Below are positions 1 to 49,250 of a stretch of 49,250 bases of DNA, one piece after another. Each line of letters starts with the position of its first letter. Position 1 is the stretch's first letter. The stretch covers positions 1 through 49,250 of the forward strand of contig DAOORA010000029.1 in NCBI GenBank assembly GCA_035389045.1, given 5' to 3'. The notes beneath the pieces are model-generated. The model searched no databases and was not told where the DNA came from. It worked only from the letters and a program-made list of their open reading frames with translations. Source of the stretch: Bacteroidales bacterium (GTDB lineage Bacteria > Bacteroidota > Bacteroidia > Bacteroidales > CAIWKO01). The position numbers were made by a program, and so were the translations under genes.

Positions 1-1
1 A

Positions 2-3000
2 ATTATAGGTGGGCGGATTAGGAATCGGGTTGCCGTTGTTTGCCTTGCCGCAATAACGTGTTTTACCGCTGATGTTATGGCCTGTACCGCAGAGGTTTAC
101 AGTAACAGTGCGGGTAACCATTATAGACGGTCCGTCACAACCGTTAGCGGTTACTTCGATATCAACAGTTCCATAGAATCCGTTAGTCCATGTCATCACA
201 CCATTAGCATCAATACTGCCGGCAGCGGGATTGCTTATTGACCAGTTGTAGCCGGTAGCATTGGGTGCATTTGTTGCGTATGTGGTCGTTGTTGTTCCGT
301 TGGTAAGCTGGCAGACGGGTTCCGTACCTCCGCCCACGGTGATGGGTGAGGGATTTCCCACAGGAGAAATAATTGTGACATGAATGACCGGAGTGGTCAG
401 CGTTCCGCATGTATTGGTGATCACACAATGAAAATTAGCATTGGTCTGTATAATACCGGGATTGTACGTGCTGGAGGTAACGCCTGTTGATGTTCCGTCC
501 CAATACCATAAATACGAATAGGGTCCTGTACCGCCATGCACATTTGCTGTAAACGTTCCCGGGCTTGTTTTGGTACATATTGAGGTATCCGGAATGGGGT
601 CTGCAGTGAGTTGTGGAAAAACATTAATAGTAAGGGTATTGGAATTTACTGCTCCGCAAATGCCACTGGTAACCTCGCAGTAATACCCTGTGGTATCGGT
701 AATATTTCCGGGATTAAAAGTGCTGTTTGTAGCACCATTGATTATTGAAGATGTTGTATGCCATTGATAAGTATAGGTTCCGTTTCCGCTTATTGCTGTT
801 GCAGTAAATGTGCCCGGGTTTGAATTACTGCAGATGGGCGATGTGCCTCCGCTGATATTAACAACAGCAGGATGGTTAACCGTTACAGACATTGTTGCGG
901 TATTGATACACCCACCGCCGGTAGTTACAGAATAGGTTATTACAGTGGTTCCGGGGCCGATGGCAGTGACAAGTCCGGTTGAAGAGTTGACGGTCACAAT
1001 ATCGATACTTCCTGAAGTCCAGGAGCCGCCTGAAGTAGTACTTGTCCATGTTGAGGTTGACCCGGCACATAAAAGAGTGGTCCCTGACAAAACCTGAGGA
1101 ACAGAAGCCGTTATTGTAACAGATTTTGTTGCAGTATTCACGCACCCTCCCGTAGTAACGGAATAAGCAATGACAGAAGTCCCGGCAGATACGCCTGTAA
1201 TAACTCCTGTGGATGGATCTACTGCGGCGACTCCGGGAGCTGAACTTGTCCAGGTTCCGCCGGAGGTCGTGCCTGTAAATGTTGATGTTGCTCCGACACA
1301 TATTGGTGTAGTTCCTGTTATGGTTTGTGTAACTGGTGTTCCAATGGTCACGGTAACTGTACCGCAAGCGGAAGGGGCGCAGCTGCCACTTAATGCCCTG
1401 ACATAATAAGTTGTTGTTGTTGTTGGTGAAACAGTAACGGTGTTGCCTGTTCCCAATAAAGTTCCGCCACAGGAACCAGAATACCAATATAAAGTGGCTC
1501 CGGGAACAGTTGCGGTCAGGCTTGAAGAACCACTGCCGCAAATACCCGGAGGAGAAGCTATTGGCGCAGGAGTGGAAACTGTTCCCATGGATACCGTGAC
1601 GGAACCGCAACCGACCGACCAGCATCCGGTTGTGACATTATATGCCCTTGCATAGAATGTTGTTGTTGCCCCGATGGTAACTGTAATAGGACTTCCCGAA
1701 CCAATTAAGGTGCCTCCGCAGGATCCGGTATACCAATAAATTTTAGAATTTGCCACAGTGGCAGACAAACTTGTGGTTCCGCCCGAACAAATAGTCGCCG
1801 GATTTGCCACTGGTGCCGGATCGGCGGGTATTTGATTTATTGTCACTGTTGCGCTACCCTGAGGTCCCCAGCAACCGTTTACAGAATATGACCTGAAGTA
1901 ATAGGTGCCTGAAGTCGAAACAACTTGCGAGGTTGAGGGTGTTGCGGTTGAGGCGCCACCGCTTGTCGTGCCCTGCCAGTATATGGTTCCAGTGGTACCC
2001 CCCGAAGCTGTAAGGGTTCTGGATCCTCCGCATTGTGTACCCCCACCGTTGACAGTAACTGCGCCAGGTAATGGATATACCTGAACGGTAACAGTTCCGC
2101 AATCAGAAACACCGCAACTTGCACTCCACGCTCTGGCATAAAAAGTTGTTGTAGCAGAAACTGTTACAGATATTTGACTACCTGTGGAAACAAAAGTCCC
2201 TCCGCAGGATCCGGTATACCAATATATTTCATATCCGGCAGATGAAGCAGATAACGTTGTTGTTCCGCTTCCGCAAACCCCGGCCGGTGAGGCTGTGGGA
2301 GCAGGAATGGAAGGAGTGCCTGCCTGGCCCAGTTCGGTGATGACCCATGCCTGAGCATGTTGTCCCTGACAACATTGCCACGGCTGACAGCTACATTGGT
2401 TGTATTGTCCGCATGGATGAACACAACAGGGATCTTCTGCATAGCCGGAAGGACAGCTTGCTGCTTCTGGAACATTATCACAACACCATATCCCGTAATT
2501 GCCACATTGATTTACACTGGGTATAACGGGACCTTCATACAGTGTCAGCTTGTTATAACAACAGTTATCGCCATACACATATTGATGAGTGTTTGTAATC
2601 GTATAACCCGAAGGGGGAGTCCCCACCGGTGAGCAGCCAGCTTTATTGGCAGGAAGCCATGAATAGCCCGAAGTTTCTTTAAATGAAGTAGCATTTTCGT
2701 CATTAAAGGTAATGCCCGCAACATTCTCTTTGATAATTTCTCCAATGTTTTTAGTGCATATTATTTGTGAAATATAAGTGTACCCTGAAAATGTCAGCAT
2801 TTTTAAACGATACCATTTAGGGTGCACAGAAAAATCAAAGTTTTTATTTTCATCATTGAAAATATACCTTATGCCGCCGTGTTCAGATGATTTTAAAATA
2901 ATGTTGTTATATTCAAGCTCCTTGGGATAATTAATAAGATGGATATCAGGCAGAGACGAAATTTCTGCACGTGAGCAGGTTGTGAAAAAATTCCCGTCAT

Positions 3001-3232
3001 TACTTGATTCAAGTATTACTTCACGAATATTGGCCTCATCATAATTTTCCCATATCATATGTGCCACGGATTTTTCAAAAACCCCTACATAGAAAAATAT
3101 CTGAACATTACTTGATAAAGATTTGGCTGATGTTCCGGGAACATCCGGTTTGATGTTTTTTTGGGCAAAGTTTAACTGATGAATTATCAACAGCAGGAAC
3201 AGAAAGGCAACAGTTTTTTTTAATAATAACAT
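2..3232 (-). CDS. Large secreted Cys/Thr/Gly-rich protein with tandem Ig-like repeats (probable T9SS cargo/adhesin), 3' end beyond window start
   Basis: Manual translation from ATG 3232 (MLLLKKTVAFLFLLLIIHQLNFAQ, signal-peptide-like). The same frame is open at the window edge (...ANNGNPIPNPPTYN), giving >1077 aa. Repeated YWYTGSCGG / TTTFYARA / TVTV Ig-like motifs. Absent from the ORF track, presumably because no stop codon lies in the window. Confidence 0.85.
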   Translation of the reverse strand, partial: MLLLKKTVAFLFLLLIIHQLNFAQKNIKPDVPGTSAKSLSSNVQIFFYVGVFEKSVAHMIWENYDEANIREVILESSNDGNFFTTCSRAEISSLPDIHLINYPKELEYNNIILKSSEHGGIRYIFNDENKNFDFSVHPKWYRLKMLTFSGYTYISQIICTKNIGEIIKENVAGITFNDENATSFKETSGYSWLPANKAGCSPVGTPPSGYTITNTHQYVYGDNCCYNKLTLYEGPVIPSVNQCGNYGIWCCDNVPEAASCPSGYAEDPCCVHPCGQYNQCSCQPWQCCQGQHAQAWVITELGQAGTPSIPAPTASPAGVCGSGTTTLSASSAGYEIYWYTGSCGGTFVSTGSQISVTVSATTTFYARAWSASCGVSDCGTVTVQVYPLPGAVTVNGGGTQCGGSRTLTASGGTTGTIYWQGTTSGGASTATPSTSQVVSTSGTYYFRSYSVNGCWGPQGSATVTINQIPADPAPVANPATICSGGTTSLSATVANSKIYWYTGSCGGTLIGSGSPITVTIGATTTFYARAYNVTTGCWSVGCGSVTVSMGTVSTPAPIASPPGICGSGSSSLTATVPGATLYWYSGSCGGTLLGTGNTVTVSPTTTTTYYVRALSGSCAPSACGTVTVTIGTPVTQTITGTTPICVGATSTFTGTTSGGTWTSSAPGVAAVDPSTGVITGVSAGTSVIAYSVTTGGCVNTATKSVTITASVPQVLSGTTLLCAGSTSTWTSTTSGGSWTSGSIDIVTVNSSTGLVTAIGPGTTVITYSVTTGGGCINTATMSVTVNHPAVVNISGGTSPICSNSNPGTFTATAISGNGTYTYQWHTTSSIINGATNSTFNPGNITDTTGYYCEVTSGICGAVNSNTLTINVFPQLTADPIPDTSICTKTSPGTFTANVHGGTGPYSYLWYWDGTSTGVTSSTYNPGIIQTNANFHCVITNTCGTLTTPVIHVTIISPVGNPSPITVGGGTEPVCQLTNGTTTTTYATNAPNATGYNWSISNPAAGSIDANGVMTWTNGFYGTVDIEVTANGCDGPSIMVTRTVTVNLCGTGHNISGKTRYCGKANNGNPIPNPPTYN

Positions 3233-3302
3233 GGCTTTTGATTTTATTGGTTGATTAATATTTTGAAATAAGAACGATCGTAGAATTGCTTATTCTATTA
3301 TC

Positions 3303-3332
3303 CAAAAATAAAAAAAAAATTTAATTATGCAA
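3303..3332 (-). promoter_or_regulatory. Putative Bacteroidota sigma-A promoter for the large secreted protein gene
   Basis: Minus strand TTG (3332-3330), 19 nt spacer, TATTTTTG (3310-3303), matching the -33/-7 (TAnnTTTG) consensus. Confidence 0.5.
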
Positions 3333-3487
3333 CATTTAAAAAAAATGTTTTTATTAACAGATTTTTCTAAAATTCTCTGTTTTAAACATATAAAATAAGA
3401 ACTATAGAGTCTTACTGAAATAAATATGAAAACAATGGCTGGTTGTTCTATTTTCAATCTTAAAATTAATTTATCAGGCAATGTTTG

Positions 3488-3495
3488 TAATTTTG
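3488..3495 (+). promoter_or_regulatory. Putative -7 promoter element
   Basis: TAATTTTG about 30 nt upstream of ATG 3527. Confidence 0.45.
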
Positions 3496-3526
3496 TAGAA
3501 ATTTCTATTCATAGAGAAATCCGCCC

Positions 3527-5245
3527 ATGAAAAAGTTTTATCTCTCGTTTATTTTATTGGTTATTTGTTATTTATCCTTCGGTCAAATCCTGATTAATGA
3601 ATCATTTGACTCGATTGCCTTTCCACCACCCGGATGGATAAACAAACAGGTTGACGGTACAGGAGTAAAAGCGGTATGGGACAGAGATACCATAGATACC
3701 GACCCCGACTGCATACCTCATTCGGGAAAAGGAATGGCAAGATACTTCGCTTATAACTTGTCTGCCGGGAACTCTTCTATACTTGTTTCTCCCTCCTTTG
3801 ACCTTTCTGTTCTCGGAGCAAATACAGCCAGAATTTCCTTTTGGATGTTCAGGGATAATAGTTATCCCACAAAACAGGACAGCCTTGATATTTATATCAA
3901 CGACACCACTATTCTTGCAGGAGCGGTTCATCTTGTAAAGATAAACCGTTATAAAGGACTATCCCCTGTAGAAACAAACACGGGATGGTATAAATACAAC
4001 TTCGATATCCCGTCGTCATTTCACGGAACAGATAATTACATAATTCTGAAGGCAAGTAGTGTTTTTGGTTACAATATTCTGATCGATGATTTTACCGTGG
4101 AGGTTTCCGGCCCAAATGATGCAGGTATTTCAGCCCTTAATACACCCGGAGTGTCTGTAAATTCGGGTTCGCATACCATATCCGTGACGATAAAGAATTA
4201 TGGCACTTCGCCCCTGTATACCGTGTCAACAGGATGGACTGTTGATGGAGTTGTGTGTACATCCTTTCTTTATATGAACAACAGTGGTCTGGCATCTGGT
4301 TCGGTGGATAGTTCAGTCTGTATTGGAAGTTATAATTTTATAACCGGAGGTAAACACATCATTAAAGTCTGGACACAGTATCCGAATTCGAATAACGATA
4401 TAAATCATATCAACGATACTTTGGTAAAGGACATATGGGTGCAGGCTTACGGAGATTTGCCCTTTGCAGAAAATTTCAATGGAGTGTGGATCGATAAAAG
4501 AAATTCAAATGATGTTCCCTCCCTTTACTGGAATAATACCCCGGAATACGGCAATAATTCATGGCGCCGGAATGATGAAGGGTTGACTGCCGGATGGATA
4601 AGTTTGGATTCAGGCAATTATGCGCCCTTGGATAATGACAGCTCATCATATTCGGCAAGATTTCATTCTTATGATGTTTATTCAGGAAATACCGGTAAGT
4701 TTGACCTGTTTTTGAATTTTTCGCCTCAGGGATATAAAGCATTGAAATTCTGGTATTTCAATGAGGACGGCAATGATTCTCTCTCTGTTATGCTTTCTGT
4801 TGACGGAGGAGGCTCTTTCAATCTTATACAAACTGTGGCACAATCTCCGGTTTGGACCAATCATCAGATCAACCTTGGAACATCTACATCATCAACAAGT
4901 GTTATCCGTTTTCTCGCAAAATCAGATTTCGGGTATACTGATATTGGTCTGGACAGTGTAGAAGTGGTGATTGACAATTCTTTACATACTGATTTAACCG
5001 AAAGCAATACCTTCATTAACATTTACCCAAATCCTGCGAACGGCACAACGAATATCTATATTAAAAACATTCCTGATGCCGAGCTTAGCTTGTTTTCCTT
5101 ATCAGGACAAAAAGTATTTTCACAGCGCATGAAAGAGGAATGCCAGCTTCAGCAAATCGATCTTACCAATCTGTCGAAGGGAACCTATATTATCCAGGTG
5201 AAAAACGAAAGAAACAATATCATTCGTAAATTAGTTGTTCAATAA
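3527..5245 (+). CDS. T9SS type A sorting domain protein with cleaved-adhesin/choice-of-anchor J-like and CARDB-like domains
   Basis: Signal peptide; ESFD..FPPPGW and IDDF motifs; C-terminal IYPNPA...GTYIIQV...KLVVQ sorting domain. Confidence 0.85.
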   Translation: MKKFYLSFILLVICYLSFGQILINESFDSIAFPPPGWINKQVDGTGVKAVWDRDTIDTDPDCIPHSGKGMARYFAYNLSAGNSSILVSPSFDLSVLGANTARISFWMFRDNSYPTKQDSLDIYINDTTILAGAVHLVKINRYKGLSPVETNTGWYKYNFDIPSSFHGTDNYIILKASSVFGYNILIDDFTVEVSGPNDAGISALNTPGVSVNSGSHTISVTIKNYGTSPLYTVSTGWTVDGVVCTSFLYMNNSGLASGSVDSSVCIGSYNFITGGKHIIKVWTQYPNSNNDINHINDTLVKDIWVQAYGDLPFAENFNGVWIDKRNSNDVPSLYWNNTPEYGNNSWRRNDEGLTAGWISLDSGNYAPLDNDSSSYSARFHSYDVYSGNTGKFDLFLNFSPQGYKALKFWYFNEDGNDSLSVMLSVDGGGSFNLIQTVAQSPVWTNHQINLGTSTSSTSVIRFLAKSDFGYTDIGLDSVEVVIDNSLHTDLTESNTFINIYPNPANGTTNIYIKNIPDAELSLFSLSGQKVFSQRMKEECQLQQIDLTNLSKGTYIIQVKNERNNIIRKLVVQ

Positions 5246-5249
5246 TACA

Positions 5250-7190
5250 ATGAAAAAAATATTTTTTATATCAATAACTGTTTTGTTTCACTTTGCTTGT
5301 TACGCTCAGGGATTAACAGGCAATTTTATCATTGGTACGGGAATAGCCGATGTTACCTATCCCACTTTTGGTATGGGAATGCAGGGGATGGCTGATGATT
5401 ATCAGAAAACCACCGAAGTGGAAACCCCCTTGTTCTCACGCGCATTTATTATTGGGGATATGTACAGTCAAAAACGTGTTGCCGTTGTGGTTGTAGATGT
5501 TCTATCCTGTACCCAGATAGTCAAAACCAAAGTTATTGAACAACTGCAAAGCGATACCACCTTTCATCATTTATATAACACAGACAATGTGCTGATTTCC
5601 GGAACCCATACTCACAGCGCTCCGGGGGGATATTCGGAATATTTTCTTTACAATGTTACCATTGGCGGCTTTGACCAGATGTGCCTTGATCATATTGTTA
5701 AAGGTATTGTAGAATCGTTACGTAAAGCACATAAAAATCTTGCTCCGGGCAAAATTTATTTTAACAAAGGAAATCTGGTGGACTGCGGGAGAAACCGGTC
5801 GCGTGATGCATATGTCAATAACCCTGTGGCAGAACTGAACAGTTTTGCAGACAGTACGGACACACAAATGTTATTGTTGAAATTTGTAAAAAACAATGGA
5901 GGAACACCTAAACCCATTGGGGTACTGGCATGGTATAGTTTTCATGCCACAACAAGGGGACAGACGAACACGCTCATCACTGGCGATGCTCAGGGCTGGG
6001 CTTCTCATTGTTTCGAAAATGTCATGGGAACAAGTGTTGATCCAACCGAAACTTTTGTCTGTGCTTTTGCCAATGCCACTGCCGGAGATGTTTCAGGAAA
6101 CATAAAATATGGTGTCCCTGCCGGTGGACCTGATGAGGTACTCCATATGAAGGAATACGGAAATATGATGTATATAAAGGCAAAAGAACTTTTCAATACG
6201 GCAACGATCGGGCTGGATACCGGAATTAATTACAGATATACACACCTCGACATGTCAAACATAGCGATTGACGGCATCCCCGGAGCGCGCACATGGCCTG
6301 CTGCTGTGGGATTGTCAATGGCGGCCGGCAGTACAGAAGACAGCAAAGGCTATGCGCTAATAATGGGAATGAGTATTCCCTCTAACCTCAGAGAAGGTAT
6401 TACCACCGACAATATCACGCTTATTGAAAAGGCTACCCGGACCATTGCATTTCAGGGTCTTGAAAGTAAACTCCCCGCTGGATGGTCGCTTCCGTCAATC
6501 ACTTCCGATGATCCCCCCGGCTGGCAAAACGGGCAGGCACCCAAGCCAATCATGTGGACCGTTGGAAAAGCAACACCCTATCCGCTGGTTCCCAATGTTG
6601 TCCCTATCCAGTTGATCAGGATCGGGAATATGGCCATTGCAGGAGTTCCGGGAGAAATGACCACTATGGCGGGAAGACGATTGAAAGCCTCTATCAAAAA
6701 TCAGCTGGACACCAATGCGACGGTTGCACTGACTTTATATGCAAACGCTTTTACGAGTTATTGTGCGACAAAGGAAGAATATCAGATGCAAAACTATGAA
6801 GGGGCATCCACACTTTACGGCCCTTATACATTGGCTGCTTATCAGCAGGAATACGCAAAGCTTGCACAAGCCATACAAAATCACACAGTCATCAATATCG
6901 GCAGCCCTGCATCGGTTGTCCCAGTGCCTATTCCTTATCAGGGTATTGATACTACTATGATTTTTGTTAATAACAGAAGCAGCCAGGAGGTCCGTATCCG
7001 TGTTTACAGCCCAAATGATGCAATGGCAGATACGGGATTGGGTATTCCTTCATCAGACAAAACAATTGACCCGTACAAAAATTTGCTGATCCCTCTTCCT
7101 TCAGGTCATACCAGCGCAAAAGTGAGGGTGGATAATGCTCTTTCAGTGATTTATAATGGCGGAAGCATTATTATTCATAGAAACCCCTGA
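5250..7190 (+). CDS. Neutral/alkaline non-lysosomal ceramidase family protein
   Basis: GTHTHSAPGG Zn-binding motif, GDVS, PGEMTTMAGRRL and YEGASTLYGP motifs. Likely start is ATG 5250 with a signal peptide (the track starts at an upstream TTG). Confidence 0.9.
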   Translation: MKKIFFISITVLFHFACYAQGLTGNFIIGTGIADVTYPTFGMGMQGMADDYQKTTEVETPLFSRAFIIGDMYSQKRVAVVVVDVLSCTQIVKTKVIEQLQSDTTFHHLYNTDNVLISGTHTHSAPGGYSEYFLYNVTIGGFDQMCLDHIVKGIVESLRKAHKNLAPGKIYFNKGNLVDCGRNRSRDAYVNNPVAELNSFADSTDTQMLLLKFVKNNGGTPKPIGVLAWYSFHATTRGQTNTLITGDAQGWASHCFENVMGTSVDPTETFVCAFANATAGDVSGNIKYGVPAGGPDEVLHMKEYGNMMYIKAKELFNTATIGLDTGINYRYTHLDMSNIAIDGIPGARTWPAAVGLSMAAGSTEDSKGYALIMGMSIPSNLREGITTDNITLIEKATRTIAFQGLESKLPAGWSLPSITSDDPPGWQNGQAPKPIMWTVGKATPYPLVPNVVPIQLIRIGNMAIAGVPGEMTTMAGRRLKASIKNQLDTNATVALTLYANAFTSYCATKEEYQMQNYEGASTLYGPYTLAAYQQEYAKLAQAIQNHTVINIGSPASVVPVPIPYQGIDTTMIFVNNRSSQEVRIRVYSPNDAMADTGLGIPSSDKTIDPYKNLLIPLPSGHTSAKVRVDNALSVIYNGGSIIIHRNP

Positions 7191-7229
7191 TCCGTAGTTT
7201 GCATCTGGTGATTTTATTTCCCAGGTTTC

Positions 7230-7260
7230 TTGCATTTTGTATTATTACTTCTTATATTTG
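7230..7260 (+). promoter_or_regulatory. Putative Bacteroidota promoter
   Basis: TTG (7230-7232), 20 nt spacer, TATATTTG (7253-7260) upstream of the aldo/keto reductase gene. Confidence 0.5.
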
Positions 7261-7340
7261 TTTGCGACTTTTAACATATTGATAGCTACCAACAAATACG
7301 GTTTTAAAACTTTAACGTTGTAAAAATTGAACAAAAAAAT

Positions 7341-8315
7341 ATGGAACATACGGTAAACCTGCGTCCTTTAGGAAAAACAAGTATTATGCTTACCCCCATA
7401 GGGCTTGGGTGCTGGCAATTCAGCAAAAGGAAAAACCTGGCCGGAAAATTCTGGCCTCATCTTGAAGATGATGTCATTGATCGTGTCGTGGCCGGATCCC
7501 TTAATGGCGGAATCAACTGGTTTGACACCGCCGAGGTTTATGGGAAAGGTGCATCGGAAAAAGCGCTTTCAGCCGCCTTGCAAAAAGCAGGAAAAAACAA
7601 CGGAGATGTCCAGATAGCCACAAAATGGTGGCCGATGTTTCGCTTGGCATCAAATATCACCAGAACCATTGATGAACGCATCAGGATGTTAGACCCGTTT
7701 GCTGTCGATCTTTACCAGGTACACCAGCCCTGGGGCTTTTCCGACGAAAAAAGTGAAATGGATGAAATGGCAGAACTTTATTGCAGAAAGCTGATCAGAA
7801 GCATCGGTGTCAGTAATTTTCCTGCGAAAAAAATGAAAAAAGCATGGGAAGCTCTTGCTAAAAAAGGAATTCCTCTGGCATCGAATCAGGTGCCGTTCAG
7901 CCTGTTAAACCGTAACATCGAATCGAACGGGGTTTTGGATATGGCCAAAAATCTTGGTATTTCCATTATTGCTTATTCACCGCTGGCACAGGGACTGGTT
8001 ACCGGTAAATTTCACGACAATCCCGAACTGCTCAGGAATATCGGGCTGAGGAGATACAACCCGCTGTTTAAACCTCAGGGTATCGCCAAAAGCAGACCAC
8101 TGATAAATCTGATCAAAGATCTTGCACTTAAATATAATGTCACGCCTTCCCAGATAGCCCTGAACTGGGTGATTCATTATCATGGCGATACTATAGTAGC
8201 AATACCCGGCGCTACAAAAGAGAGTCATGTAAAGGAAAATACAGGGGCTATGTCGTTCAGGCTTTCTGATGAAGACATGGAACAGCTGGATAAGGAGAGC
8301 AGCATATTCAAATAA
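7341..8315 (+). CDS. Aldo/keto reductase
   Basis: GLGCWQ, FDTAEVYG, ATK, DLYQVH, IGVSNF, AYSPLAQG and IPGA motifs. Confidence 0.95.
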   Translation: MEHTVNLRPLGKTSIMLTPIGLGCWQFSKRKNLAGKFWPHLEDDVIDRVVAGSLNGGINWFDTAEVYGKGASEKALSAALQKAGKNNGDVQIATKWWPMFRLASNITRTIDERIRMLDPFAVDLYQVHQPWGFSDEKSEMDEMAELYCRKLIRSIGVSNFPAKKMKKAWEALAKKGIPLASNQVPFSLLNRNIESNGVLDMAKNLGISIIAYSPLAQGLVTGKFHDNPELLRNIGLRRYNPLFKPQGIAKSRPLINLIKDLALKYNVTPSQIALNWVIHYHGDTIVAIPGATKESHVKENTGAMSFRLSDEDMEQLDKESSIFK

Positions 8316-8365
8316 TCATTGGGGAACATTATAAAGTAAAGCAGAAAGATAAAATAACAGATTGA

Positions 8366-9016
8366 TCACTCTTTTACGAATTTTTTTACCGCTATCCCGT
8401 TTCTGTTACTTACTTTCACGATGTATACCCCAGCCGTGAACTTTCCGGTACATATTTTTTCTATTGAATGCAGCAGGGGCTGTTGTAAAATAAGCTGTCC
8501 CTGAAGATCATAAAGCGATACTAACGTTTCACTTTTAGTTTCCGGCAGTTCAATGGTCAGAATATTTGTTTCCGGATCCAACGTGATTTTAGCATGCAGG
8601 TCATTGCCAATCATTGATATGCCCACCACGGGCGAAACAATGAAATATACAGTATCCGAAACCCATTGTGAAAATGGCGTACACGGTTTATCTCCGGAAC
8701 CTTCATTCAGATTGACGATTACGGAATAATTTCCCGGGGGAAGTGATCCCATTGTTATGGTATCATTATGAGAACAAATATAGGTAAGCATACCCACGCA
8801 GTTTACCAGATAATAGGTGTATTCAGATCCATTCTGCATTTGCGACGGAATGTACCAATCGTAGCAGCCGCCCGAAGAAAACATGGCGCCCACGATAACC
8901 TGAATATTATCAGTCGCATCAGGCATTGCAGGATAGACATTCAAACCCGTTATCCATTGTGAATATGCGGGATATAGGGCGAAAACCATTGAAATGACAC
9001 AAATCAACTTTTTCAT
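8366..9016 (-). CDS. Small T9SS type A sorting domain protein
   Basis: Signal peptide; C-terminal LYDLQGQ...GVYIVKV...KKFVKE. Confidence 0.8.
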   Translation of the reverse strand: MKKLICVISMVFALYPAYSQWITGLNVYPAMPDATDNIQVIVGAMFSSGGCYDWYIPSQMQNGSEYTYYLVNCVGMLTYICSHNDTITMGSLPPGNYSVIVNLNEGSGDKPCTPFSQWVSDTVYFIVSPVVGISMIGNDLHAKITLDPETNILTIELPETKSETLVSLYDLQGQLILQQPLLHSIEKICTGKFTAGVYIVKVSNRNGIAVKKFVKE

Positions 9017-9200
9017 TGTACAGATTCTTTATCTGTAATGACCTGATTTTTTGTGTTTTGGTTGCCTGAAGGTAATATTTCTGATGATCAGGCGGATTGA
9101 AGTGATGAACGATGATATTATCACAATGTATTTTTGTCACCAGTAGTCAAAAAATCCACCCTAAAAACACAGCAGGATCGATGCCGGGCAGGGGTTTTCG

Positions 9201-9383
9201 CTATGCTCCCAAATACTTCAATGCTTCGTATACTAAAAACACCGGCCAAACCAGTGCTTTCAGGAAACCAAGAACCCCAATCCAAAAGCTGGAGGCTACC
9301 GAGATATAATAAATAGCAGCCCCAATCAGGCCGAGTCCGTATATGGCTCCGGCCGGTGCATTGTTGTTATAATTTTTACTCAT
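9201..9383 (-). CDS. Small two-TM hypothetical membrane protein
   Basis: ATG start; hydrophobic GAIYGLGLIGAAIYYI...GFLKALVWPVFLVYEAL; fills the gap co-directionally downstream of the methyltransferase. Confidence 0.7.
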   Translation of the reverse strand: MSKNYNNNAPAGAIYGLGLIGAAIYYISVASSFWIGVLGFLKALVWPVFLVYEALKYLGA

Positions 9384-9436
9384 AATGATGTTTTATTGGA
9401 TACTAAAATTATAAAAAAATTCAGGAACAAATCTTT

Positions 9437-10435
9437 TTACACTGATTTTTTTGCGACCATCATGGCATTTTTGAATGTTTCAATCCGGTGTATCCCTGCA
9501 AAACCTGCATTTTTCAGCCATGCGCTGATCTCGCTTTCGGTGTAGGTGTCGCCGGATTCGGTAGATACAAGCATATTTAACGCAAACATGGCGCCATCGA
9601 AAGGAGAAGTTCTGTCTTTATCCATTATGTGATCCTGTATTATAATAGTGCCGCCCGGATTCAATGCCCGGAAGCATTTCTTCAGAAGCATCTGGTTCTG
9701 TGAAGGTGAATTGATATGTATAATAGCCGAAAGAAAAACCAGGTCGTAAGAGTTTCCTAAGGAATTTTTGTTATAATCACCGCAAATAAACCGGAATTGT
9801 TTTGTCAGTCCTTCTTTTTTCACATATTTTTTTGTAATCGGAATGATACCGGGCAAATCAAAAACGGTAGCCTTGTGTTCAGGACTACGTTTTACAAATT
9901 CCATGGCATAAGCGCCGGAACCACCGCCAATATCAAAAAAGTGACGGACATCCGTCAGGTCGAGTTTATCCAGGACAAGTTTTGATTGTAGAATTGCTCT
10001 TTCGTGCATGGCGCCAATAAATGAATCCGGCCAGTTTTCGTCGTTGCGTGAGATCACATTGTCTTTCTGGTTATTTCCGGTTTTTACCATTACGGTCATG
10101 GTTGACCAGGTGTCCCACATATTGGCTGTATGCATCAGTCCGTACAAGTATTTCGGGCTTTTTTTTGATAAATATTGTGCGGAAAAACTTGTATTAAAAA
10201 ATTTTTCGTTTCGTTTTTTCAGCAGGCCGATAGCACAAAGTGCATTCATCAAACGGTCGGTGGCACGGGCATCCGATCTGATTTTTTGGGACACCACCTC
10301 CGAACAGGTACCGTCGGGAGCAACATGCGAAAAAATGTCCAGTTCGTAAGCTGTCAGTATGGTTCGGCTGATCCTGAATCCGAAAAGGACTTCGCGCAGG
10401 CGGGCAGGATCTGAGATATCGAAAGCAGGCTTCAT
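9437..10435 (-). CDS. SAM-dependent O-methyltransferase (type 2, N-terminal dimerisation domain)
   Basis: FDIGGGSG, VFDLP, GDY, YDLVFLSAIIH and LNPGG motifs. Confidence 0.9.
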   Translation of the reverse strand: MKPAFDISDPARLREVLFGFRISRTILTAYELDIFSHVAPDGTCSEVVSQKIRSDARATDRLMNALCAIGLLKKRNEKFFNTSFSAQYLSKKSPKYLYGLMHTANMWDTWSTMTVMVKTGNNQKDNVISRNDENWPDSFIGAMHERAILQSKLVLDKLDLTDVRHFFDIGGGSGAYAMEFVKRSPEHKATVFDLPGIIPITKKYVKKEGLTKQFRFICGDYNKNSLGNSYDLVFLSAIIHINSPSQNQMLLKKCFRALNPGGTIIIQDHIMDKDRTSPFDGAMFALNMLVSTESGDTYTESEISAWLKNAGFAGIHRIETFKNAMMVAKKSV

Positions 10436-10441
10436 AATGGT

Positions 10442-11083
10442 TTAATAAAGTTTTTCTTTGGAGTTGGGAAACATAAAGTCGGGGACAGTTAAAAAACATT
10501 TACTGCCCGTAGATAGAAAATTGAATGCTGGTGACTGAAAGGGGATTTCAAGATAGTTCATGAAAACCGTTTTTTCCAGTATTTCATAAGCAGCGATCTT
10601 TTGCAGCCAGAGGCGGCAAGTAGCGATAATAAGTGCACGATCGTTTAAAACCGAAAAGGTGTGTGCAGTTATCAGCGCCTGTTGCGGGGTGACGAGATTT
10701 ATCAGCGCCGGAATCGAATTATAAGTTTCGAGAATATGCCAGGTGTTACGGATCTTTTTGCTTTTAAAAGGTTTTTCATTTTCTTTCATAAAGATCAGAA
10801 GTGAAGTTTGTTCCGAGATATATTTATTCAGGCTGTCCTCATCAATGTTTTTTATGGTAAAGTTCACGGGGCTTACAGAAGACCCCTTTAATATTTCCAC
10901 GGTCTCGAAGGTGCAGGTAAAGAGATTTGTACCGTCCGTTGCCTTTTGATGACTTATGAGCCTGCCCTTAGCAATCAGCCCTGCGTCAGCACACAACCAT
11001 TCAACACTGTTGCCGATATTTATTTCGGAATGTGCAATAAGGAAAAACAACAGGAACAACAATAAAAATCCGTTTTTTTTCAT
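10442..11083 (-). CDS. Hypothetical exported protein
   Basis: 213-aa ORF with an N-terminal hydrophobic signal; ends 6 nt before the methyltransferase start. Confidence 0.7.
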   Translation of the reverse strand: MKKNGFLLLFLLFFLIAHSEINIGNSVEWLCADAGLIAKGRLISHQKATDGTNLFTCTFETVEILKGSSVSPVNFTIKNIDEDSLNKYISEQTSLLIFMKENEKPFKSKKIRNTWHILETYNSIPALINLVTPQQALITAHTFSVLNDRALIIATCRLWLQKIAAYEILEKTVFMNYLEIPFQSPAFNFLSTGSKCFLTVPDFMFPNSKEKLY

Positions 11084-11350
11084 TTGAAGAATAAATCATT
11101 GGGTAAAAGTATAAAATAAATAGCAGTTTATATCTGATGCTTCTTAATAAGGTGTAAAGTGTATATTCTAAGAAAAAAAAACTGACAAAATAGGTAAGCC
11201 ACCAGGAAGAAGAGTACAAAATACAGATAATTAGGACTTTATAAATGTTTTCTCCGTTGAAATCTTTATTGATATAAAGACCTGACAAAATCGCATCCGG
11301 TGTGTATTGCTAATTAATTTATTTTTGTAATGTTTCTAAAAAAAATACTG

Positions 11351-12391
11351 ATGATGAATTTCATTAAGTTTCTTCTACTTTTGCTTTGTCTGGTGGTATT
11401 GTTTTCCTGTAATAACGGCGAAGAGAAGAAAAAGAAGGATTCGGCTCCGGTATCCGTAGATATCATCATTGCCAGAGAAGATAGTTTTCCACAGGTGGTA
11501 GAAGTGAATGGCTCTGTGCTTTCTGAAGATATGGTGGAACTTCGCCCGGAGATCAGCGGCCGGTTGACGTATCTTAACATCCCCGATGGCGGCAGTGTGG
11601 TAAAGGGAACGATGCTCGCAAAAATAAATGATGCCGAGCTTCAGGCACAACTGAAACAGGTTCAGGTTCAGTTAGATCTTGCAAAGAAGACCGAACAACG
11701 CCTGAAAAAACTTTTGGCCATCAATGGTGTAAACCAGGCAGACTATGATGAAGCCCAGAACAAGGTGAATCTTTACCAGGCCAATATCGATGTCCTGAAC
11801 ACACAAATAGAAAAAACGGTTATAAAAGCGCCGTTCAGCGGAAAATTGGGATTACGCCAGGTGAGCCAGGGCGCTTACGTTACTCCTCAGACACTTATCG
11901 GAACCCTGGTTGAGACAGATAAAATAAAAATTGATTTTTCAATTCCCGAGGAATATGAAAAGATGATCGGTATCGGAAAAAATATTTTTGTTAAAACGAA
12001 CAATTCAGATGTGAACTTGACAGCTGTTATCAGCGCTATTGAACCTCAGATAAACCCGGCAACCCGAAATCTTAAAGTAAGGGCAAGGCTTCGGGAAGGA
12101 ACGCTTATACCCGGCGCTTTTGTTAAAGTATACCTGAACGAACAGTCAAAAGGAATTGTTGTTCCTACCAGCATCATCATCCCTGATGCATATTCCAATC
12201 AGGTGGTGACCATAAAAAACGGAAAAGCAAAGTTTGTCAGTGTTGAAGTTGGAACCAGAACGGCGGATTTTGCTGAGATAACCAGCGGTCTTAAACCGGG
12301 TGACAGTATAGTGGTAAGCGGCGTCCTGTTTGTAAGGCCTAATGCAAAGGTTAAAATAAAAGGGGTAAACAAAAGCGTTGCCAAAAAATAG
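11351..12391 (+). CDS. RND efflux periplasmic adaptor (membrane fusion protein), lipoprotein
   Basis: LFSC lipobox, VELRPEISG, IKAPFSG and PGAFVKV motifs; TATTTTTG at 11320-11327 supports a start at 11351 or 11354. Confidence 0.92.
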   Translation: MMNFIKFLLLLLCLVVLFSCNNGEEKKKKDSAPVSVDIIIAREDSFPQVVEVNGSVLSEDMVELRPEISGRLTYLNIPDGGSVVKGTMLAKINDAELQAQLKQVQVQLDLAKKTEQRLKKLLAINGVNQADYDEAQNKVNLYQANIDVLNTQIEKTVIKAPFSGKLGLRQVSQGAYVTPQTLIGTLVETDKIKIDFSIPEEYEKMIGIGKNIFVKTNNSDVNLTAVISAIEPQINPATRNLKVRARLREGTLIPGAFVKVYLNEQSKGIVVPTSIIIPDAYSNQVVTIKNGKAKFVSVEVGTRTADFAEITSGLKPGDSIVVSGVLFVRPNAKVKIKGVNKSVAKK

Positions 12392-12434
12392 GAATTTTTA
12401 AAATACCTGTTTCCAAAAAAAGCTAAAGACAATA

Positions 12435-15400
12435 ATGAATATTTCTGAACTTTCGATAAACAAGCCCATTCTCGCAACGGTAATGAATATTTTCATTATT
12501 CTGCTGGGTGTTATCGGATTTACTTTTCTTGGTGTGCGCGAATTTCCGGCCATTGACCCGCCTATAGTTTCTGTTTCTACATCATACGCCGGCGCCAATG
12601 CGGACATCATTGAAAGTCAGATCACCGAACCGCTTGAAAAAGAAATCAACGGTATTCCCGACATCAGAACAATCACGTCGTCGAGCTCCGTAGGCAACAG
12701 CAGGATCACCGTGGAGTTCAACATTGATGCTGACCTTGAAGCTGCAGCCAACGATGTTCGTGATAAGGTCAGCAGGGCCATGCGGAATCTTCCTAAGGAT
12801 ATTGATGCTGCTCCGGTTGTTTCTAAAGCAGATGCCAGCAGCGAATGGATAATTATGATGGCTATTCAGAGCCCCAGCAAAAGCCTGCTGGAATTGAGCG
12901 ATTATGCTGAGAATGTTCTTCAGAATAAGTTTCAGACCATCCCCGAAGTGAGCGCCGTGAATATTTTTGGCCAGAAACGCCCGGCGATGCGCTTATGGAT
13001 TGATCCCGGCAAAATGAATGCCTACAATATTACATTTAACGATATTTCCGGCATATTGAACAAAGAAAATGTTGAAATTCCTTCCGGGAAACTCTATGGT
13101 AATAAAACGGAGTTTACAATCAGTGCTATGGGAAAACTTACCTCGGAAGAAGATTTTAAAGACCTGATTATCCGCGAAACACAGGATGGCATTGTGAGGC
13201 TGAGCGATGTGGCACAAGTGGAAATAGGCCCGGAAAGATACGAGCAAAGCTGGAAACTGAACGGTGTGAACGGCGTAGGGCTCGCTATCGTCCCACAACC
13301 CGGGGCAAATTATATTAACATCTCTGATGAATTCAACAAACGCCTCGAAGAAATTAAAAAATCACAAAAAAGCGACATTGTATTTACGACATTATTAGAT
13401 AAAACTACCAATGTCAGACGATCATTGACCGAAGTCAGTGAAACCCTGGCCATATCCTTCGGATTGGTCATCCTGGTCATACTTTTCTTTTTCAGAAACT
13501 GGCTTATCGCCCTGCGGCCGCTGATAGATATTCCCATTTCGCTCAGCTCCACTTTTTTCATTATGTATATGGCCGGGTTTTCTATCAATATCCTTACACT
13601 GCTGGCCATTATTCTGGCAACCGGGCTGGTGGTGGATGACGGGATAGTTGTTACGGAAAATATTTTCCGAAGAATCGAAAAAGGGATACCTGTCAGAAAA
13701 GCCGCTATTGATGGCAGCAAAGAGATCTTTTTTGTGATCATTGCCACTTCGCTGACACTGGCAATCGTCTTTATCCCGGTATTATTCCTTCAGGGATTTG
13801 TTGGCAGTTTATTCCGCGAATTCGGAATTGTTCTGGCGTCTGCGGTTTTAGTTTCCGCATTTGTTTCGCTGACTATAACACCGGTTTTAAATATATACCT
13901 GAGTAAAAAAAATGCTCAGCAAACCAGGTTTTACACCAGTACAGAGCCTTTTTTCAAAGGAATGGAAAATGGTTATAAAAATCTGATTGAACGTTTTATA
14001 AAACACCGCGGTTTTGCCTGGGGAATAATTGCCGCATGTGTTTTATTGATATTTTTTATAGGAATAAATATTCAGAGCGAGGTGGCTCCCTTAGAAGATA
14101 AAAGCAATATCAATTTATCCTTAACGGGGCCCGAGGGCGCCAGTTATGCTTATATGATGGAGGTTGGAGATAAGATCAGTAGTTTTATTATGGATTCCTT
14201 ACCGGAAAATAGTTTCACGACCCTTACTATACCCGGATATGGAAGTACCGGAATAAACAGCGGCAGGGGAATGATCGGCCTGGTTCCGGTTTCTGTGCGT
14301 GACAAGTCTCAATCAGAAATCGCAATAGAGTTATCCAAAAAGTTTTCTCGGTTCAGGGATGTTAGGATCTTTCCAATAGAAGAACAGACCATTTCAGTAG
14401 GCATGGGCTCACGGGGATCCCTGCCTGTGCAGTTTGTACTGCAGAATCTTGATTTTGAAAAATTGAAAAGTGTCATCCCTCAGTTTTTGGATGAAGCACG
14501 GGCAGATAAGACATTCCAAAATGTGGATGTTAATTTAAAATTCAACAAACCTGAAGTAGATATTAACATCGACAGGATCAAAGCGCGGGAACTCGGCCTT
14601 ACCGTTACGGATATTGCAGAAGTCCTGCAAAGTGCTTTCAGCGGCCGCCGTTTAGCTTATTTCACCATGAACGGAAGGCAGTACCAGGTCATCAGCCAGG
14701 TAGCCCTGAAAGACCGGCAGGAATCAGCCGATATTTCCAAATTATATGTCCGCAGTAGCAAAGGAGACTTGATACCGCTGACATCTGTGATCAACATTGT
14801 TAACAATGCCAACCCGCCGACTATTTATCATTACAACCGCTATAAATCTGCAACTATTTCTGCCTCTCTTGCAGAAGGGAAAACAATAGGCGACGGGGTG
14901 GAAGTGATGCAATCCATAGCAGATAAATTGCTTGATGAGAGTTTTCAGACCTCGCTCAGCGGGCCTTCGCGCGATTATGCCGAAAGTTCTTCCAATACTG
15001 CTTTTGCATTCATTTTAGCGCTCGTACTCATATATCTTGTACTGGCCGCCCAGTTTGAAAGTTTTAAAGACCCCCTCACCATTATGATTACCGTTCCCCT
15101 GGCTATGGCTGGTGCATTTCTTTTTTTATGGATCTTCGGTCAGACACTGAACATTTTTTCTGAAATCGGGATGATAATGTTGATTGGACTTGTCACCAAA
15201 AACGGTATTCTTATCGTTGAATTTGCCAATAAAAAAAGAGTGGCGGGAATACCTAAATATCAGGCTATTGTTGACGCATCGGTTCAGCGGTTAAGGCCTA
15301 TTCTGATGACCAGCCTGGCTACTTCGCTGGGCGCCCTGCCAATTGCTATCGGCTTCGGAGCCGCATCTACCAGCAGAATCCCGCTCGGAATTGTGATCGT

Positions 15401-15515
15401 GTGCGGCATTTTATTCTCACTCGTTCTTACACTTTTTGTTATTCCGGCGGTGTATACGTTCATTTCGGGCAAACACGAAAAAGAAAAAGAAAATATTGAT
15501 GACATTGTCACCTAA
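12435..15515 (+). CDS. RND efflux transporter permease (AcrB/MdtB-like)
   Basis: 1026 aa; GLVVDDGIVVTEN, GLVTKNGILIVEFA and RLRPILMT motifs. Confidence 0.95.
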   Translation: MNISELSINKPILATVMNIFIILLGVIGFTFLGVREFPAIDPPIVSVSTSYAGANADIIESQITEPLEKEINGIPDIRTITSSSSVGNSRITVEFNIDADLEAAANDVRDKVSRAMRNLPKDIDAAPVVSKADASSEWIIMMAIQSPSKSLLELSDYAENVLQNKFQTIPEVSAVNIFGQKRPAMRLWIDPGKMNAYNITFNDISGILNKENVEIPSGKLYGNKTEFTISAMGKLTSEEDFKDLIIRETQDGIVRLSDVAQVEIGPERYEQSWKLNGVNGVGLAIVPQPGANYINISDEFNKRLEEIKKSQKSDIVFTTLLDKTTNVRRSLTEVSETLAISFGLVILVILFFFRNWLIALRPLIDIPISLSSTFFIMYMAGFSINILTLLAIILATGLVVDDGIVVTENIFRRIEKGIPVRKAAIDGSKEIFFVIIATSLTLAIVFIPVLFLQGFVGSLFREFGIVLASAVLVSAFVSLTITPVLNIYLSKKNAQQTRFYTSTEPFFKGMENGYKNLIERFIKHRGFAWGIIAACVLLIFFIGINIQSEVAPLEDKSNINLSLTGPEGASYAYMMEVGDKISSFIMDSLPENSFTTLTIPGYGSTGINSGRGMIGLVPVSVRDKSQSEIAIELSKKFSRFRDVRIFPIEEQTISVGMGSRGSLPVQFVLQNLDFEKLKSVIPQFLDEARADKTFQNVDVNLKFNKPEVDINIDRIKARELGLTVTDIAEVLQSAFSGRRLAYFTMNGRQYQVISQVALKDRQESADISKLYVRSSKGDLIPLTSVINIVNNANPPTIYHYNRYKSATISASLAEGKTIGDGVEVMQSIADKLLDESFQTSLSGPSRDYAESSSNTAFAFILALVLIYLVLAAQFESFKDPLTIMITVPLAMAGAFLFLWIFGQTLNIFSEIGMIMLIGLVTKNGILIVEFANKKRVAGIPKYQAIVDASVQRLRPILMTSLATSLGALPIAIGFGAASTSRIPLGIVIVCGILFSLVLTLFVIPAVYTFISGKHEKEKENIDDIVT

Positions 15516-15518
15516 CCA

Positions 15519-16826
15519 ATGCTATTACCGATGAAAAAATTCGTCATAATATTCTCTTTTTTACTGCCGGTTACAGGGTATACCCAGCACACGCTATCCC
15601 TTGAAATGGCCATCGATTCGGCATTGAAAAACAATTTCGGTATTCTGATCGCAAGGAACAATGCTGAGATAAACAAGATCAATAACAATTACGGAATGGC
15701 AGGAGGACTGCCTGTCATCAATGCCGGGATTTCTGATAATGCCACACTGTACAACATTCATCAGGAAAACAACGACGGAACCGTCGTAAACCAGAAGAAT
15801 TCGTTCAGTAATAATCTGAGCGCCGATGTTTCTGCAAGCATCACCTTATTTAACGGGCTCAGAGTATGGTCTGCAAAAAAACGGCTGACTTATCTTCAGG
15901 AGCAGGGATTCCTGGAATTGAACATGGAGATTCAAAACACCATCGCTGCAGTCATGATCAAATATTATGATATCATCAGGCAGGAAAGTTACCTGAAAAT
16001 CATACGCAGTACTATTGATATTTCTGAAAAAAAATCAGAAATAATAAAAGAGCGGAAAAATGTCGGACTGGCCAATGATGCAGATGTTATGCAGGCAGAG
16101 ATCGATTTGAACCTGTCCATGCAAAGCCTTAGTTCCCAGCAACTTATTATAAAGAATCTGAAGACAGAACTGTTGCAACTGATGAGTATCGGTCAATATA
16201 GTCCATATATAATTCAGGATAGTATAATTGATGTTGATACCGGGATTAAAATAGATTCAGTACTTGTTTTTATTAAAGACAATTATCAGTATCTGTCTGC
16301 CGACCAGCAAATAAAGATTAGCGAACAGCTGGCTAAAGAAGAAAGAGCAGCGCGTTTTCCGTCACTCCGGCTGAACACCTCCTATGATTTTAGTTATAAT
16401 CAGCACAACAGCGGGAATATGCTTTTAAATCAAAATTTCGGGCCATATGCAGGGCTGGCCCTGCAGATTCCTATATTTAACGGTGGAATATACAGGATCA
16501 GGCAAAAAACAGCTCAGCTAACCGTAAGCAATGCCCGGCTGCAGAAAGAAAGTCTGCTGAATGATCTGAGCAGTGCTGCCATAAAAACCTTTCAAACGTA
16601 TGAAAACGCTGTAAAACAGGCTATATCGCAGCAGGCCTCTTTTACCCTCTCTGAAAAACTTGTAGACCTTGTCCTTCAAAAATTCCAGCTGAACCATTCC
16701 ACCATTCTCGACCTGAAAGCAGCCCAGCAGAGTTTCGAAAATTCGGCGTATTTACTGGTAAACCTGCAGTACCAGGCCAAAATTGCCGAAATAGAACTCA
16801 AACGGCTCACCTGTTCACTGAGGTAA
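15519..16826 (+). CDS. TolC family outer membrane efflux protein
   Basis: LSLEMAIDSALKNN, ASITLFNG, FPSL and LQIPIFNG motifs; third gene of the RND operon (alternative start 15531). Confidence 0.92.
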   Translation: MLLPMKKFVIIFSFLLPVTGYTQHTLSLEMAIDSALKNNFGILIARNNAEINKINNNYGMAGGLPVINAGISDNATLYNIHQENNDGTVVNQKNSFSNNLSADVSASITLFNGLRVWSAKKRLTYLQEQGFLELNMEIQNTIAAVMIKYYDIIRQESYLKIIRSTIDISEKKSEIIKERKNVGLANDADVMQAEIDLNLSMQSLSSQQLIIKNLKTELLQLMSIGQYSPYIIQDSIIDVDTGIKIDSVLVFIKDNYQYLSADQQIKISEQLAKEERAARFPSLRLNTSYDFSYNQHNSGNMLLNQNFGPYAGLALQIPIFNGGIYRIRQKTAQLTVSNARLQKESLLNDLSSAAIKTFQTYENAVKQAISQQASFTLSEKLVDLVLQKFQLNHSTILDLKAAQQSFENSAYLLVNLQYQAKIAEIELKRLTCSLR

Positions 16827-16955
16827 GCATTTTTTATTTTCTTATATACAGGTTAATCCTTTTTTTGTACTTTTATAGTGCAAATTATCAGGCCATAATA
16901 ATTAACTATTTATTTTTTCGTTACTAATAAACAACTAAAAAAAACCTAATAGAGG

Positions 16956-18047
16956 ATGATGCGTAAAATCTTTGCTATTCATGTGATATTTTTTGTTTTT
17001 TTGAGCATGACCTATGCCCAGGCGCCCAAATACAGCAACGAATTTTTATCTATTGGCGTTGGCGCCCGCGCATTGGGCATGTCCAATGCGAATACCTCAT
17101 TTGTAAATGATGTTTCATCAGGGTACTGGAATCCTGCAGGACTGGCAAGGGTTCCTTCAAAATTTCAGGCAGGACTGATGCATTCAGAATATTTTGCAGG
17201 TATTGCCAAATACGATTACGGCGCACTTGCCGTACAGATCGATGATAAAAGCACCGCGGCACTGACTTTTATCCGCTTTGGGGTGGATGATATTCCTAAC
17301 ACTACCGAACTCATTGATGCCCAGGGCAACATTGATTACGACCGCATAACAACTTTTTCGGCTGCCGATTATGCCGTACTGCTATCCTATGCCAGGAAAT
17401 CTAAAATTGAAGGATTACGTTATGGCGGCAATGCCAAGATCATCTACCGCAAGGTGGGTTCTTTTGCCCATTCCTGGGGTTTCGGACTGGATTTAGGCGT
17501 CCAGTATGATCTGAAAAAATGGCATTTCGGAGCTATGGCCCGCGATATAACCTCCACATTCAATGCGTGGAAATATAATCTCGACGACAAAACCAAAGAG
17601 GTTTTTACCCGTACAGGCAATGAAATACCCGAAAATTCCCTCGAACTTACCCTGCCCCGCTTAAACCTGGGGGCAGCCCGGCGTTTTGATTTCCCGAAAA
17701 AATTCTCTGCCCTGGTCGCTATCGATCTCGATATGACCTTCGACGGCAAACGAAACGTTCTGATAAGAAGTAATCCCATATCTGTTGATCCTCATGCCGG
17801 GCTTGAATTTGGTTATAACGAAATTGTCTTTCTGAGGGGCGGTTTTGGAAACATACAGAAAGAAACGGGCATGGATGGTAAAAAAAAGATTACTTTTCAG
17901 CCTAATATCGGAGTAGGGATTGTGATCAAAAAGATGGTCGCTGTTGATTATGCTTTTACTGATGTCGGCAATGCTTCAATTGCACTGTATTCTCATGTTT
18001 TTTCCGTGAAAGTGAACATTAACCGTAAGAAAACTGCTGCAGAATAA
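16956..18047 (+). CDS. PorV/PorQ family outer-membrane beta-barrel (PorV2-like)
   Basis: FLSIGVGARALGM and YWNPAGL FadL/PorV-type N-terminus; directly upstream of the C25 peptidase gene. Confidence 0.85.
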   Translation: MMRKIFAIHVIFFVFLSMTYAQAPKYSNEFLSIGVGARALGMSNANTSFVNDVSSGYWNPAGLARVPSKFQAGLMHSEYFAGIAKYDYGALAVQIDDKSTAALTFIRFGVDDIPNTTELIDAQGNIDYDRITTFSAADYAVLLSYARKSKIEGLRYGGNAKIIYRKVGSFAHSWGFGLDLGVQYDLKKWHFGAMARDITSTFNAWKYNLDDKTKEVFTRTGNEIPENSLELTLPRLNLGAARRFDFPKKFSALVAIDLDMTFDGKRNVLIRSNPISVDPHAGLEFGYNEIVFLRGGFGNIQKETGMDGKKKITFQPNIGVGIVIKKMVAVDYAFTDVGNASIALYSHVFSVKVNINRKKTAAE

Positions 18048-18084
18048 AACGATAATATTTAAAATAAAGGAATAACTTTTTCTG

Positions 18085-21000
18085 ATGCCTATGAAAAAAA
18101 TCTTACCTGTAATTTTTATATATGTCTTCCTGTTACTCCGGCCTGTCTTTGCACAACAGTATGGAAATGAATGGATTAATTATTCACAGTCGTATTATAA
18201 AGTTTATGTTCATGAAACCGGCGTTTACCGTATAAATTATAATACCCTGCTGAATAACGGATTCCCTGTGGGAAGTGTTAATCCCAGGAATGTTCAGGTT
18301 TTTAATAAAGGCGTCGAACAGTATGTTTACATACATGGTGAAAACGACAATATTTTTAATGCCGGAGATTATATTGAGTTTTATGCTGAAAAAAATGACG
18401 GCGAACTTGATACCCCGCTTTATATTAATCCTGAAGGCCAGGCAAACCCGGCATACAGCCTTTTCAGCGACTCATCCGTTTATTTTATTACCTGGAATTC
18501 TTCGTTCAGCAACCGCAGGATGCAGGTGGACAACGATGTGAATTTCAGCGCATATACGCCGGTTCCATATATTTTAAGAACTTCACGGCAGGACTATACA
18601 ACCAAATATTTTGCCGGAGAAACCAATGCTGCCGGAATCACCGATCCTGAGTATACAGCCAATGAAGGATGGTTTGATACTGAATTTAATCTCGGGCAGA
18701 CCAAAACCAAAAACATCCTTACGGCTAATAAATACCTGAACGGGCCAGATGCCACGGTTGAGTTTTGTGTGCTTGGACAATCCAATTTTTATGCCGCCTC
18801 ACCGGACCATCACCTGCGTGTTAATTTTGCCGGCATCAGTTTCGATACCATTTTTGAAGGGTATAAAGTGTTGAAGTTTACATATTCGGTACCGGTTTCA
18901 GAAATCGGCAGCAATACAACTCCGTTTGTTTTCAACACGATAAATGATCTCGGTGTAAATTCCGACAGAAATACCGTGGCCTATATTCAGGTTAAATATC
19001 CGCACACGCTCAACCTGGAGGGAAATACAACGTTTGCCTTTTCTGCCAACGACGGAATTCAGTCCAAATCCCTGTTTAATTTCACCAATTTCAATGTTTC
19101 TGCCGGCGACACGGCAAGGTTATATGATGTTACCAACCACCGGCGTATCAGGGTGGTCTACGACGGAACCTCATTTAAGTGCCTGCTTGAAAACTCAGGC
19201 AGCGAAAAATACTGCTATCTTACTTCCGGCAATTCTGTTAAAAATATTAACCGGATATACCCCGTCGCTGATAATGCGAAATTCATCAACTACCTTACTA
19301 TTGCAAATACAGAATTTACAGACTATCTGATCATCACTCACCCGTTATTGTGGGATGAAGCTGAAAACTACAAAAACTACAGAAATACTACCGGATACCA
19401 GGCTATGACGGTTAATGTGGAACATCTTTACGACCAGTTTGGTTATGGTGTGCTGAAATCGCCTGTCGGTATCAGAAATTTTGTCCGCTATGCCTGTAAT
19501 TATTTCACCATAAAACCCAAAGATCTTTTTCTTATCGGTAAAGCGTACCGTGCTGCTTCCGACGGCTCACTCCCGCAGTACCGCACGGACGTCAATCATA
19601 ACAATCTTACCCTGGTACCCTCTTTGGGTTACCCGCCCTCAGATATTCTTTTTTCAAAGGGCATCAGTGATAGCCTTTATGCACCCGCCATTGGAACCGG
19701 AAGGCTTAGCGCACGCACACCATACGATGTGTCGCTCTATCTCAACAAAATCATTCAGTTTGAACAGGCACAGGCACATCCGCAGCCATGGATGAAAAAC
19801 ATCCTTCACTTTGGCGGCGGATCTTCAGTGCAGGAGCAGTTTCAACTTGCCACGTATCTGAATCATTACGAACAAACCATTGAGGCGCCCTTTTTCGGAG
19901 GGGAGGTAAAAACCTTCCTGAAAACAACCTCGGATCCTATGCAGATCAACCAGTCCGACTCCCTGAAAAATATAATCAACAACGGTGTAACCATAATGAC
20001 ATTTTTCGGACATGCCGCCTCTGTGGGTTTTGATGTTTCAGTAGATGTGCCGTCAGAATATCAGAATTATGGAAAATATCCATTTATTCTTGCCAACTCA
20101 TGCTGGGCCGGCGATATATTTCTTGACGCTAACAGCTCCAGTGAGGAGTTCATCCTCATTGAAAATAAAGGTGCTATCGGATACCTGGCATCCATATCCC
20201 TAGGTATGCCCTGGGCACTGGATGTCTACTCAGACGAATTGTATCACCAGATAAGCTATAAAAGTTATGGCAAACCAATAGGAGATATCATAAAAAAAAC
20301 CATCGATTCACTCCAGACACCCGACCTGATAAAGAAAGAAACCTTCCTGACCATGGTTTTTCACGGCGATCCTGCCATTATTCTGAACTCTTTTGCAAAA
20401 CCCGATTATGAAATAACCCCGCAATATGTTTATTTTTCACCGAATGAAATAACATCAGATATCGATTCATTTAATATTCATATTGTTGCGACCAACATTG
20501 CCAAAGCTATTGATGACTCGATCATAGTGCAGACCACCCGGACTTTTCCCAACGGGGTCAGCAACACCATTTATTATAACAAGATAAAAGCACCCCTGTT
20601 CAAGGATACGGTGACCATCAGATTCCCGGTTGATATTGTTAACGGACTCGGGGTGAATAAGTTCAGAATATTTCTCGACTGCTACCAGGAAATTGATGAG
20701 ATTTCAGAAACCAATAATATTACTGAAGTGCAGCTGATGATAAAATCTTCGGATATCATTCCTGTTTATCCCTATAAGTATGCCGTAATCCCTGCCCTTC
20801 CCGTGACCTTAAAAGCATCCACCTGTGACGCATTTACAAACGCCTACGATTATGAATTTCAGCTTGACACCTCTGATGCGTTCAGCAGCCCGGTGAAACA
20901 GACCTTCCATATAAATCACTCCGGAGGTGTGGTTACCTGGACGCCTTCCTTCCCCATTTCCACCGACAGTATTGTATATTTCTGGCGGGTAAGTATCGAT

Positions 21001-23052
21001 TCGAATGCCTCCCATTCGTACAACTGGCGGGAAAGTTCATTTCAATATATTAATGGCAAGAGAGGCTGGGGACAGGCCCATTTTCACCAGTTTAAAAACG
21101 ATAGATATCAATATGTTTCTTATAATAAGCCTCAGCGCCGTTATGAATTTGTGAACGACATCAAATCATTGACCTGTCAGACGGGTTTTTACCCTTATAT
21201 TGCATGGCAGGATGAGTATTATAAGATCAATAATGTCATGAAGGATCAATGGGCTTACCTGGGCCCTTCCGGCAACGGTATGCTGATCGCGGTTCTTGAT
21301 TCCGTATCCGGAAATCCCTGGCTTAATTATAATATGCCTCAGCCCGAAACCGAAGCCATATGGGAGTTTTCCTGCAATACGGCCGCCCAGCGTGAAGCAT
21401 TGCGCAGTTTTATAGATGATTCCGTTCCCGATGGTAATTATATTCTGGGGTACAGCCACCGCAATCATAATGCTCAGAATTACAGCGAAACCTTGTACCA
21501 GAGCTTTGAATCCTTCGGCAGCGCAAATATCAGAACCTTGCCCAACAGCATCCCGTATATTATTTTCGGTGTCAAAGGTGGCGCTATCGGCACCGCACAC
21601 GAACTTCAGGGATCTTCTGTATATTCCATCATCAGGCTGGATGACAGCATTCCCACCCGGTGGAATGAAGGGCATATTGAATCCGAACTGATCGGGCCTG
21701 CCTCGGAATGGGGCTCCTTACACTGGCGAAAAAGAACATTTGAATCACTGAATACCGACAGTGCAAAACTTTTTGTCTTAGGCATAAAACCCAACGGACA
21801 AACGGATACCCTAATAAAAAACCTGCCGCCCGACTCGGCAGATATCTACAACCTGAGCAGCCGGATAAATGCTTCAGTGTATCCATACCTTAAACTGCTC
21901 GTTTTTATGCGCGATGATTCGCTGCATACCCCTGCCCAGATGCGGCGCTGGCAGGTATTGTACGAAGAAGTGCCGGAAACGGCATTAAATCCATCCCTTC
22001 ATTTTGCCTTTTACAACGACACGATCGCAGAAGGAGAAACTATCTTATTTTCTACAGCCACCCAAAACATCAGCGACTACGACATGGACAGCCTGCTCAT
22101 TAAATACTGGGTGGTGGATAAAAACATGGTGACACATCCGCTGGGTTCATTCAGGCACAGGCCTCATCCGTCGGGCGATATACTGATCGATACCATCACA
22201 TTCTCTACGGATAACCTTGATGGACTTAACAGCCTGTGGATTGAAGTTAATCCCGATTTTGACCAGATTGAACAAACACATTTTAATAATATTGGAGAGA
22301 TAAAATTTTTGGTTGACAAGGACAGGATCAATCCCCTGCTTGATGTGACTTTTGATGGTATTCATATCCTGGATGGTGATATCGTATCTTCAAAACCGGA
22401 AATTCAGATAAGCCTTAAAGATGAAAATAAATTTCTTGCCCTGAATGATACGGCTTGTTTCAGGGTATACTTGCAAAATCCGGGGAGTACAACCAAAACC
22501 AGGGTTTATTTCATTCAGAACGGGCAGGAGAAACTTCAGTTCTTTCCCGCTTCGCTGCCCGACAATAGCTGTAAGATCATTTATAACACTGAATTTTCGC
22601 AGGACGGTATTTACAAACTATTCGTCGAAGCACGGGATGTTTCGCATAACGAATCGGGAAGCAATGATTATTCCATTTCGTTTGAAGTCATTAATAAACC
22701 AGAGATCACCCATGTTATGAACTGGCCCAATCCGTTCAGCACCGCCACACATTTTGTCTTTACCCTTACCGGCTCAGAAATACCTACCTATTTCAAGATA
22801 CAGATCATGACGGTTACCGGAAAAGTCGTTCGTGAAATAGACCTTAATGAACTCGGACCGATCCATATCGGACGTAATATTACAGAATATGCCTGGAACG
22901 GCACCGATGAATTCGGCGACCGGCTTGCCAATGGAGTGTACCTCTACCGCGTGGTCACCCGGCTGAACGGTGAAAAAATTGAACTCAGGGAAACACAGGC
23001 CGATCAGTATTTTAAAAAAGAATTCGGCAAAATGTACCTGATAGGGAATTAA
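18085..23052 (+). CDS. C25 (gingipain-family) cysteine peptidase, PorU-like (PorU2-type) putative T9SS sortase
   Basis: YLIITH, LYDQFGYG, LFLIGK and GRLSA motifs; catalytic-like FFGHA and ANSCWAG; C-terminal NWPNPFS...WNGTDEFGDRLANGVYLYRV. Confidence 0.88.
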   Translation: MPMKKILPVIFIYVFLLLRPVFAQQYGNEWINYSQSYYKVYVHETGVYRINYNTLLNNGFPVGSVNPRNVQVFNKGVEQYVYIHGENDNIFNAGDYIEFYAEKNDGELDTPLYINPEGQANPAYSLFSDSSVYFITWNSSFSNRRMQVDNDVNFSAYTPVPYILRTSRQDYTTKYFAGETNAAGITDPEYTANEGWFDTEFNLGQTKTKNILTANKYLNGPDATVEFCVLGQSNFYAASPDHHLRVNFAGISFDTIFEGYKVLKFTYSVPVSEIGSNTTPFVFNTINDLGVNSDRNTVAYIQVKYPHTLNLEGNTTFAFSANDGIQSKSLFNFTNFNVSAGDTARLYDVTNHRRIRVVYDGTSFKCLLENSGSEKYCYLTSGNSVKNINRIYPVADNAKFINYLTIANTEFTDYLIITHPLLWDEAENYKNYRNTTGYQAMTVNVEHLYDQFGYGVLKSPVGIRNFVRYACNYFTIKPKDLFLIGKAYRAASDGSLPQYRTDVNHNNLTLVPSLGYPPSDILFSKGISDSLYAPAIGTGRLSARTPYDVSLYLNKIIQFEQAQAHPQPWMKNILHFGGGSSVQEQFQLATYLNHYEQTIEAPFFGGEVKTFLKTTSDPMQINQSDSLKNIINNGVTIMTFFGHAASVGFDVSVDVPSEYQNYGKYPFILANSCWAGDIFLDANSSSEEFILIENKGAIGYLASISLGMPWALDVYSDELYHQISYKSYGKPIGDIIKKTIDSLQTPDLIKKETFLTMVFHGDPAIILNSFAKPDYEITPQYVYFSPNEITSDIDSFNIHIVATNIAKAIDDSIIVQTTRTFPNGVSNTIYYNKIKAPLFKDTVTIRFPVDIVNGLGVNKFRIFLDCYQEIDEISETNNITEVQLMIKSSDIIPVYPYKYAVIPALPVTLKASTCDAFTNAYDYEFQLDTSDAFSSPVKQTFHINHSGGVVTWTPSFPISTDSIVYFWRVSIDSNASHSYNWRESSFQYINGKRGWGQAHFHQFKNDRYQYVSYNKPQRRYEFVNDIKSLTCQTGFYPYIAWQDEYYKINNVMKDQWAYLGPSGNGMLIAVLDSVSGNPWLNYNMPQPETEAIWEFSCNTAAQREALRSFIDDSVPDGNYILGYSHRNHNAQNYSETLYQSFESFGSANIRTLPNSIPYIIFGVKGGAIGTAHELQGSSVYSIIRLDDSIPTRWNEGHIESELIGPASEWGSLHWRKRTFESLNTDSAKLFVLGIKPNGQTDTLIKNLPPDSADIYNLSSRINASVYPYLKLLVFMRDDSLHTPAQMRRWQVLYEEVPETALNPSLHFAFYNDTIAEGETILFSTATQNISDYDMDSLLIKYWVVDKNMVTHPLGSFRHRPHPSGDILIDTITFSTDNLDGLNSLWIEVNPDFDQIEQTHFNNIGEIKFLVDKDRINPLLDVTFDGIHILDGDIVSSKPEIQISLKDENKFLALNDTACFRVYLQNPGSTTKTRVYFIQNGQEKLQFFPASLPDNSCKIIYNTEFSQDGIYKLFVEARDVSHNESGSNDYSISFEVINKPEITHVMNWPNPFSTATHFVFTLTGSEIPTYFKIQIMTVTGKVVREIDLNELGPIHIGRNITEYAWNGTDEFGDRLANGVYLYRVVTRLNGEKIELRETQADQYFKKEFGKMYLIGN

Positions 23053-23067
23053 TAATCAAACTGTTAA

Positions 23068-23676
23068 ATGCCGCGCGGGATTATCTATCAGAACATCTGT
23101 TTTTACAGGATCGCAATGAATGTTTTGTATGGTTTCGCATACCGCAAAAGATTCCGCATGGTTAATCGATATATTCAGGGCGATAAAGTTATCGAATTGT
23201 GTTTCGGCGATTTGCTGATAGCCCGGTATTGCCGGCAAAAAAAGTTCTCCTGGACCGGATACGACCTGAATGAAAAGTTTGTTGGCAGGGCGCAAAGAAA
23301 TAAATTCAACGCGGTATGCTGCGACCTCAGTCAGACTGCATCATTGCCTGATGCGGACATCACAGTCATCATGGGCTCATTATACCATTTTAAAGAAGAT
23401 CCTGAACACTTATTTAACCTGATGTTTCGCTCAGCAAAAAGAGTCATCATCTCAGAACCCGTAAAAAATCTTTCTTCGAGAAAGGATGGTATCGGAAAGT
23501 TAGCAGCAATGCTGTCAGACACAGGCCGAGGCGCTGAGAAATCCCGTTATGACAAACAGGAACTTCTGTCTTCAGCCGAAGATCTCTGTAAAAAGTTTAA
23601 TTTTACAGTGTCTGAAGAAAAAATTTTTAAGAAAGACCTGATAATAGTTTTTGATAAATGTCAAACCCGCAATTAA
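23068..23676 (+). CDS. Class I SAM-dependent methyltransferase
   Basis: VIELCFGD motif I variant, WTGYDLN, SLYHF, ISEP. Confidence 0.75.
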   Translation: MPRGIIYQNICFYRIAMNVLYGFAYRKRFRMVNRYIQGDKVIELCFGDLLIARYCRQKKFSWTGYDLNEKFVGRAQRNKFNAVCCDLSQTASLPDADITVIMGSLYHFKEDPEHLFNLMFRSAKRVIISEPVKNLSSRKDGIGKLAAMLSDTGRGAEKSRYDKQELLSSAEDLCKKFNFTVSEEKIFKKDLIIVFDKCQTRN

Positions 23677-24590
23677 GCATTGTTGTTCCGGTATTTAACA
23701 GCAGTAGCATACTGCCCGGCCTGTATCGCCGTATCAGCGACTCGCTTCATGCCATTTCACACGAAGTGATTTTAGTCAATGATGGAAGCGCTGACAGCAG
23801 TTGGGAAACTATTGAAACACTGGCCGCAGACAACAGGAACATCCTTGCTGTTGACCTGGTGAAGAATTCAGGACAGGATAATGCAATACTTGCCGGTCTG
23901 CGGCAGGTGAGCGGTAATTTTGTCGTTATCATTGATGATGACCTGCAACATGCTCCGGAAGATATTCCGGCACTTTATGAAAAATGCCTTGGCGGTTACG
24001 ATGCAGTATATGGTGTTTATGACAATCCCAGGCATAATGTCCTGAAAAAAGCCGGCAGCAGATTCAACGGCGCCGTGGCACGGTGGCTGCTGAACAAACC
24101 AAAAAACCTCTATCTTTCGCCTTTTAAGATCATCCGGCGCAACATCGTTGACGAAATTGCTCGTTTTTGCGGCCCGTATCCTTACATTGACGGAATATTG
24201 CTAACCATAACCGGCAATATCTCCCATGTGAAAGTTGAACACTATCAGCGTCTTGCCGGAAAGGGCAATTATAACTTCTACCGTTCGGTTTCTGTTTTTT
24301 TTCGCTTATTCTCAGGTTTTTCAGTGGCGCCATTGCGCATTATGACGCTGGCTGGTTTAATAATAATGTTAATAGGTGCAGGGCTTATACTGTACTACCT
24401 TTATGAACATTTTATCCTGAAAGACATCGTTGAAGGATGGACGACTATTGTAGTGCTTATTATTTTTTTCGGGGGGATCACCATTATGCTGCTCGGCCTT
24501 ATCGGTGAATACCTCGGAAGGATTTACCTTACATTGAACAATAAGCCACAGTACACTATAAAAAAGATCATTAAAAATTCTGATGATTAA
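23658..24590 (+). CDS. GT2 polyprenyl-phosphate glycosyltransferase (GtrB/ArnC-like)
   Basis: SIVVPVFN, VNDGSAD and IDDDLQH motifs; two C-terminal TMs with GLIGEYLGRIY. Confidence 0.92.
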   Translation: MSNPQLSIVVPVFNSSSILPGLYRRISDSLHAISHEVILVNDGSADSSWETIETLAADNRNILAVDLVKNSGQDNAILAGLRQVSGNFVVIIDDDLQHAPEDIPALYEKCLGGYDAVYGVYDNPRHNVLKKAGSRFNGAVARWLLNKPKNLYLSPFKIIRRNIVDEIARFCGPYPYIDGILLTITGNISHVKVEHYQRLAGKGNYNFYRSVSVFFRLFSGFSVAPLRIMTLAGLIIMLIGAGLILYYLYEHFILKDIVEGWTTIVVLIIFFGGITIMLLGLIGEYLGRIYLTLNNKPQYTIKKIIKNSDD

Positions 24591-26022
24591 TTTTCTGAAC
24601 CGTAATTTTTTTATTGATCCGAAAAAAACATTTCTTTTTTTCTCCGGTATTGCTGTTATAATAATACTTTGCTCTTTGAATATCCCCTTCTTCTGGGATA
24701 ATGTTGTTACAGGCGAATACCTCTTGCATTATTTCGACACTTCTTTTATGGATTTCATTCCGCCTACGGTAAGTGATTTCGGGGCGCTGACATTGAATTC
24801 TTATTATTTGGCTCTTTTTTGTGCGCTTTTCGGCAAATCGCTTTTAGTATGCCATCTGGCCATGATACCTATTGTGGTGGGCATATTTTGGGAAACTAAA
24901 AATATTTCGCTGAAATGTATCAGACCGTCCTGTTTATTCCTGGTTTATTTGTTTTTATTGTTCGACCCGGCATTTATAACTCAAACCCTGTTAATGGGTT
25001 ATGATCTCTTTCTGTTATATTTCGTTTTGCTGGCAATACGGACATTGCTGGAAAAAAAATATTCTATTTATTCGATCAGCCTGCTGATGCTGACAACCCT
25101 TTCTTTCCGTGCCATGTTTTTTATTTTCAGCCTGTTCATTATACACGCGTTCATGGTTTTTTTTCATGAAAAATCAAGGCTAAAAATAACAGATGTTCTG
25201 GTATATGTTCCAGCCATACTTTTCCTGATTTTCTGGTGTGTCTTCCATTATATTAAAACGGGTTGGGTAATAATTAATCCGATGAACACCGTACACCTGA
25301 GTACAAATGATTTGCAGATGGTTTTCAGACAGTTAATATATATATTATGGAAAATAACCGACTCGGGCAGAATAGTCCTGTGGCTATTTTGTATAATTTG
25401 TTTCTTTATATTTTATACCAAAAACATAGCGGAAAACGGACTAAAAAAAATGTCATCATTCCTGATCGTTCCGCTGGCCATTAACAGCATCATAATGATA
25501 TTTCTTTCTAATCCCATTGGGCATAAATATTTTTTACAAACTTTCGTTTTTTTGACGATCATCACGGTATATTTTATCCAGAATATTGCCTCAGGGAAAA
25601 TGAAAATATTGATTTCAACGGCATGTTTGCTCTTGTTATTTGCCGGAAATTTTATTGTTTATCCGCAGAAATATGGTAATGCATGGGAAACATCCTTAAA
25701 AGTTCTTCCTTATTTTTCCCTTGAAAAAGAATTGAAAAACTACATTATTGAAAAGAATATTAATCCGGAGAATGTATACACGTATTATCCGATCACCAAT
25801 AATTATAAATATACTTATTTGCAGGAAAATTTTGCTTTTGCTCATGCTGACAATGCAGAGCCGGACACATGTCCGTATTTTATTGTATCCAATATTTATA
25901 ATATCAAAAATCCCGGGGAAGCAGAAAAGGTCACCAAAGGCTGGCTGCTGCTGAAACACTTTTGCAAAGGGCAGATTTATATGACCCTCTGGCAAAACCC
26001 TTCCGCCGGTGTTCATGAATAA
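24583..26022 (+). CDS. Polytopic membrane protein, probable GT-C glycosyltransferase (ArnT/PMT-like)
   Basis: Many TM segments; PFFWD after the first TM; overlaps the GT2 gene. Confidence 0.65.
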   Translation: MINFLNRNFFIDPKKTFLFFSGIAVIIILCSLNIPFFWDNVVTGEYLLHYFDTSFMDFIPPTVSDFGALTLNSYYLALFCALFGKSLLVCHLAMIPIVVGIFWETKNISLKCIRPSCLFLVYLFLLFDPAFITQTLLMGYDLFLLYFVLLAIRTLLEKKYSIYSISLLMLTTLSFRAMFFIFSLFIIHAFMVFFHEKSRLKITDVLVYVPAILFLIFWCVFHYIKTGWVIINPMNTVHLSTNDLQMVFRQLIYILWKITDSGRIVLWLFCIICFFIFYTKNIAENGLKKMSSFLIVPLAINSIIMIFLSNPIGHKYFLQTFVFLTIITVYFIQNIASGKMKILISTACLLLLFAGNFIVYPQKYGNAWETSLKVLPYFSLEKELKNYIIEKNINPENVYTYYPITNNYKYTYLQENFAFAHADNAEPDTCPYFIVSNIYNIKNPGEAEKVTKGWLLLKHFCKGQIYMTLWQNPSAGVHE

Positions 26023-26056
26023 TTATTATTTTTGTTCCCCGTACTCAAAATAGGCG

Positions 26057-27703
26057 ATGAAAAAAAGATATTTACTCCTCTTTGCGGTGTTAAGCGGAAT
26101 TCTTCTTTCGCTGGCCTGGCCTGCCAGAGGATTCCCTTTTTTGTTATTCATTGCATTTGTGCCTTTGCTTTACATAGAAGATTTTATTGCCAAAAACAAG
26201 CATAACTTCGTCAAGTCCAGCGTGTTCTTTTATTCATATATTGCTTTTTTTGTCTGGAACTTTTTAACCACCTGGTGGATCTATTATTCCACGCTTTTCG
26301 GGGCTGCCATGGCTATAATTCTGAATTCAATGTTCATGGCGCTAGTCTTTTTTATTTATCATTTGACCCGCCGTACCGTGTTCAAATCCCGCGGAGGTTA
26401 TTTTGTACTGGTTTTTTTCTGGATCACCTTTGAACTGTTACACCTCGACTGGGACCTGTCATGGTCGTGGCTGAACCTGGGCAACGGATTTGCCGCATAT
26501 CCACGGTTTGTTCAATGGTACGAGTACACTGGCGTTTTCGGTGGCGATGTATGGATACTCCTGGTCAACATTATTTTTTATAAATTACTGTTGAGCGGTT
26601 TTGGCAAGTACAGGTCGCGAAAAAATATGTATCTCTACGGCACCTCCGTTGTTCTTTTGTCGATCATTCCCATTGCGGTTTCGCTTACCATGTATTTTTC
26701 GTACAACGAAAAAGAAAATCCTTACAACTGCGTCGTGGTGCAGCCCAATATTGACCCGTACAATGAAAAATTTGACGGGATGCCCATTCAGAAACAATTA
26801 GACAGGATCCTTGATCTGGCCAAACAAAAAATCGACGAAAACACCGATTTTCTGGTATGCCCCGAAACTGCCATACCGGAATATATTAATGAGAATGAAA
26901 TTAATGAGTATGAAAGTATCGACAGTCTTAAGAGCCTGATAAAAAAGTTTCCGGACCTGAAGATCGTCATAGGGATTTCATCTTTCAAAATTTTTACCGC
27001 AAACGAGAAGATATCACCCACAGCCCGGTATTCCAGCCACGGCAACTATTATTACGATGTGTGCAATACGGCTTTGTACCTTGATTCGTTCATGACGCCG
27101 CAACTTTATCACAAATCCAAACTGGTACCTGGAGTCGAAATGATGCCTTTTCCCAGGTTGCTCAAACCACTCGAGGATTTTGCCATTGACCTTGGTGGTA
27201 TGACCGGTAGCAATGCCACCCAGGAGGAACGTACGGTCTTCGGGGCGCCCGGCAGCCCTGCCAAAGTTGCCCCCGTGATTTGCTATGAATCAATCTACGG
27301 AGATTTTATTACAGAATATATCCGTAATGGCGCAAATCTGATTTTTATCATTACAAACGACGGATGGTGGGAGAATACAGCAGGACACCGCCAGCATTTT
27401 CAGTATGCCAGGCTGAGAGCTGTCGAAACGCGCAGGAGCATTGCCCGTTCTGCTAATACAGGTATCTCTGCCTTTATTAATCAGCGCGGCGATGTTTTTA
27501 TGCCTACAAAATACTGGACACCCGACGTTATAACGATGCAGATCAAGGCCAACAACCGTCTGACCTTTTATGCCCGTTTCGGCGATTATATAGGGCATAT
27601 TTCCAAATACATCTCCCTGCTGTTCATTCTGATCTTTTTTATGACAATGCTGCTTAACAAACGCAAACGAATAAAAATCAAAAAGACAAAAACTCAGGGA
27701 TGA
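26057..27703 (+). CDS. lnt: Apolipoprotein N-acyltransferase
   Basis: VQPNID, CPETA (Glu), KSKLVP (Lys), ICYES (Cys), TNDGWW and RSANTGIS motifs. Confidence 0.95.
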   Translation: MKKRYLLLFAVLSGILLSLAWPARGFPFLLFIAFVPLLYIEDFIAKNKHNFVKSSVFFYSYIAFFVWNFLTTWWIYYSTLFGAAMAIILNSMFMALVFFIYHLTRRTVFKSRGGYFVLVFFWITFELLHLDWDLSWSWLNLGNGFAAYPRFVQWYEYTGVFGGDVWILLVNIIFYKLLLSGFGKYRSRKNMYLYGTSVVLLSIIPIAVSLTMYFSYNEKENPYNCVVVQPNIDPYNEKFDGMPIQKQLDRILDLAKQKIDENTDFLVCPETAIPEYINENEINEYESIDSLKSLIKKFPDLKIVIGISSFKIFTANEKISPTARYSSHGNYYYDVCNTALYLDSFMTPQLYHKSKLVPGVEMMPFPRLLKPLEDFAIDLGGMTGSNATQEERTVFGAPGSPAKVAPVICYESIYGDFITEYIRNGANLIFIITNDGWWENTAGHRQHFQYARLRAVETRRSIARSANTGISAFINQRGDVFMPTKYWTPDVITMQIKANNRLTFYARFGDYIGHISKYISLLFILIFFMTMLLNKRKRIKIKKTKTQG

Positions 27704-28167
27704 TGGTATTTCTCTTTTCTGATGATGGTAAAGGCACGATATAATTGTTCTATAAAGATCAACCGAACCAACTGATGCGGAAAAGTCATCTTCGATAAGG
27801 AAATACTGTGAGCAGACATTTTTCTGATATCCTCCGAAAATCCATAAGCGCCCCCGGTCACAAACATCATGTTTTTAACCCCGGTCTGGAATTTGTGTTC
27901 CACGAATCCGGCCAGACTTTCCGAAGTCAATTCCTTTCCATGTTCATCAAGTATGACCACGCAATCAGACTTTTCCAGATACTTCTTCAGGTTTTCAGAA
28001 TCCTTCAGCTTGTATTGCTCCACGCTAAGGCTTCTGATGTTTTTTATATCCGGCACTTCAATCAGTTCAAATTTCGTATAATGGATAATCCGTTTGATGT
28101 ATTCATCCATCAGATTCCTAACAGACAGACTTTCGGTTTTGCCGGTCAACAGTAATGTGATTTTCAT
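27694..28167 (-). CDS. rlmH: 23S rRNA (pseudouridine1915-N3)-methyltransferase
   Basis: MKITLL, LDEHGK, GGAYG and MTFPHQLVRLIFIEQLYRA...YH motifs; true start ATG 28167, with TATTTTTG (minus strand) at 28184-28191. Confidence 0.95.
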   Translation of the reverse strand: MKITLLLTGKTESLSVRNLMDEYIKRIIHYTKFELIEVPDIKNIRSLSVEQYKLKDSENLKKYLEKSDCVVILDEHGKELTSESLAGFVEHKFQTGVKNMMFVTGGAYGFSEDIRKMSAHSISLSKMTFPHQLVRLIFIEQLYRAFTIIRKEKYHHP

Positions 28168-28302
28168 TTGATTAAATAAAACACAAAAATATATAAGCCT
28201 GATAATTTTAAGCCACTTTGTGAAAATTTTTATCTTTGTACCGAATTTTCTCTTCCGAACATGGCTTGGTTTTTGTAATAACAATTATCAAAATAATCCG
28301 TA

Positions 28303-28737
28303 ATGAAATATTTTTTTATCATAGTAGTTTGTAGTCTGTTTACTTTACGGACTTTTGCTGGCACAACAGGTACTCCGGGATACGGAGACACAACAATTGC
28401 CATTATCCAGGAAGATATAACCACCAGTATTGCGGCAGCTATCAAGGACGGCGATTCAAAAAAACTGGCCTCCTATTTCAATTCCAGCATCGATCTTACT
28501 GTTCCGGGAACTGAAGGAACATACAGCAAGTCACAGGCCGAGATGATCGTTAAAGATTTTTTTACCAAATTTCCTCCTGTTACTTTTAAGATAAACCAGC
28601 AGGGCTCATCCACCGAAGGCTCGCAGTTTGCTGTTGGCATATTGGCAACAAAATCAGGTGTTTTCAGGACGTATTTTCTTATTAAGAAAGTAAATAACCT
28701 GCCGCTCATTCATCAGCTACAATTCGAAGAAGAATAG
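28303..28737 (+). CDS. DUF4783-like exported protein
   Basis: AIKDGDSKKLASYF, YSKSQAEMIVKDFF and G.L.T..G.FR motifs; sits between rlmH and nadC; TATCTTTG at 28231-28238. Confidence 0.8.
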   Translation: MKYFFIIVVCSLFTLRTFAGTTGTPGYGDTTIAIIQEDITTSIAAAIKDGDSKKLASYFNSSIDLTVPGTEGTYSKSQAEMIVKDFFTKFPPVTFKINQQGSSTEGSQFAVGILATKSGVFRTYFLIKKVNNLPLIHQLQFEEE

Positions 28738-28806
28738 TTTTTGTTCAATTATTTGAAAATCTGCACTGAATTTTTGTAATTTAGCTGAAACGCTTATTTT
28801 CAAATA

Positions 28807-29643
28807 ATGGATAATACTTTGCATTTGATACAACAGGCCATTGCTGAAGATTTAGGTGATGGCGACCACACCTCCCTGGCAACTATTCCTGAAGACGCCA
28901 GAGGAAAAATGAAATTGCTGGTCAAAGAAGACGGAATAATTGCCGGCGAGGAAATTGCCAGGCTGGTGTTTCAGAAAATAGATCCTGAAATCAGCATAGA
29001 AGTTTTGATACCGGATGGATCCCCCATAAAAAGGGGGGATATAGTTTTTTATGTTTCCGGCTCTTGCCGTTCGATGCTGACTGCCGAACGTACCATGCTG
29101 AATTATTTGCAGCGCATGAGCGGAATTGCTACGGCAACACATTCGTATACCCGGTTGCTGGAGGGCACCAAAGCAAGGTTGCTAGATACCCGCAAAACTA
29201 CACCCAATATGCGGGTTTTTGAAAAAATGGCGGTCGTCATCGGTGGCGGGATGAACCATCGTATGGGGCTCTATGATATGGTGATGATAAAAGACAACCA
29301 TGTGGATTTTGCAGGAGGCATTAAACAGGCTATCGAAGCCGAACATGCTTATCTGGCCCGGATGGGTAAAAAACTTAAAATTGAAATCGAAGTACGTAAC
29401 GTTGATGAACTCAGGCAGGTTCTGGATGTGGGTGGTGTGGATCGTATCATGCTGGACAACTTTTCGCCCCGCGACCTGAAAAATGCTGTGGAGATCATAG
29501 ATGGTAAATTTGAAACAGAAGCTTCGGGCGGTATTAATCATGAAAACATACGGGAATATGCTCTAACAGGGGTTGATTTTATATCTGTCGGAGCTATTAC
29601 GCATCATATAAGCAGTCTTGACCTGAGCCTCAAAGCCATGTGA
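28807..29643 (+). CDS. nadC: Nicotinate-nucleotide diphosphorylase (carboxylating)
   Basis: ERTMLN, DTRKTTP, IKDNH, IMLDNF and EASGGI motifs. Confidence 0.97.
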   Translation: MDNTLHLIQQAIAEDLGDGDHTSLATIPEDARGKMKLLVKEDGIIAGEEIARLVFQKIDPEISIEVLIPDGSPIKRGDIVFYVSGSCRSMLTAERTMLNYLQRMSGIATATHSYTRLLEGTKARLLDTRKTTPNMRVFEKMAVVIGGGMNHRMGLYDMVMIKDNHVDFAGGIKQAIEAEHAYLARMGKKLKIEIEVRNVDELRQVLDVGGVDRIMLDNFSPRDLKNAVEIIDGKFETEASGGINHENIREYALTGVDFISVGAITHHISSLDLSLKAM

Positions 29644-30656
29644 TGAAAAAAAAATTCAATATAGTATCCAAAATAAAATCCACCCGAACCTTTCGTTTAA
29701 TAAGGCTTGCCACAAAGAAAATATCGCTCCCCGGTTTTGATGACATGCCGCTTTATGATGTTGTTGTATTTTTTGTCAGAGGATTGTCTGATGGCGCAAT
29801 CACTACCAGGGCCAGTTCGGTAGCTTATAAATTCTTTATTGCCATGTTTCCGGCCATCATTTTTTTATTTACGCTTATCCCCTATTTGCCGATCGCAAAT
29901 TTTCAGAACACATTGCTCGAAACCATCAGGACGGCCTTGCCAGTGAATGTCAATGCCATGATCAACGAAACCATTACCGATATCATCGCCAGACAGCATG
30001 GAGGCCTGCTTTCACTGGGATTTATCCTGGCATTATATTTTTCATCTAACGGTATTCTTGGGCTTATTACGGCATTTAATGCTACGGCTCACCAGATCGA
30101 AACACGCAAATGGTGGCAGCAATATGCGGTTTCTATACTGTTAATGATCATCCTGACACTGATTGTTATTCTTTCCATTACAATGATCATGCTGGGTACC
30201 AGCGGATTGAATTACCTGATCTCAGCGCATATTATTGAAGAAAGTGTTCTCCTTTTTATTATCAGAATTTCTAAATGGATCACCATTGTTCTTATGATTT
30301 TTTTTGGGGTATCTTTTTTGTATTATCTGGGGCCTGTAAAAAGGAAGGAGTTTCGCTTTATCTCGGCAGGTTCTACGCTGGCCACACTTTTGTTTATTGC
30401 CTCTACACTGGGATTTAAATATTATGTGGATAATTTTGCAAGTTATAACGCTGTTTACGGATCTATAGGTACCGTGATCGTGATTTTAATGTGGCTATAT
30501 TTTAATTCGCTTGCCCTTCTTATGGGCTTTGAGCTAAATGCCAGCATTTTAGAAGCAAAAAAAACAAAATCAGTGGTTGCTGTTGTGTCCAAAAAAACAA
30601 AAAAAAAGTACGCTGCAGCAGCAAAAAAAGCCTCAAAGAATATAGATAAAACATAG
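29640..30656 (+). CDS. yihY: YihY/virulence factor BrkB family membrane protein
   Basis: ASSVAYKFFIAMFP and YNAVYGSIG..I.ILMWLY...GFELNA motifs. Confidence 0.9.
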   Translation: MMKKKFNIVSKIKSTRTFRLIRLATKKISLPGFDDMPLYDVVVFFVRGLSDGAITTRASSVAYKFFIAMFPAIIFLFTLIPYLPIANFQNTLLETIRTALPVNVNAMINETITDIIARQHGGLLSLGFILALYFSSNGILGLITAFNATAHQIETRKWWQQYAVSILLMIILTLIVILSITMIMLGTSGLNYLISAHIIEESVLLFIIRISKWITIVLMIFFGVSFLYYLGPVKRKEFRFISAGSTLATLLFIASTLGFKYYVDNFASYNAVYGSIGTVIVILMWLYFNSLALLMGFELNASILEAKKTKSVVAVVSKKTKKKYAAAAKKASKNIDKT

Positions 30657-30712
30657 CTGTATTATTAAAAATAAGTGCATTTTTGTGCTTTTAAACCCGG
30701 CCATCACATATT

Positions 30713-31639
30713 ATGATATTTCACCCTTTTTTACTGGAAAAACCACCTTATCTGAAATTGCTGTATTTCATTCTGATAATTATCTGCAGCCTTTTTCTGG
30801 TCAATATTTTCGGGATGGTTCTGGCGGTACCTTTTTTTGGCAGGTCATTCATTGAAACAATTTCAGGCGCCTATGATTACAATGATCCGGGTGTTGTTGC
30901 CAAACTGAAATATTTGCAGATCATTAACCAGTTGGCATTGTTTATTGTTCCTGTCCTGATTTTTGCTTTTTTCGCCTGGAAGAATATTCCTGATTATCTA
31001 AAGCTGAATAAGCGAATAAATGCTTATTTGGTGCTGATAGCAGTGAGTATAATTTTAGCCGGACTGCCTTTTATAAACTGGCTTACAGCGCTCAATAGTA
31101 ACATGAGTTTGCCGGAACAACTTTCCGGAGTTGAAGAATGGATGCGGGCTTCTGAAACCGAAGCCGGTACGCTTACCAATGCTTTTTTAAGCTCGGCGAC
31201 TGTGGGCGGGCTTTTAATCAACGTATTGATGATTGCCATATTGCCGGCAATAGGAGAGGAGTTTTTCTTTCGGGGGATACTGCAGCGGCTCTTTTCGGAA
31301 TGGATTAAAAATGTTCATATTGCTATATGGGTAACTGCTTTTATTTTCAGCGCTTTTCACATGCAGTTTTTTGGGTTTCTACCGCGTTTTCTCCTTGGAA
31401 TTTACCTGGGATATTTGTTTTACTGGTCGGGCACGCTGTGGCTTCCCATTATCGTGCATTTTATTAACAACGGACTGGCTGTTGTGGTGGCCTGGCTGGC
31501 TGCCCGGGGCATGGTCGGTATCAGTTATGAAACCTTTGGCAGCAGCGATAATTTGTATGTGAACCTAACGAGTGGACTTGTTGTGGCAGGGCTGATATTT
31601 GTGCTGTATCGAATACAAAAAAGAGCTTTAAAAACATAG
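30713..31639 (+). CDS. CPBP (Abi/CAAX) family intramembrane metalloprotease
   Basis: EEFFFRG, FSAFH and HFINN motifs. Confidence 0.93.
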   Translation: MIFHPFLLEKPPYLKLLYFILIIICSLFLVNIFGMVLAVPFFGRSFIETISGAYDYNDPGVVAKLKYLQIINQLALFIVPVLIFAFFAWKNIPDYLKLNKRINAYLVLIAVSIILAGLPFINWLTALNSNMSLPEQLSGVEEWMRASETEAGTLTNAFLSSATVGGLLINVLMIAILPAIGEEFFFRGILQRLFSEWIKNVHIAIWVTAFIFSAFHMQFFGFLPRFLLGIYLGYLFYWSGTLWLPIIVHFINNGLAVVVAWLAARGMVGISYETFGSSDNLYVNLTSGLVVAGLIFVLYRIQKRALKT

Positions 31640-31643
31640 TTTT

Positions 31644-31731
31644 TCTCTGTGCAATTCAGTGACCACGTTGTGTAACTTTGTTTTTTTTATTTCACAGAGA
31701 GCAACAGAGAAGGCACAGAGAACTACTGAGG
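31644..31731. repeat. Degenerate CTCTGTG/CACAGAG short-repeat hairpin element
   Basis: TCTCTGTG at 31644 faces CACAGAGA at 31693 and 31714, with variants at 31703 and 31724. Confidence 0.5.
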
Positions 31732-31807
31732 ACTATTGAGTAGAATTCAGAATTAATATTTAATATTCATCCCTTTTTGGTTATTTTTGTTGAAAGAAGA
31801 ATAAATT

Positions 31808-32728
31808 ATGAAAAAGCTCTTGTTGATACTCTCAACAGCAATTTCTTTTTTTGCCAACGGACAAACATCGGTTTATCACTCTTTTCCAGATAGTGCCGCA
31901 GTCTGGAGGGAAGCCAGTGGATGGCTGGGTGGCGGTAATCCTCCGCAACAACATAATTCAGAGTATCAATACTTCATAAACGGAGACACAGTATATAACT
32001 CAAATACCTATCATAAAATTTATTTAACCGGAAAAGATTTTGTATGGCCACCGCCGCCTTATGATACCATTTTTTATTATGAAGCTCTTTCATTTGGTAT
32101 CCGGGAAGATTCAAACAAAAGAATCTGGATAAATTTCTTCCATGGGGCAGACCAGCTTCTTTATGATTTTAATTTGAATATTGGTGATACCCTGCATACT
32201 TATAATGGGCAGCTTAATGTAATAATTGGCATTGATTCGGTTTTGGTGGGTACTCAGTTCAGGAAAACATATTTATTAAGTTATTTCGGTTGGACTCCGC
32301 CATCAGATGGAACTTTTATTATAGAAGGTATTGGTAGTTCCACAGGGTTGACAAACCCAATAAGACCTCCTTTTGAAGGAGGAGGATTCCTTAAATGTTT
32401 TATGCAAGATGGACAATTCCTTTATAGTGCTTCATTATTGTCAAACTGTAATTTGATCTCGGGTTTGCCGGAAATATCTTCAAATAAAATTTCAAGTTAT
32501 CTATTCCCCAATCCATTTCATTCGTCAGCAACTTTTAAAATATCAGATGCTGCGTTTGAGAATTCCTGTTTAAAAATTTACAATGTTTTGGGCGAGGAAA
32601 TAAAACAGCAAACCATAATTAATAATACAACAATTATTTTCAGGGATGGTATGCAAGACGGGATTTACTTCTTCAGGGTAATAAATAACAATGAACAAGT
32701 AGTTGCTGGTAAATTTGTCATAGAGTAA
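31808..32728 (+). CDS. T9SS type A sorting domain protein
   Basis: Signal peptide; LLYDFNLNIGDT and IEGIGS motifs; C-terminal FPNPF...GIYFFRV...KFVIE; TATTTTTG at 31782-31789. Confidence 0.85.
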   Translation: MKKLLLILSTAISFFANGQTSVYHSFPDSAAVWREASGWLGGGNPPQQHNSEYQYFINGDTVYNSNTYHKIYLTGKDFVWPPPPYDTIFYYEALSFGIREDSNKRIWINFFHGADQLLYDFNLNIGDTLHTYNGQLNVIIGIDSVLVGTQFRKTYLLSYFGWTPPSDGTFIIEGIGSSTGLTNPIRPPFEGGGFLKCFMQDGQFLYSASLLSNCNLISGLPEISSNKISSYLFPNPFHSSATFKISDAAFENSCLKIYNVLGEEIKQQTIINNTTIIFRDGMQDGIYFFRVINNNEQVVAGKFVIE

Positions 32729-32860
32729 ATCAAAAAATCCCTATTTACTTTTCCCTGATTACCTAACCTGATTAATTCACAAACTTTTATTCAGGCTAAA
32801 GAATATTCAGCAACTGCTCCCTGATTTTCTTCAGTTCATTTTTCATTAGTACAACATCAC

Positions 32861-32923
32861 AATCATAATAATTTTCGGTTTAAATCGAAAATAATCATAA
32901 TAATTTTCGGTTTGAATCGAAAT
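32861..32923. repeat. Two tandem 32-bp units, each containing a near-perfect palindrome
   Basis: AATCATAATAATTTTCGGTTTAAATCGAAAAT followed by AATCATAATAATTTTCGGTTTGAATCGAAAT. Confidence 0.85.
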
Positions 32924-32977
32924 ATATGCCAAAATACTCAATTAATCAAATACTGAATTCGAAAAAACAGTTGTCAG

Positions 32978-33023
32978 ATGTCGGGCAAATTCATGAATTT
33001 GCCCGACATGAATTTGCCCGACA
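32978..33023. repeat. Perfect 32-bp palindrome plus duplicated half (REP-like)
   Basis: ATGTCGGGCAAATTCATGAATTTGCCCGACAT (32978-33009), then a second CATGAATTTGCCCGACA ending at 33023. Confidence 0.85.
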
Positions 33024-33038
33024 GCAGCGGAATAGAAT

Positions 33039-33917
33039 CTATAAAATATTCAATAATTGCTCTCTGATCTTCTCCAGTTCGTCTTTCATTCCGATGACGA
33101 TCTTCTGAATGTTGGAGTCGTTGGCTTTTGATCCGAGGGTGTTGATCTCTCGTCCGATTTCCTGCGTAATAAACCCGAGTTTTCGGCCATTTGATGCAGT
33201 CTCGCTGATGGTCTCGCGGAAATACGTACAATGTTTTTGCAGCCGCACTTTTTCTTCTGTAAAATCAATCTTTTCAAGGTAATAAATCATTTCCTGTTCA
33301 AAACGGTTTTTATCTGTTTTTTCAGGATCGAAAAACTCAGACAGGTTGTTTTTTATGCGTTGCCGGATCTGTTGTATGCGTTCTTTTTCGTAAAGTTCGA
33401 TACGGGGTATGCCTTTTTCAATGCTATCAATATGTTGTAAAATATCTTTTTCCAGGACGGCACCCTCATTCAACCGGAATGTATCCAGGGCATAGACAGC
33501 ATCTTCAATTCCCTGATGGATCATCGTCCATTCTTCTTCTTTAAGCTCCTCAACGGGGGTTTTCACCACATCGGGCATGCGTAAGAGAAGCGGAATTATT
33601 TCCTGCGGTGACGGCATGGGCAGCCCGAGTTCGCCTGACAATTGTTTTATTCCTTCGTGGTACTGCGCTGCCAACGTGGTATTCAGCGAAAACGCATCCT
33701 GGGCGACTAATGTCTCAACGTTGACATAAAGATCGACCTTACCGCGTTCGAGGCATTTGGATATCAGGGAACGGATTTCCGTCTCTTTTTCGCGGAGCAT
33801 GGCCGGCAATTTAATATTAAAGTCAAGTTGCTTGCTGTTTACAGATTTCATTTCGAAGGTGATTTTTTTGCCGGGCAGTTCGCACACCGCCTTGCCGTAT
33901 CCGGTCATTGATTTCAT
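33039..33917 (-). CDS. yicC: YicC/YloC family endoribonuclease
   Basis: MKSMTGYG, RGKVD, GRKLGFITQEIGREINTLGSK and EKIREQ motifs; true start ATG 33917, with TATATTTG (minus strand) at 33938-33945. Confidence 0.93.
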   Translation of the reverse strand: MKSMTGYGKAVCELPGKKITFEMKSVNSKQLDFNIKLPAMLREKETEIRSLISKCLERGKVDLYVNVETLVAQDAFSLNTTLAAQYHEGIKQLSGELGLPMPSPQEIIPLLLRMPDVVKTPVEELKEEEWTMIHQGIEDAVYALDTFRLNEGAVLEKDILQHIDSIEKGIPRIELYEKERIQQIRQRIKNNLSEFFDPEKTDKNRFEQEMIYYLEKIDFTEEKVRLQKHCTYFRETISETASNGRKLGFITQEIGREINTLGSKANDSNIQKIVIGMKDELEKIREQLLNIL

Positions 33918-34069
33918 AAAGGATGTATTAGTCCGTACAAATATAGGAATTTTTAATTTTATCCAAGGGTAAAATCCCTGCAAATCAGAATTACAATTTT
34001 TATAATAAATTTGAGTTTTTAAAAATATCCCTTTTTATTGATAAATTCGTATTATTCTTAGGCTTCAGC

Positions 34070-37000
34070 TTGAAACAACGGTATTACATATTTTTTTTGT
34101 TATGCCTGACAGCATCCCGTCTTGCTGCACAGGATTTTTCAAATTTCAGAATAAAAAGCCTGCTTATTGAAAACGATACACTGAAGCTTGATTCAGTAAG
34201 TATTATTCCTGGAACAATCCTGATCACCTCAGAAGAAAACTTTTCTCCCGATACGGCCACATATATCATCAATCATGTCCGATCCCTGCTGATTTTTATT
34301 GACAGTAGTTATTTTGAAAATGAAATAAAAAATAAAAAGCTCAGTATCTCTTACCGGGTTTTTCCCCTTTCGTTTGCGGAGGTTCAAAGGCACAAGGACG
34401 GCTCTGTTATCAACGACCAGGTCAAAGAGATCACTAATCCGTTTTTGTTTAAATACGAAACAACAGCTCAGGATGTTTTTAAATGGGGGACACTGAACCG
34501 GAGCGGCAACATTTCGAGGGGCGTGTCGTTCGGGAACAACCAGGACCTTGTCGTGAACTCCAGCCTCAACCTTCAACTTTCGGGCTATCTGTCTGATGAC
34601 ATTCAGGTGCTTGCAGCCATTACCGATAACAATATTCCGATACAGCCCGATGGTAATACCCAGCAACTGCAGGAGTTTGATAAGGTATTTATTCAGTTGT
34701 ATAATAAAAACAATAAACTTATTGCCGGTGATTTTGAGACAGGCCCGCCTAAGAGCTATTTTATGAACTTCTATAAGAAAGCTCAGGGAGCGTTGCTTGA
34801 ATCCAATCTGCTTATACCATTGAAAAACAAGCCTGAAGACAAAATAAAACTCCGGCTTGAAGGATGCGGAGCCTTATCAAAGGGCAGGTATGCAAGGAAT
34901 ATCATTCCCGTGCTGGAAGGAAGCCAGGGGCCTTACAAGCTCACGGGTGTTAACAACGAAAACTATATCATAGTGCTTGCCGGGACCGAACGGGTTTATA
35001 TCGATGGTGTTTTGCTCACGCGCGGGCAGGAAAACGATTACGTAATTGATTACAACCTTGGCGAAATAACGTTCACCCCAAAAAATATCATTACCAAAGA
35101 TAAACGCGTGGTCGTTGAATTTGAATATACCGACCGTTATTATGCACGCACCTTATTTTATGCCGGGGCAGGCATGGAATACAAAAAACTGAATATTCAG
35201 TTTAATTTTTTTTCGGAGCAGGATCTGAAAAACCAACCTTTGCAACAGGATCTTACAGAAAGTGACAAACAGCTTCTGGCGAACATAGGCGACAGTGTGC
35301 AATTGGCTATAGTTCCCAATGTTGACAGTGTTGAATTTTCGAGCACCTATGTGTTATACAAAATGACAGACACCACGGTAAATTCTGTGATTTATGATTC
35401 TGTGTTTGTTTATTCTGTCAATCCCGACAGCGCATGTTATCGGCTTGGGTTTTCGTTTGTAGGTGCAGGAAATGGCAATTATGTGCTTACACAGAGTTCT
35501 GCCAACGGCAGGGTTTTTAAATGGGTGGCGCCGCAGGGCGGACAGGCTTCCGGTGATTATGAGCCGGTGACACGGCTTATCGCTCCCCGAAAAGTTCAGA
35601 TGTATACGCTGGCTTTTGACTATTCGATTGGAAAGACCACCAAAATATCTGTAGAAACGGCTCTGAGCAATAACAATAAAAATCTCTTTTCATCTATGAA
35701 CAAAAATGATGATTTGGGATATGCGGTGAAAGCGGCAGTAGTAAATGCCATACCTTTTGCCAAAAAGAGCAGCAATGAGTGGAGATTTGTTGCCGATATC
35801 ACTAATGAATGGATAAGCCGCTATTTTTCTCCAATAGAACAATACCGCCATGTTGAATTCAGCCGTGACTGGAACATGGACAACAAGGCTGCGGCGGTGG
35901 AAAACATCAGCGGGCTAAAGCTGGGCGTACAGAATAAGAAAAACCAGAACGCTGTTTACCAGCTCCGTTATTACATGCATGGCAGTTCTTATAGTGGATT
36001 TCTGAATCAGCTTGACGTGGCTTACGATTATAAAAATTTCTTCCTGACCGCCAACGGCAGCTACCTGAATACCATTACACCGGCATACCGGACAGCCTAT
36101 TTAAAACAAAAAGCACAACTGATTAAAAAATTCAAATGGTTCTCGGTCGGAATACGTGAGGAGCAGGAACACAATGTTTTCGACATGAAAACTGCCGATT
36201 CTTTGCTGGGGAGCAGTTTTGCATTCAACATTTATGAAGCCTTTCTGGCCAGCCCTGATTCCTCAAAAAACCGGTATAAGGTCAGTTATAAGAAGCGTTT
36301 TGATTATTTGCCCCTGCATAACGAGTTAACGCCTGCCACCGAAGCCGATGATTTCGCACTGGGCGCCGAGTTGACAAAGAATCCCAAAAACACGCTTAAG
36401 GTCAGCGCTACATACCGCATATTGAAAATAAAAGATTCGTTGTTAAGCACTTTAAGACCGGACAATCTTCTGATAGGAAGGATAGAATATTATACAAGAC
36501 TGCTGAAAAATGTCATACAGTCAACTACGTATTATGAGGTTGGTTCAGGCATGGAAGAAAAGAAAGAGTATTCTTATCTGGAAATCACACCGGGGCAGGG
36601 GGTTTATACATGGTCGGATTACAACGGCGATGGTGTGAAACAACTCAACGAATTTGATGTGGCCGTTTTTAAAGATCAGGCCAACTATATACGGATTTTT
36701 ACGCCAACATATGATTATATCAAGACCTATTCCAACCAGTTCAGTGAGGCCATAACTGTTGATCCCGGCATAGTCTGGAAAAATAAAAAGGGTTTCAGGA
36801 AATTCATCTCCCGTTTTTCCATACAGTCATCATACAGTGTGAGCCACAAAAGCGCCGGATCGAATAATTTACAGGCCTATAACCCTTTTATGTTTCGCCT
36901 GAATGACACATCTCTTATGTCTTCAGCGACAACTTTCAAATCAGTATTGTTTTTCAATAAAAACCATCCGAAAATAGCAGTCCAGATATCATATCAGTTA

Positions 37001-37570
37001 AACAGTTCAAAGATGTTGCTGCTTAACGGGTTTGACACAAGGGAACAACAATCGTACGAAATAAAAGTCCGATGGAATATTACCCGAAAGTTTTATACCA
37101 ATATTGATTTTCAGCAGGGGATTAAAATGTATGGTTCGGAGTATTTCACATCGAAAAATTTTGATCTGGATTATTGGGAGATAGAACCACAGTTTATTTT
37201 TCAGCCCAATAACAAGTTTAGGATCAGCATAATATATAATTATTCCGATAAGCATAACACGATCATTTCTCCCAGTGAACGGGCATTAAACCATAACTGC
37301 GGGCTTGAAAGCAAGTATAATTTCCCGGGTAAAGGGACCCTGCAGGCCAAAGTAAATTATATCGACATAAAATATAATGCTTCAGACAATACTTCGCTGG
37401 CTTATGAGATGCTGGGCGGGCTAAAAAATGGCCGGAATATCACCTGGGCGCTTACCTTTCAGCGTAATCTGGGTAATAATTTACAATTGGATATTATTTA
37501 TGATGGCAGGAAGTCCGGCACACTTAAAGCAATTCATGCCGGCAGTGTGCAGGTAAGAGCTTATTTTTAG
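34070..37570 (+). CDS. Large uncharacterised outer-membrane protein (probable beta-barrel, SprA-like internal motif)
   Basis: 1166 aa, TTG start with signal peptide; ERVYIDGVLLTRG..NDYVIDYNLGEITF motif; C-terminal aromatic beta-signal (QVRAYF). Confidence 0.75.
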   Translation: MKQRYYIFFLLCLTASRLAAQDFSNFRIKSLLIENDTLKLDSVSIIPGTILITSEENFSPDTATYIINHVRSLLIFIDSSYFENEIKNKKLSISYRVFPLSFAEVQRHKDGSVINDQVKEITNPFLFKYETTAQDVFKWGTLNRSGNISRGVSFGNNQDLVVNSSLNLQLSGYLSDDIQVLAAITDNNIPIQPDGNTQQLQEFDKVFIQLYNKNNKLIAGDFETGPPKSYFMNFYKKAQGALLESNLLIPLKNKPEDKIKLRLEGCGALSKGRYARNIIPVLEGSQGPYKLTGVNNENYIIVLAGTERVYIDGVLLTRGQENDYVIDYNLGEITFTPKNIITKDKRVVVEFEYTDRYYARTLFYAGAGMEYKKLNIQFNFFSEQDLKNQPLQQDLTESDKQLLANIGDSVQLAIVPNVDSVEFSSTYVLYKMTDTTVNSVIYDSVFVYSVNPDSACYRLGFSFVGAGNGNYVLTQSSANGRVFKWVAPQGGQASGDYEPVTRLIAPRKVQMYTLAFDYSIGKTTKISVETALSNNNKNLFSSMNKNDDLGYAVKAAVVNAIPFAKKSSNEWRFVADITNEWISRYFSPIEQYRHVEFSRDWNMDNKAAAVENISGLKLGVQNKKNQNAVYQLRYYMHGSSYSGFLNQLDVAYDYKNFFLTANGSYLNTITPAYRTAYLKQKAQLIKKFKWFSVGIREEQEHNVFDMKTADSLLGSSFAFNIYEAFLASPDSSKNRYKVSYKKRFDYLPLHNELTPATEADDFALGAELTKNPKNTLKVSATYRILKIKDSLLSTLRPDNLLIGRIEYYTRLLKNVIQSTTYYEVGSGMEEKKEYSYLEITPGQGVYTWSDYNGDGVKQLNEFDVAVFKDQANYIRIFTPTYDYIKTYSNQFSEAITVDPGIVWKNKKGFRKFISRFSIQSSYSVSHKSAGSNNLQAYNPFMFRLNDTSLMSSATTFKSVLFFNKNHPKIAVQISYQLNSSKMLLLNGFDTREQQSYEIKVRWNITRKFYTNIDFQQGIKMYGSEYFTSKNFDLDYWEIEPQFIFQPNNKFRISIIYNYSDKHNTIISPSERALNHNCGLESKYNFPGKGTLQAKVNYIDIKYNASDNTSLAYEMLGGLKNGRNITWALTFQRNLGNNLQLDIIYDGRKSGTLKAIHAGSVQVRAYF

Positions 37571-37584
37571 CCTGCCGCAGCAAA

Positions 37585-38277
37585 TTATTCGCTGATAATA
37601 TGAACCTCTGTCCGGCGGTTTTTCTGACGGCCTTCCTCTGTGTCATTGGTGGCACGTGGCTGTGTGTCTCCATAACCCTTTGCACTCACTCTCACAGCAT
37701 TTATACCTTTTTTGACCAGGAAGTTTTTTACCGAATTGGCGCGGTTAAGAGAAAGTTCGAGGTTTGATGGTGCAGATCCGATATTATCGGTGTGACCGGC
37801 TATCTCTATTACAAGGGCAGGCTTCAGTTTCATCACCTCTGCCAGGTCGTTGAGGGCTTTGTTGGAGTCACTCCGTAATGATGACTTTCCGGTGTCGAAA
37901 AAAACATTTTCCAATGTATATGTTTTTGGCGGATCATACTTTAAGTCGAACTGATATGTATATATTCCTTCCTGTGCAGGTACGTTTATTTGTTCGTAAT
38001 TAACATCTCCCTCAAATGTTTTGTACTTAATATCATAGATATCTCCTTCAGGGACCAGGGCTGAAAATCTTCCTTTTATATCTGTAATACCCTGATACGA
38101 TTTTGTGTTTTTTTGCCCTGTCAGTACTAGTATTTCTCCTGCGCGTGGTTTGCCGTCGATGCTGCTGACTACGATATTCAACAAAGCATTGGTTTCGGAA
38201 GGTTCCAATGGCTGGGCTTTTAAAAAAACTGAGATAAAAAATATAAGAATAACAATCAAAAAAACTGATTTTAGCAT
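37585..38277 (-). CDS. OmpA-family peptidoglycan-binding protein
   Basis: VFFDTGKS, IAGHTDN, LSLNRA, GYG..QP and NRRTE motifs. Confidence 0.92.
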   Translation of the reverse strand: MLKSVFLIVILIFFISVFLKAQPLEPSETNALLNIVVSSIDGKPRAGEILVLTGQKNTKSYQGITDIKGRFSALVPEGDIYDIKYKTFEGDVNYEQINVPAQEGIYTYQFDLKYDPPKTYTLENVFFDTGKSSLRSDSNKALNDLAEVMKLKPALVIEIAGHTDNIGSAPSNLELSLNRANSVKNFLVKKGINAVRVSAKGYGDTQPRATNDTEEGRQKNRRTEVHIISE

Positions 38278-38485
38278 AAAATTCTTTCTTACAATACAAT
38301 ATATAAACGCCAGGTTATTCGGAATATTTGTTATTCAATATGTTTTTATCCATATTGCGATGCACTACGTAATTATGATACCTTGTTTTAGGCTTTTCAG
38401 ACGAAAATTTATAAAAACAAATCACTGTCTGAAAATTAAAAATCATTCCACTATGGGCGAAAGACTATCCGAGCGTTTTTCTGAT

Positions 38486-38833
38486 TTAATTACTTTGCGG
38501 ATGCCGGTTCGGACAATCTTTATTAATAAAATCGTCTGTTTTTGAATCTTCAGTAGTATAGCCGATGTTTTCGATAACTTTGACCAGTTCTTTTCTGTTT
38601 GTTATACCTTCCACATACTTTACCGCAACAATCTTGGTTTCAATATCAGCAACAGCCTCTATAACACCGGCAGATTTTTTCAGACCATTTTCAACAAAAG
38701 TTTTGCCTTGAGGACAGTGAAAAGTAACCTTTATTTTTTCTTCCTTTATATTCTGTACGGTCTGGCCATATACGCTTCCTGCAAAGCAAAAAACTGCAAA
38801 TAATAAAAACAGACGGGCAATTTGTTTTTTCAT
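38486..38833 (-). CDS. Exported heavy-metal-associated (HMA-like) domain protein, paralog 2
   Basis: Signal peptide; HCPQGK and GV...AD.ETK.V.V.Y...IENIGY HMA-fold pattern. Confidence 0.75.
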   Translation of the reverse strand: MKKQIARLFLLFAVFCFAGSVYGQTVQNIKEEKIKVTFHCPQGKTFVENGLKKSAGVIEAVADIETKIVAVKYVEGITNRKELVKVIENIGYTTEDSKTDDFINKDCPNRHPQSN

Positions 38834-39153
38834 AATTATAAAATTAAATAATCTGTTTTGTTATGAAAATAATAATATGCTACGCAAAAATAAATAATGT
38901 GTTTCACAAAACCAAAAATAAATACATTCGTCATGATCAAAAGCAGTTATTATATATTTCGGCATTCGTTTTTTCCATTGTAAACTGTTTTTTGGGGAGT
39001 CATGACCGGAATATTGTTGTTTCTTATAATCAGATTTTAAAAAAAACTCATATGTAAAACGCACTCACATACGATTTAAATAATCTATTAAGTCATTAAT
39101 TAACAAGAGAATATATTGTAGAAGTTCTTTGATGACGGATCCATTCGGAAAAT

Positions 39154-39183
39154 AAAAAAAGGCGCAAAAAATCCGCGCCTTTT
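39154..39183 (-). terminator. Rho-independent terminator (probably bidirectional)
   Basis: AAAAAGGCGC-loop-GCGCCTTTTT hairpin just downstream of the stop at 39202. Confidence 0.7.
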
Positions 39184-39201
39184 ACCGTAATACGGTTTGT
39201 C

Positions 39202-39549
39202 TTATTTATGTTCCGGCTGTTCGTGCGAGCAGGCCTTTTTGATATTCGTGCCCGCTTGGGTGTCTTCGGTGGCATAGCCGATTTCTTCAATGGCTTTCAC
39301 AAGTTTTTCCCTGTTGGTTTTTCCATCAACATAATTGATCGTTACGATTTTTGTTTCGACGTCTGCCACAACGCTTGTAACGCCCTCAACCTTTTTGAGT
39401 TCCTTTTCAAGAAGAGCTTTTCCGTTCGGGCAATGAAACCCTGTTTTGATTTTTTCTTCTTTAATAACCTCTTTTTTCTGTCCGAAAGCGCTTCCGGCAA
39501 CACAGAACAGTAATGCCAGTATCAATACGTTTAAAAGTTGTTTTTTCAT
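39202..39549 (-). CDS. Exported heavy-metal-associated (HMA-like) domain protein, paralog 1
   Basis: Signal peptide; HCPNGK and EGV..V.AD.ETK...IEEIGY; same length (115 aa) as the neighbouring paralog. Confidence 0.78.
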   Translation of the reverse strand: MKKQLLNVLILALLFCVAGSAFGQKKEVIKEEKIKTGFHCPNGKALLEKELKKVEGVTSVVADVETKIVTINYVDGKTNREKLVKAIEEIGYATEDTQAGTNIKKACSHEQPEHK

Positions 39550-39565
39550 ATTTTAAAGGTTTAAA

Positions 39566-40471
39566 TTATTTTTCCAGTTTAAAAGTTGTTGTCCCTATAA
39601 CATTGTTTTCGGCAAAAATGTCGACGGTATAAGTTCCCGGAGTCAGTTCTTTCGATTTGTTCCAGTACAAACAAACATCAACAGGCTTATTGTTGTAAGC
39701 TATTTGTTCTTTTGCCGAATACTGTAATTTTTTACCGTCATAATCAAATGAATACTCATCGCCCGTTCCCTGAATTAATATATCTCCGTTGGGTTCTGCA
39801 ATGCGTGCATAGACGTTTTTGCTTCCAGCCGAAGCAATAGCATTTTCGCCAATGGTAAAACAAACGCGTATTTTTTCAACCTTTTTTGTCCGCTGGGTAG
39901 GAATTTCCTTTACTTTATTCCTGATAAATATACCATCCGAATTGATATCATAAGTTGTAAGCGCCGCGCCTTTGTTTACGGTTTCGGTGAGTGAGGTGTT
40001 TTCAGAGGACAGTTGTTTATTTTCTTCTGACGTGGAATCGAGTACTGTCTTGATATGAAAATTTTCTGCGACAAGCTCTTTATTTTGATTTTTCAGGTCT
40101 TCAATCTGCTGTTCGTATTCTTTCAGTCGTGTTTCCATGCTGGCCACCTGGTTTTTGTATTTAGCCACAGAACCTTCAGAATTTTTTATTTTTTGCAGCA
40201 ATTTTTCTACCTGCGCTTTTTCTTCGTTAAACATATCGGAAAGTTGCTCGTTGTCTTTGGCAAGTTGCTCGTATTCCTTTTTCATATTTTCCAGTTTGGC
40301 GATCGTCTGGTCTTTTTCTTCAGTTACACTGACAATGGTATCGCTTTGCTGTTTAACGGTCTTACTGAAACTGATCACTTTCCATGTCAGAATTCCGCAG
40401 GCTATCAGCAGAAGAATTGACAAATACATAAAGTAATTGGGACTTTTCCGTACTTCCGTGTTTGTTTCCAT
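39566..40471 (-). CDS. Membrane-anchored coiled-coil protein with C-terminal beta domain, paralog 2
   Basis: N-terminal TM, long heptad region, KIRVCFTI.EN...VYARI..P...GTY.V.IF. Confidence 0.8.
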   Translation of the reverse strand: METNTEVRKSPNYFMYLSILLLIACGILTWKVISFSKTVKQQSDTIVSVTEEKDQTIAKLENMKKEYEQLAKDNEQLSDMFNEEKAQVEKLLQKIKNSEGSVAKYKNQVASMETRLKEYEQQIEDLKNQNKELVAENFHIKTVLDSTSEENKQLSSENTSLTETVNKGAALTTYDINSDGIFIRNKVKEIPTQRTKKVEKIRVCFTIGENAIASAGSKNVYARIAEPNGDILIQGTGDEYSFDYDGKKLQYSAKEQIAYNNKPVDVCLYWNKSKELTPGTYTVDIFAENNVIGTTTFKLEK

Positions 40472-40501
40472 GTGGTTTTGATTTTAAGATTTAATACATT
40501 A

Positions 40502-41398
40502 TTATTTAAGGGTCAACTGGGTCTGGCCGATTTCCTTACCATCGGTAAATACGGCGATATGGTATGTCCCGGCAACAATACGGTCGGTTTTTTCATAGTA
40601 CAGATTTACATTGATCGGGGTTCCTTTGTAATAAACCTGTTCCTGAAGGGAATACATAATCTGCTGGCCATCGTATTCGAAGGAATTTCCTTCATTGAGG
40701 ATGGCATTATCCGGTCGTGCAATACGGACATAAACTGTTTTTAAGCCTTCGGTGACCAATGGATTTTTGGATAAGGTGAATGAAATTTTTATTTTTTCAA
40801 TTCTCTTGGCTTTATCTTCTAACTCTTCTTTTTTACCTCCCTGTCTGATACGGATTCCATAGGCGTTGAGCGAATGTGCCTGAAGAACGGCTGCCTGATT
40901 GATCTGCTCTTTCAGGGCTTCTTTATCTTTTTCAAGCAACTGGCTTTTATCTTTTTCCAGTTTTATATTTTCCTGCATTCCTTTTACTTCGGTTTTCAGG
41001 TTTTCATTTTCTTTAAGTAACTTATCTATTTGTGCCACATAATCCTGGGTTATGCCTCTGAGGTAGTCCAGTTTGCGTTGGATTTGATGTTTTCCGGCAT
41101 TGCTTTCAATAAGTTTCTGAATTTCGTCGGCCTGTGCCTGTATGGTACTGTCTTTAAGGCTCAGATCTTTTGTCAGATTCCCGTATTCGGTTCTGATCTT
41201 TTCATGTTCGGTCAGCAGAGAATCAAGTTCATTTTGTAAAACTGCCCGCTCACTGACAGCTTTGTCCTTTTCGATAATAAAAGTATTAACTTTGGAACGA
41301 CTTAGTATGAGCATAACCAGCAGGGCAAGAATAACAGCGGATTCAATACCTATAATTATTTTATATTTTTTTACTTTATTTTCGCCAACGGTGTCCAT
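40502..41398 (-). CDS. Membrane-anchored coiled-coil protein with C-terminal beta domain, paralog 1
   Basis: Same architecture (KIKISFTL.KN...VYVRI.RP...GTYHIAVF); TAATTTTG (minus strand) at 41415-41422. Confidence 0.8.
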   Translation of the reverse strand: MDTVGENKVKKYKIIIGIESAVILALLVMLILSRSKVNTFIIEKDKAVSERAVLQNELDSLLTEHEKIRTEYGNLTKDLSLKDSTIQAQADEIQKLIESNAGKHQIQRKLDYLRGITQDYVAQIDKLLKENENLKTEVKGMQENIKLEKDKSQLLEKDKEALKEQINQAAVLQAHSLNAYGIRIRQGGKKEELEDKAKRIEKIKISFTLSKNPLVTEGLKTVYVRIARPDNAILNEGNSFEYDGQQIMYSLQEQVYYKGTPINVNLYYEKTDRIVAGTYHIAVFTDGKEIGQTQLTLK

Positions 41399-41474
41399 CA
41401 CGTGATATTTTTTACAAAATTACTTAATTTTATCAATATATATAAAGAATAAACTCAAAATACCGGTATCTGTT

Positions 41475-42164
41475 GTGTCATACTTTTATGATTTTATATC
41501 GTTGTTTATTCCGCGTGTTTGTTACTCATGCGGTAATACGCTGTTCAGGCACGAAGAGGTTCTTTGCAGCTATTGTCTTCACCAGCTTCCGAAAACAAAT
41601 TATCATGCCGAAGAAAACAACCCTGTTTGTATGATTTTCTGGGGAAGGGTAACTATAAACCACGCATCCTCGATGTATTATTTTGCCAAAGGCGGCAAGG
41701 TTCAGCATTTGCTTCACCAGTTAAAATATAAAGGGATAAAAGAAATCGGCATATATACCGGTAAGTTATACGGTGTAACCCTGAAAAAATCGCCTTTTTA
41801 TACCGATGTCGATGTGATAATTCCCGTTCCTCTTCATCCCAAAAAACAAAGGAAAAGAGGTTATAATCAGAGTGAGATGTTTGCGTGCGGTCTGGCGGAA
41901 GCATTTTCGAAGCCTTATGATATCAAAACCCTTGTGCGCACGTATGCTTCGGAAACGCAGACAAAAAAATCAAGGTTCCGGCGTTGGGAAAATGTAAAAG
42001 AGATTTTTGCATTAAAAGACCATCAGCATATGATCAACAAGCATATACTGCTGGTTGATGATGTGGTGACTACGGGCGCCACCCTCGAAGCCTGTGCAAA
42101 CATGCTGCTTCAGATTCCCGGGGTAAAGGTAAGTATTGCCACTATTGCCTGTGCGATCCGGTAG
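41475..42164 (+). CDS. comF: ComF family protein (zinc ribbon plus PRTase domain)
   Basis: CxxC...CxxC, PVPLH, RGYNQS and LLVDDVVTTGATL motifs; GTG start. Confidence 0.93.
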   Translation: MSYFYDFISLFIPRVCYSCGNTLFRHEEVLCSYCLHQLPKTNYHAEENNPVCMIFWGRVTINHASSMYYFAKGGKVQHLLHQLKYKGIKEIGIYTGKLYGVTLKKSPFYTDVDVIIPVPLHPKKQRKRGYNQSEMFACGLAEAFSKPYDIKTLVRTYASETQTKKSRFRRWENVKEIFALKDHQHMINKHILLVDDVVTTGATLEACANMLLQIPGVKVSIATIACAIR

Positions 42165-42201
42165 CGTTTTCGAGTTACCGGTAGTGCGGCTCAAGGCACT
42201 C

Positions 42202-42328
42202 GTCTAACGACAAGCATATCACAAAGCTAACTGCTTTTTGGACATTTGCAAAATGAAAATAACTTTCGCGAAGCGACCTTGAATTTGCAAATACTTTGAT
42301 GTCCACACGCATTACTGGGGGGTTGTGC
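42202..42328 (-). repeat. Degenerate attC-like site F
   Basis: Coding strand: TAG stop overlapping GCACAAC ... GTTAGAC; 119 bp AAC-to-GTT; inner stem TGGACAT/ATGTCCA and TTGCAAA/TTTGCAA; outer arms do not pair. Confidence 0.5.
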
Positions 42329-42620
42329 TATGTAACTGTTTTATTTGTAAATTCATACAATTTGTCAGTGTTTATTCCTTTTTCTGTTACCTTTTGCCAA
42401 TTTATTTTTGTCAGTGATTTTAACCTTAAAGTGTCTTGAAAGAGTTTAAACGCTTTTTTTGACAATTACTATTGTAGTATTCTTCAATAGTGCTTGATAA
42501 CTCTGCAATCATCTCGCACGTAAAATCATTTTCCTCAGTTTCGAGATTCATAGTTATATTATAAAACACAAAATCAAATTGATGCGATGAGTCTATCTGT
42601 TCGAAAATAACACCTTGGTC
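42328..42620 (-). pseudogene. Decayed cassette ORF remnant
   Basis: DQGVIFEQ...MNLETEENDFTCEMIAEL... shifts frame near the T7 tract (42454-42460) into KKAFKLFQ...NKTVT*, whose TAG overlaps site F; upstream in-frame stops. Confidence 0.5.
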
Positions 42621-42693
42621 TTATAATTTTATTTTTCGTAATTATTAATAGAATATACAGATTCTTCTTGGCATGAACATTCAATTTATATTC

Positions 42694-43020
42694 AACCAGA
42701 TTCAACTGCTTATTTAATAGGAATAATAGGTTAATATTAAGAAAATCTCCGCGCCTTTTGGTCCAAATAATATCACCCTGCTGTCTCACGAACAAATCAA
42801 TTACTTATGGGCACCTCTAAAAACTTCAAATTTCTTCGTTCATCTTCGTTCTTCAAGTCCTCATGTACGCTCAGTACACTGCGGTTTTCAGAACTTCGAC
42901 TGCCTCGAACTTTTTTGTTTTTAGAGGCGCCCGATCAAGGTTATTAGAGATGCCCTTATTCTAACATTTCCAAACCCACAAAACTCCGCATTAAATAAGC
43001 TTGCAGTTATGCACTGCAAA
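42694..43020 (-). repeat. attC-like site E interrupted by a MITE
   Basis: GTTATGCAC at 43006 just after the FISUMP stop; arms GCTTATTTAAT (42708-42718) and ATTAAATAAGC (42990-43000); about 164 bp once the insertion is removed. Confidence 0.55.
42809..42955. mobile_element. MITE-like non-autonomous element (147 bp)
   Basis: Left IR GGGCACCTCTAAAAAC; right IRs GTTTTTAGAGGCGCCC (42917-42932, 15/16) and GTTATTAGAGATGCCC (42940-42955, 14/16); TTAT direct repeat on both flanks. Confidence 0.8.
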
Positions 43021-43024
43021 TAAA

Positions 43025-43981
43025 TTAGTTCTTTATCAACTTTTGCTGATATCTCTCTTCTTCTTCAGACAATCTAATTAGATAAATTCCTGATGTCAGG
43101 GAACTAATATCTATCCCGTTTGATCCACTTGTCAAATCGCATTGTAAAACACAATCTCCTATAATGTTATACACTTGCATTTTTAAATCTTTTCTGTCGC
43201 CACAGTCAATAATTATTTTATCAATTGCTGGATTTGGATAAATTTGAATTTGTTTATCAATACTGTTCTCATTAATTTGAGTAGCCAAAATATCCATAAT
43301 GCACCTAACTGAAAAACCGGAAGCCTTCTCGTAACTGCCTCGGTTTATCTGAGATTTACTAGGATCCAGTGTGCGTTCCCATACTTGATTACCAGCACTA
43401 CACGCTGTACCTGTCCACCAGTCACCTTGGTCACAAATAGCGTAGAATGTACCATTATTATAGTAACGCCAACCGCCGGGAAGAGCAGTAAAACCACTGC
43501 TATTGGTTGCCCCCGTGTTTAAACTATTCCAATGTGTCGTTCCTACTTCTTTTAATTTATTGCCAATATCTGTACCTGCCCAACCTATGATAGTGGTATC
43601 AATGGTGTTATCCAAATATTTTTCCATAATATTCCATTCTCCATCACTGGGAACATGCCAGCCTGTTGGACATATATTATTGGCCTCGGTGGCAGCATAC
43701 CAATTGTATAAAGCACCATAAATAGGTGCATAAGTACTGGAATCATTATCATAATAACATCTTCCACCAGTATTAAGACTGATCCATGTTGCGTTAGATG
43801 TAATATTTGGAATAGTAGTTCCATCTAAATAATGTGTAACTTTCAAATTTTCTTTCATCCAAACCTGTGTTCCAATAGTAAGAGTATTATAAACATTCCC
43901 GTCGATGTCTGTTACTGTTTGTGCTTGATTCTTAAATGTTAAAAATGCGAGTCCGGCAAATAGTAAAATTGCGTGTTTCAT
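43025..43981 (-). CDS. FISUMP (Fibrobacter succinogenes major paralogous) domain protein with T9SS sorting domain
   Basis: DIDGNVY, QVWMKENL, YGALYNWYA, CPTGWHVPS, GFTALPGG and GFSVRCI motifs; C-terminal IYPNPA...GIYLIRL...KLIKN. Confidence 0.92.
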   Translation of the reverse strand: MKHAILLFAGLAFLTFKNQAQTVTDIDGNVYNTLTIGTQVWMKENLKVTHYLDGTTIPNITSNATWISLNTGGRCYYDNDSSTYAPIYGALYNWYAATEANNICPTGWHVPSDGEWNIMEKYLDNTIDTTIIGWAGTDIGNKLKEVGTTHWNSLNTGATNSSGFTALPGGWRYYNNGTFYAICDQGDWWTGTACSAGNQVWERTLDPSKSQINRGSYEKASGFSVRCIMDILATQINENSIDKQIQIYPNPAIDKIIIDCGDRKDLKMQVYNIIGDCVLQCDLTSGSNGIDISSLTSGIYLIRLSEEEERYQQKLIKN

Positions 43982-44150
43982 ATTTAAAAAATTTGTGTGT
44001 AAAATTGAATTAGTGATTGACTACTTTGGCTTTATGTTAAAAAAGTGTCAAAAATATTTTATTTATTCTTGGTTGGTATGGCCTTGTGGATTTATGGAGA
44101 TTTCATAATGTCTTGTTTCGTTAGTTGTTAATAATCAAGGTTTTTATTAG

Positions 44151-44292
44151 GTACGACGATCCCGTGGCTGCTTTTCGCCCCGCAATTTAGTAACTTTCTT
44201 GTCAAAATAAACCATAATTTTCAAATTTTCACAATCCTGTCAACCGTGCTATGCCTGCGGGGTGAAAGCAGACACAAGTTATGCAACGTTAA
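44151..44292 (-). repeat. attC-like site D (family 1), distal GTT changed to GTC
   Basis: Plus strand GAC(44155-57)...GTGGCTGCTTTTCGCCCCGCA...TGCGGGGTGAAAGCAGACAC..GTT(44278-80); 126 bp. Confidence 0.8.
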
Positions 44293-44328
44293 TTTTGTTT
44301 TTTTTAATCATGTCGTGTCAGAGTGAAA

Positions 44329-45186
44329 TTAATTCTTGACGACTATTGCTTTTCTAAAATATGTATTATCATTAGTTTTCAGACGATAAATATAAAACCC
44401 ATTTGCACAGTTTTCTGAAGAAAATTCAATAATATATTCCTTGTCTTTATGAACTTCATTGTCAAATATTCTTTTAATGTGTCTGCCATTAATATCAAAT
44501 ATGTCAAGTTTTGCATTAGTATTATAAGGTACGGAAAAAGTGAAACTTGTCTTATCGTTAAAAGGATTAGGAATATTTTTTAATGAAACATTTTTATTTA
44601 TTTGACTAATATTTTCTTCATCAATAGTCACAGGAGTGCAATCCAGAGTTCCAAAACCATTGTTTTGGGTAAGAGTAACTGTACAGACATCAGGGGTGGT
44701 TCTTGATATCATCATAATATAATATTGACCTGTTATTCCATTTGGGATATAACAAAATTCACCAAATGAAGCACTACTACTGCAATCGATCATGTTCAGT
44801 GTTGGATACCATACACTTGGACCCGGAGAGCCATGAGTTGGCGTATAAGTGCCTGCTGTAAGTTGTGCAACACATGGTGTTGTAAGTGAGGTAAAAGGAC
44901 CCCAGCAAACAAAATTAAGATTATACGATGGTGTGCATGTTATTTCAAGAGCAAGGTCCCCTGAATTAAGAATCTTCAAATAAAACCATGAAAAATTAGG
45001 TTGGGGTCCATACAGACAACCATAATTTGGGCCAATTTCTGAACTGTCAGCAAGAGATCCAGCACTTAAATTAACAGGCTGTCCAGTACAAATTAATGTT
45101 GCACTGTCGCATGAAAAGCCCTGTGATTTACAAATGATCGATATTAGGAAAAACACCAGTCCGAAAAAGTAAAATTTTGTCTTCAT
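44329..45186 (-). CDS. Cys-containing secreted protein with T9SS sorting domain (cassette gene)
   Basis: Signal peptide; GPNYGCL...WFY...CWGPF...GQYYIMMI domain; C-terminal PNPFN...GFYIYRL...IVVKN. Confidence 0.85.
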   Translation of the reverse strand: MKTKFYFFGLVFFLISIICKSQGFSCDSATLICTGQPVNLSAGSLADSSEIGPNYGCLYGPQPNFSWFYLKILNSGDLALEITCTPSYNLNFVCWGPFTSLTTPCVAQLTAGTYTPTHGSPGPSVWYPTLNMIDCSSSASFGEFCYIPNGITGQYYIMMISRTTPDVCTVTLTQNNGFGTLDCTPVTIDEENISQINKNVSLKNIPNPFNDKTSFTFSVPYNTNAKLDIFDINGRHIKRIFDNEVHKDKEYIIEFSSENCANGFYIYRLKTNDNTYFRKAIVVKN

Positions 45187-45197
45187 GGTTTTATTTT

Positions 45198-45349
45198 TTA
45201 ATGTTGCATAACGACGGTCGAGGCTTGCTATTCGGCGGGGCGAATCGAAGCCGTTTCCTGTCCAAATACGCTGAGGCTTGATAAAAGAACTGCACTGTCC
45301 TATAAACCGTCTGCCCCGCTGGTAGCAAGCCTTTGTTGTATGCTGGCAA
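45198..45349 (-). repeat. attC-like site C (family 2)
   Basis: Plus strand AAC(45210-12)...AGGCTTGCTATTCGGCGGGGC...GCCCCGCTGGTAGCAAGCCT..GTT(45335-37); 128 bp. Confidence 0.85.
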
Positions 45350-45363
45350 TTTGTTCAATAGCA

Positions 45364-47064
45364 TTAATTTACCCTTTCAAATATTATATTCTTTGCTCTT
45401 GGATTATTTATTACAAGGCTTTTAATTGCTCCGTTTTCTTCTAAAAAGGAAATTGATTGTATTAAACCTAAATTGCTTTTAAATGTCAGGTTTTCTGAGT
45501 GTTCAAGAATTACTTCATTCGGAAAGGTGGAACTTTGAATTATCAATTTATCGTTTTCATATTTAATATCATATTTAATATCAAGCTCCTTAGAATAGAA
45601 AGTACCTATTAACTTGTCGTAATTAATATTTGTTTCTTTTTTGTTTTCTTCAACTTTTAAAGCTAGGTAACTATTTCCATTTTGTTCAAGCGTATGGCTG
45701 TTTACCTTTCCATTTCTTAAATGAAATACGAATTCAGCTTTAGCTTCTTTTACAAAATATACTGAATCTGATTTGGCATATAATTTATAGTTCTTGTTAT
45801 ACATGTTTAAAAAATACTCATCACCTTCTTTGAAAAAAGTCAGATAGCAATCTTTGTCGTCAACCTGTTGGTATTTACCTGCACAAAAAGCGAAAAAATC
45901 ATCGTTTAATTCTTGCTCAGTTGACACACTTTCTTTTGTTTTCTTCTCTGTCTTATCGCCAAATAAAATATCAGCAATGGCATTTAATATTTTTTTAGGG
46001 TCAAGTGTTCCATTATTACTTAAAATAACCACACCAACACTTTCTTCAGGGAAATAAACTATACCTGAGCGGTAACCGCCCCAAGAACCATCATGATAAT
46101 AAGCTTTCTTGTCTTTTATTTCAGTTATGTATAATCCATAACCATAATCTATGGTTTTGCTATTGTTTAAATTACCTTTTGTGGTTATTTTATTAAAAGC
46201 ATCATTGCCACCCAATATCTTACTATTAAAGTTTGTCAACCATTTTGACATATCAGCAGTGCTGCTCATTAGCGAACTAGAACCAAAAGCACTGAGATTA
46301 TTAGAAAAAGAAAGGTAATCTTTTCCATTATAAACATAAGAATTAGCTATTACGTTTTCTTCTGATTTGTTACTTTCAACAAAGTAAGTATTCTCCATTC
46401 CTATAGGAGCAAATATATTTTCATGTATCCAACTTTTAAATGTTGTATCTGTAACGGCTTCAACTATTTTTGCCAAAAGATTGTAATTTGAATTACTATA
46501 TAAAAATTCAGTGCCCGGAGTAAAGTTTAAACTTTCTTGTTTCTTAAGGATTTCATAAATGTCATTTAATGAAAGTGGCTCTTCGGGCTGCCATCCTTTC
46601 AACGCAAATAGCGTTGGCCAATCTCTAATACCGGAGGTGTGATGAACAAGTTGATATATTGTAATGTCACTCATAGCCTCCGATAAATCAGGTAGATATT
46701 TAATGATTTTATCATTAATATTGATTTTACCTTTTTCTTCTAAAAGAGCTATTGCCATTCCTGTAAATTGTTTGCTATCAGAGGCTATATCAAAAATCGT
46801 ATTTTCGGTAATTGGCGTTTTTTTGTCTAAATCAGCAGAACCGAAATTCCCTTTATATAAGATAGAATTCTTCTTTGTAATTATTACCGACAATCCAGGC
46901 TTATTTTTTCCATTTAAATCTCCTGTTTTATTTAAAACTTGCTGTTCAAAGTACGAATCTAATTGTGGTTTCAACGCCCTTTCCTGTACTGTCTTGCACT
47001 GGATAAGACTAATAATTACCATTAATCCTAATCCAAGTGTTCCAATTTTTTTCTTTTTCAACAT
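45364..47064 (-). CDS. Serine hydrolase, beta-lactamase/PBP (AmpC-like) family, possible lipoprotein (cassette gene)
   Basis: SxxK in IASDSKQF, HTSGI, PGTEFLYSNSNY and HDGSWGGY motifs; LIQC possible lipobox. Confidence 0.9.
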   Translation of the reverse strand: MLKKKKIGTLGLGLMVIISLIQCKTVQERALKPQLDSYFEQQVLNKTGDLNGKNKPGLSVIITKKNSILYKGNFGSADLDKKTPITENTIFDIASDSKQFTGMAIALLEEKGKININDKIIKYLPDLSEAMSDITIYQLVHHTSGIRDWPTLFALKGWQPEEPLSLNDIYEILKKQESLNFTPGTEFLYSNSNYNLLAKIVEAVTDTTFKSWIHENIFAPIGMENTYFVESNKSEENVIANSYVYNGKDYLSFSNNLSAFGSSSLMSSTADMSKWLTNFNSKILGGNDAFNKITTKGNLNNSKTIDYGYGLYITEIKDKKAYYHDGSWGGYRSGIVYFPEESVGVVILSNNGTLDPKKILNAIADILFGDKTEKKTKESVSTEQELNDDFFAFCAGKYQQVDDKDCYLTFFKEGDEYFLNMYNKNYKLYAKSDSVYFVKEAKAEFVFHLRNGKVNSHTLEQNGNSYLALKVEENKKETNINYDKLIGTFYSKELDIKYDIKYENDKLIIQSSTFPNEVILEHSENLTFKSNLGLIQSISFLEENGAIKSLVINNPRAKNIIFERVN

Positions 47065-47106
47065 GCTCTGTTAATGTTAAATTTAGAAATGTGCGTTCTG
47101 TTTCTT

Positions 47107-47255
47107 TTGCTTGCATACAACGCCGTGTGGCTGCTTTTGAGCCGCATTTTATTTTCCGTTCCTGTCAAAATTCCCATAGCTTTCAAATTTGTCCCAAACT
47201 GTCAAACTGTCCCGCACTGCGGCTTTAAAGCAGACACGAGTTACCAGCAGGTTTA
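47107..47255 (-). repeat. attC-like site B (family 1)
   Basis: Plus strand AAC(47119-21)...GTGGCTGCTTTTGAGCCGCA...TGCGGCTTTAAAGCAGACAC..GTT(47240-42); 124 bp. Confidence 0.85.
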
Positions 47256-47258
47256 TTG

Positions 47259-48857
47259 TTAATCTTCAAATCCAATTTTCAATATTATTTCTTCACACGC
47301 CTTTGTAATTTTTGCAGTCCTGACATTTTCTGTCGGATAAATTAAATAGCCTGAACTTTGTACAGCTTTGAAATTATATGTCCCGATATTCATATTATAA
47401 GATTGTGACGCTTTGCCAGGTATTGTTTCAATAAACTTACTTCCTTGATATAAGTTGTATGGATTGGAAGATTTATTTTGAAATGTAATGATGCCTTGAT
47501 TCTTCTTCTCACAGTCTGGAGTAAGCAGTTCTTTTAAAACATTTTCAAAAACAGCATCAACCTTGTCTAGTTCGGATTTTATTTTCTTATCAAGATTATA
47601 GTTCTTTATGTCGGCAAGATAATAATTGTTATTACAACAGTTCGAATCACTTGGACAAAAGATGCCTGAACAATTATTGTACTTGACTTCCAAATCCGTT
47701 AAGTACTTTTCGGCTACACTGTTTAATGAAATAAAAACTGGTAAGACCTCATCATATTTGTTCATAATTTTTGTTATATAATTTTGAGGCATCTCAAATT
47801 CATTTAGATTTTGTTTCAATTGTTCTTTACCTGAACCTGTAACTAATTCGTCAAGGAGTGTTTTTGCTGAATATACCTTGATTACTGCTTCATTTATTTT
47901 TGTTAATTGATTTTGTTTCTTGTCGTCCCAATATATTCCTTCAATGCCATATAACGTAAAAGGTGAGTAATAATATTGAGTAATGATGCTTTGATTTGGG
48001 TCGGAAATATTTTTTATTGCACTTTCAATTATTGAAGCAATTGCAACAGCTTTATCCTGTGAATCTCCATTTAAAATGTCTTTTATTTGTCCTTGTATTA
48101 CGCTCTGTTCAATAGCTGGGCCATCAATTTCAACTGAAATTGAGAACTCATTTTGTTCTAATTGTCTATTGGTCCAATTTCCATTTACAATTTCAAAAGA
48201 ACCGGAACCTTTAAGAGGAATATCACCACCTGTCTGAACTGATGAATTTTCATTCTCATTGCTGCTATTCTTAGTTCCTGTCTTGGTTAATATTACAGAA
48301 ATACTACTCTCTTTGCGTATTCCACTAATATAATGAGTGCCATAAAAACTAATAAAATCCTGAAACCTTTTCTGAGTTATAAGCGATTTTGCTTCGGTTA
48401 TTAATTGAGGGTCTGTCTGAAATGAATAAACACCAAAGTCAACATTTGCATTAAATATTAGTCTTTCTTCATCCTTGATATTCTTGTTAGCATATTCTTC
48501 TAATTTTTGTCCGCCTAAGGTGAATAAATTAAGAAAACTGACTTTTCCTGATGCACCTCTTTTTTTAAAGTCATTATACTCAGAATTAGTTTTTGTATAA
48601 AACAAATGAATAGAAGTTTTCTTACCTGTCTGTTGCGGTGTGAGTTTATTCGGGTTTGATGTCTCTGAGGTAAAGCAAGATCTTGTTTGTTTATAAATAT
48701 CGTTTATGTGAAAACCTTTACCAATTTTAATTGGTGGCGCTAAATTGTCCTTGTTAAAATAATTTGCATCGAATACACTTGTGGATTGAGCATGTATGAA
48801 ACTAAATGCTGTCAGTGTCAAGATGAAAGTCAATGTCCTTTTAAGATAACTTTTCAT
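47259..48857 (-). CDS. Secreted protein with MACPF-like signature (cassette gene)
   Basis: True start ATG 48857 (MKSYLKRTLTFILTLTAFSFIHAQ signal); IGKGFHI near the N-terminus and FISFYGTHYISG; the track's longer N-terminus runs through site A. Confidence 0.6.
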   Translation of the reverse strand: MKSYLKRTLTFILTLTAFSFIHAQSTSVFDANYFNKDNLAPPIKIGKGFHINDIYKQTRSCFTSETSNPNKLTPQQTGKKTSIHLFYTKTNSEYNDFKKRGASGKVSFLNLFTLGGQKLEEYANKNIKDEERLIFNANVDFGVYSFQTDPQLITEAKSLITQKRFQDFISFYGTHYISGIRKESSISVILTKTGTKNSSNENENSSVQTGGDIPLKGSGSFEIVNGNWTNRQLEQNEFSISVEIDGPAIEQSVIQGQIKDILNGDSQDKAVAIASIIESAIKNISDPNQSIITQYYYSPFTLYGIEGIYWDDKKQNQLTKINEAVIKVYSAKTLLDELVTGSGKEQLKQNLNEFEMPQNYITKIMNKYDEVLPVFISLNSVAEKYLTDLEVKYNNCSGIFCPSDSNCCNNNYYLADIKNYNLDKKIKSELDKVDAVFENVLKELLTPDCEKKNQGIITFQNKSSNPYNLYQGSKFIETIPGKASQSYNMNIGTYNFKAVQSSGYLIYPTENVRTAKITKACEEIILKIGFED

Positions 48858-48886
48858 TTGTTTAGATTGTTTATGTTTTTTTCTTT

Positions 48887-49036
48887 TAAACTTGCTGGTA
48901 ACGGTTTGGCGGTTGCTGTTCGGTGGCGATTTCACCACTAAGGTTTCCACGAAGAACAAAGGTTTCAAAAAGCACTTCACTGTCATACGAAGCACTGTCC
49001 CGCCACTGACAGCAAACGCCTGTTACCGCCTGGTGT
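48887..49036 (-). repeat. attC-like site A (family 2)
   Basis: Plus strand AAC(48900-02)...GGCGGTTGCTGTTCGGTGGCG...CGCCACTGACAGCAAACGCC.GTT(49022-24); 125 bp. Confidence 0.85.
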
Positions 49037-49250
49037 TCTTTCATCTGTCTTTGTAAACCATTGTCAACATTGAGTTTCTCTGTCATTGTCATTTTACTTT
49101 CTTGTCTGTCTGTGTCGGCTCGTATGTTTGCGTTTTTTATTTTTCTTAAAGGGTCAGGAAATTTTTTTAAAACAATTTTTCTTTAGCGTTGGCTTGTAAG
49201 CCGCCGGCGAAATGCATCTTTCCCATCTGATCAAATAGATGCAACTTGCG

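Follow-up and report, generated by a model that had tools for sequence, protein, structure and literature searches.

A probable integron-like cassette array in a Bacteroidales genome and a candidate Xer-like recombinase encoded in trans

The question raised by this locus is whether the genes that follow a comF-like gene in the genome of a Bacteroidales bacterium (GCA_035389045.1, here G000; an assembly of 4.46 Mb, 96.3% complete and without contigs below about 2.2 kb) are gene cassettes of an integron-like system and, if so, which enzyme moves them. The locus lies on contig C29, in a stretch of 49,250 nt which was analysed as a whole and is called the window; other C numbers denote further contigs of G000. 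The favoured reading, with a probability of about 0.8 on the sequence comparisons below, is an integron-like array for which a tyrosine recombinase encoded on C124 is the candidate enzyme acting in trans. On this reading the integron-like array measures about 12 kb, of which the region makes up the distal 7 kb, and it contains no recombinase gene of its own.

Genes and hairpin sites behind comF

Gene calls bear out the preliminary description in that four intact genes and one remnant lie on the minus strand after comF. The features are given below, where s0 to s5 are hairpin sites and bit scores are those of covariance model R1.

41475..42164, plus strand: comF-like gene (229 aa, phosphoribosyltransferase domain PF00156), a conserved chromosomal gene that borders the array distally
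42324-42206, minus strand: s5, decayed, 119 nt, AAC...GTT, the last site of the array; fold -17 kcal/mol
42426..42569, minus strand: 47-aa remnant or short ORF without family match
42704..43008, minus strand: s4, damaged and interrupted by a MITE; starts with AAC at 43008 (direct reading)
About 42795-42969, no strand given: MITE inside s4, with terminal inverted repeats GGGCGCCTCTAAAAAC / GTTTTTAGAGGTGCCC
43025..43981, minus strand: cassette gene of 318 aa, secreted, with a Fib_succ_major domain and a type IX secretion C-terminal sorting domain
44280-44155, minus strand: s3, type B, 126 nt, AAC...GTC; 101.7 bits, fold predicted
44329..45186, minus strand: cassette gene of 285 aa, secreted, with a type IX secretion sorting domain
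45337-45210, minus strand: s2, type C, 128 nt, AAC...GTT; 103.5 bits, fold predicted
45364..47064, minus strand: cassette gene of 566 aa, hydrolase of the serine beta-lactamase/penicillin-binding fold (PF00144, 200 bits)
47242-47119, minus strand: s1, type B, 124 nt, AAC...GTT; 99 bits, fold predicted
47259..48857, minus strand: cassette gene (532 aa); its product has a signal-peptide-like N-terminus but no family match
49024-48900, minus strand: s0, type A, 125 nt, AAC...GTT; 111.5 bits; closes the first cassette (Tiamat)
49025..49195, minus strand: non-coding tail of cassette 1; an 8-bp target duplication, AAGCCAAC, lies in it at 49188-49195
49196..49250, no strand given: end of the contig, formed by the final 55 nt of an IS or repeat that lies inside cassette 1 and is otherwise unassembled

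The 532-aa gene probably starts with the ATG at 48857, as the listed 578-aa GTG frame crosses s0. Homologues of this gene (55-57% identity) occur on three other MAG contigs, where a search for hairpin sites found none, and the 318-aa gene has a paralogue on C116 with 70-73% nucleotide identity (blastn). GC content is 26-36% in the cassette genes, against 40.9% genome-wide.

Sites s0 to s3 form one sequence family, with nhmmer E-values of 1e-22 to 1e-34 and R1 scores of 99-111 bits. The covariance-model scan which had been proposed was run, and it found sites in 26 of 41 related genomes; at E <= 3e-5, R1 has 12 matches in the 4.46 Mb of G000, of which 4 are clustered inside this 5-kb stretch and share the strand of the genes, and the copy number of the family in G000 is put at 12-14. 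Neither R1 nor the second covariance model, R2, matches s4 or s5, which by eye look like decayed copies of the family: the 3' arm of s5 is like that of type-B sites (alignment A1), and in s4, by direct reading, the R'' box is GCATAAC at 43014-43006, with a possible 3' arm (...TTAAATAAGC-A-GTT) near 42704. This is the sixth site that had been described as split by a MITE, and the MITE itself has 26 blastn matches on other G000 contigs. Within the window, Rfam gives no match at gathering scores.

Classical attC sites are imperfect palindromes of 57-141 nt which run from ...AAC to GTT.... This form is found in s0, s1, s2 and s5. The site lengths first reported (125, 124, 128, 126 and 119) hold for s0, s1, s2, s3 and s5; the AAC/GTT bounds claimed for every site do not extend to s3, which terminates in GTC, and s4 is disrupted. 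The distance from stop codon to AAC is 16, 26, 48 and 16 nt for the 532-, 566-, 285- and 318-aa genes, in keeping with the claim that sites begin within about 50 nt of the stop, but it is 101 nt for the remnant.

Among 39 distinct sites, 92.5% of the stem cells are paired, compared with 68.5% after shuffling and 36-50% after sliding, and both sides are altered in 9 of 10 stem pairs. On this comparative evidence the hairpin structure is judged to be under selection, with the stem kept by compensatory change. In the predicted pairing, 31 of 31 sites have their longer unpaired spacer on the GTT side, the arm of the bottom-strand AAC. In classical attC sites the extrahelical bases and the AAC of the recombined (bottom) strand occupy opposite arms, according to the portion of PMC5027507 drawn on here, and the sites of this array, as far as predicted pairing goes, do not follow that rule.

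Cassette boundaries and the insertion locus

If cassettes are inserted as circles, the bases past each GTT belong to the next cassette, and these would complement the box which that cassette carries ahead of its own AAC; such complementarity is the trace expected from excision of a circle and its re-insertion at G|TT. It was scored by comparing the 9 nt past the 3' triplet of one site with the reverse complement of the 9 nt ahead of the AAC of the next. The scores are 7 (head site to s0), 8 (s0 to s1), 7 (s1 to s2) and 8 (s2 to s3), compared with a mean of 2.35 and a maximum of 6 for 31 non-adjacent pairs; the chance of at least 7 of 9 is 0.0013 per pair. The chain is broken only between s3 and s4 (2 of 9), and the R'/R'' complementarity is thus chained at four of the five junctions. 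The R'' box of s0, GGCGGTAAC, matches GTTACCGCC of the head site, which is located on C86.

Re-use of the cassettes was examined among species representatives and short metagenome contigs. The 285-aa cassette and its site have a second copy at C43:91-1141 (96.7% identity over 1053 nt), where homology begins exactly at GTTATGCAAC, behind another hairpin (R2, 28.6 bits), and is lost about 10 nt ahead of GTT. The 566-aa cassette recurs in other contexts in the metagenome contigs L059 (91%) and L060 (81%), where homology begins at window position 47120/47121, which is G|TT; L060 has another member of the site family as its downstream hairpin (R2, 43 bits), and its upstream hairpin also differs (by eye; no model match). 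Homology therefore starts at GTT in three of three comparisons. In both L059 and L060, however, it extends only as far as the AAC of s2 and falls short of the hairpin's end; this counts against the favoured reading, as it would not be expected from a crossover confined to G|TT, and so does the loss of homology ahead of GTT in the C43 copy. Taken together, these comparisons indicate that the units are recombination-bounded cassettes.

The array continues beyond the window. In cassette sense, which is the minus strand, the order is an 881-aa chromosomal gene (C86), an attI-like head site (...ATATTGCTGCATGTGCAGCAAGCCAAAC|GTT, also on C86), cassette 1, cassettes 2-5, the remnant with s5, and comF. 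Cassette 1 encodes the Tiamat defence protein TmtA and a 346-aa protein, is interrupted by the IS and is closed by s0, while cassettes 2-5 carry the 532-, 566-, 285- and 318-aa genes and are closed by s1, s2, s3 and s4, respectively. TmtA scores 909.7 bits against its PADLOC profile, with residues 14-1016 on profile positions 5-1038 of 1063, and is full-length by this measure. C134 begins with the same 55-mer as the end of C29, and the join C29-IS-C86 is adopted because the 8-bp duplications match for both IS copies, AAGCCAAC pairing C29 with C86 and GAATATTC pairing C19 with C134.

All 18 genomes of the genus contain a comF homologue, and in eight relatives within the genus comF adjoins a gene of about 870 aa, the two being 0-45 nt apart or overlapping. 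The G000 homologue of this gene is the 881-aa gene on C86, which is followed by the head site. The whole array is thus, on this comparison, an insert between comF and the gene of about 870 aa. In the three closest relatives the contigs break 104-526 nt past comF, and the two of these three whose sequence was compared have no homology to G000 beyond comF. The integron-cassette layout first proposed is accordingly borne out by the chained junctions, by re-use with GTT boundaries and by a locus that relatives lack or have in a different form.

Between comF and the 881-aa gene no recombinase ORF was found in the assembled sequence, which does not extend into the IS beyond its ends. A CALIN is a cluster of two or more attC sites with no integrase in the vicinity. 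The present array, whose sites have a recombinase gene on neither flank, can be called one in the structural sense only.

The candidate recombinase and its relatives

The preliminary description placed the recombinase either beyond the right edge or in trans. Past the edge the analysis found the IS, one further cassette, the head site and a conserved chromosomal gene but no recombinase, so that the second option stands, and the genome-wide search for tyrosine recombinases, run together with the test for the IntI insertion, yields a candidate on C124. This is a 504-aa tyrosine recombinase with a XerA/IntI-like catalytic core and an intact R-K-H-R-H-Y set, which lacks the IntI insertion (22 residues where IntI4, VchIntIA, 2a3v, has 64). 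Canonical IntI was sought with TIGR02249, whose cut-off of 265 bits is reached in none of 41 genomes, G000 included; the best G000 match has 219.7 bits and covers model positions 7-180 and 238-315 only. With the XerA model NF040815 the C124 protein scores 223.8 bits against a cut-off of 220, and its homologues in G018 and G027 fall below it (204 and 184.6). Its core aligns with the archaeal XerA structures 4a8e and 5hxy. G000 also encodes two Xer-sized recombinases, of 312 and 313 aa, on C12 and C24.

Recombinases of the C124 family have an N-terminal extension of 140-230 residues with one or two extra repeats, two in the C124 protein. These repeats score 21.7 bits with Pfam HARP (cut-off 25) and have no Foldseek match at E <= 0.001; in VIA-align they give Z-scores of 6.9 with the N-terminal domain of T4 UvsW, 6.2 with XPB and 4.3 with the HARP domain of SMARCAL1, all below 8, as is the highest value, 7.2, which belongs to an unrelated eIF1 fold. 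The repeats may bind branched DNA.

An attI-like motif, ACAACACAAAC|GTT, lies 3' of the recombinase gene in G000, G002, G006 and G015. G006 and G015 diverge right past the GTTAT of this site, and contigs G000:C124 and G002:C125 end exactly at its GTT, an indirect hint of recombinase-dependent excision and insertion. G000 has only two attI-like sites, one on C124 immediately 3' of the recombinase gene and one on C86, the head site on C86 being about 80% identical to that on C124. In the assembly the C124 recombinase gene is not linked to this array.

The 41 genomes, which are related to one another and many of which are incomplete, comprise 19 with recombinase (E <= 1e-25) and sites, 6 with the recombinase only, 7 with sites only and 9 with neither. 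In G018, a complete genome, at least 28 R1 sites (E < 1e-6) lie behind the gene of a 413-aa homologue and on its strand. Eleven recombinase loci were compared, of which five have same-strand sites downstream, three reach a contig end within 350 nt and three have no clear site; counting the attI-like sites of G000, G002 and G015 and a weak site in G023 (E 0.11), arrays or an attI-like site lie 3' of the recombinase at nine. The system thus appears native to the phylum, as had been suggested, given the distribution of the sites, a canonical integrase cut-off that no genome reaches, and sites behind a XerA/IntI-like recombinase at five of the eleven loci.

Hairpins of about 125 nt with AAC...GTT cores close the cassettes. 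In the favoured mechanism, these sites would be folded and recombined by a tyrosine recombinase supplied in trans, and cassettes would be inserted at the head site and excised between sites. The C124 enzyme would be the one to recombine the sites of this array; the strand used and the exact crossover point are likewise inferred.

Alternatives and relation to known systems

The sedentary chromosomal integron of Vibrio cholerae carries VCR sites of about 125 nt, and an 'inverted integrase' layout occurs in some non-proteobacterial integrons. The present array is like chromosomal integrons and CALINs in its co-oriented, mostly promoterless genes, each followed by an imperfect palindrome that has an AAC...GTT core and spans about 125 nt. 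It also shares with chromosomal integrons sites that are related within the genome, a cassette left end that complements its own inverse core, and low-GC cargo, which here includes the anti-phage system Tiamat; the sister array fragment on C116 holds what we read, with no family match, as a toxin-antitoxin pair. In relatives, as in integrons, the recombinase gene, a simple attI-like site and the array follow one another on one strand. Unlike integrons, the system has no IntI but the insertion-less recombinase with extra N-terminal repeats, the cassettes here are large (0.9-4.8 kb), an attI-like head is present although the recombinase is not next to this array, and the predicted hairpin geometry is reversed. 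The C124 protein is like XerA, XerC and XerD in its catalytic core, which fits NF040815 best, and in having no phage-type arm-binding domain, but differs from them in its long N-terminal extension and in a gene that heads cassette arrays rather than a dif locus; G000 encodes two other Xer-sized recombinases. Insertion-less relatives of IntI are known as sequences from the 'integron-like' subgroup of simple tyrosine recombinases (Smyshlyaev et al. 2021, PMC8138268), and the portion of that paper drawn on here does not describe cassette arrays or sites for such proteins.

The layout, the AAC/GTT cores, the lengths of 119-128 nt and the R'/R'' chain are all classical cassette properties, and would suit an ordinary integron remnant (CALIN) with standard attC sites and a canonical, insertion-bearing IntI, either acquired by horizontal transfer or with its integrase gene unassembled, which is conceivable in an assembly of this completeness that lacks short contigs. 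This is nevertheless very unlikely, as TIGR02249 reaches its cut-off nowhere in the 41 genomes, the site family is native to the clade and lies behind an insertion-less recombinase in relatives, and all 31 sites have their unpaired spacer in the GTT arm, the reverse of classical attC in the part of PMC5027507 cited. Hardly any probability, likewise, is given to the view that the hairpins are repetitive extragenic palindromes or miniature mobile elements behind genes, perhaps terminators or mRNA stabilisers, with no exchange of cassettes. It accounts for the co-oriented ORF found just 5' of every site (four of four in the window and seven of seven elsewhere in G000, by our reading) and for solitary copies, some of which lack AAC/GTT (C16, CTATC...GATAG; C46) and one of which, on C16, stands among genes including that of a housekeeping-looking GTPase, but leaves unexplained why flanks complement the flank of the next element across a whole gene, why homology breaks exactly at GTT, why at least 28 same-strand copies stand right behind a recombinase gene, and why a palindrome family should have only 12-14 copies in 4.46 Mb.

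The cassettes may also be real and moved by another enzyme, such as the tyrosine recombinases of C12, C24, C45, C53 or C37 or one borne by a phage or plasmid, with the C124 protein serving, for example, in dimer resolution. Its score above the XerA equivalog cut-off of NCBIfam, its physical separation from the array and the 7 of 41 genomes in which sites occur without a recombinase of this kind (E <= 1e-25) speak for this. It is still improbable, since C12 and C24 already provide two separate Xer-sized recombinases, and arrays or an attI-like site stand behind the C124 family at nine of eleven loci, and the head site of this array is about 80% identical to the site behind C124.

The integron-like array served in trans by the C124 enzyme is thus preferred. 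Weighing against it are the homology limits at AAC and ahead of GTT, the broken chain from s3 to s4, the GTC end of s3, the failure of both models to match s4 and s5, the site-free homologues of the 532-aa gene, the partial overlap of sites and recombinase among the 41 genomes, and the lack of linkage between the C124 gene and the array. A search of the literature found no description of the system. More tentatively, and at somewhat less than even odds, the Bacteroidota may possess an integron lineage of their own, in which a Xer-like recombinase has the hairpin-reading insertion of IntI swapped for N-terminal domains that bind branched DNA, together with a reversed hairpin asymmetry. In view of this asymmetry and of the two homology stops at AAC, such a system may even cut the other strand or both sides of the hairpin and shuffle genes and hairpins as separate modules. 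If this lineage exists, integron finders of the standard kind, which depend on the IntI insertion, would overlook it as a whole.

Gene array and hairpin sites beside comF

The locus beside comF is a real, partly decayed cassette array, without a recombinase of its own, of an integron-like system of Bacteroidota, and from the sequence we infer recombination at the array sites. The window is the entire contig C29, one of 135 contigs in the assembly (G000). Gene calls recover the four intact genes and one remnant (47 aa) that the preliminary description placed on the minus strand past comF.

Features of the array; sites s0 to s5 are palindromes in minus-strand sense
41475-42164, plus strand: comF-like gene, bordered by the array
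Minus strand: cassette gene, 532 aa, without a match in the family search
Minus strand: cassette gene, 566 aa, beta-lactamase fold (PF00144)
Minus strand: cassette gene, 285 aa, type IX secretion sorting tail
Minus strand: cassette gene, 318 aa, Fib_succ_major domain and type IX secretion sorting tail
49024-48900: s0, upstream of the 532-aa gene, ends with GTT
47242-47119: s1, starts with AAC, ends with GTT
45337-45210: s2, starts with AAC, ends with GTT
44280-44155: s3, starts with AAC, ends with GTC
From 43008: s4, starts with AAC, a MITE inside
42324-42206: s5, 101 nt past the remnant, ends with GTT

All four intact genes are followed, 16-48 nt after the stop, by an imperfect palindrome starting with AAC (minus-strand sense), which agrees with the described distance of 0-50 nt; the remnant lies outside that range. 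The bounding triplets AAC and GTT hold for s0, s1, s2 and s5 and not for s3, and s4 is indeed the site split by a MITE. This element (42795-42969; ~125-175 nt) has GGGCGCCTCTAAAAAC / GTTTTTAGAGGTGCCC as its terminal inverted repeats; blastn gives 26 matches to it, at 70-99% identity, on further G000 contigs, and one copy adjoins a solitary hairpin site on contig C16. Upstream of comF, two adjacent paralogous genes of ~300 aa (39566-41401), coiled-coil in the N-terminal half and conserved in the C-terminal half, are kept with comF across the genus.

Sites s0-s3 belong to a single sequence family of three subtypes (A, B and C), the stems of which differ through compensatory changes. With a cut-off of E <= 3e-5, a covariance model built on ten G000 sites (R1) detects 12 sites across the 4.46 Mb of G000, 4 of them within a 5-kb stretch of the window, and a broader model adds one more; such a scan, proposed earlier as a check, recovers the family in G000 and also in its relatives. 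The family is present in 26 of the 41 genomes searched (G000, 17 of its genus, and others of its family and order), all from one order. Over 39 distinct sites, taken from G000 and from relatives, the paired share of the cells in modelled helices is 92.5%, versus 68.5% when shuffled and 36-50% when the partners are slid, where the slid-partner control is the fairer one, as an alignment fitted to the model favours the structure; 9 of the 10 helix pairs show changes on both sides. All 31 sites with both triplets carry ~2 unpaired nt after AAC versus 5-8 before GTT. Sites s4 and s5 are matched by neither R1 nor the second model, R2, and judged by eye are decayed sites, while Rfam at gathering scores gives zero matches in the window. 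Short motifs are retained in the loops of the hairpins from one subtype to another (GACAG, TTTGAAA and TTTTGACAGG; 47150-47210 in s1, 44190-44250 in s3, 48950-49000 in s0); a Bacteroidota-type promoter in TTTGAAA and GACAG was considered and dropped, because the spacing of the motifs, assessed by eye, is wrong.

Unit boundaries, re-used units and the far end of the array

At four successive junctions, the nine-base stretch that follows the 3' triplet of a site agrees with the reverse complement of the one that precedes the next AAC at 7, 8, 7 and 8 of 9 positions, compared with a mean of 2.35 and a maximum of 6 for 31 non-adjacent pairs. This chain is the footprint that would be expected if every unit had once closed as a circle via its own hairpin. 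It is broken at s3-s4 (2/9), where a short stretch resembles a MITE end, so that a MITE-linked deletion may possibly have caused the break.

Two of the units occur elsewhere. The 285-aa unit with its hairpin has a second copy on contig C43 (91-1141; 96.7% over 1053 nt), where homology starts exactly at GTTATGCAAC, behind a different hairpin, and fades ~10 nt short of the distal GTT. Searching with an exact 30-mer recovered the 566-aa unit on two metagenome contigs, L059 (91%) and L060 (81%); conservation of the 30-mer itself is by selection, as it was the search key, and the positions of the breaks are not so biased. Both copies are homologous from the boundary between G and TT (window 47120/47121) as far as the AAC of s2 (45332/45334). 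Two other hairpins flank the unit in L060, and of these the one downstream is a family member (R2, 43 bits). Upstream of the cassette in L059 (1-113) is a promoter-like module with a TATTTTTG box, homologous to C43 ~1200-1345, the region after the last hairpin of that contig; it ends with ...GAGCTTACAACAACA followed by TT and resembles the attI-like motif found behind the recombinase genes. Homologues of the 532-aa gene in three other MAG contigs have no sites in the R1 scan (one contig, L056, was also inspected as sequence), and they give no evidence on cassette origin.

The last 55 nt of C29 are common to the start of contig C134, and the last ~55 nt of C86 to C19. The 8 nt outside these common ends are identical pairwise (AAGCCAAC for C86 and C29, GAATATTC for C19 and C134), which indicates that a two-copy IS with 8-bp target duplications joins C86 to C29. 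The IS is unassembled and has imperfect terminal repeats of ~29 nt (GTAAGC...GCATCTTTCCC); its ends lie at window 49196-49250, the last ~55 nt of C86 (L053), the end of C19 (L054) and the start of C134 (L028). The order on C86 is an 881-aa gene, then a short site (...ATATTGCTGCATGTGCAGCAAGCCAAAC followed by GTTACCGCC), then a 1016-aa gene and a 346-aa gene. The 1016-aa gene is a full-length Tiamat TmtA (PADLOC, 909.7 bits), and the family search gave no match for the 346-aa gene. As GTTACCGCC matches the inverse core of s0, these two genes (C86 10811-15003; 30% and 26% GC, respectively) form cassette 1, the unit closed by s0. The IS splits this cassette within a few bases of a short hairpin that has ...GCAAAGCCAAC as its end. 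A recombinase had been expected beyond the right edge or in trans; the genes of C86 speak against the first place, and a candidate for the second is on contig C124.

In 8 genus relatives, comF and a homologue of the 881-aa gene are <=45 nt apart or overlap. In the three closest relatives the contig ends 104-526 nt past comF, and for the two compared this stretch is unrelated to G000. This adjacency, together with the unrelated flanks, argues that the array (~12 kb) is a variable, lineage-specific insert. The GC content of the array genes is 26-36%, against 40.9% for the genome.

Candidate recombinase and the arrays linked to it

None of the 41 genomes has a match over the integron-integrase cut-off, i.e. 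a canonical IntI. The best G000 match to that model is a 504-aa protein on C124, aligned in two pieces with positions 181-237 skipped. In NCBIfam it scores 223.8 bits as XerA (cut-off 220), just above 219.7 bits as integron integrase (cut-off 265), and XerA and VchIntIA, the integrase of Vibrio cholerae, tie in comparison against solved structures. The proposed look for a tyrosine recombinase with the IntI insertion yielded a candidate enzyme and not the insertion: where VchIntIA has 64 residues (180-243), the homologue in the closed genome G018 has 22. Across 11 homologues, the catalytic residues R, K, H, R, H and Y do not vary.

The predicted model of the protein has two N-terminal repeats of beta-beta-alpha-beta-beta-alpha-beta layout, and a single repeat folded alone reaches pLDDT 94. 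The repeat is similar to the N-terminal domains that T4 UvsW and XPB have and, to a lesser degree, to the SMARCAL1 HARP domain, with an unrelated fold scoring as high and all Z < 8; Pfam HARP scores under its cut-off, and Foldseek gives nothing at E <= 0.001. This likeness in the predicted model is suggestive only.

In G018 the recombinase gene (13223-14464, minus strand) is followed by 28 same-strand sites (E < 1e-6), which run down from 12699, cross the origin and reach 4839759. Sites lie downstream on the same strand at 5 of the 11 recombinase loci; at three the contig ends <=350 nt away, and three have no sites at E <= 0.01, one of these with a weak match. An attI-like motif, ...ACAACACAAAC followed by GTT, lies behind the recombinase gene in G000 and in its relatives G002, G006 and G015. 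After its GTTAT, G006 and G015 diverge, and the contigs of G000 and G002 end. G000 has two attI-like sites in total, one behind the C124 gene and one at the head of the window array. Two independent assemblies stop exactly at the attI-like GTT (C124, L027 1-33; G002:C125, end of L040). Such contig breaks are what a population with differing first cassettes would give in a de Bruijn graph.

The units behind the motif in G006 include two restriction-modification-like gene pairs, judged from translations. The G018 array beside the recombinase (L031 4000-12700) consists largely of tandem ~440-bp units, each a hairpin site with no array-strand ORF >= 50 aa, and contains two insertions, each with a tyrosine recombinase of 306 aa and a second protein of 384-386 aa, which by eye looks like an IS91-type transposase. 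G000 has a second array fragment on C116 (L025 1-5675). A mini-site (...ACACAATC followed by GTT) comes first in it, and after this a secreted protein of 297 aa, a hairpin of type B, a pair resembling HigB/HigA, a gene paralogous to the 318-aa one and, last, an ATPase (AAA/DUF4143); the start of the HigBA unit, GTTACCCAA, approximately matches TTTGGTAATC after HigA.

Comparison with classical integrons and significance

Unlike the integrase of classical integrons, the candidate recombinase is without the insertion that VchIntIA has. The IntI insertion is regarded as essential to read folded attC sites. It reportedly contacts extrahelical bases in VchIntIA (work of MacDonald et al. 2006). In extracts of PMC5027507, classical attC sites have their extra bases opposite the arm that bears the AAC of the recombined bottom strand, whereas sites of the window type have them on the arm with the bottom-strand AAC. 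With this same-arm spacer and the two homology breaks at AAC, the strand or the crossover side may differ from the classical case. A simpler reading of the breaks of the 566-aa unit at AAC would be that the hairpin bodies of a genome evolve in concert.

The prevailing view is that integrons are rare or absent in Bacteroidota. As excerpted, the IntegronFinder 2 survey of >20,000 genomes lists for Bacteroidetes only integrases without cassettes and one complete integron in Salinibacter (PMC9024848); passages of reviews name Bacteroidota among integron-bearing phyla without detail, and a portion of Smyshlyaev et al. notes incomplete conservation of the insertion in an 'integron-like' subgroup (PMC8138268). 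Literature searches (with portions consulted of PMC9024848, PMC8618304, PMC9668308, bioRxiv 10.1101/2024.07.02.601686, PMC8138268, PMC13616975 and PMC5027507) gave no description, for Bacteroidota, of a recombinase that lacks the insertion and is followed by cassette arrays.

Together with its relatives, the locus presents a working-looking cassette platform without the IntI insertion; the cargo at this locus is secreted proteins, a hydrolase of beta-lactamase fold and a Tiamat defence gene. Bacteroidota are dominant in communities of gut, soil and wastewater. Were the recombinase confirmed, integrons would be defined more broadly, a natural experiment on hairpin-site recognition would be at hand, and a large hidden pool of mobile cassettes would be revealed.

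Follow-up and report, generated by a model that had tools for sequence, protein, structure and literature searches.

A probable integron-type cassette array with split, cassette-specific hairpin arms in an uncultured Bacteroidales bacterium

The canonical attC site of integrons is an imperfect palindrome of 57-142 nt whose structure is conserved more than its sequence. Its boxes read RYYYAAC and GTTRRRY, crossover occurs at G|TT, and in classical integrons the choice of strand is made via extrahelical bases that are read by an IntI-specific helix. Pairing between the two ends of a cassette is a known, textbook property of integrons and is ordinary by itself. Xer/dif-type sites, in turn, have 11-bp arms flanking a central region of 6-8 bp. 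In the accessible part of Bouvier et al. 2009 (PMC2727003), attC is modelled as a bottom-strand hairpin and pairing in most cassettes is described as running past the 7-nt boxes over 9-11 consecutive nucleotides. For rAID-1 clusters, the available portion of Ross et al. 2019 (bioRxiv 10.1101/471110) gives as criteria a 5' XerD-like recombinase with >44% identity to BF9343_RS08045 and at least two co-directional downstream genes with a GC content of at most 41%. According to a 2025 rAID preprint (PMC12247911), how rAID clusters arise mechanistically is still being actively studied; the terms hairpin, inverted repeat and integron have 0 occurrences in it, and neither this preprint nor the available portion of Ross et al. 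2019 describes hairpin folding, a crossover point or cassette-specific arms. Our literature searches, bioRxiv supplements excepted, found no report for Bacteroidales arrays of an interrupted arm or of arms that are specific to a cassette; Fig. S4 of Ross et al. may show the intergenic motifs.

The window analysed here, a whole stretch of 49,250 nucleotides from an uncultured member of the Bacteroidales, very probably carries near its right end an integron-type cassette array with split, cassette-specific hairpin arms. The region would be the promoter-distal part of such an array, with genes and sites read on the − strand; in each cassette a single ORF precedes a hairpin site of the cassette's own, about 135 nt long. 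Four co-oriented attC-like sites of 133-137 nt align with each other and show compensatory changes in 7 of 14 predicted stem pairs. The AAC-side triplet is present in all four and GTT in three, with GTC or GTA at site 3. Sites were scored with a covariance model (R1) made from the window's own four sites, so that the sample leans toward similar sites.

Site 0 (48896..49028, − strand; 133 nt; R1 score 115.6 bits), supported by its hairpin fold, alignment and covariation, is part of a cassette that extends past the contig end and lies upstream of the MACPF-like cassette, which is opened by the site 0 R' GTT (48902-48900, − strand). This cassette 1 (47121..48901, − strand; 1781 bp), with boundaries set by its cognate arms, contains an ORF at 47259-48857 with a weak MACPF match (Pfam PF01823, 17.2 bits, below its cut-off of 21.5) and its own hairpin, attC-like site 1 (47112..47246, − strand; 135 nt; 116.3 bits; predicted fold). 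Cassette 2 (45212..47120, − strand; 1909 bp; arms 47107-47121 and 45335-45349) carries an ORF at 45364-47064 with a serine-hydrolase/beta-lactamase fold (PF00144, 200.1 bits) and attC-like site 2 (45206..45341, − strand; 136 nt; 113.3 bits; predicted fold). Cassette 3 (44157..45211, − strand; about 1055 bp; arms 45198-45212 and 44278-44292) carries an ORF at 44329-45186 with a T9SS C-terminal sorting domain (PF18962, 36.1 bits) and attC-like site 3 (44148..44284, − strand; 137 nt; 126.8 bits), which was placed by alignment and compared with a copy on contig C43 of the same genome. The R' triplet of site 3 is degenerate, reading either GTC at 44157-44155 or GTA at 44154-44152.

Beyond site 3 lies a worn last unit (43006..44156, − strand) whose ORF (43025-43981) matches Fib_succ_major and a T9SS sorting domain in Pfam. 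Its start arm, GTCGTACCTAAT, is not complementary to the end-arm-like sequence at 43006-43020 (reverse complement GTTATGCACTGCAAA). No R1-type hairpin follows this unit and no further R1 match occurs within the window; a partner end arm was sought for this unit and for the cassette after the C43 site, and neither was found. On the evidence of the Pfam scan, two of the four cassette ORFs encode T9SS-sorted proteins, one has the beta-lactamase fold and one matches MACPF weakly. The GC content of the cassette ORFs is 30.5-36.4%, against 40.9% for the genome. An Rfam search of 42000-49250 at E values up to 0.1 gave no match to a known RNA family.

A preliminary description of this DNA had reported an inverted repeat of 15-16 bp at the ends of each cassette, with the repeats differing between cassettes. 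All three pairs are present: 47240-47255 matches the reverse complement of 48887-48902 at 15 of 16 positions, 45335-45349 that of 47107-47121 at 13 of 15, and 44278-44292 that of 45198-45212 at 14 of 15. When the GTT-side and AAC-side arms of the four sites were compared in a 4 x 4 table, the three cognate pairs scored 15, 13 and 14 of 16, whereas the remaining 13 non-cognate combinations scored 3-10 of 16, so that the ends do pair within their own cassette and not with the ends of its neighbours. In cassette 1 the start arm (48887..48902, − strand) reads GTTACCAGCAAGTTTA on the top strand; its position 11 is an A, which corresponds to a + strand T at 48892. Opposite this T, in the end arm on the R'' side of attC 1 (47240..47255, − strand), stands G 47250 of the + strand, which makes a G.T wobble on the + (bottom) strand only. 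At the level of sequence and predicted folding, the inverted ends are confirmed: they are the two parts (R''/R') into which the outer arm of a cassette's own attC-like hairpin is split.

Such a hairpin runs, in order, through the AAC-side arm, a short unpaired spacer, a bulged inner stem of 20-25 bp, a loop about 70 nt long, another spacer and the GTT-side arm, and recombination would cross inside the conserved C-GTT-A. Integration of a circle would then leave the GTT-side arm stranded at the cassette start, with some 1-2 kb between it and the remainder of the site. The apparent terminal inverted repeats are two halves of one outer arm, cassette-specific because the arms move with the cassette, and the integrated sites are hybrids with little beyond GTTA/TAAC in common.

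Homologous copies elsewhere carry the same ends, as had been anticipated. A copy of the T9SS cassette on contig C43 (91-1156; about 98% identical paralog, 1055 bp by coordinates) shows homology that begins exactly at CGTT, with an unrelated site upstream; of the downstream hairpin it retains the end arm and the two halves of the inner stem (40 nt and 26 nt in common). Genomes G004 and G012 share a cassette with 99.2% identity over 618 bp; the homology starts at GTT and stops where the cassette's own hairpin stem ends, and the cassettes that come next differ between the two genomes. Together with the cognate-arm scores, the homology breakpoints at CGTT support units bounded at or next to GTT. 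Of the unit sizes first proposed, 1781 and 1909 bp stand as given, and 1055 bp holds if the R' of site 3 is read as GTC at 44157-44155.

The crossover position is resolved only to within C-GTT-A. The 4-6 nt spacer immediately before GTT differs in both of the two cross-context copies, with the rest of the hairpin conserved. This difference would not be expected from a strict G|TT crossover and counts against the reading that we prefer. A crossover at the inner border of the 3' spacer was considered and not adopted, since in the complete relative G018 one hairpin type retains its 3' spacer, together with the hairpin interior, before 3-4 different next arms.

Public assembled contigs contained no cassette-specific circle junction. 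Their loose ends cluster at 47243, 49025 and 48891-48899, which are arm borders. In one of them (run X2, record 4) cassette 2 has a different upstream sequence, lying behind a hairpin interior about 95% like that of site 1 with another AAC-side arm; this arrangement fits a related upstream cassette, and equally fits a hairpin interior outside the mobile unit. One X3 contig was considered as a T9SS circle and rejected, because the arm joined to its site-3-like hairpin agrees with the T9SS start arm over 13 nt but not beyond, and so belongs to another cassette. Joints between sites 1 and 3 that resembled deletions in public contigs proved to be alignments of third hairpins.

We took 70 unique adjacent-site cassettes, drawn from nine related genomes and the window itself, and compared their inverted repeats. 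The best repeat scored at least 10 in 47% of cognate pairs; the same level was reached by 0.5% of the 4806 non-cognate pairs and by 3% of the 94 integrated sites. Almost all of the strong repeats begin at GTT. A Bacteroidales set of 43 cassettes with credible boundaries from ten genomes (10 of 53 having been dropped with an R box below 6/7) resolved the arm further. A perfect run of 9-10 nt from GTT is present in 40 of the 43 cassettes and none has a run of 11 or more; a perfect run reaching 9 occurs in 0.6% of 1774 non-cognate pairings, and a score of at least 12 in 1.0% of them. Position 11 of the start arm is A in all 43 cassettes and is paired in none. A second helix of at least 4 bp (4-6 bp) follows in 30 of the 43, against 6.5% of non-cognates, and paired bases per arm total a median of 13 (IQR 12-14). 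Positions 5-9 are paired in 41-43 of the 43 despite varied bases (at position 5, T in 24, G in 11 and C in 8). In the family logo only GTTA is conserved, with positions 5-7 mixed, and the R' boxes of the window (GTTACCA, GTTGTAT, GTTATGC) do not keep the 7-nt RYYYAAC/GTTRRRY consensus. The design is thus fixed: 9-10 perfect pairs, an unpaired position 11, where the strand that lies opposite the genes has G.T or T.T, and 4-6 further pairs. An arm of 9-10 pairs, a fixed non-pair at 11 and 4-6 more pairs is particular to this Bacteroidales cassette family.

We calculated the folding of the hairpins in circle and integrated form. Bottom-strand circle forms of the three cassettes fold at −30.8, −33.5 and −28.6 kcal/mol, the integrated sites at −18.7, −25.3 and −18.9 kcal/mol, and hairpins given foreign start arms at −18.6 to −25.7 kcal/mol, so that the circle form gains 8-12 kcal/mol over the integrated sites. 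At site 1 the R arm is unpaired as integrated and forms a 16-bp outer stem in the circle form. The circle form was more stable in 20 of 30 cases in a wider set; the 10 cases with no difference all lie in tandem arrays of G018, where identical neighbouring arms are our proposed explanation. The computed folds of the three cassettes and of the wider set therefore bear out the earlier suggestion of a longer stem in free circles than in integrated sites, and this stem would be more stable as well; that such a stem might bias toward integration, or might reflect how cassettes are created, are ideas of the same description. The bottom strand was more stable than the top in 27 of 30 cases. Internal mismatches in the arms comprise 25 bottom-strand G.T wobbles, no top-strand ones and 15 others, and this wobble bias to the strand opposite the genes is consistent, as far as sequence goes, with use of the bottom strand. 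The + strand of the window would be the strand that is folded and recombined.

Repeat size alone is unremarkable in DNA as AT-rich as this, since a generic scan of 41400-49250 (7.9 kb) returned 169 inverted pairs of at least 12 nt. This count is what could be said for chance matches in intergenic DNA, to which we nevertheless give a vanishingly small probability: the signal lies in repeats anchored on the AAC/GTT triplets of four homologous hairpin sites, the non-cognate controls refute chance, and the pattern recurs in ten genomes. The units might alternatively be small transposon-like elements bounded by terminal inverted repeats and inserted serially between copies of a conserved 115-nt spacer repeat, with the hairpin interior as target DNA. 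An inverted repeat does bracket each ORF, hairpin interiors recur in contigs from other samples that cease to match exactly outside GTTA/TAAC on either side, and cassette 2 in X2 has a similar interior with a different AAC-side arm. Both cross-context comparisons, however, keep the downstream interior and not the upstream one: the T9SS copies share the downstream stem halves and nothing upstream of CGTT, and the G004/G012 cassette is near-identical from GTT through its own hairpin stem. Because interiors differ between sites, with compensatory changes, this sharing of the downstream interior is informative. A Pfam scan of the window's array ORFs also detected no transposase, and we consider insertion of such elements highly improbable.

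Arm complementarity could also be a relic of one ancestral hairpin at cassette formation, under no present selection and merely undecayed. Arm types do recur across different cassettes (GTTACCAGCAAG, for example, is found both in L076 and in the window), and in public contigs a start arm is shared over 12-13 nt before the sequences diverge. Common descent of the arms would give this, and no activity was seen in assembled contigs. Nevertheless, pairing at positions 5-9 is kept across ten genomes while the bases vary, and related arm types (GTTACCAAC/GTTAGCAAC and GTTAGCGGT/GTTAGCAGT) differ by matched changes that are mirrored in the end arm. The invariable non-pair at position 11 indicates constraint rather than decay, and worn terminal units do lose pairing. 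We therefore regard a relic as improbable. Under the cassette-array reading, matched changes preserve arm pairing even though it is present in the excised circle alone. This speaks for circles that are real and selected; the pairing would then be maintained by selection on circle integration.

A search of the genome (96% complete) with TIGR02249 detected no integron integrase above the cut-off. The best candidate scored 219.7 against a cut-off of 265, with model positions 181-237 unmatched, and aligned to IntI1 with gaps of 31 and 11 aa. This candidate recombinase is without the IntI-specific additional domain and is extended at its N-terminus by about 225 aa; its match to the structures of XerA and XerD is about as good as that to IntI4. 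It lies, with a 246-bp attI-like region downstream of it, on contig C124, which ends ...AAACGTTAT, and the array lies on a separate contig (C29) of the same genome; comparison of C124 with the window end revealed no overlap or shared sequence. In G018 a co-oriented recombinase is located directly upstream of the array, with the first cassette about 100 bp past its stop codon, and AC|GTTA-like junctions follow the recombinase homologs in G031, G043 and G004. These arrangements suggest that an Xer-like recombinase with an IntI-like C-terminus, lacking the IntI extra domain, performs the recombination. A tyrosine recombinase present in about 18 copies by G018 hairpin sites was rejected as the array integrase, being the first gene of an IS91-family two-gene element.

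The fixed non-pair 11 nt from the crossover might be a footprint edge or a strand marker for a recombinase without the IntI domain. We put forward tentatively, and with a low probability, that the interrupted outer arm serves this family of recombinases as a recognition feature, in which 9-10 bp, an invariant unpaired or wobbling bottom-strand T at position 11 and a clamp of 4-6 bp would mark the outer edge of an 11-bp Xer-type arm and give strand choice. If this is true, the arrays would have solved single-strand cassette recombination independently or in an ancestral-like way, and conservation of the arms would be direct evidence that free circles are the naturally selected substrate. In practical terms, the pairing of a cassette's two ends gives an exact rule by which cassettes in the widespread Bacteroidales arrays can be delimited and their circle junctions predicted.

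Compared with rAID-1 clusters as defined in the available portion of Ross et al. 2019, the layout in G018 is similar, with co-directional genes directly behind the recombinase, and the GC content of the array ORFs in the window falls within the limit of 41%, the recombinase here being on a separate contig. The proteins differ: large secreted or T9SS-sorted proteins are encoded here, as opposed to short orphan immunity genes (about 100-300 codons), and the Pfam scan, the one search applied, showed no orphan-immunity-gene array. Likeness to Xer/dif sites lies in the perfect helix that stops at 9-10 bp and the fixed position 11, which fit a recombinase arm of about 11 bp and an unpaired spacer. 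Unlike in Xer/dif sites, the duplex arm here arises only after single-strand folding, and its halves are 1-2 kb apart in the chromosome.

The arms had been described as about twice as long as canonical complementarity, and this did not hold. We applied our own hairpin finder (not IntegronFinder) to a control of 44 class 1 and related cassettes, containing no Vibrio-type chromosomal arrays, that remained from 65 unique ones after removal of 10 by size (at least 1600) and 11 with an R box below 6/7. Paired length in this control has its mode at 12, reaches at least 12 in 19 of 44 cassettes and falls sharply beyond position 12; the aadA1 control gave 10/12. With the 9-11 nt found in the accessible part of PMC2727003, canonical ends are thus largely as long as those here, whose median of 13 is close to the upper canonical class, and equal length in canonical cassettes is what the preliminary description had itself named as speaking against its view. 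The likeness extends to the unit of one ORF and one imperfect-palindrome site with AAC/GTT at the site ends, and to crossover at GTT, with the first cassette bases pairing with the cassette's own far end. The differences lie in the details of the arm and in the enzyme. Here the arm is broken by the invariant non-pair at 11 and resumes for 4-6 bp, whereas canonical pairing drops past 12, and the RYYYAAC/GTTRRRY consensus is lost beyond GTTA. Integrated hybrid sites here have only about 4 bp in common, with non-cognate match rates of 0.29-0.5 at positions 5-9, whereas rates in the canonical set are 0.6-0.66 at positions 4, 5 and 7. Finally, IntI is not present, and the recombinase associated with these arrays is located upstream of the cassettes and reads in their direction.

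The window is one entire contig (C29) of its genome assembly. Four open reading frames lie on its minus strand, from 49250 down to about 43000, and are predicted to encode a MACPF-like protein (a weak match of 17.2 bits, below the Pfam cut-off), a protein of the serine-hydrolase/beta-lactamase fold (PF00144) and, from further Pfam matches, a T9SS-sorted protein and a Fib_succ_major/T9SS protein. Their GC contents range from 30.5 to 36.4%, versus 40.9% for the genome. Between them are four homologous attC-like sites of 133-137 nt each (site 0, 48896-49028; site 1, 47112-47246; site 2, 45206-45341; site 3, 44148-44284), every one bounded by AAC on one side and GTT on the other, with GTC/GTA in place of GTT in the last. 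Each is predicted to form a long interrupted inner stem with a loop of ~70 nt, and compensatory changes are present at 7 of the 14 consensus pairs; none of the four matched an Rfam family. Within the hairpin loops, e.g. at 47160-47215 and 44195-44250, lie two conserved motifs that contain GACAG (TGACAG... and one that is TTTGACAGGAA-like); both recur in all four sites and in related sites, the rest of the loop being variable. The far end of the array (42800-44156) is worn: its start-arm GTT has mutated to GTC, and the sequence at 43006-20 resembles an end arm but is no match for the start arm of the worn unit. An unrelated 26-nt inverted repeat (42809-42834 and 42907-42932) precedes a ComF-like gene at 41475-42164.

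The preliminary description reported inverted end pairs for the MACPF-like (47121-48901), serine hydrolase (45212-47120) and T9SS (44157-45211) cassettes, and these were recovered with 15/16, 13/15 and 14/15 matches at exactly the positions reported. When all GTT-side (start) arms were tabulated against all AAC-side (end) arms, the three cognate pairs scored 13-15 of 16 and the 13 other combinations 3-10. A blind scan of the 7.9 kb yielded 169 inverted repeats of at least 12 nt, so the end-pair signal comes from anchoring on AAC and GTT. All three cognate pairs are mismatched at position 11 from GTT, where G stands opposite T on the plus strand and A opposite C on the gene strand. In the direction of the genes, a cassette unit begins with the TT of GTT, contains one ORF and closes with its hairpin, as far as the following G; the start arm therefore completes the unit's own hairpin in the circular form.

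The unit model is supported by two natural experiments in which a cassette occurs in a second context. A ~98% copy of the T9SS cassette is present on another contig of the same genome (C43:91-1156). The hairpin in front of this copy is unrelated, and homology sets in exactly at CGTT, extends across the ORF and end arm, takes in 40 nt of the hairpin downstream, and picks up again in the 3' half of the stem before giving way to different DNA. This copy precedes an 846-aa ORF, and its hairpin loop has strongly diverged while both stem halves are retained. Two related genomes (G004 and G012) have in common a cassette that is 99.2% identical over 618 bp; the shared stretch begins at GTT and stops where the cassette's own hairpin stem stops, and the neighbors differ on either side. 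The core of the earlier reading, that these units are cassettes bounded at or next to GTT, is upheld.

Hairpin interiors of the window recur in public contigs from activated-sludge, digester and lake samples, and these contigs diverge from it directly after GTTA at 47243 (six contigs) and 49025 (three contigs), or directly before TAAC at about 48891-48899 (four contigs). The serine hydrolase cassette appears on one 2-kb public contig, where the hairpin before it is related but has a different AAC-side arm; of the six differences between this contig and the window, at least three fall within site 1. In both cross-context comparisons (window 44158-44163 vs C43:1142-1146; locus L078 1895-1899 vs locus L081 2843-2847), otherwise near-identical hairpins differ in the 4-6-nt spacer preceding GTT, and in the complete relative G018 this spacer stays constant with the hairpin in front of different following cassettes. 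One contig from public run X3 joins a site-3-like hairpin (window 44164) to a start arm that equals the T9SS start arm for 13 nt and then differs; unrelated cassettes can therefore have a common arm type.

We made the circle junctions in silico and folded them with DNA parameters. On the bottom strand, the circle forms of the MACPF-like, serine hydrolase and T9SS cassettes gave −30.8, −33.5 and −28.6 kcal/mol, versus −18.7, −25.3 and −18.9 kcal/mol for the corresponding integrated sites; with another cassette's start arm the values were −18.6 to −25.7 kcal/mol. These folds bear out the earlier expectation that the stem is longer in circles than in integrated sites, which is true of classical integrons too. 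In a wider set of 30 cassettes that had both anchors, 20 were more stable as circles and 10 showed no difference, all ten within tandem G018 arrays, for which we propose identical neighboring arms as the explanation. The bottom strand was more stable than the top in 27 of the 30.

A covariance model built from the four window sites matched 39 of 61 genomes of the same genus, family and order, the host's own included; within the latter it found 12 further candidates at E ≤ 1 (nine at E ≤ 0.01), most of them solitary. Two solitary sites (C46:6717-6849 and C16:36551-36686) have ATC...GAT at their ends instead of AAC...GTT, and each directly follows a terminator-like stem-loop. Among 70 unique cassettes with two flanking sites, drawn from the window and nine related genomes, the best inverted repeat reached at least 10 in 47% of cognate pairs; non-cognate pairs (n = 4806) did so in 0.5% of cases and integrated sites (n = 94) in 3%. 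After identical arm pairs were collapsed and an R box of at least 6/7 was required, 43 of 53 cassettes were kept. The perfect run was 9 or 10 nt in 40 of these and at least 11 in none; positions 5-9 were paired in 41-43 despite varying bases, and position 11 of the start arm was A in all 43 and matched in none. In 30 of 43 the arm resumed in a second helix, 4 bp or longer and sometimes past a 1-nt asymmetric loop, versus 6.5% of non-cognates. Internal mismatches comprised 25 bottom-strand G·T wobbles, no top-strand wobbles and 15 others. At mostly solitary sites in further genomes, A occupied position 11 in 17 of 23 start arms vs 2 of 24 reverse-complemented end arms.

The host assembly is 96% complete and encodes no integron integrase above its cut-off. 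The best candidate recombinase is a 502-aa protein (C124:247-1755, minus strand) that scores 223.8 bits with NF040815 (cut-off 220) and 219.7 bits with TIGR02249 (cut-off 265), leaving model positions 181-237 unmatched. Its identity to IntI1 is 32%, the alignment being broken by gaps of 31 and 11 aa at the extra domain of IntI1, and the two have a C-terminal SPLD motif in common. No Pfam domain was found above cut-off in its N-terminal ~225 aa; residues 153-185 of this extension gave a sub-threshold HARP match (21.7 bits, cut-off 25) and nothing else. In G018 a homolog oriented like the array lies directly upstream of it, with ~100 bp between the homolog's stop codon and the start of the first cassette, and similar AC|GTTA junctions follow homologs in three other genomes (G031, G043 and G004). 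Contig C124 terminates at ...AAACGTTAT, 246 nt past the recombinase gene, and no join to the window was found. G018 also carries ~18 near-identical copies of a two-gene IS91-family element (locus L060 2819-4893, 6889-8948, 10143-12214 and 16867-18941, and ~14 more genome-wide) encoding a 306-aa tyrosine recombinase and a 384-aa Y2 rolling-circle transposase (NF033538, 446 bits); many copies begin ~90-310 bp from an attC-like hairpin, as if these hairpins were the element's target.

Almost no integrons are recorded in Bacteroidetes by IntegronFinder 2.0. In the rAID-1 layout published for Bacteroidales (Ross et al. 2019), a Xer-like recombinase at the 5' end is accompanied by co-oriented genes of low GC, and the sequences between genes are repetitive; the gene content of the window array differs from it, and the rAID texts consulted do not describe hairpins, a crossover point or paired cassette ends.

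For a canonical control we used IntI1 of plasmid R100 as query and collected 80 loci whose integrases are class 1 or show 68-77% identity, a set without Vibrio-type arrays, and located sites with a purpose-made hairpin finder and a loose RYYYAAC/GTTRRRY filter. This gave 65 unique cassettes, 55 of them shorter than 1600 bp, of which 44 passed the R-box threshold of 6/7. For these 44 the median of the scored cognate length was 10.5 and the mode 12 (exactly 12 in 15/44, at least 12 in 19/44 and at least 14 in 2/44); matches per position numbered 24-26 at positions 10-12 and 8 at position 13, so that pairing halts abruptly past position 12 (loci L088-L167). The aadA1 cassette of R100 scored 10/12. 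Beyond the GTTRRRY box of these canonical cassettes, C occupies position 10 in 25/44, and A occupies position 11 in 26/44 start arms and 30/44 end arms. Bouvier et al. 2009 (PMC2727003) likewise report pairing past the 7-nt boxes to 9-11 consecutive nt in most cassettes. Long cognate ends are therefore normal in integrons, and the exceptional arm length proposed earlier does not hold against this control. The matching cassette ends of the window array are real and are the ordinary footprint of integron-type cassettes. In contrast to canonical integrons, however, the Bacteroidales arms pair over 9-10 positions, break and then pair over 4-6 more (median 13 paired), and the hybrid integrated sites share little beyond GTTA; the modest novelty is that the arm is patterned and interrupted where no classical integrase is present.

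Follow-up and report, generated by a model that had tools for sequence, protein, structure and literature searches.

The textbook example of recombination that proceeds through folded single-stranded DNA is the integron; among integrons, the sedentary chromosomal ones, such as those of Vibrio, carry attC repeats of ~125 nt. Integron attC sites are themselves targeted by insertion sequences of the IS1111-attC group, which use an IS110-type enzyme. For canonical attC sites, Nivina et al. (2016, PMC5027507) place the extrahelical bases close to L'', on the 3' arm of the folded bottom strand. The closest published system to the locus analysed here is rAID-1, the recombinase-associated acquired interbacterial defence clusters of Bacteroidales (Ross et al., 2019; 10.1101/471110), the likeness being one of host order, recombinase kind, array layout and G+C content. 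As set out in that report, genes of low G+C content that run in one direction, with repeated sequences between them, are headed at their 5' end by a Xer-like tyrosine recombinase; the system is defined by a XerD-like recombinase more than 44% identical to the B. fragilis reference and by at least two co-directional downstream genes with a G+C content of at most 41%; it was counted in 226 of 423 genomes; and its cargo consists of orphan immunity genes (10.1101/471110).

The window, by which we mean the whole 49,250-nt stretch of DNA that was analysed, lies on contig C29 of its source genome, that of an uncultured Bacteroidales bacterium, and ends in an array of comparable layout. Three co-oriented minus-strand open reading frames of 285 aa (44329..45186), 566 aa (45364..47064) and 532 aa (47259..48857, from the ATG at 48857) alternate with four elements on the + strand, termed D (44152-44284), C (45209-45341), B (47115-47246) and A (48897-49028). 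The G+C content is 0.32-0.33 at 44-49 kb, while the bins before 44 kb range over 0.33-0.51 and mostly over 0.37-0.47, so that the three reading frames resemble the low-GC co-directional genes by which rAID-1 is defined. The cassettes differ from those of rAID-1 in being large, with reading frames of 0.9-1.7 kb, and apparently in what they encode: two of the three window products match T9SS-sorted and beta-lactamase-fold proteins rather than recognisable immunity proteins, the 285-aa product through a T9SS C-terminal sorting domain (Pfam PF18962, 7.9e-9) and the 566-aa product through the beta-lactamase/transpeptidase fold PF00144, the latter below every NCBIfam cut-off. No family was assigned to the 532-aa product, whose weak MACPF match (E 0.0058) lies below cut-off. 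Scanning these three and 12 cassette reading frames of G019, a related complete genome, returned no immunity family, and most had no family at all. Beyond site A, on the side toward the recombinase end, the minus-strand tail of the next cassette (49029..49250) runs into a 55-base repeat with which the contig ends. The same 55-mer opens contig C134 in reverse and is 85% alike in C64. A join of C29 through this terminal 55-mer was rejected, since it matched only the start of C134 in reverse and thus marks a shared repeat; an Rfam scan of the loci with the repeat gave nothing relevant.

All four elements were borne out as real sites by covariance models, with E values of 1e-11 to 1e-39 under model R2, which replaced an earlier model, R1, under which the inner 3' stem was misaligned in most sites. 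The strongest R2 match among them is site A (137.7 bits), of GCGGT-TGCTGT stem type, which like D is also supported by its fold. Site D, the last and most distal of the array, belongs to the cassette with the 285-aa reading frame and has CGACG as its 5' box in place of TAACG. It shares the GTGGC-TGCTTT stem type with B, and the two align over their whole length by BLAST (75.2% over 121 nt), as the first-pass annotation had claimed, with the paired changes CGCCCCGCA/TGCGGGGTG versus GAGCCGCA/TGCGGCTT present in the sequence. That annotation had also grouped C with A as a second family. The changes quoted for this pair (TGCTA/TAGCA versus TGCTG/CAGCA, and CGGCGG/CCGCTG versus CGGTGG/CCACTG) were found, as was the loop motif AAAG.ACT.CACTGTC.TA in both. 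The two sites are, however, only loosely alike, giving no BLAST match at E<=1, and C, with its AGGCT-TGCTA stem, falls into a different sub-type from A within the source genome. The alternation of two families is literally true of the order D, C, B, A, but we give it no special meaning: two-plus-two sites alternate in 2 of 6 possible orders, and in G019 the alternation is absent, with runs of at least five sites of the same type.

The site family, ~130 nt in length, has 12 covariance-model matches in the source genome and is present in 20 of 23 genomes of the source's family and, at the level of the order Bacteroidales, in 78 of the 151 genomes sampled. Single dispersed sites occur in the source genome on contigs C1, C93, C116 and C46. 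We put at roughly 0.78 the probability that D, C, B and A serve as attC-like recombination sites of the rAID-1 kind, belonging to an integron-like gene-cassette array of Bacteroidales. The covariation of the hairpin, the cassette boundaries at ATAACG and the strand bias of the wobble pairs, each described below, suggest that the sites work like integron attC sites, though not canonical ones.

The general build of the sites is 5'-ATAACG, an unpaired spacer of 5-6 nt, a two-part stem of ~20 bp enclosing a loop that in most sites measures 63-75 nt, 2 nt, and GTTA-3'. The AAC is conserved in 95-98% and the GTT in 96-99% of sites. We aligned 115 distinct sites from many genomes (alignment A6, 2592 stem cells); the 5' spacer is 5-6 nt and the 3' spacer 2 nt in 111 of 115 sites each, and in 108 of them the 5' arm exceeds the 3' arm by 3-5 nt, out of the same 115. 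Paired cells make up 93.8% of the stem, against 67.8% after shuffling and 24-51% with the partner slid, a share that is inflated by the fitting of the alignment to the model's structure. Double changes occupy 580 stem cells against 157 in shuffles, and the covariation score of 0.602 (0.158 shuffled) was reached by none of 500 shuffles. RNAalifold recovered the same helix on its own, with double changes in 18 of 19 pairs, and its consensus contained no extra helices within the loop. The selection on the hairpin that the first-pass annotation had read from four sites is thus supported in this larger alignment, where compensatory changes go well beyond both the shuffled and the slid controls.

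Across the order the loop is likewise conserved in sequence. Of 37 order-level loops, 26 contain CTGTC, where 1.5 would be expected, and the loops carry a 37-nt internal repeat, seen as two conserved direct repeats, GAAGCAC...CTGTC, about 37 nt apart. Some same-family sites on contigs from other metagenomes (four DNA runs) have a shorter loop with one repeat. The conserved loop had been taken as a sign of a role beyond recombination; the conservation holds, and it is no less likely to mark a place where the recombinase or a helper protein binds.

The boundaries of the cassettes map to the ATAACG end of the site. In pairwise comparison, all 27 homology blocks that enter from the left stop at site positions 7-9, while right-running blocks start at positions -10 to 4 in 43 of 70 cases and at 10-12 in 8 of 70, counts that derive mostly from the tandemly repeated cassettes of G019, are far from independent and have a resolution of a few bases. 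The spacer follows the left flank in 0 of 22 pairs, and on this ground we rejected the view that it is a classical overlap region taken over from one or other partner. The window itself contains a duplicated cassette: positions 44164-45213 of C29 correspond to 1141-91 of contig C43 at 96.7% identity, the second copy of the 285-aa reading frame showing 14 differences in 858 positions. This homology stops at the 5' AACG of site C (45213), and a different site stands upstream of each copy; at its other end the duplicated cassette starts past the spacer (position 12-13) and not at AACG. When contigs of four DNA runs were compared with positions 43000-49250, same-family sites were found in other contexts only, and none of the contigs bridged a deleted or swapped cassette.

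These boundaries bear on the best-surviving of the alternatives, which we nevertheless consider unlikely, namely that the sites are the ends or landing pads of an IS91-like element with a tyrosine recombinase, or a MITE-like derivative, and that the genes move by transposition. G019 does carry a 2.4-kb IS, encoding a tyrosine recombinase of the same broad Xer/IntI-like kind together with a Y2_Tnp protein, that starts exactly past the site GTT in 7 of 8 aligned copies, and dispersed single sites would also fit such an element. The source genome, however, with its 12 sites, has no Y2_Tnp gene, where G019 as positive control gave 16 copies; the IS has conserved ends of its own, beginning after the site; and the cassette boundaries fall at the opposite end of the site, at ATAACG. 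In its insertion at one fixed position of a hairpin site, the IS of this relative's genome resembles the IS1111-attC group, from which it differs in encoding a tyrosine recombinase and an IS91-family Y2 HUH transposase. Unlike the ends of IS91 or ISCR elements, the sites are not the end of the element, whose homology begins past the site GTT.

The window holds no recombinase, and C29 could not be joined to C124, the contig with the best recombinase of the source genome, a 502-aa Xer-like protein; C124 ends 246 nt past the recombinase stop, at ...AACGTTAT. The link between recombinase and array comes from contigs other than C29. In G019 a recombinase homologue of 405 aa stands at the end of an array of more than 50 kb and is co-directional with the cassette reading frames. 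In all three related loci with 6 kb of downstream DNA (L092, L093 and L097), every one of the 4 site matches is located downstream of the recombinase gene and on the strand opposite to it, with zero site matches upstream. Recombinase homologues of 33-70% identity were found in 76 of 151 genomes of the order, so that recombinase and sites (76-78 of 151) are each carried by about half of the genomes, as is rAID-1. Both occur together in 53 genomes, sites alone in 25, recombinase alone in 23 and neither in 50, a loose association with an odds ratio of 4.6 (p 1e-5). A search of genome contigs for relatives of the recombinase returned 9 loci, all from MAGs, with no named Bacteroides record among them.

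The sites also show a marked strand asymmetry. Pair 27-213 is G.T in 106 of 115 sites, and among the 20 other ordinary pairs, three special pairs being set aside, G.T outnumbers A.C by 52 to 11 on the + strand. Compared with shuffles, the four window sites fold with z scores of -2.1 to -3.0 on the + strand (site A, -2.97) and -0.9 to -1.8 on the - strand. The wobbles are therefore G.T on the non-coding strand and would appear as A.C mismatches in an mRNA. This argues against a somewhat less probable alternative than transposition, in which the sites would be intergenic RNA elements (terminators, insulators, processing sites or small RNAs) maintained for a role in the transcript and not for DNA recombination. 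Their placement between two co-oriented genes and their conserved loop sequence would suit such elements. There is, however, no terminator-type T-run at the sites, and the Rfam 15 covariance models, run over 37000-49250, matched nothing at or near any site at E<=1; cassette-copy homology breaks at the sites, and the sites cluster downstream of a recombinase. Because the wobbles are G.T on the non-coding strand and cassette homology breaks at the sites, we favour folding of the non-coding (+) strand as single-stranded DNA over an mRNA structure.

The remaining alternative, ordinary attC sites of a classical integron or of a CALIN (an attC cluster lacking integrase) whose true IntI was left unassembled, is the most improbable of all: the AAC...GTT boxes, bulged hairpin, one-ORF cassettes and crossover at the coding-strand 3' GTT agree with it, but no protein of the 96% complete source genome reaches the cut-off of the IntI model TIGR02249 (best 219.7 versus 265 bits), the complete genome G019 has sites yet no match over cut-off, as is also the case in G007 and G009, the unpaired bases lie on the R'/L' arm and not near L'', the loop is conserved instead of variable, and integrons are very rare in Bacteroidetes according to the IntegronFinder 2.0 report. 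The best TIGR02249 match falls into two stretches (model positions 7-180 and 238-315) with ~15 residues between them, positions 181-237 being skipped.

Under the attC-like reading, each cassette would comprise one minus-strand reading frame followed by its own ~130-nt site. We infer that in vivo the + strand, the complement of the coding strand, would fold as single-stranded DNA into a bulged hairpin, in which a paired TAAC/GTTA box would be followed by the unpaired 5-6 nt spacer facing 2 nt, by the ~20-bp two-part stem with its almost invariant G.T wobble, and by the 63-75 nt loop. A Xer-like tyrosine recombinase without the integron-integrase insertion, in the source genome presumably the 502-aa protein, would cleave the folded strand inside its 5' ATAACG, a stretch that on the coding strand reads CGTTAT and forms the site's 3' end. 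Such cutting would excise cassettes, and insertion would take place next to the recombinase gene. The two direct repeats of the loop are candidate protein-binding sites that may aid assembly of the complex.

Compared with integron attC sites, these elements share a predicted folded single-strand hairpin, in which the box to be cleaved has a conserved 5'-AAC and the partner box a GTT, the conservation of structure while sequence varies, the predicted folding of the non-coding strand, and one reading frame per cassette. The crossover likewise appears to fall in the R' box (coding-strand 3' GTT), with a cassette consisting of a reading frame and its downstream site, on data drawn mostly from one genome. 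They depart from integrons in a recombinase that lacks the IntI insertion, in a bulge of 5-6 nt versus 2 nt on the R'/L' arm instead of near L'', so that integron rules may not transfer, in the near-invariant G.T wobble, and in a loop of 63-75 nt with two conserved direct repeats where integron attC sites have a variable terminal structure. A bolder proposal is that we are dealing with a second, structurally distinct form of single-strand cassette recombination, having a Xer-like enzyme without the IntI insertion, a bulge on the cleaved arm and two binding sites in the loop, either invented in parallel with integrons or standing to them as a deep sister, and parasitised by an IS at GTT. We advance this tentatively and, on balance, lean against it. 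In either form the system would not be a degenerate integron and the large loop would be more than a spacer; the loop repeats would perhaps be read by the 120-225-aa N-terminal extension of the recombinase, in the manner of arm-type sites, and the parasite would be the IS with tyrosine recombinase and IS91-type transposase, landing on the GTT of the site.

In its passages on the clusters, the rAID-1 paper describes only enriched motifs for the intergenic DNA, with no analysis of hairpin, strand, crossover or covariation. In the openly searchable literature on integrons and attC in Bacteroidetes, on rAID-1 and on integron-like Xer cassettes, no description of the hairpin of these sites was found. 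An attC-like logic in which the recombinase differs and the unpaired bases are placed elsewhere makes the system a natural comparison for the features that set strand choice and cleavage. It would also explain how genes are gained and lost in rAID-1-type arrays. Bacteroidota are usually said to be without integrons (IntegronFinder 2.0 report); the sites described here are present in about half of the Bacteroidales families sampled, and a widespread cassette pool in the Bacteroidales of gut, sludge and sediment would escape standard integron finders.

At the right end of the window, which is one entire contig of a 4.46-Mb genome in 135 contigs, we found three minus-strand ORFs, each with an element of ~130 nt on either side. 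The four elements match the covariance model on the + strand and are referred to as sites D (44152-44284), C (45209-45341), B (47115-47246) and A (48897-49028). The ORFs between them, all on the - strand, encode a 285-aa protein with a T9SS sorting tail (44329-45186), a 566-aa protein whose fold is of the beta-lactamase/transpeptidase kind and which reaches none of the cut-offs for named beta-lactamases (45364-47064), and a 532-aa orphan of no family, in which one stretch weakly resembles MACPF (E 0.0058; 47259-48857). G+C content is 0.32-0.33 in this part, and 0.33-0.51, mostly 0.37-0.47, in the bins before 44 kb. The final 55 bases of the window (49196-49250) also form the start of contig C134, on the reverse strand, and are 85% alike to C64:4495-4549 on a further contig; the repeat is small and intergenic, includes a short hairpin, gave no match in Rfam, and is probably the reason why the assembly stops at 49250.

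The + strand consensus of the sites begins with ATAACG, a spacer of 5-6 nt and a stem of ~10 bp, often with one unpaired base, and continues with a G+C-rich stem of 8-9 bp, a loop of 63-75 nt, the return arms, 2 nt and GTTA. An alignment of 119 hits has 115 distinct rows; of these sites, 111 have a 5' spacer of 5-6 nt, 111 have a 3' spacer of 2 nt, and in 108 the 5' arm exceeds the 3' arm by 3-5 nt. Over 23 pairs, the stem is paired in 93.8% of 2592 cells, compared with 67.8% in shuffles and 24-51% with a slid partner, a share favoured by the fitting of the alignment to the model. Two-sided changes occupy 580 cells (157 in shuffles), and the covariation score of 0.602 (0.158 in shuffles) was reached by none of 500 shuffles. 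RNAalifold predicted the same stem on this model-fitted alignment, 18 of its 19 pairs showing double changes, and the stem types TGCTA/TAGCA, TGGTA/TACCA, TGTAT/ATACA, TCCTT/AAGGA and TTGCG/CGCAA are legible directly in the rows. The first-pass annotation had proposed selection on the hairpin from paired stem changes, which are indeed present in the sequence, and had named a lack of covariation in a larger alignment as the ground for rejecting it; given the covariation, the RNAalifold stem and the legible stem types, that ground falls away and selection on the hairpin is supported. It had also described two alternating site families: D and B align at 75% identity over 121 nt, while C and A have a common architecture and loop motif without matching one another in BLAST. 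The alternation has no general meaning, because an array of more than 50 kb in a relative's complete genome (G019), which spans the coordinate origin, includes runs of ~440-bp cassettes with the same site type.

For all four sites in the window, the + strand folds better than shuffles (z -2.1 to -3.0) and the - strand folds worse than the + strand (z -0.9 to -1.8). The pair of columns 27-213 is G.T in 106 of the 115 sites and pair 16-224 is C.A or G.A in 57; leaving out these two and one box pair, the other 20 pairs hold 52 G.T against 11 A.C. The wobble counts indicate that the better-pairing strand is the + strand, the complement of the cassette ORFs; in integron attC sites it is the bottom strand. 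If the sites were an RNA element, mRNA structure would require the opposite wobble bias.

The stretch 44164-45213, comprising site D and the 285-aa ORF, recurs on contig C43 at 96.7% identity, and the match stops at AACG of the next site, which on C43 is of another type and is truncated where the contig stops. When every pair of sites was compared together with the flanks, the homology blocks coming from the left all ended at site positions 7-9 (27 of 27), and 70 right-going blocks start at -10 to 4 (43), 10-12 (8), 76 (1) or 116-125 (18, all IS insertions); the spacer is common to 0 of 22 pairs sharing only the left flank and to 26 of 55 sharing only the site body, most boundary pairs come from repeated G019 cassettes and are not independent. 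The window's own duplicated cassette begins past the spacer, at position 12-13. Breakpoints and spacer sharing place the predicted crossover in ATAACG on the + strand (CGTTAT on the coding strand, at the 3' end of the site), and a cassette would consist of an ORF and its downstream site, as it does in integrons. The breakpoints, together with the strand bias, make an RNA element unlikely. The terminal site D reads CGACG (44152-44163) where the family has TAACG, a change that may fix the distal end of the array, and its 6-nt spacer is unlike that of its C43 copy.

In G019, a 2.4-kb IS (16 copies, e.g. L058:14057-16500 and L060:1021-3400 in extracted loci) codes for a tyrosine recombinase of 304 aa and for a Y2 transposase of the IS91 family. 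All 8 aligned copies have their left end directly past a GTT, and in 7 of them this GTT is that of a hairpin site; this IS targets hairpin sites. That the sites themselves are of IS91-related origin is unlikely, since a search of the present genome, for which G019 served as a working positive control, found no Y2 transposase, and since the IS in G019 starts only after the site.

No protein of this genome reached the 265-bit cut-off of the integron-integrase model. The best match (219.7 bits), encoded on contig C124 and 502 aa long, aligns with the model only at positions 7-180 and 238-315, that is without the IntI insertion, and passes an XerA-type model (223.8 against 220 bits). As far as the account of attC in Nivina et al. 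(PMC5027507) goes, AAC box and crossover agree with the sites here, whereas the unpaired bases here are on the R'/L' arm. A classical integron is excluded, since the best recombinase falls short of the integrase model and arm and loop differ. The IntegronFinder 2.0 study describes integrons as very rare in Bacteroidetes. C124 stops 246 nt past the recombinase stop codon, at ...AACGTTAT, where the first cassette would join, and its end (L001:1-260), which carries two TGTGGCAGCAA repeats, is probably an attI-like entry point of the array. In G019, a 405-aa homologue stands at the end of the array in the same direction as the cassette ORFs. Nine related public loci include three with 6 kb of downstream DNA; these three have four site matches, every one on the downstream side of the recombinase and on the opposite strand, and the upstream side has none. 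Another four loci break off 40-420 nt beyond the stop codon. Across the order, sampled at roughly one genome per family, 53 of 151 genomes have both sites and recombinase, 25 sites only, 23 recombinase only and 50 neither (odds ratio 4.6).

Whereas the terminal structure of attC is variable, the loop here keeps its sequence. The alignment shows ACTGTC at 85-99% conservation, and among 37 loops taken from other families of the order, 26 contain CTGTC (1.5 expected). A set of 103 distinct loops proved self-similar when shifted by 18-19 nt and, above all, by 37 nt, which points to a GAAGCAC...CTGTC unit present as two direct repeats; the conserved loop motif of the first-pass annotation is the second of them. 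RNAalifold on the site alignment formed no consensus helix within the loop. Between the site D cassette and its C43 copy, the loop differs in 28 of 64 columns (44191-44254), the arms in 1 of 57 and the ORF in 14 of 858, which suggests loop exchange or replacement between sites, or local hypermutation. The repeats may be bound by protein, perhaps by the N-terminal extension of the recombinase.

With nhmmer and the first covariance model, 11 strong copies were found in the genome: four in the window, two on C16, and one each on C43, C93, C116, C1 and C46. A twelfth, shorter copy was found on C16 with the second model (R2). C16 holds a second small array, whose three sites (L014:6113-6251, 10556-10687 and 12323-12417) separate ORFs on the minus strand that range from 158 to 592 aa; the 5' half has been lost from one of the sites, and the loop of one is short. 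Within the same family, 20 of 23 genomes gave matches, and R2 matched in 78 of the 151 genomes sampled across the order. Ross et al. 2019 (10.1101/471110) report recombinase-associated defence clusters (rAID-1) in 226 of 423 Bacteroidales genomes, with an analysis that, in the text available, extends to motifs and no further. Their description, as available, fits the present array if the identity rule of the paper is left aside, although the cargo here is not recognisably made up of immunity genes. Judged from sequence, the sites would work like attC, in a non-canonical cassette system of the rAID-1 type. New details for this system are the end of the site at which crossover is predicted, the position of the bulge on the arm that would be cleaved, the conservation of a wobble pair, and the repeats in the loop.
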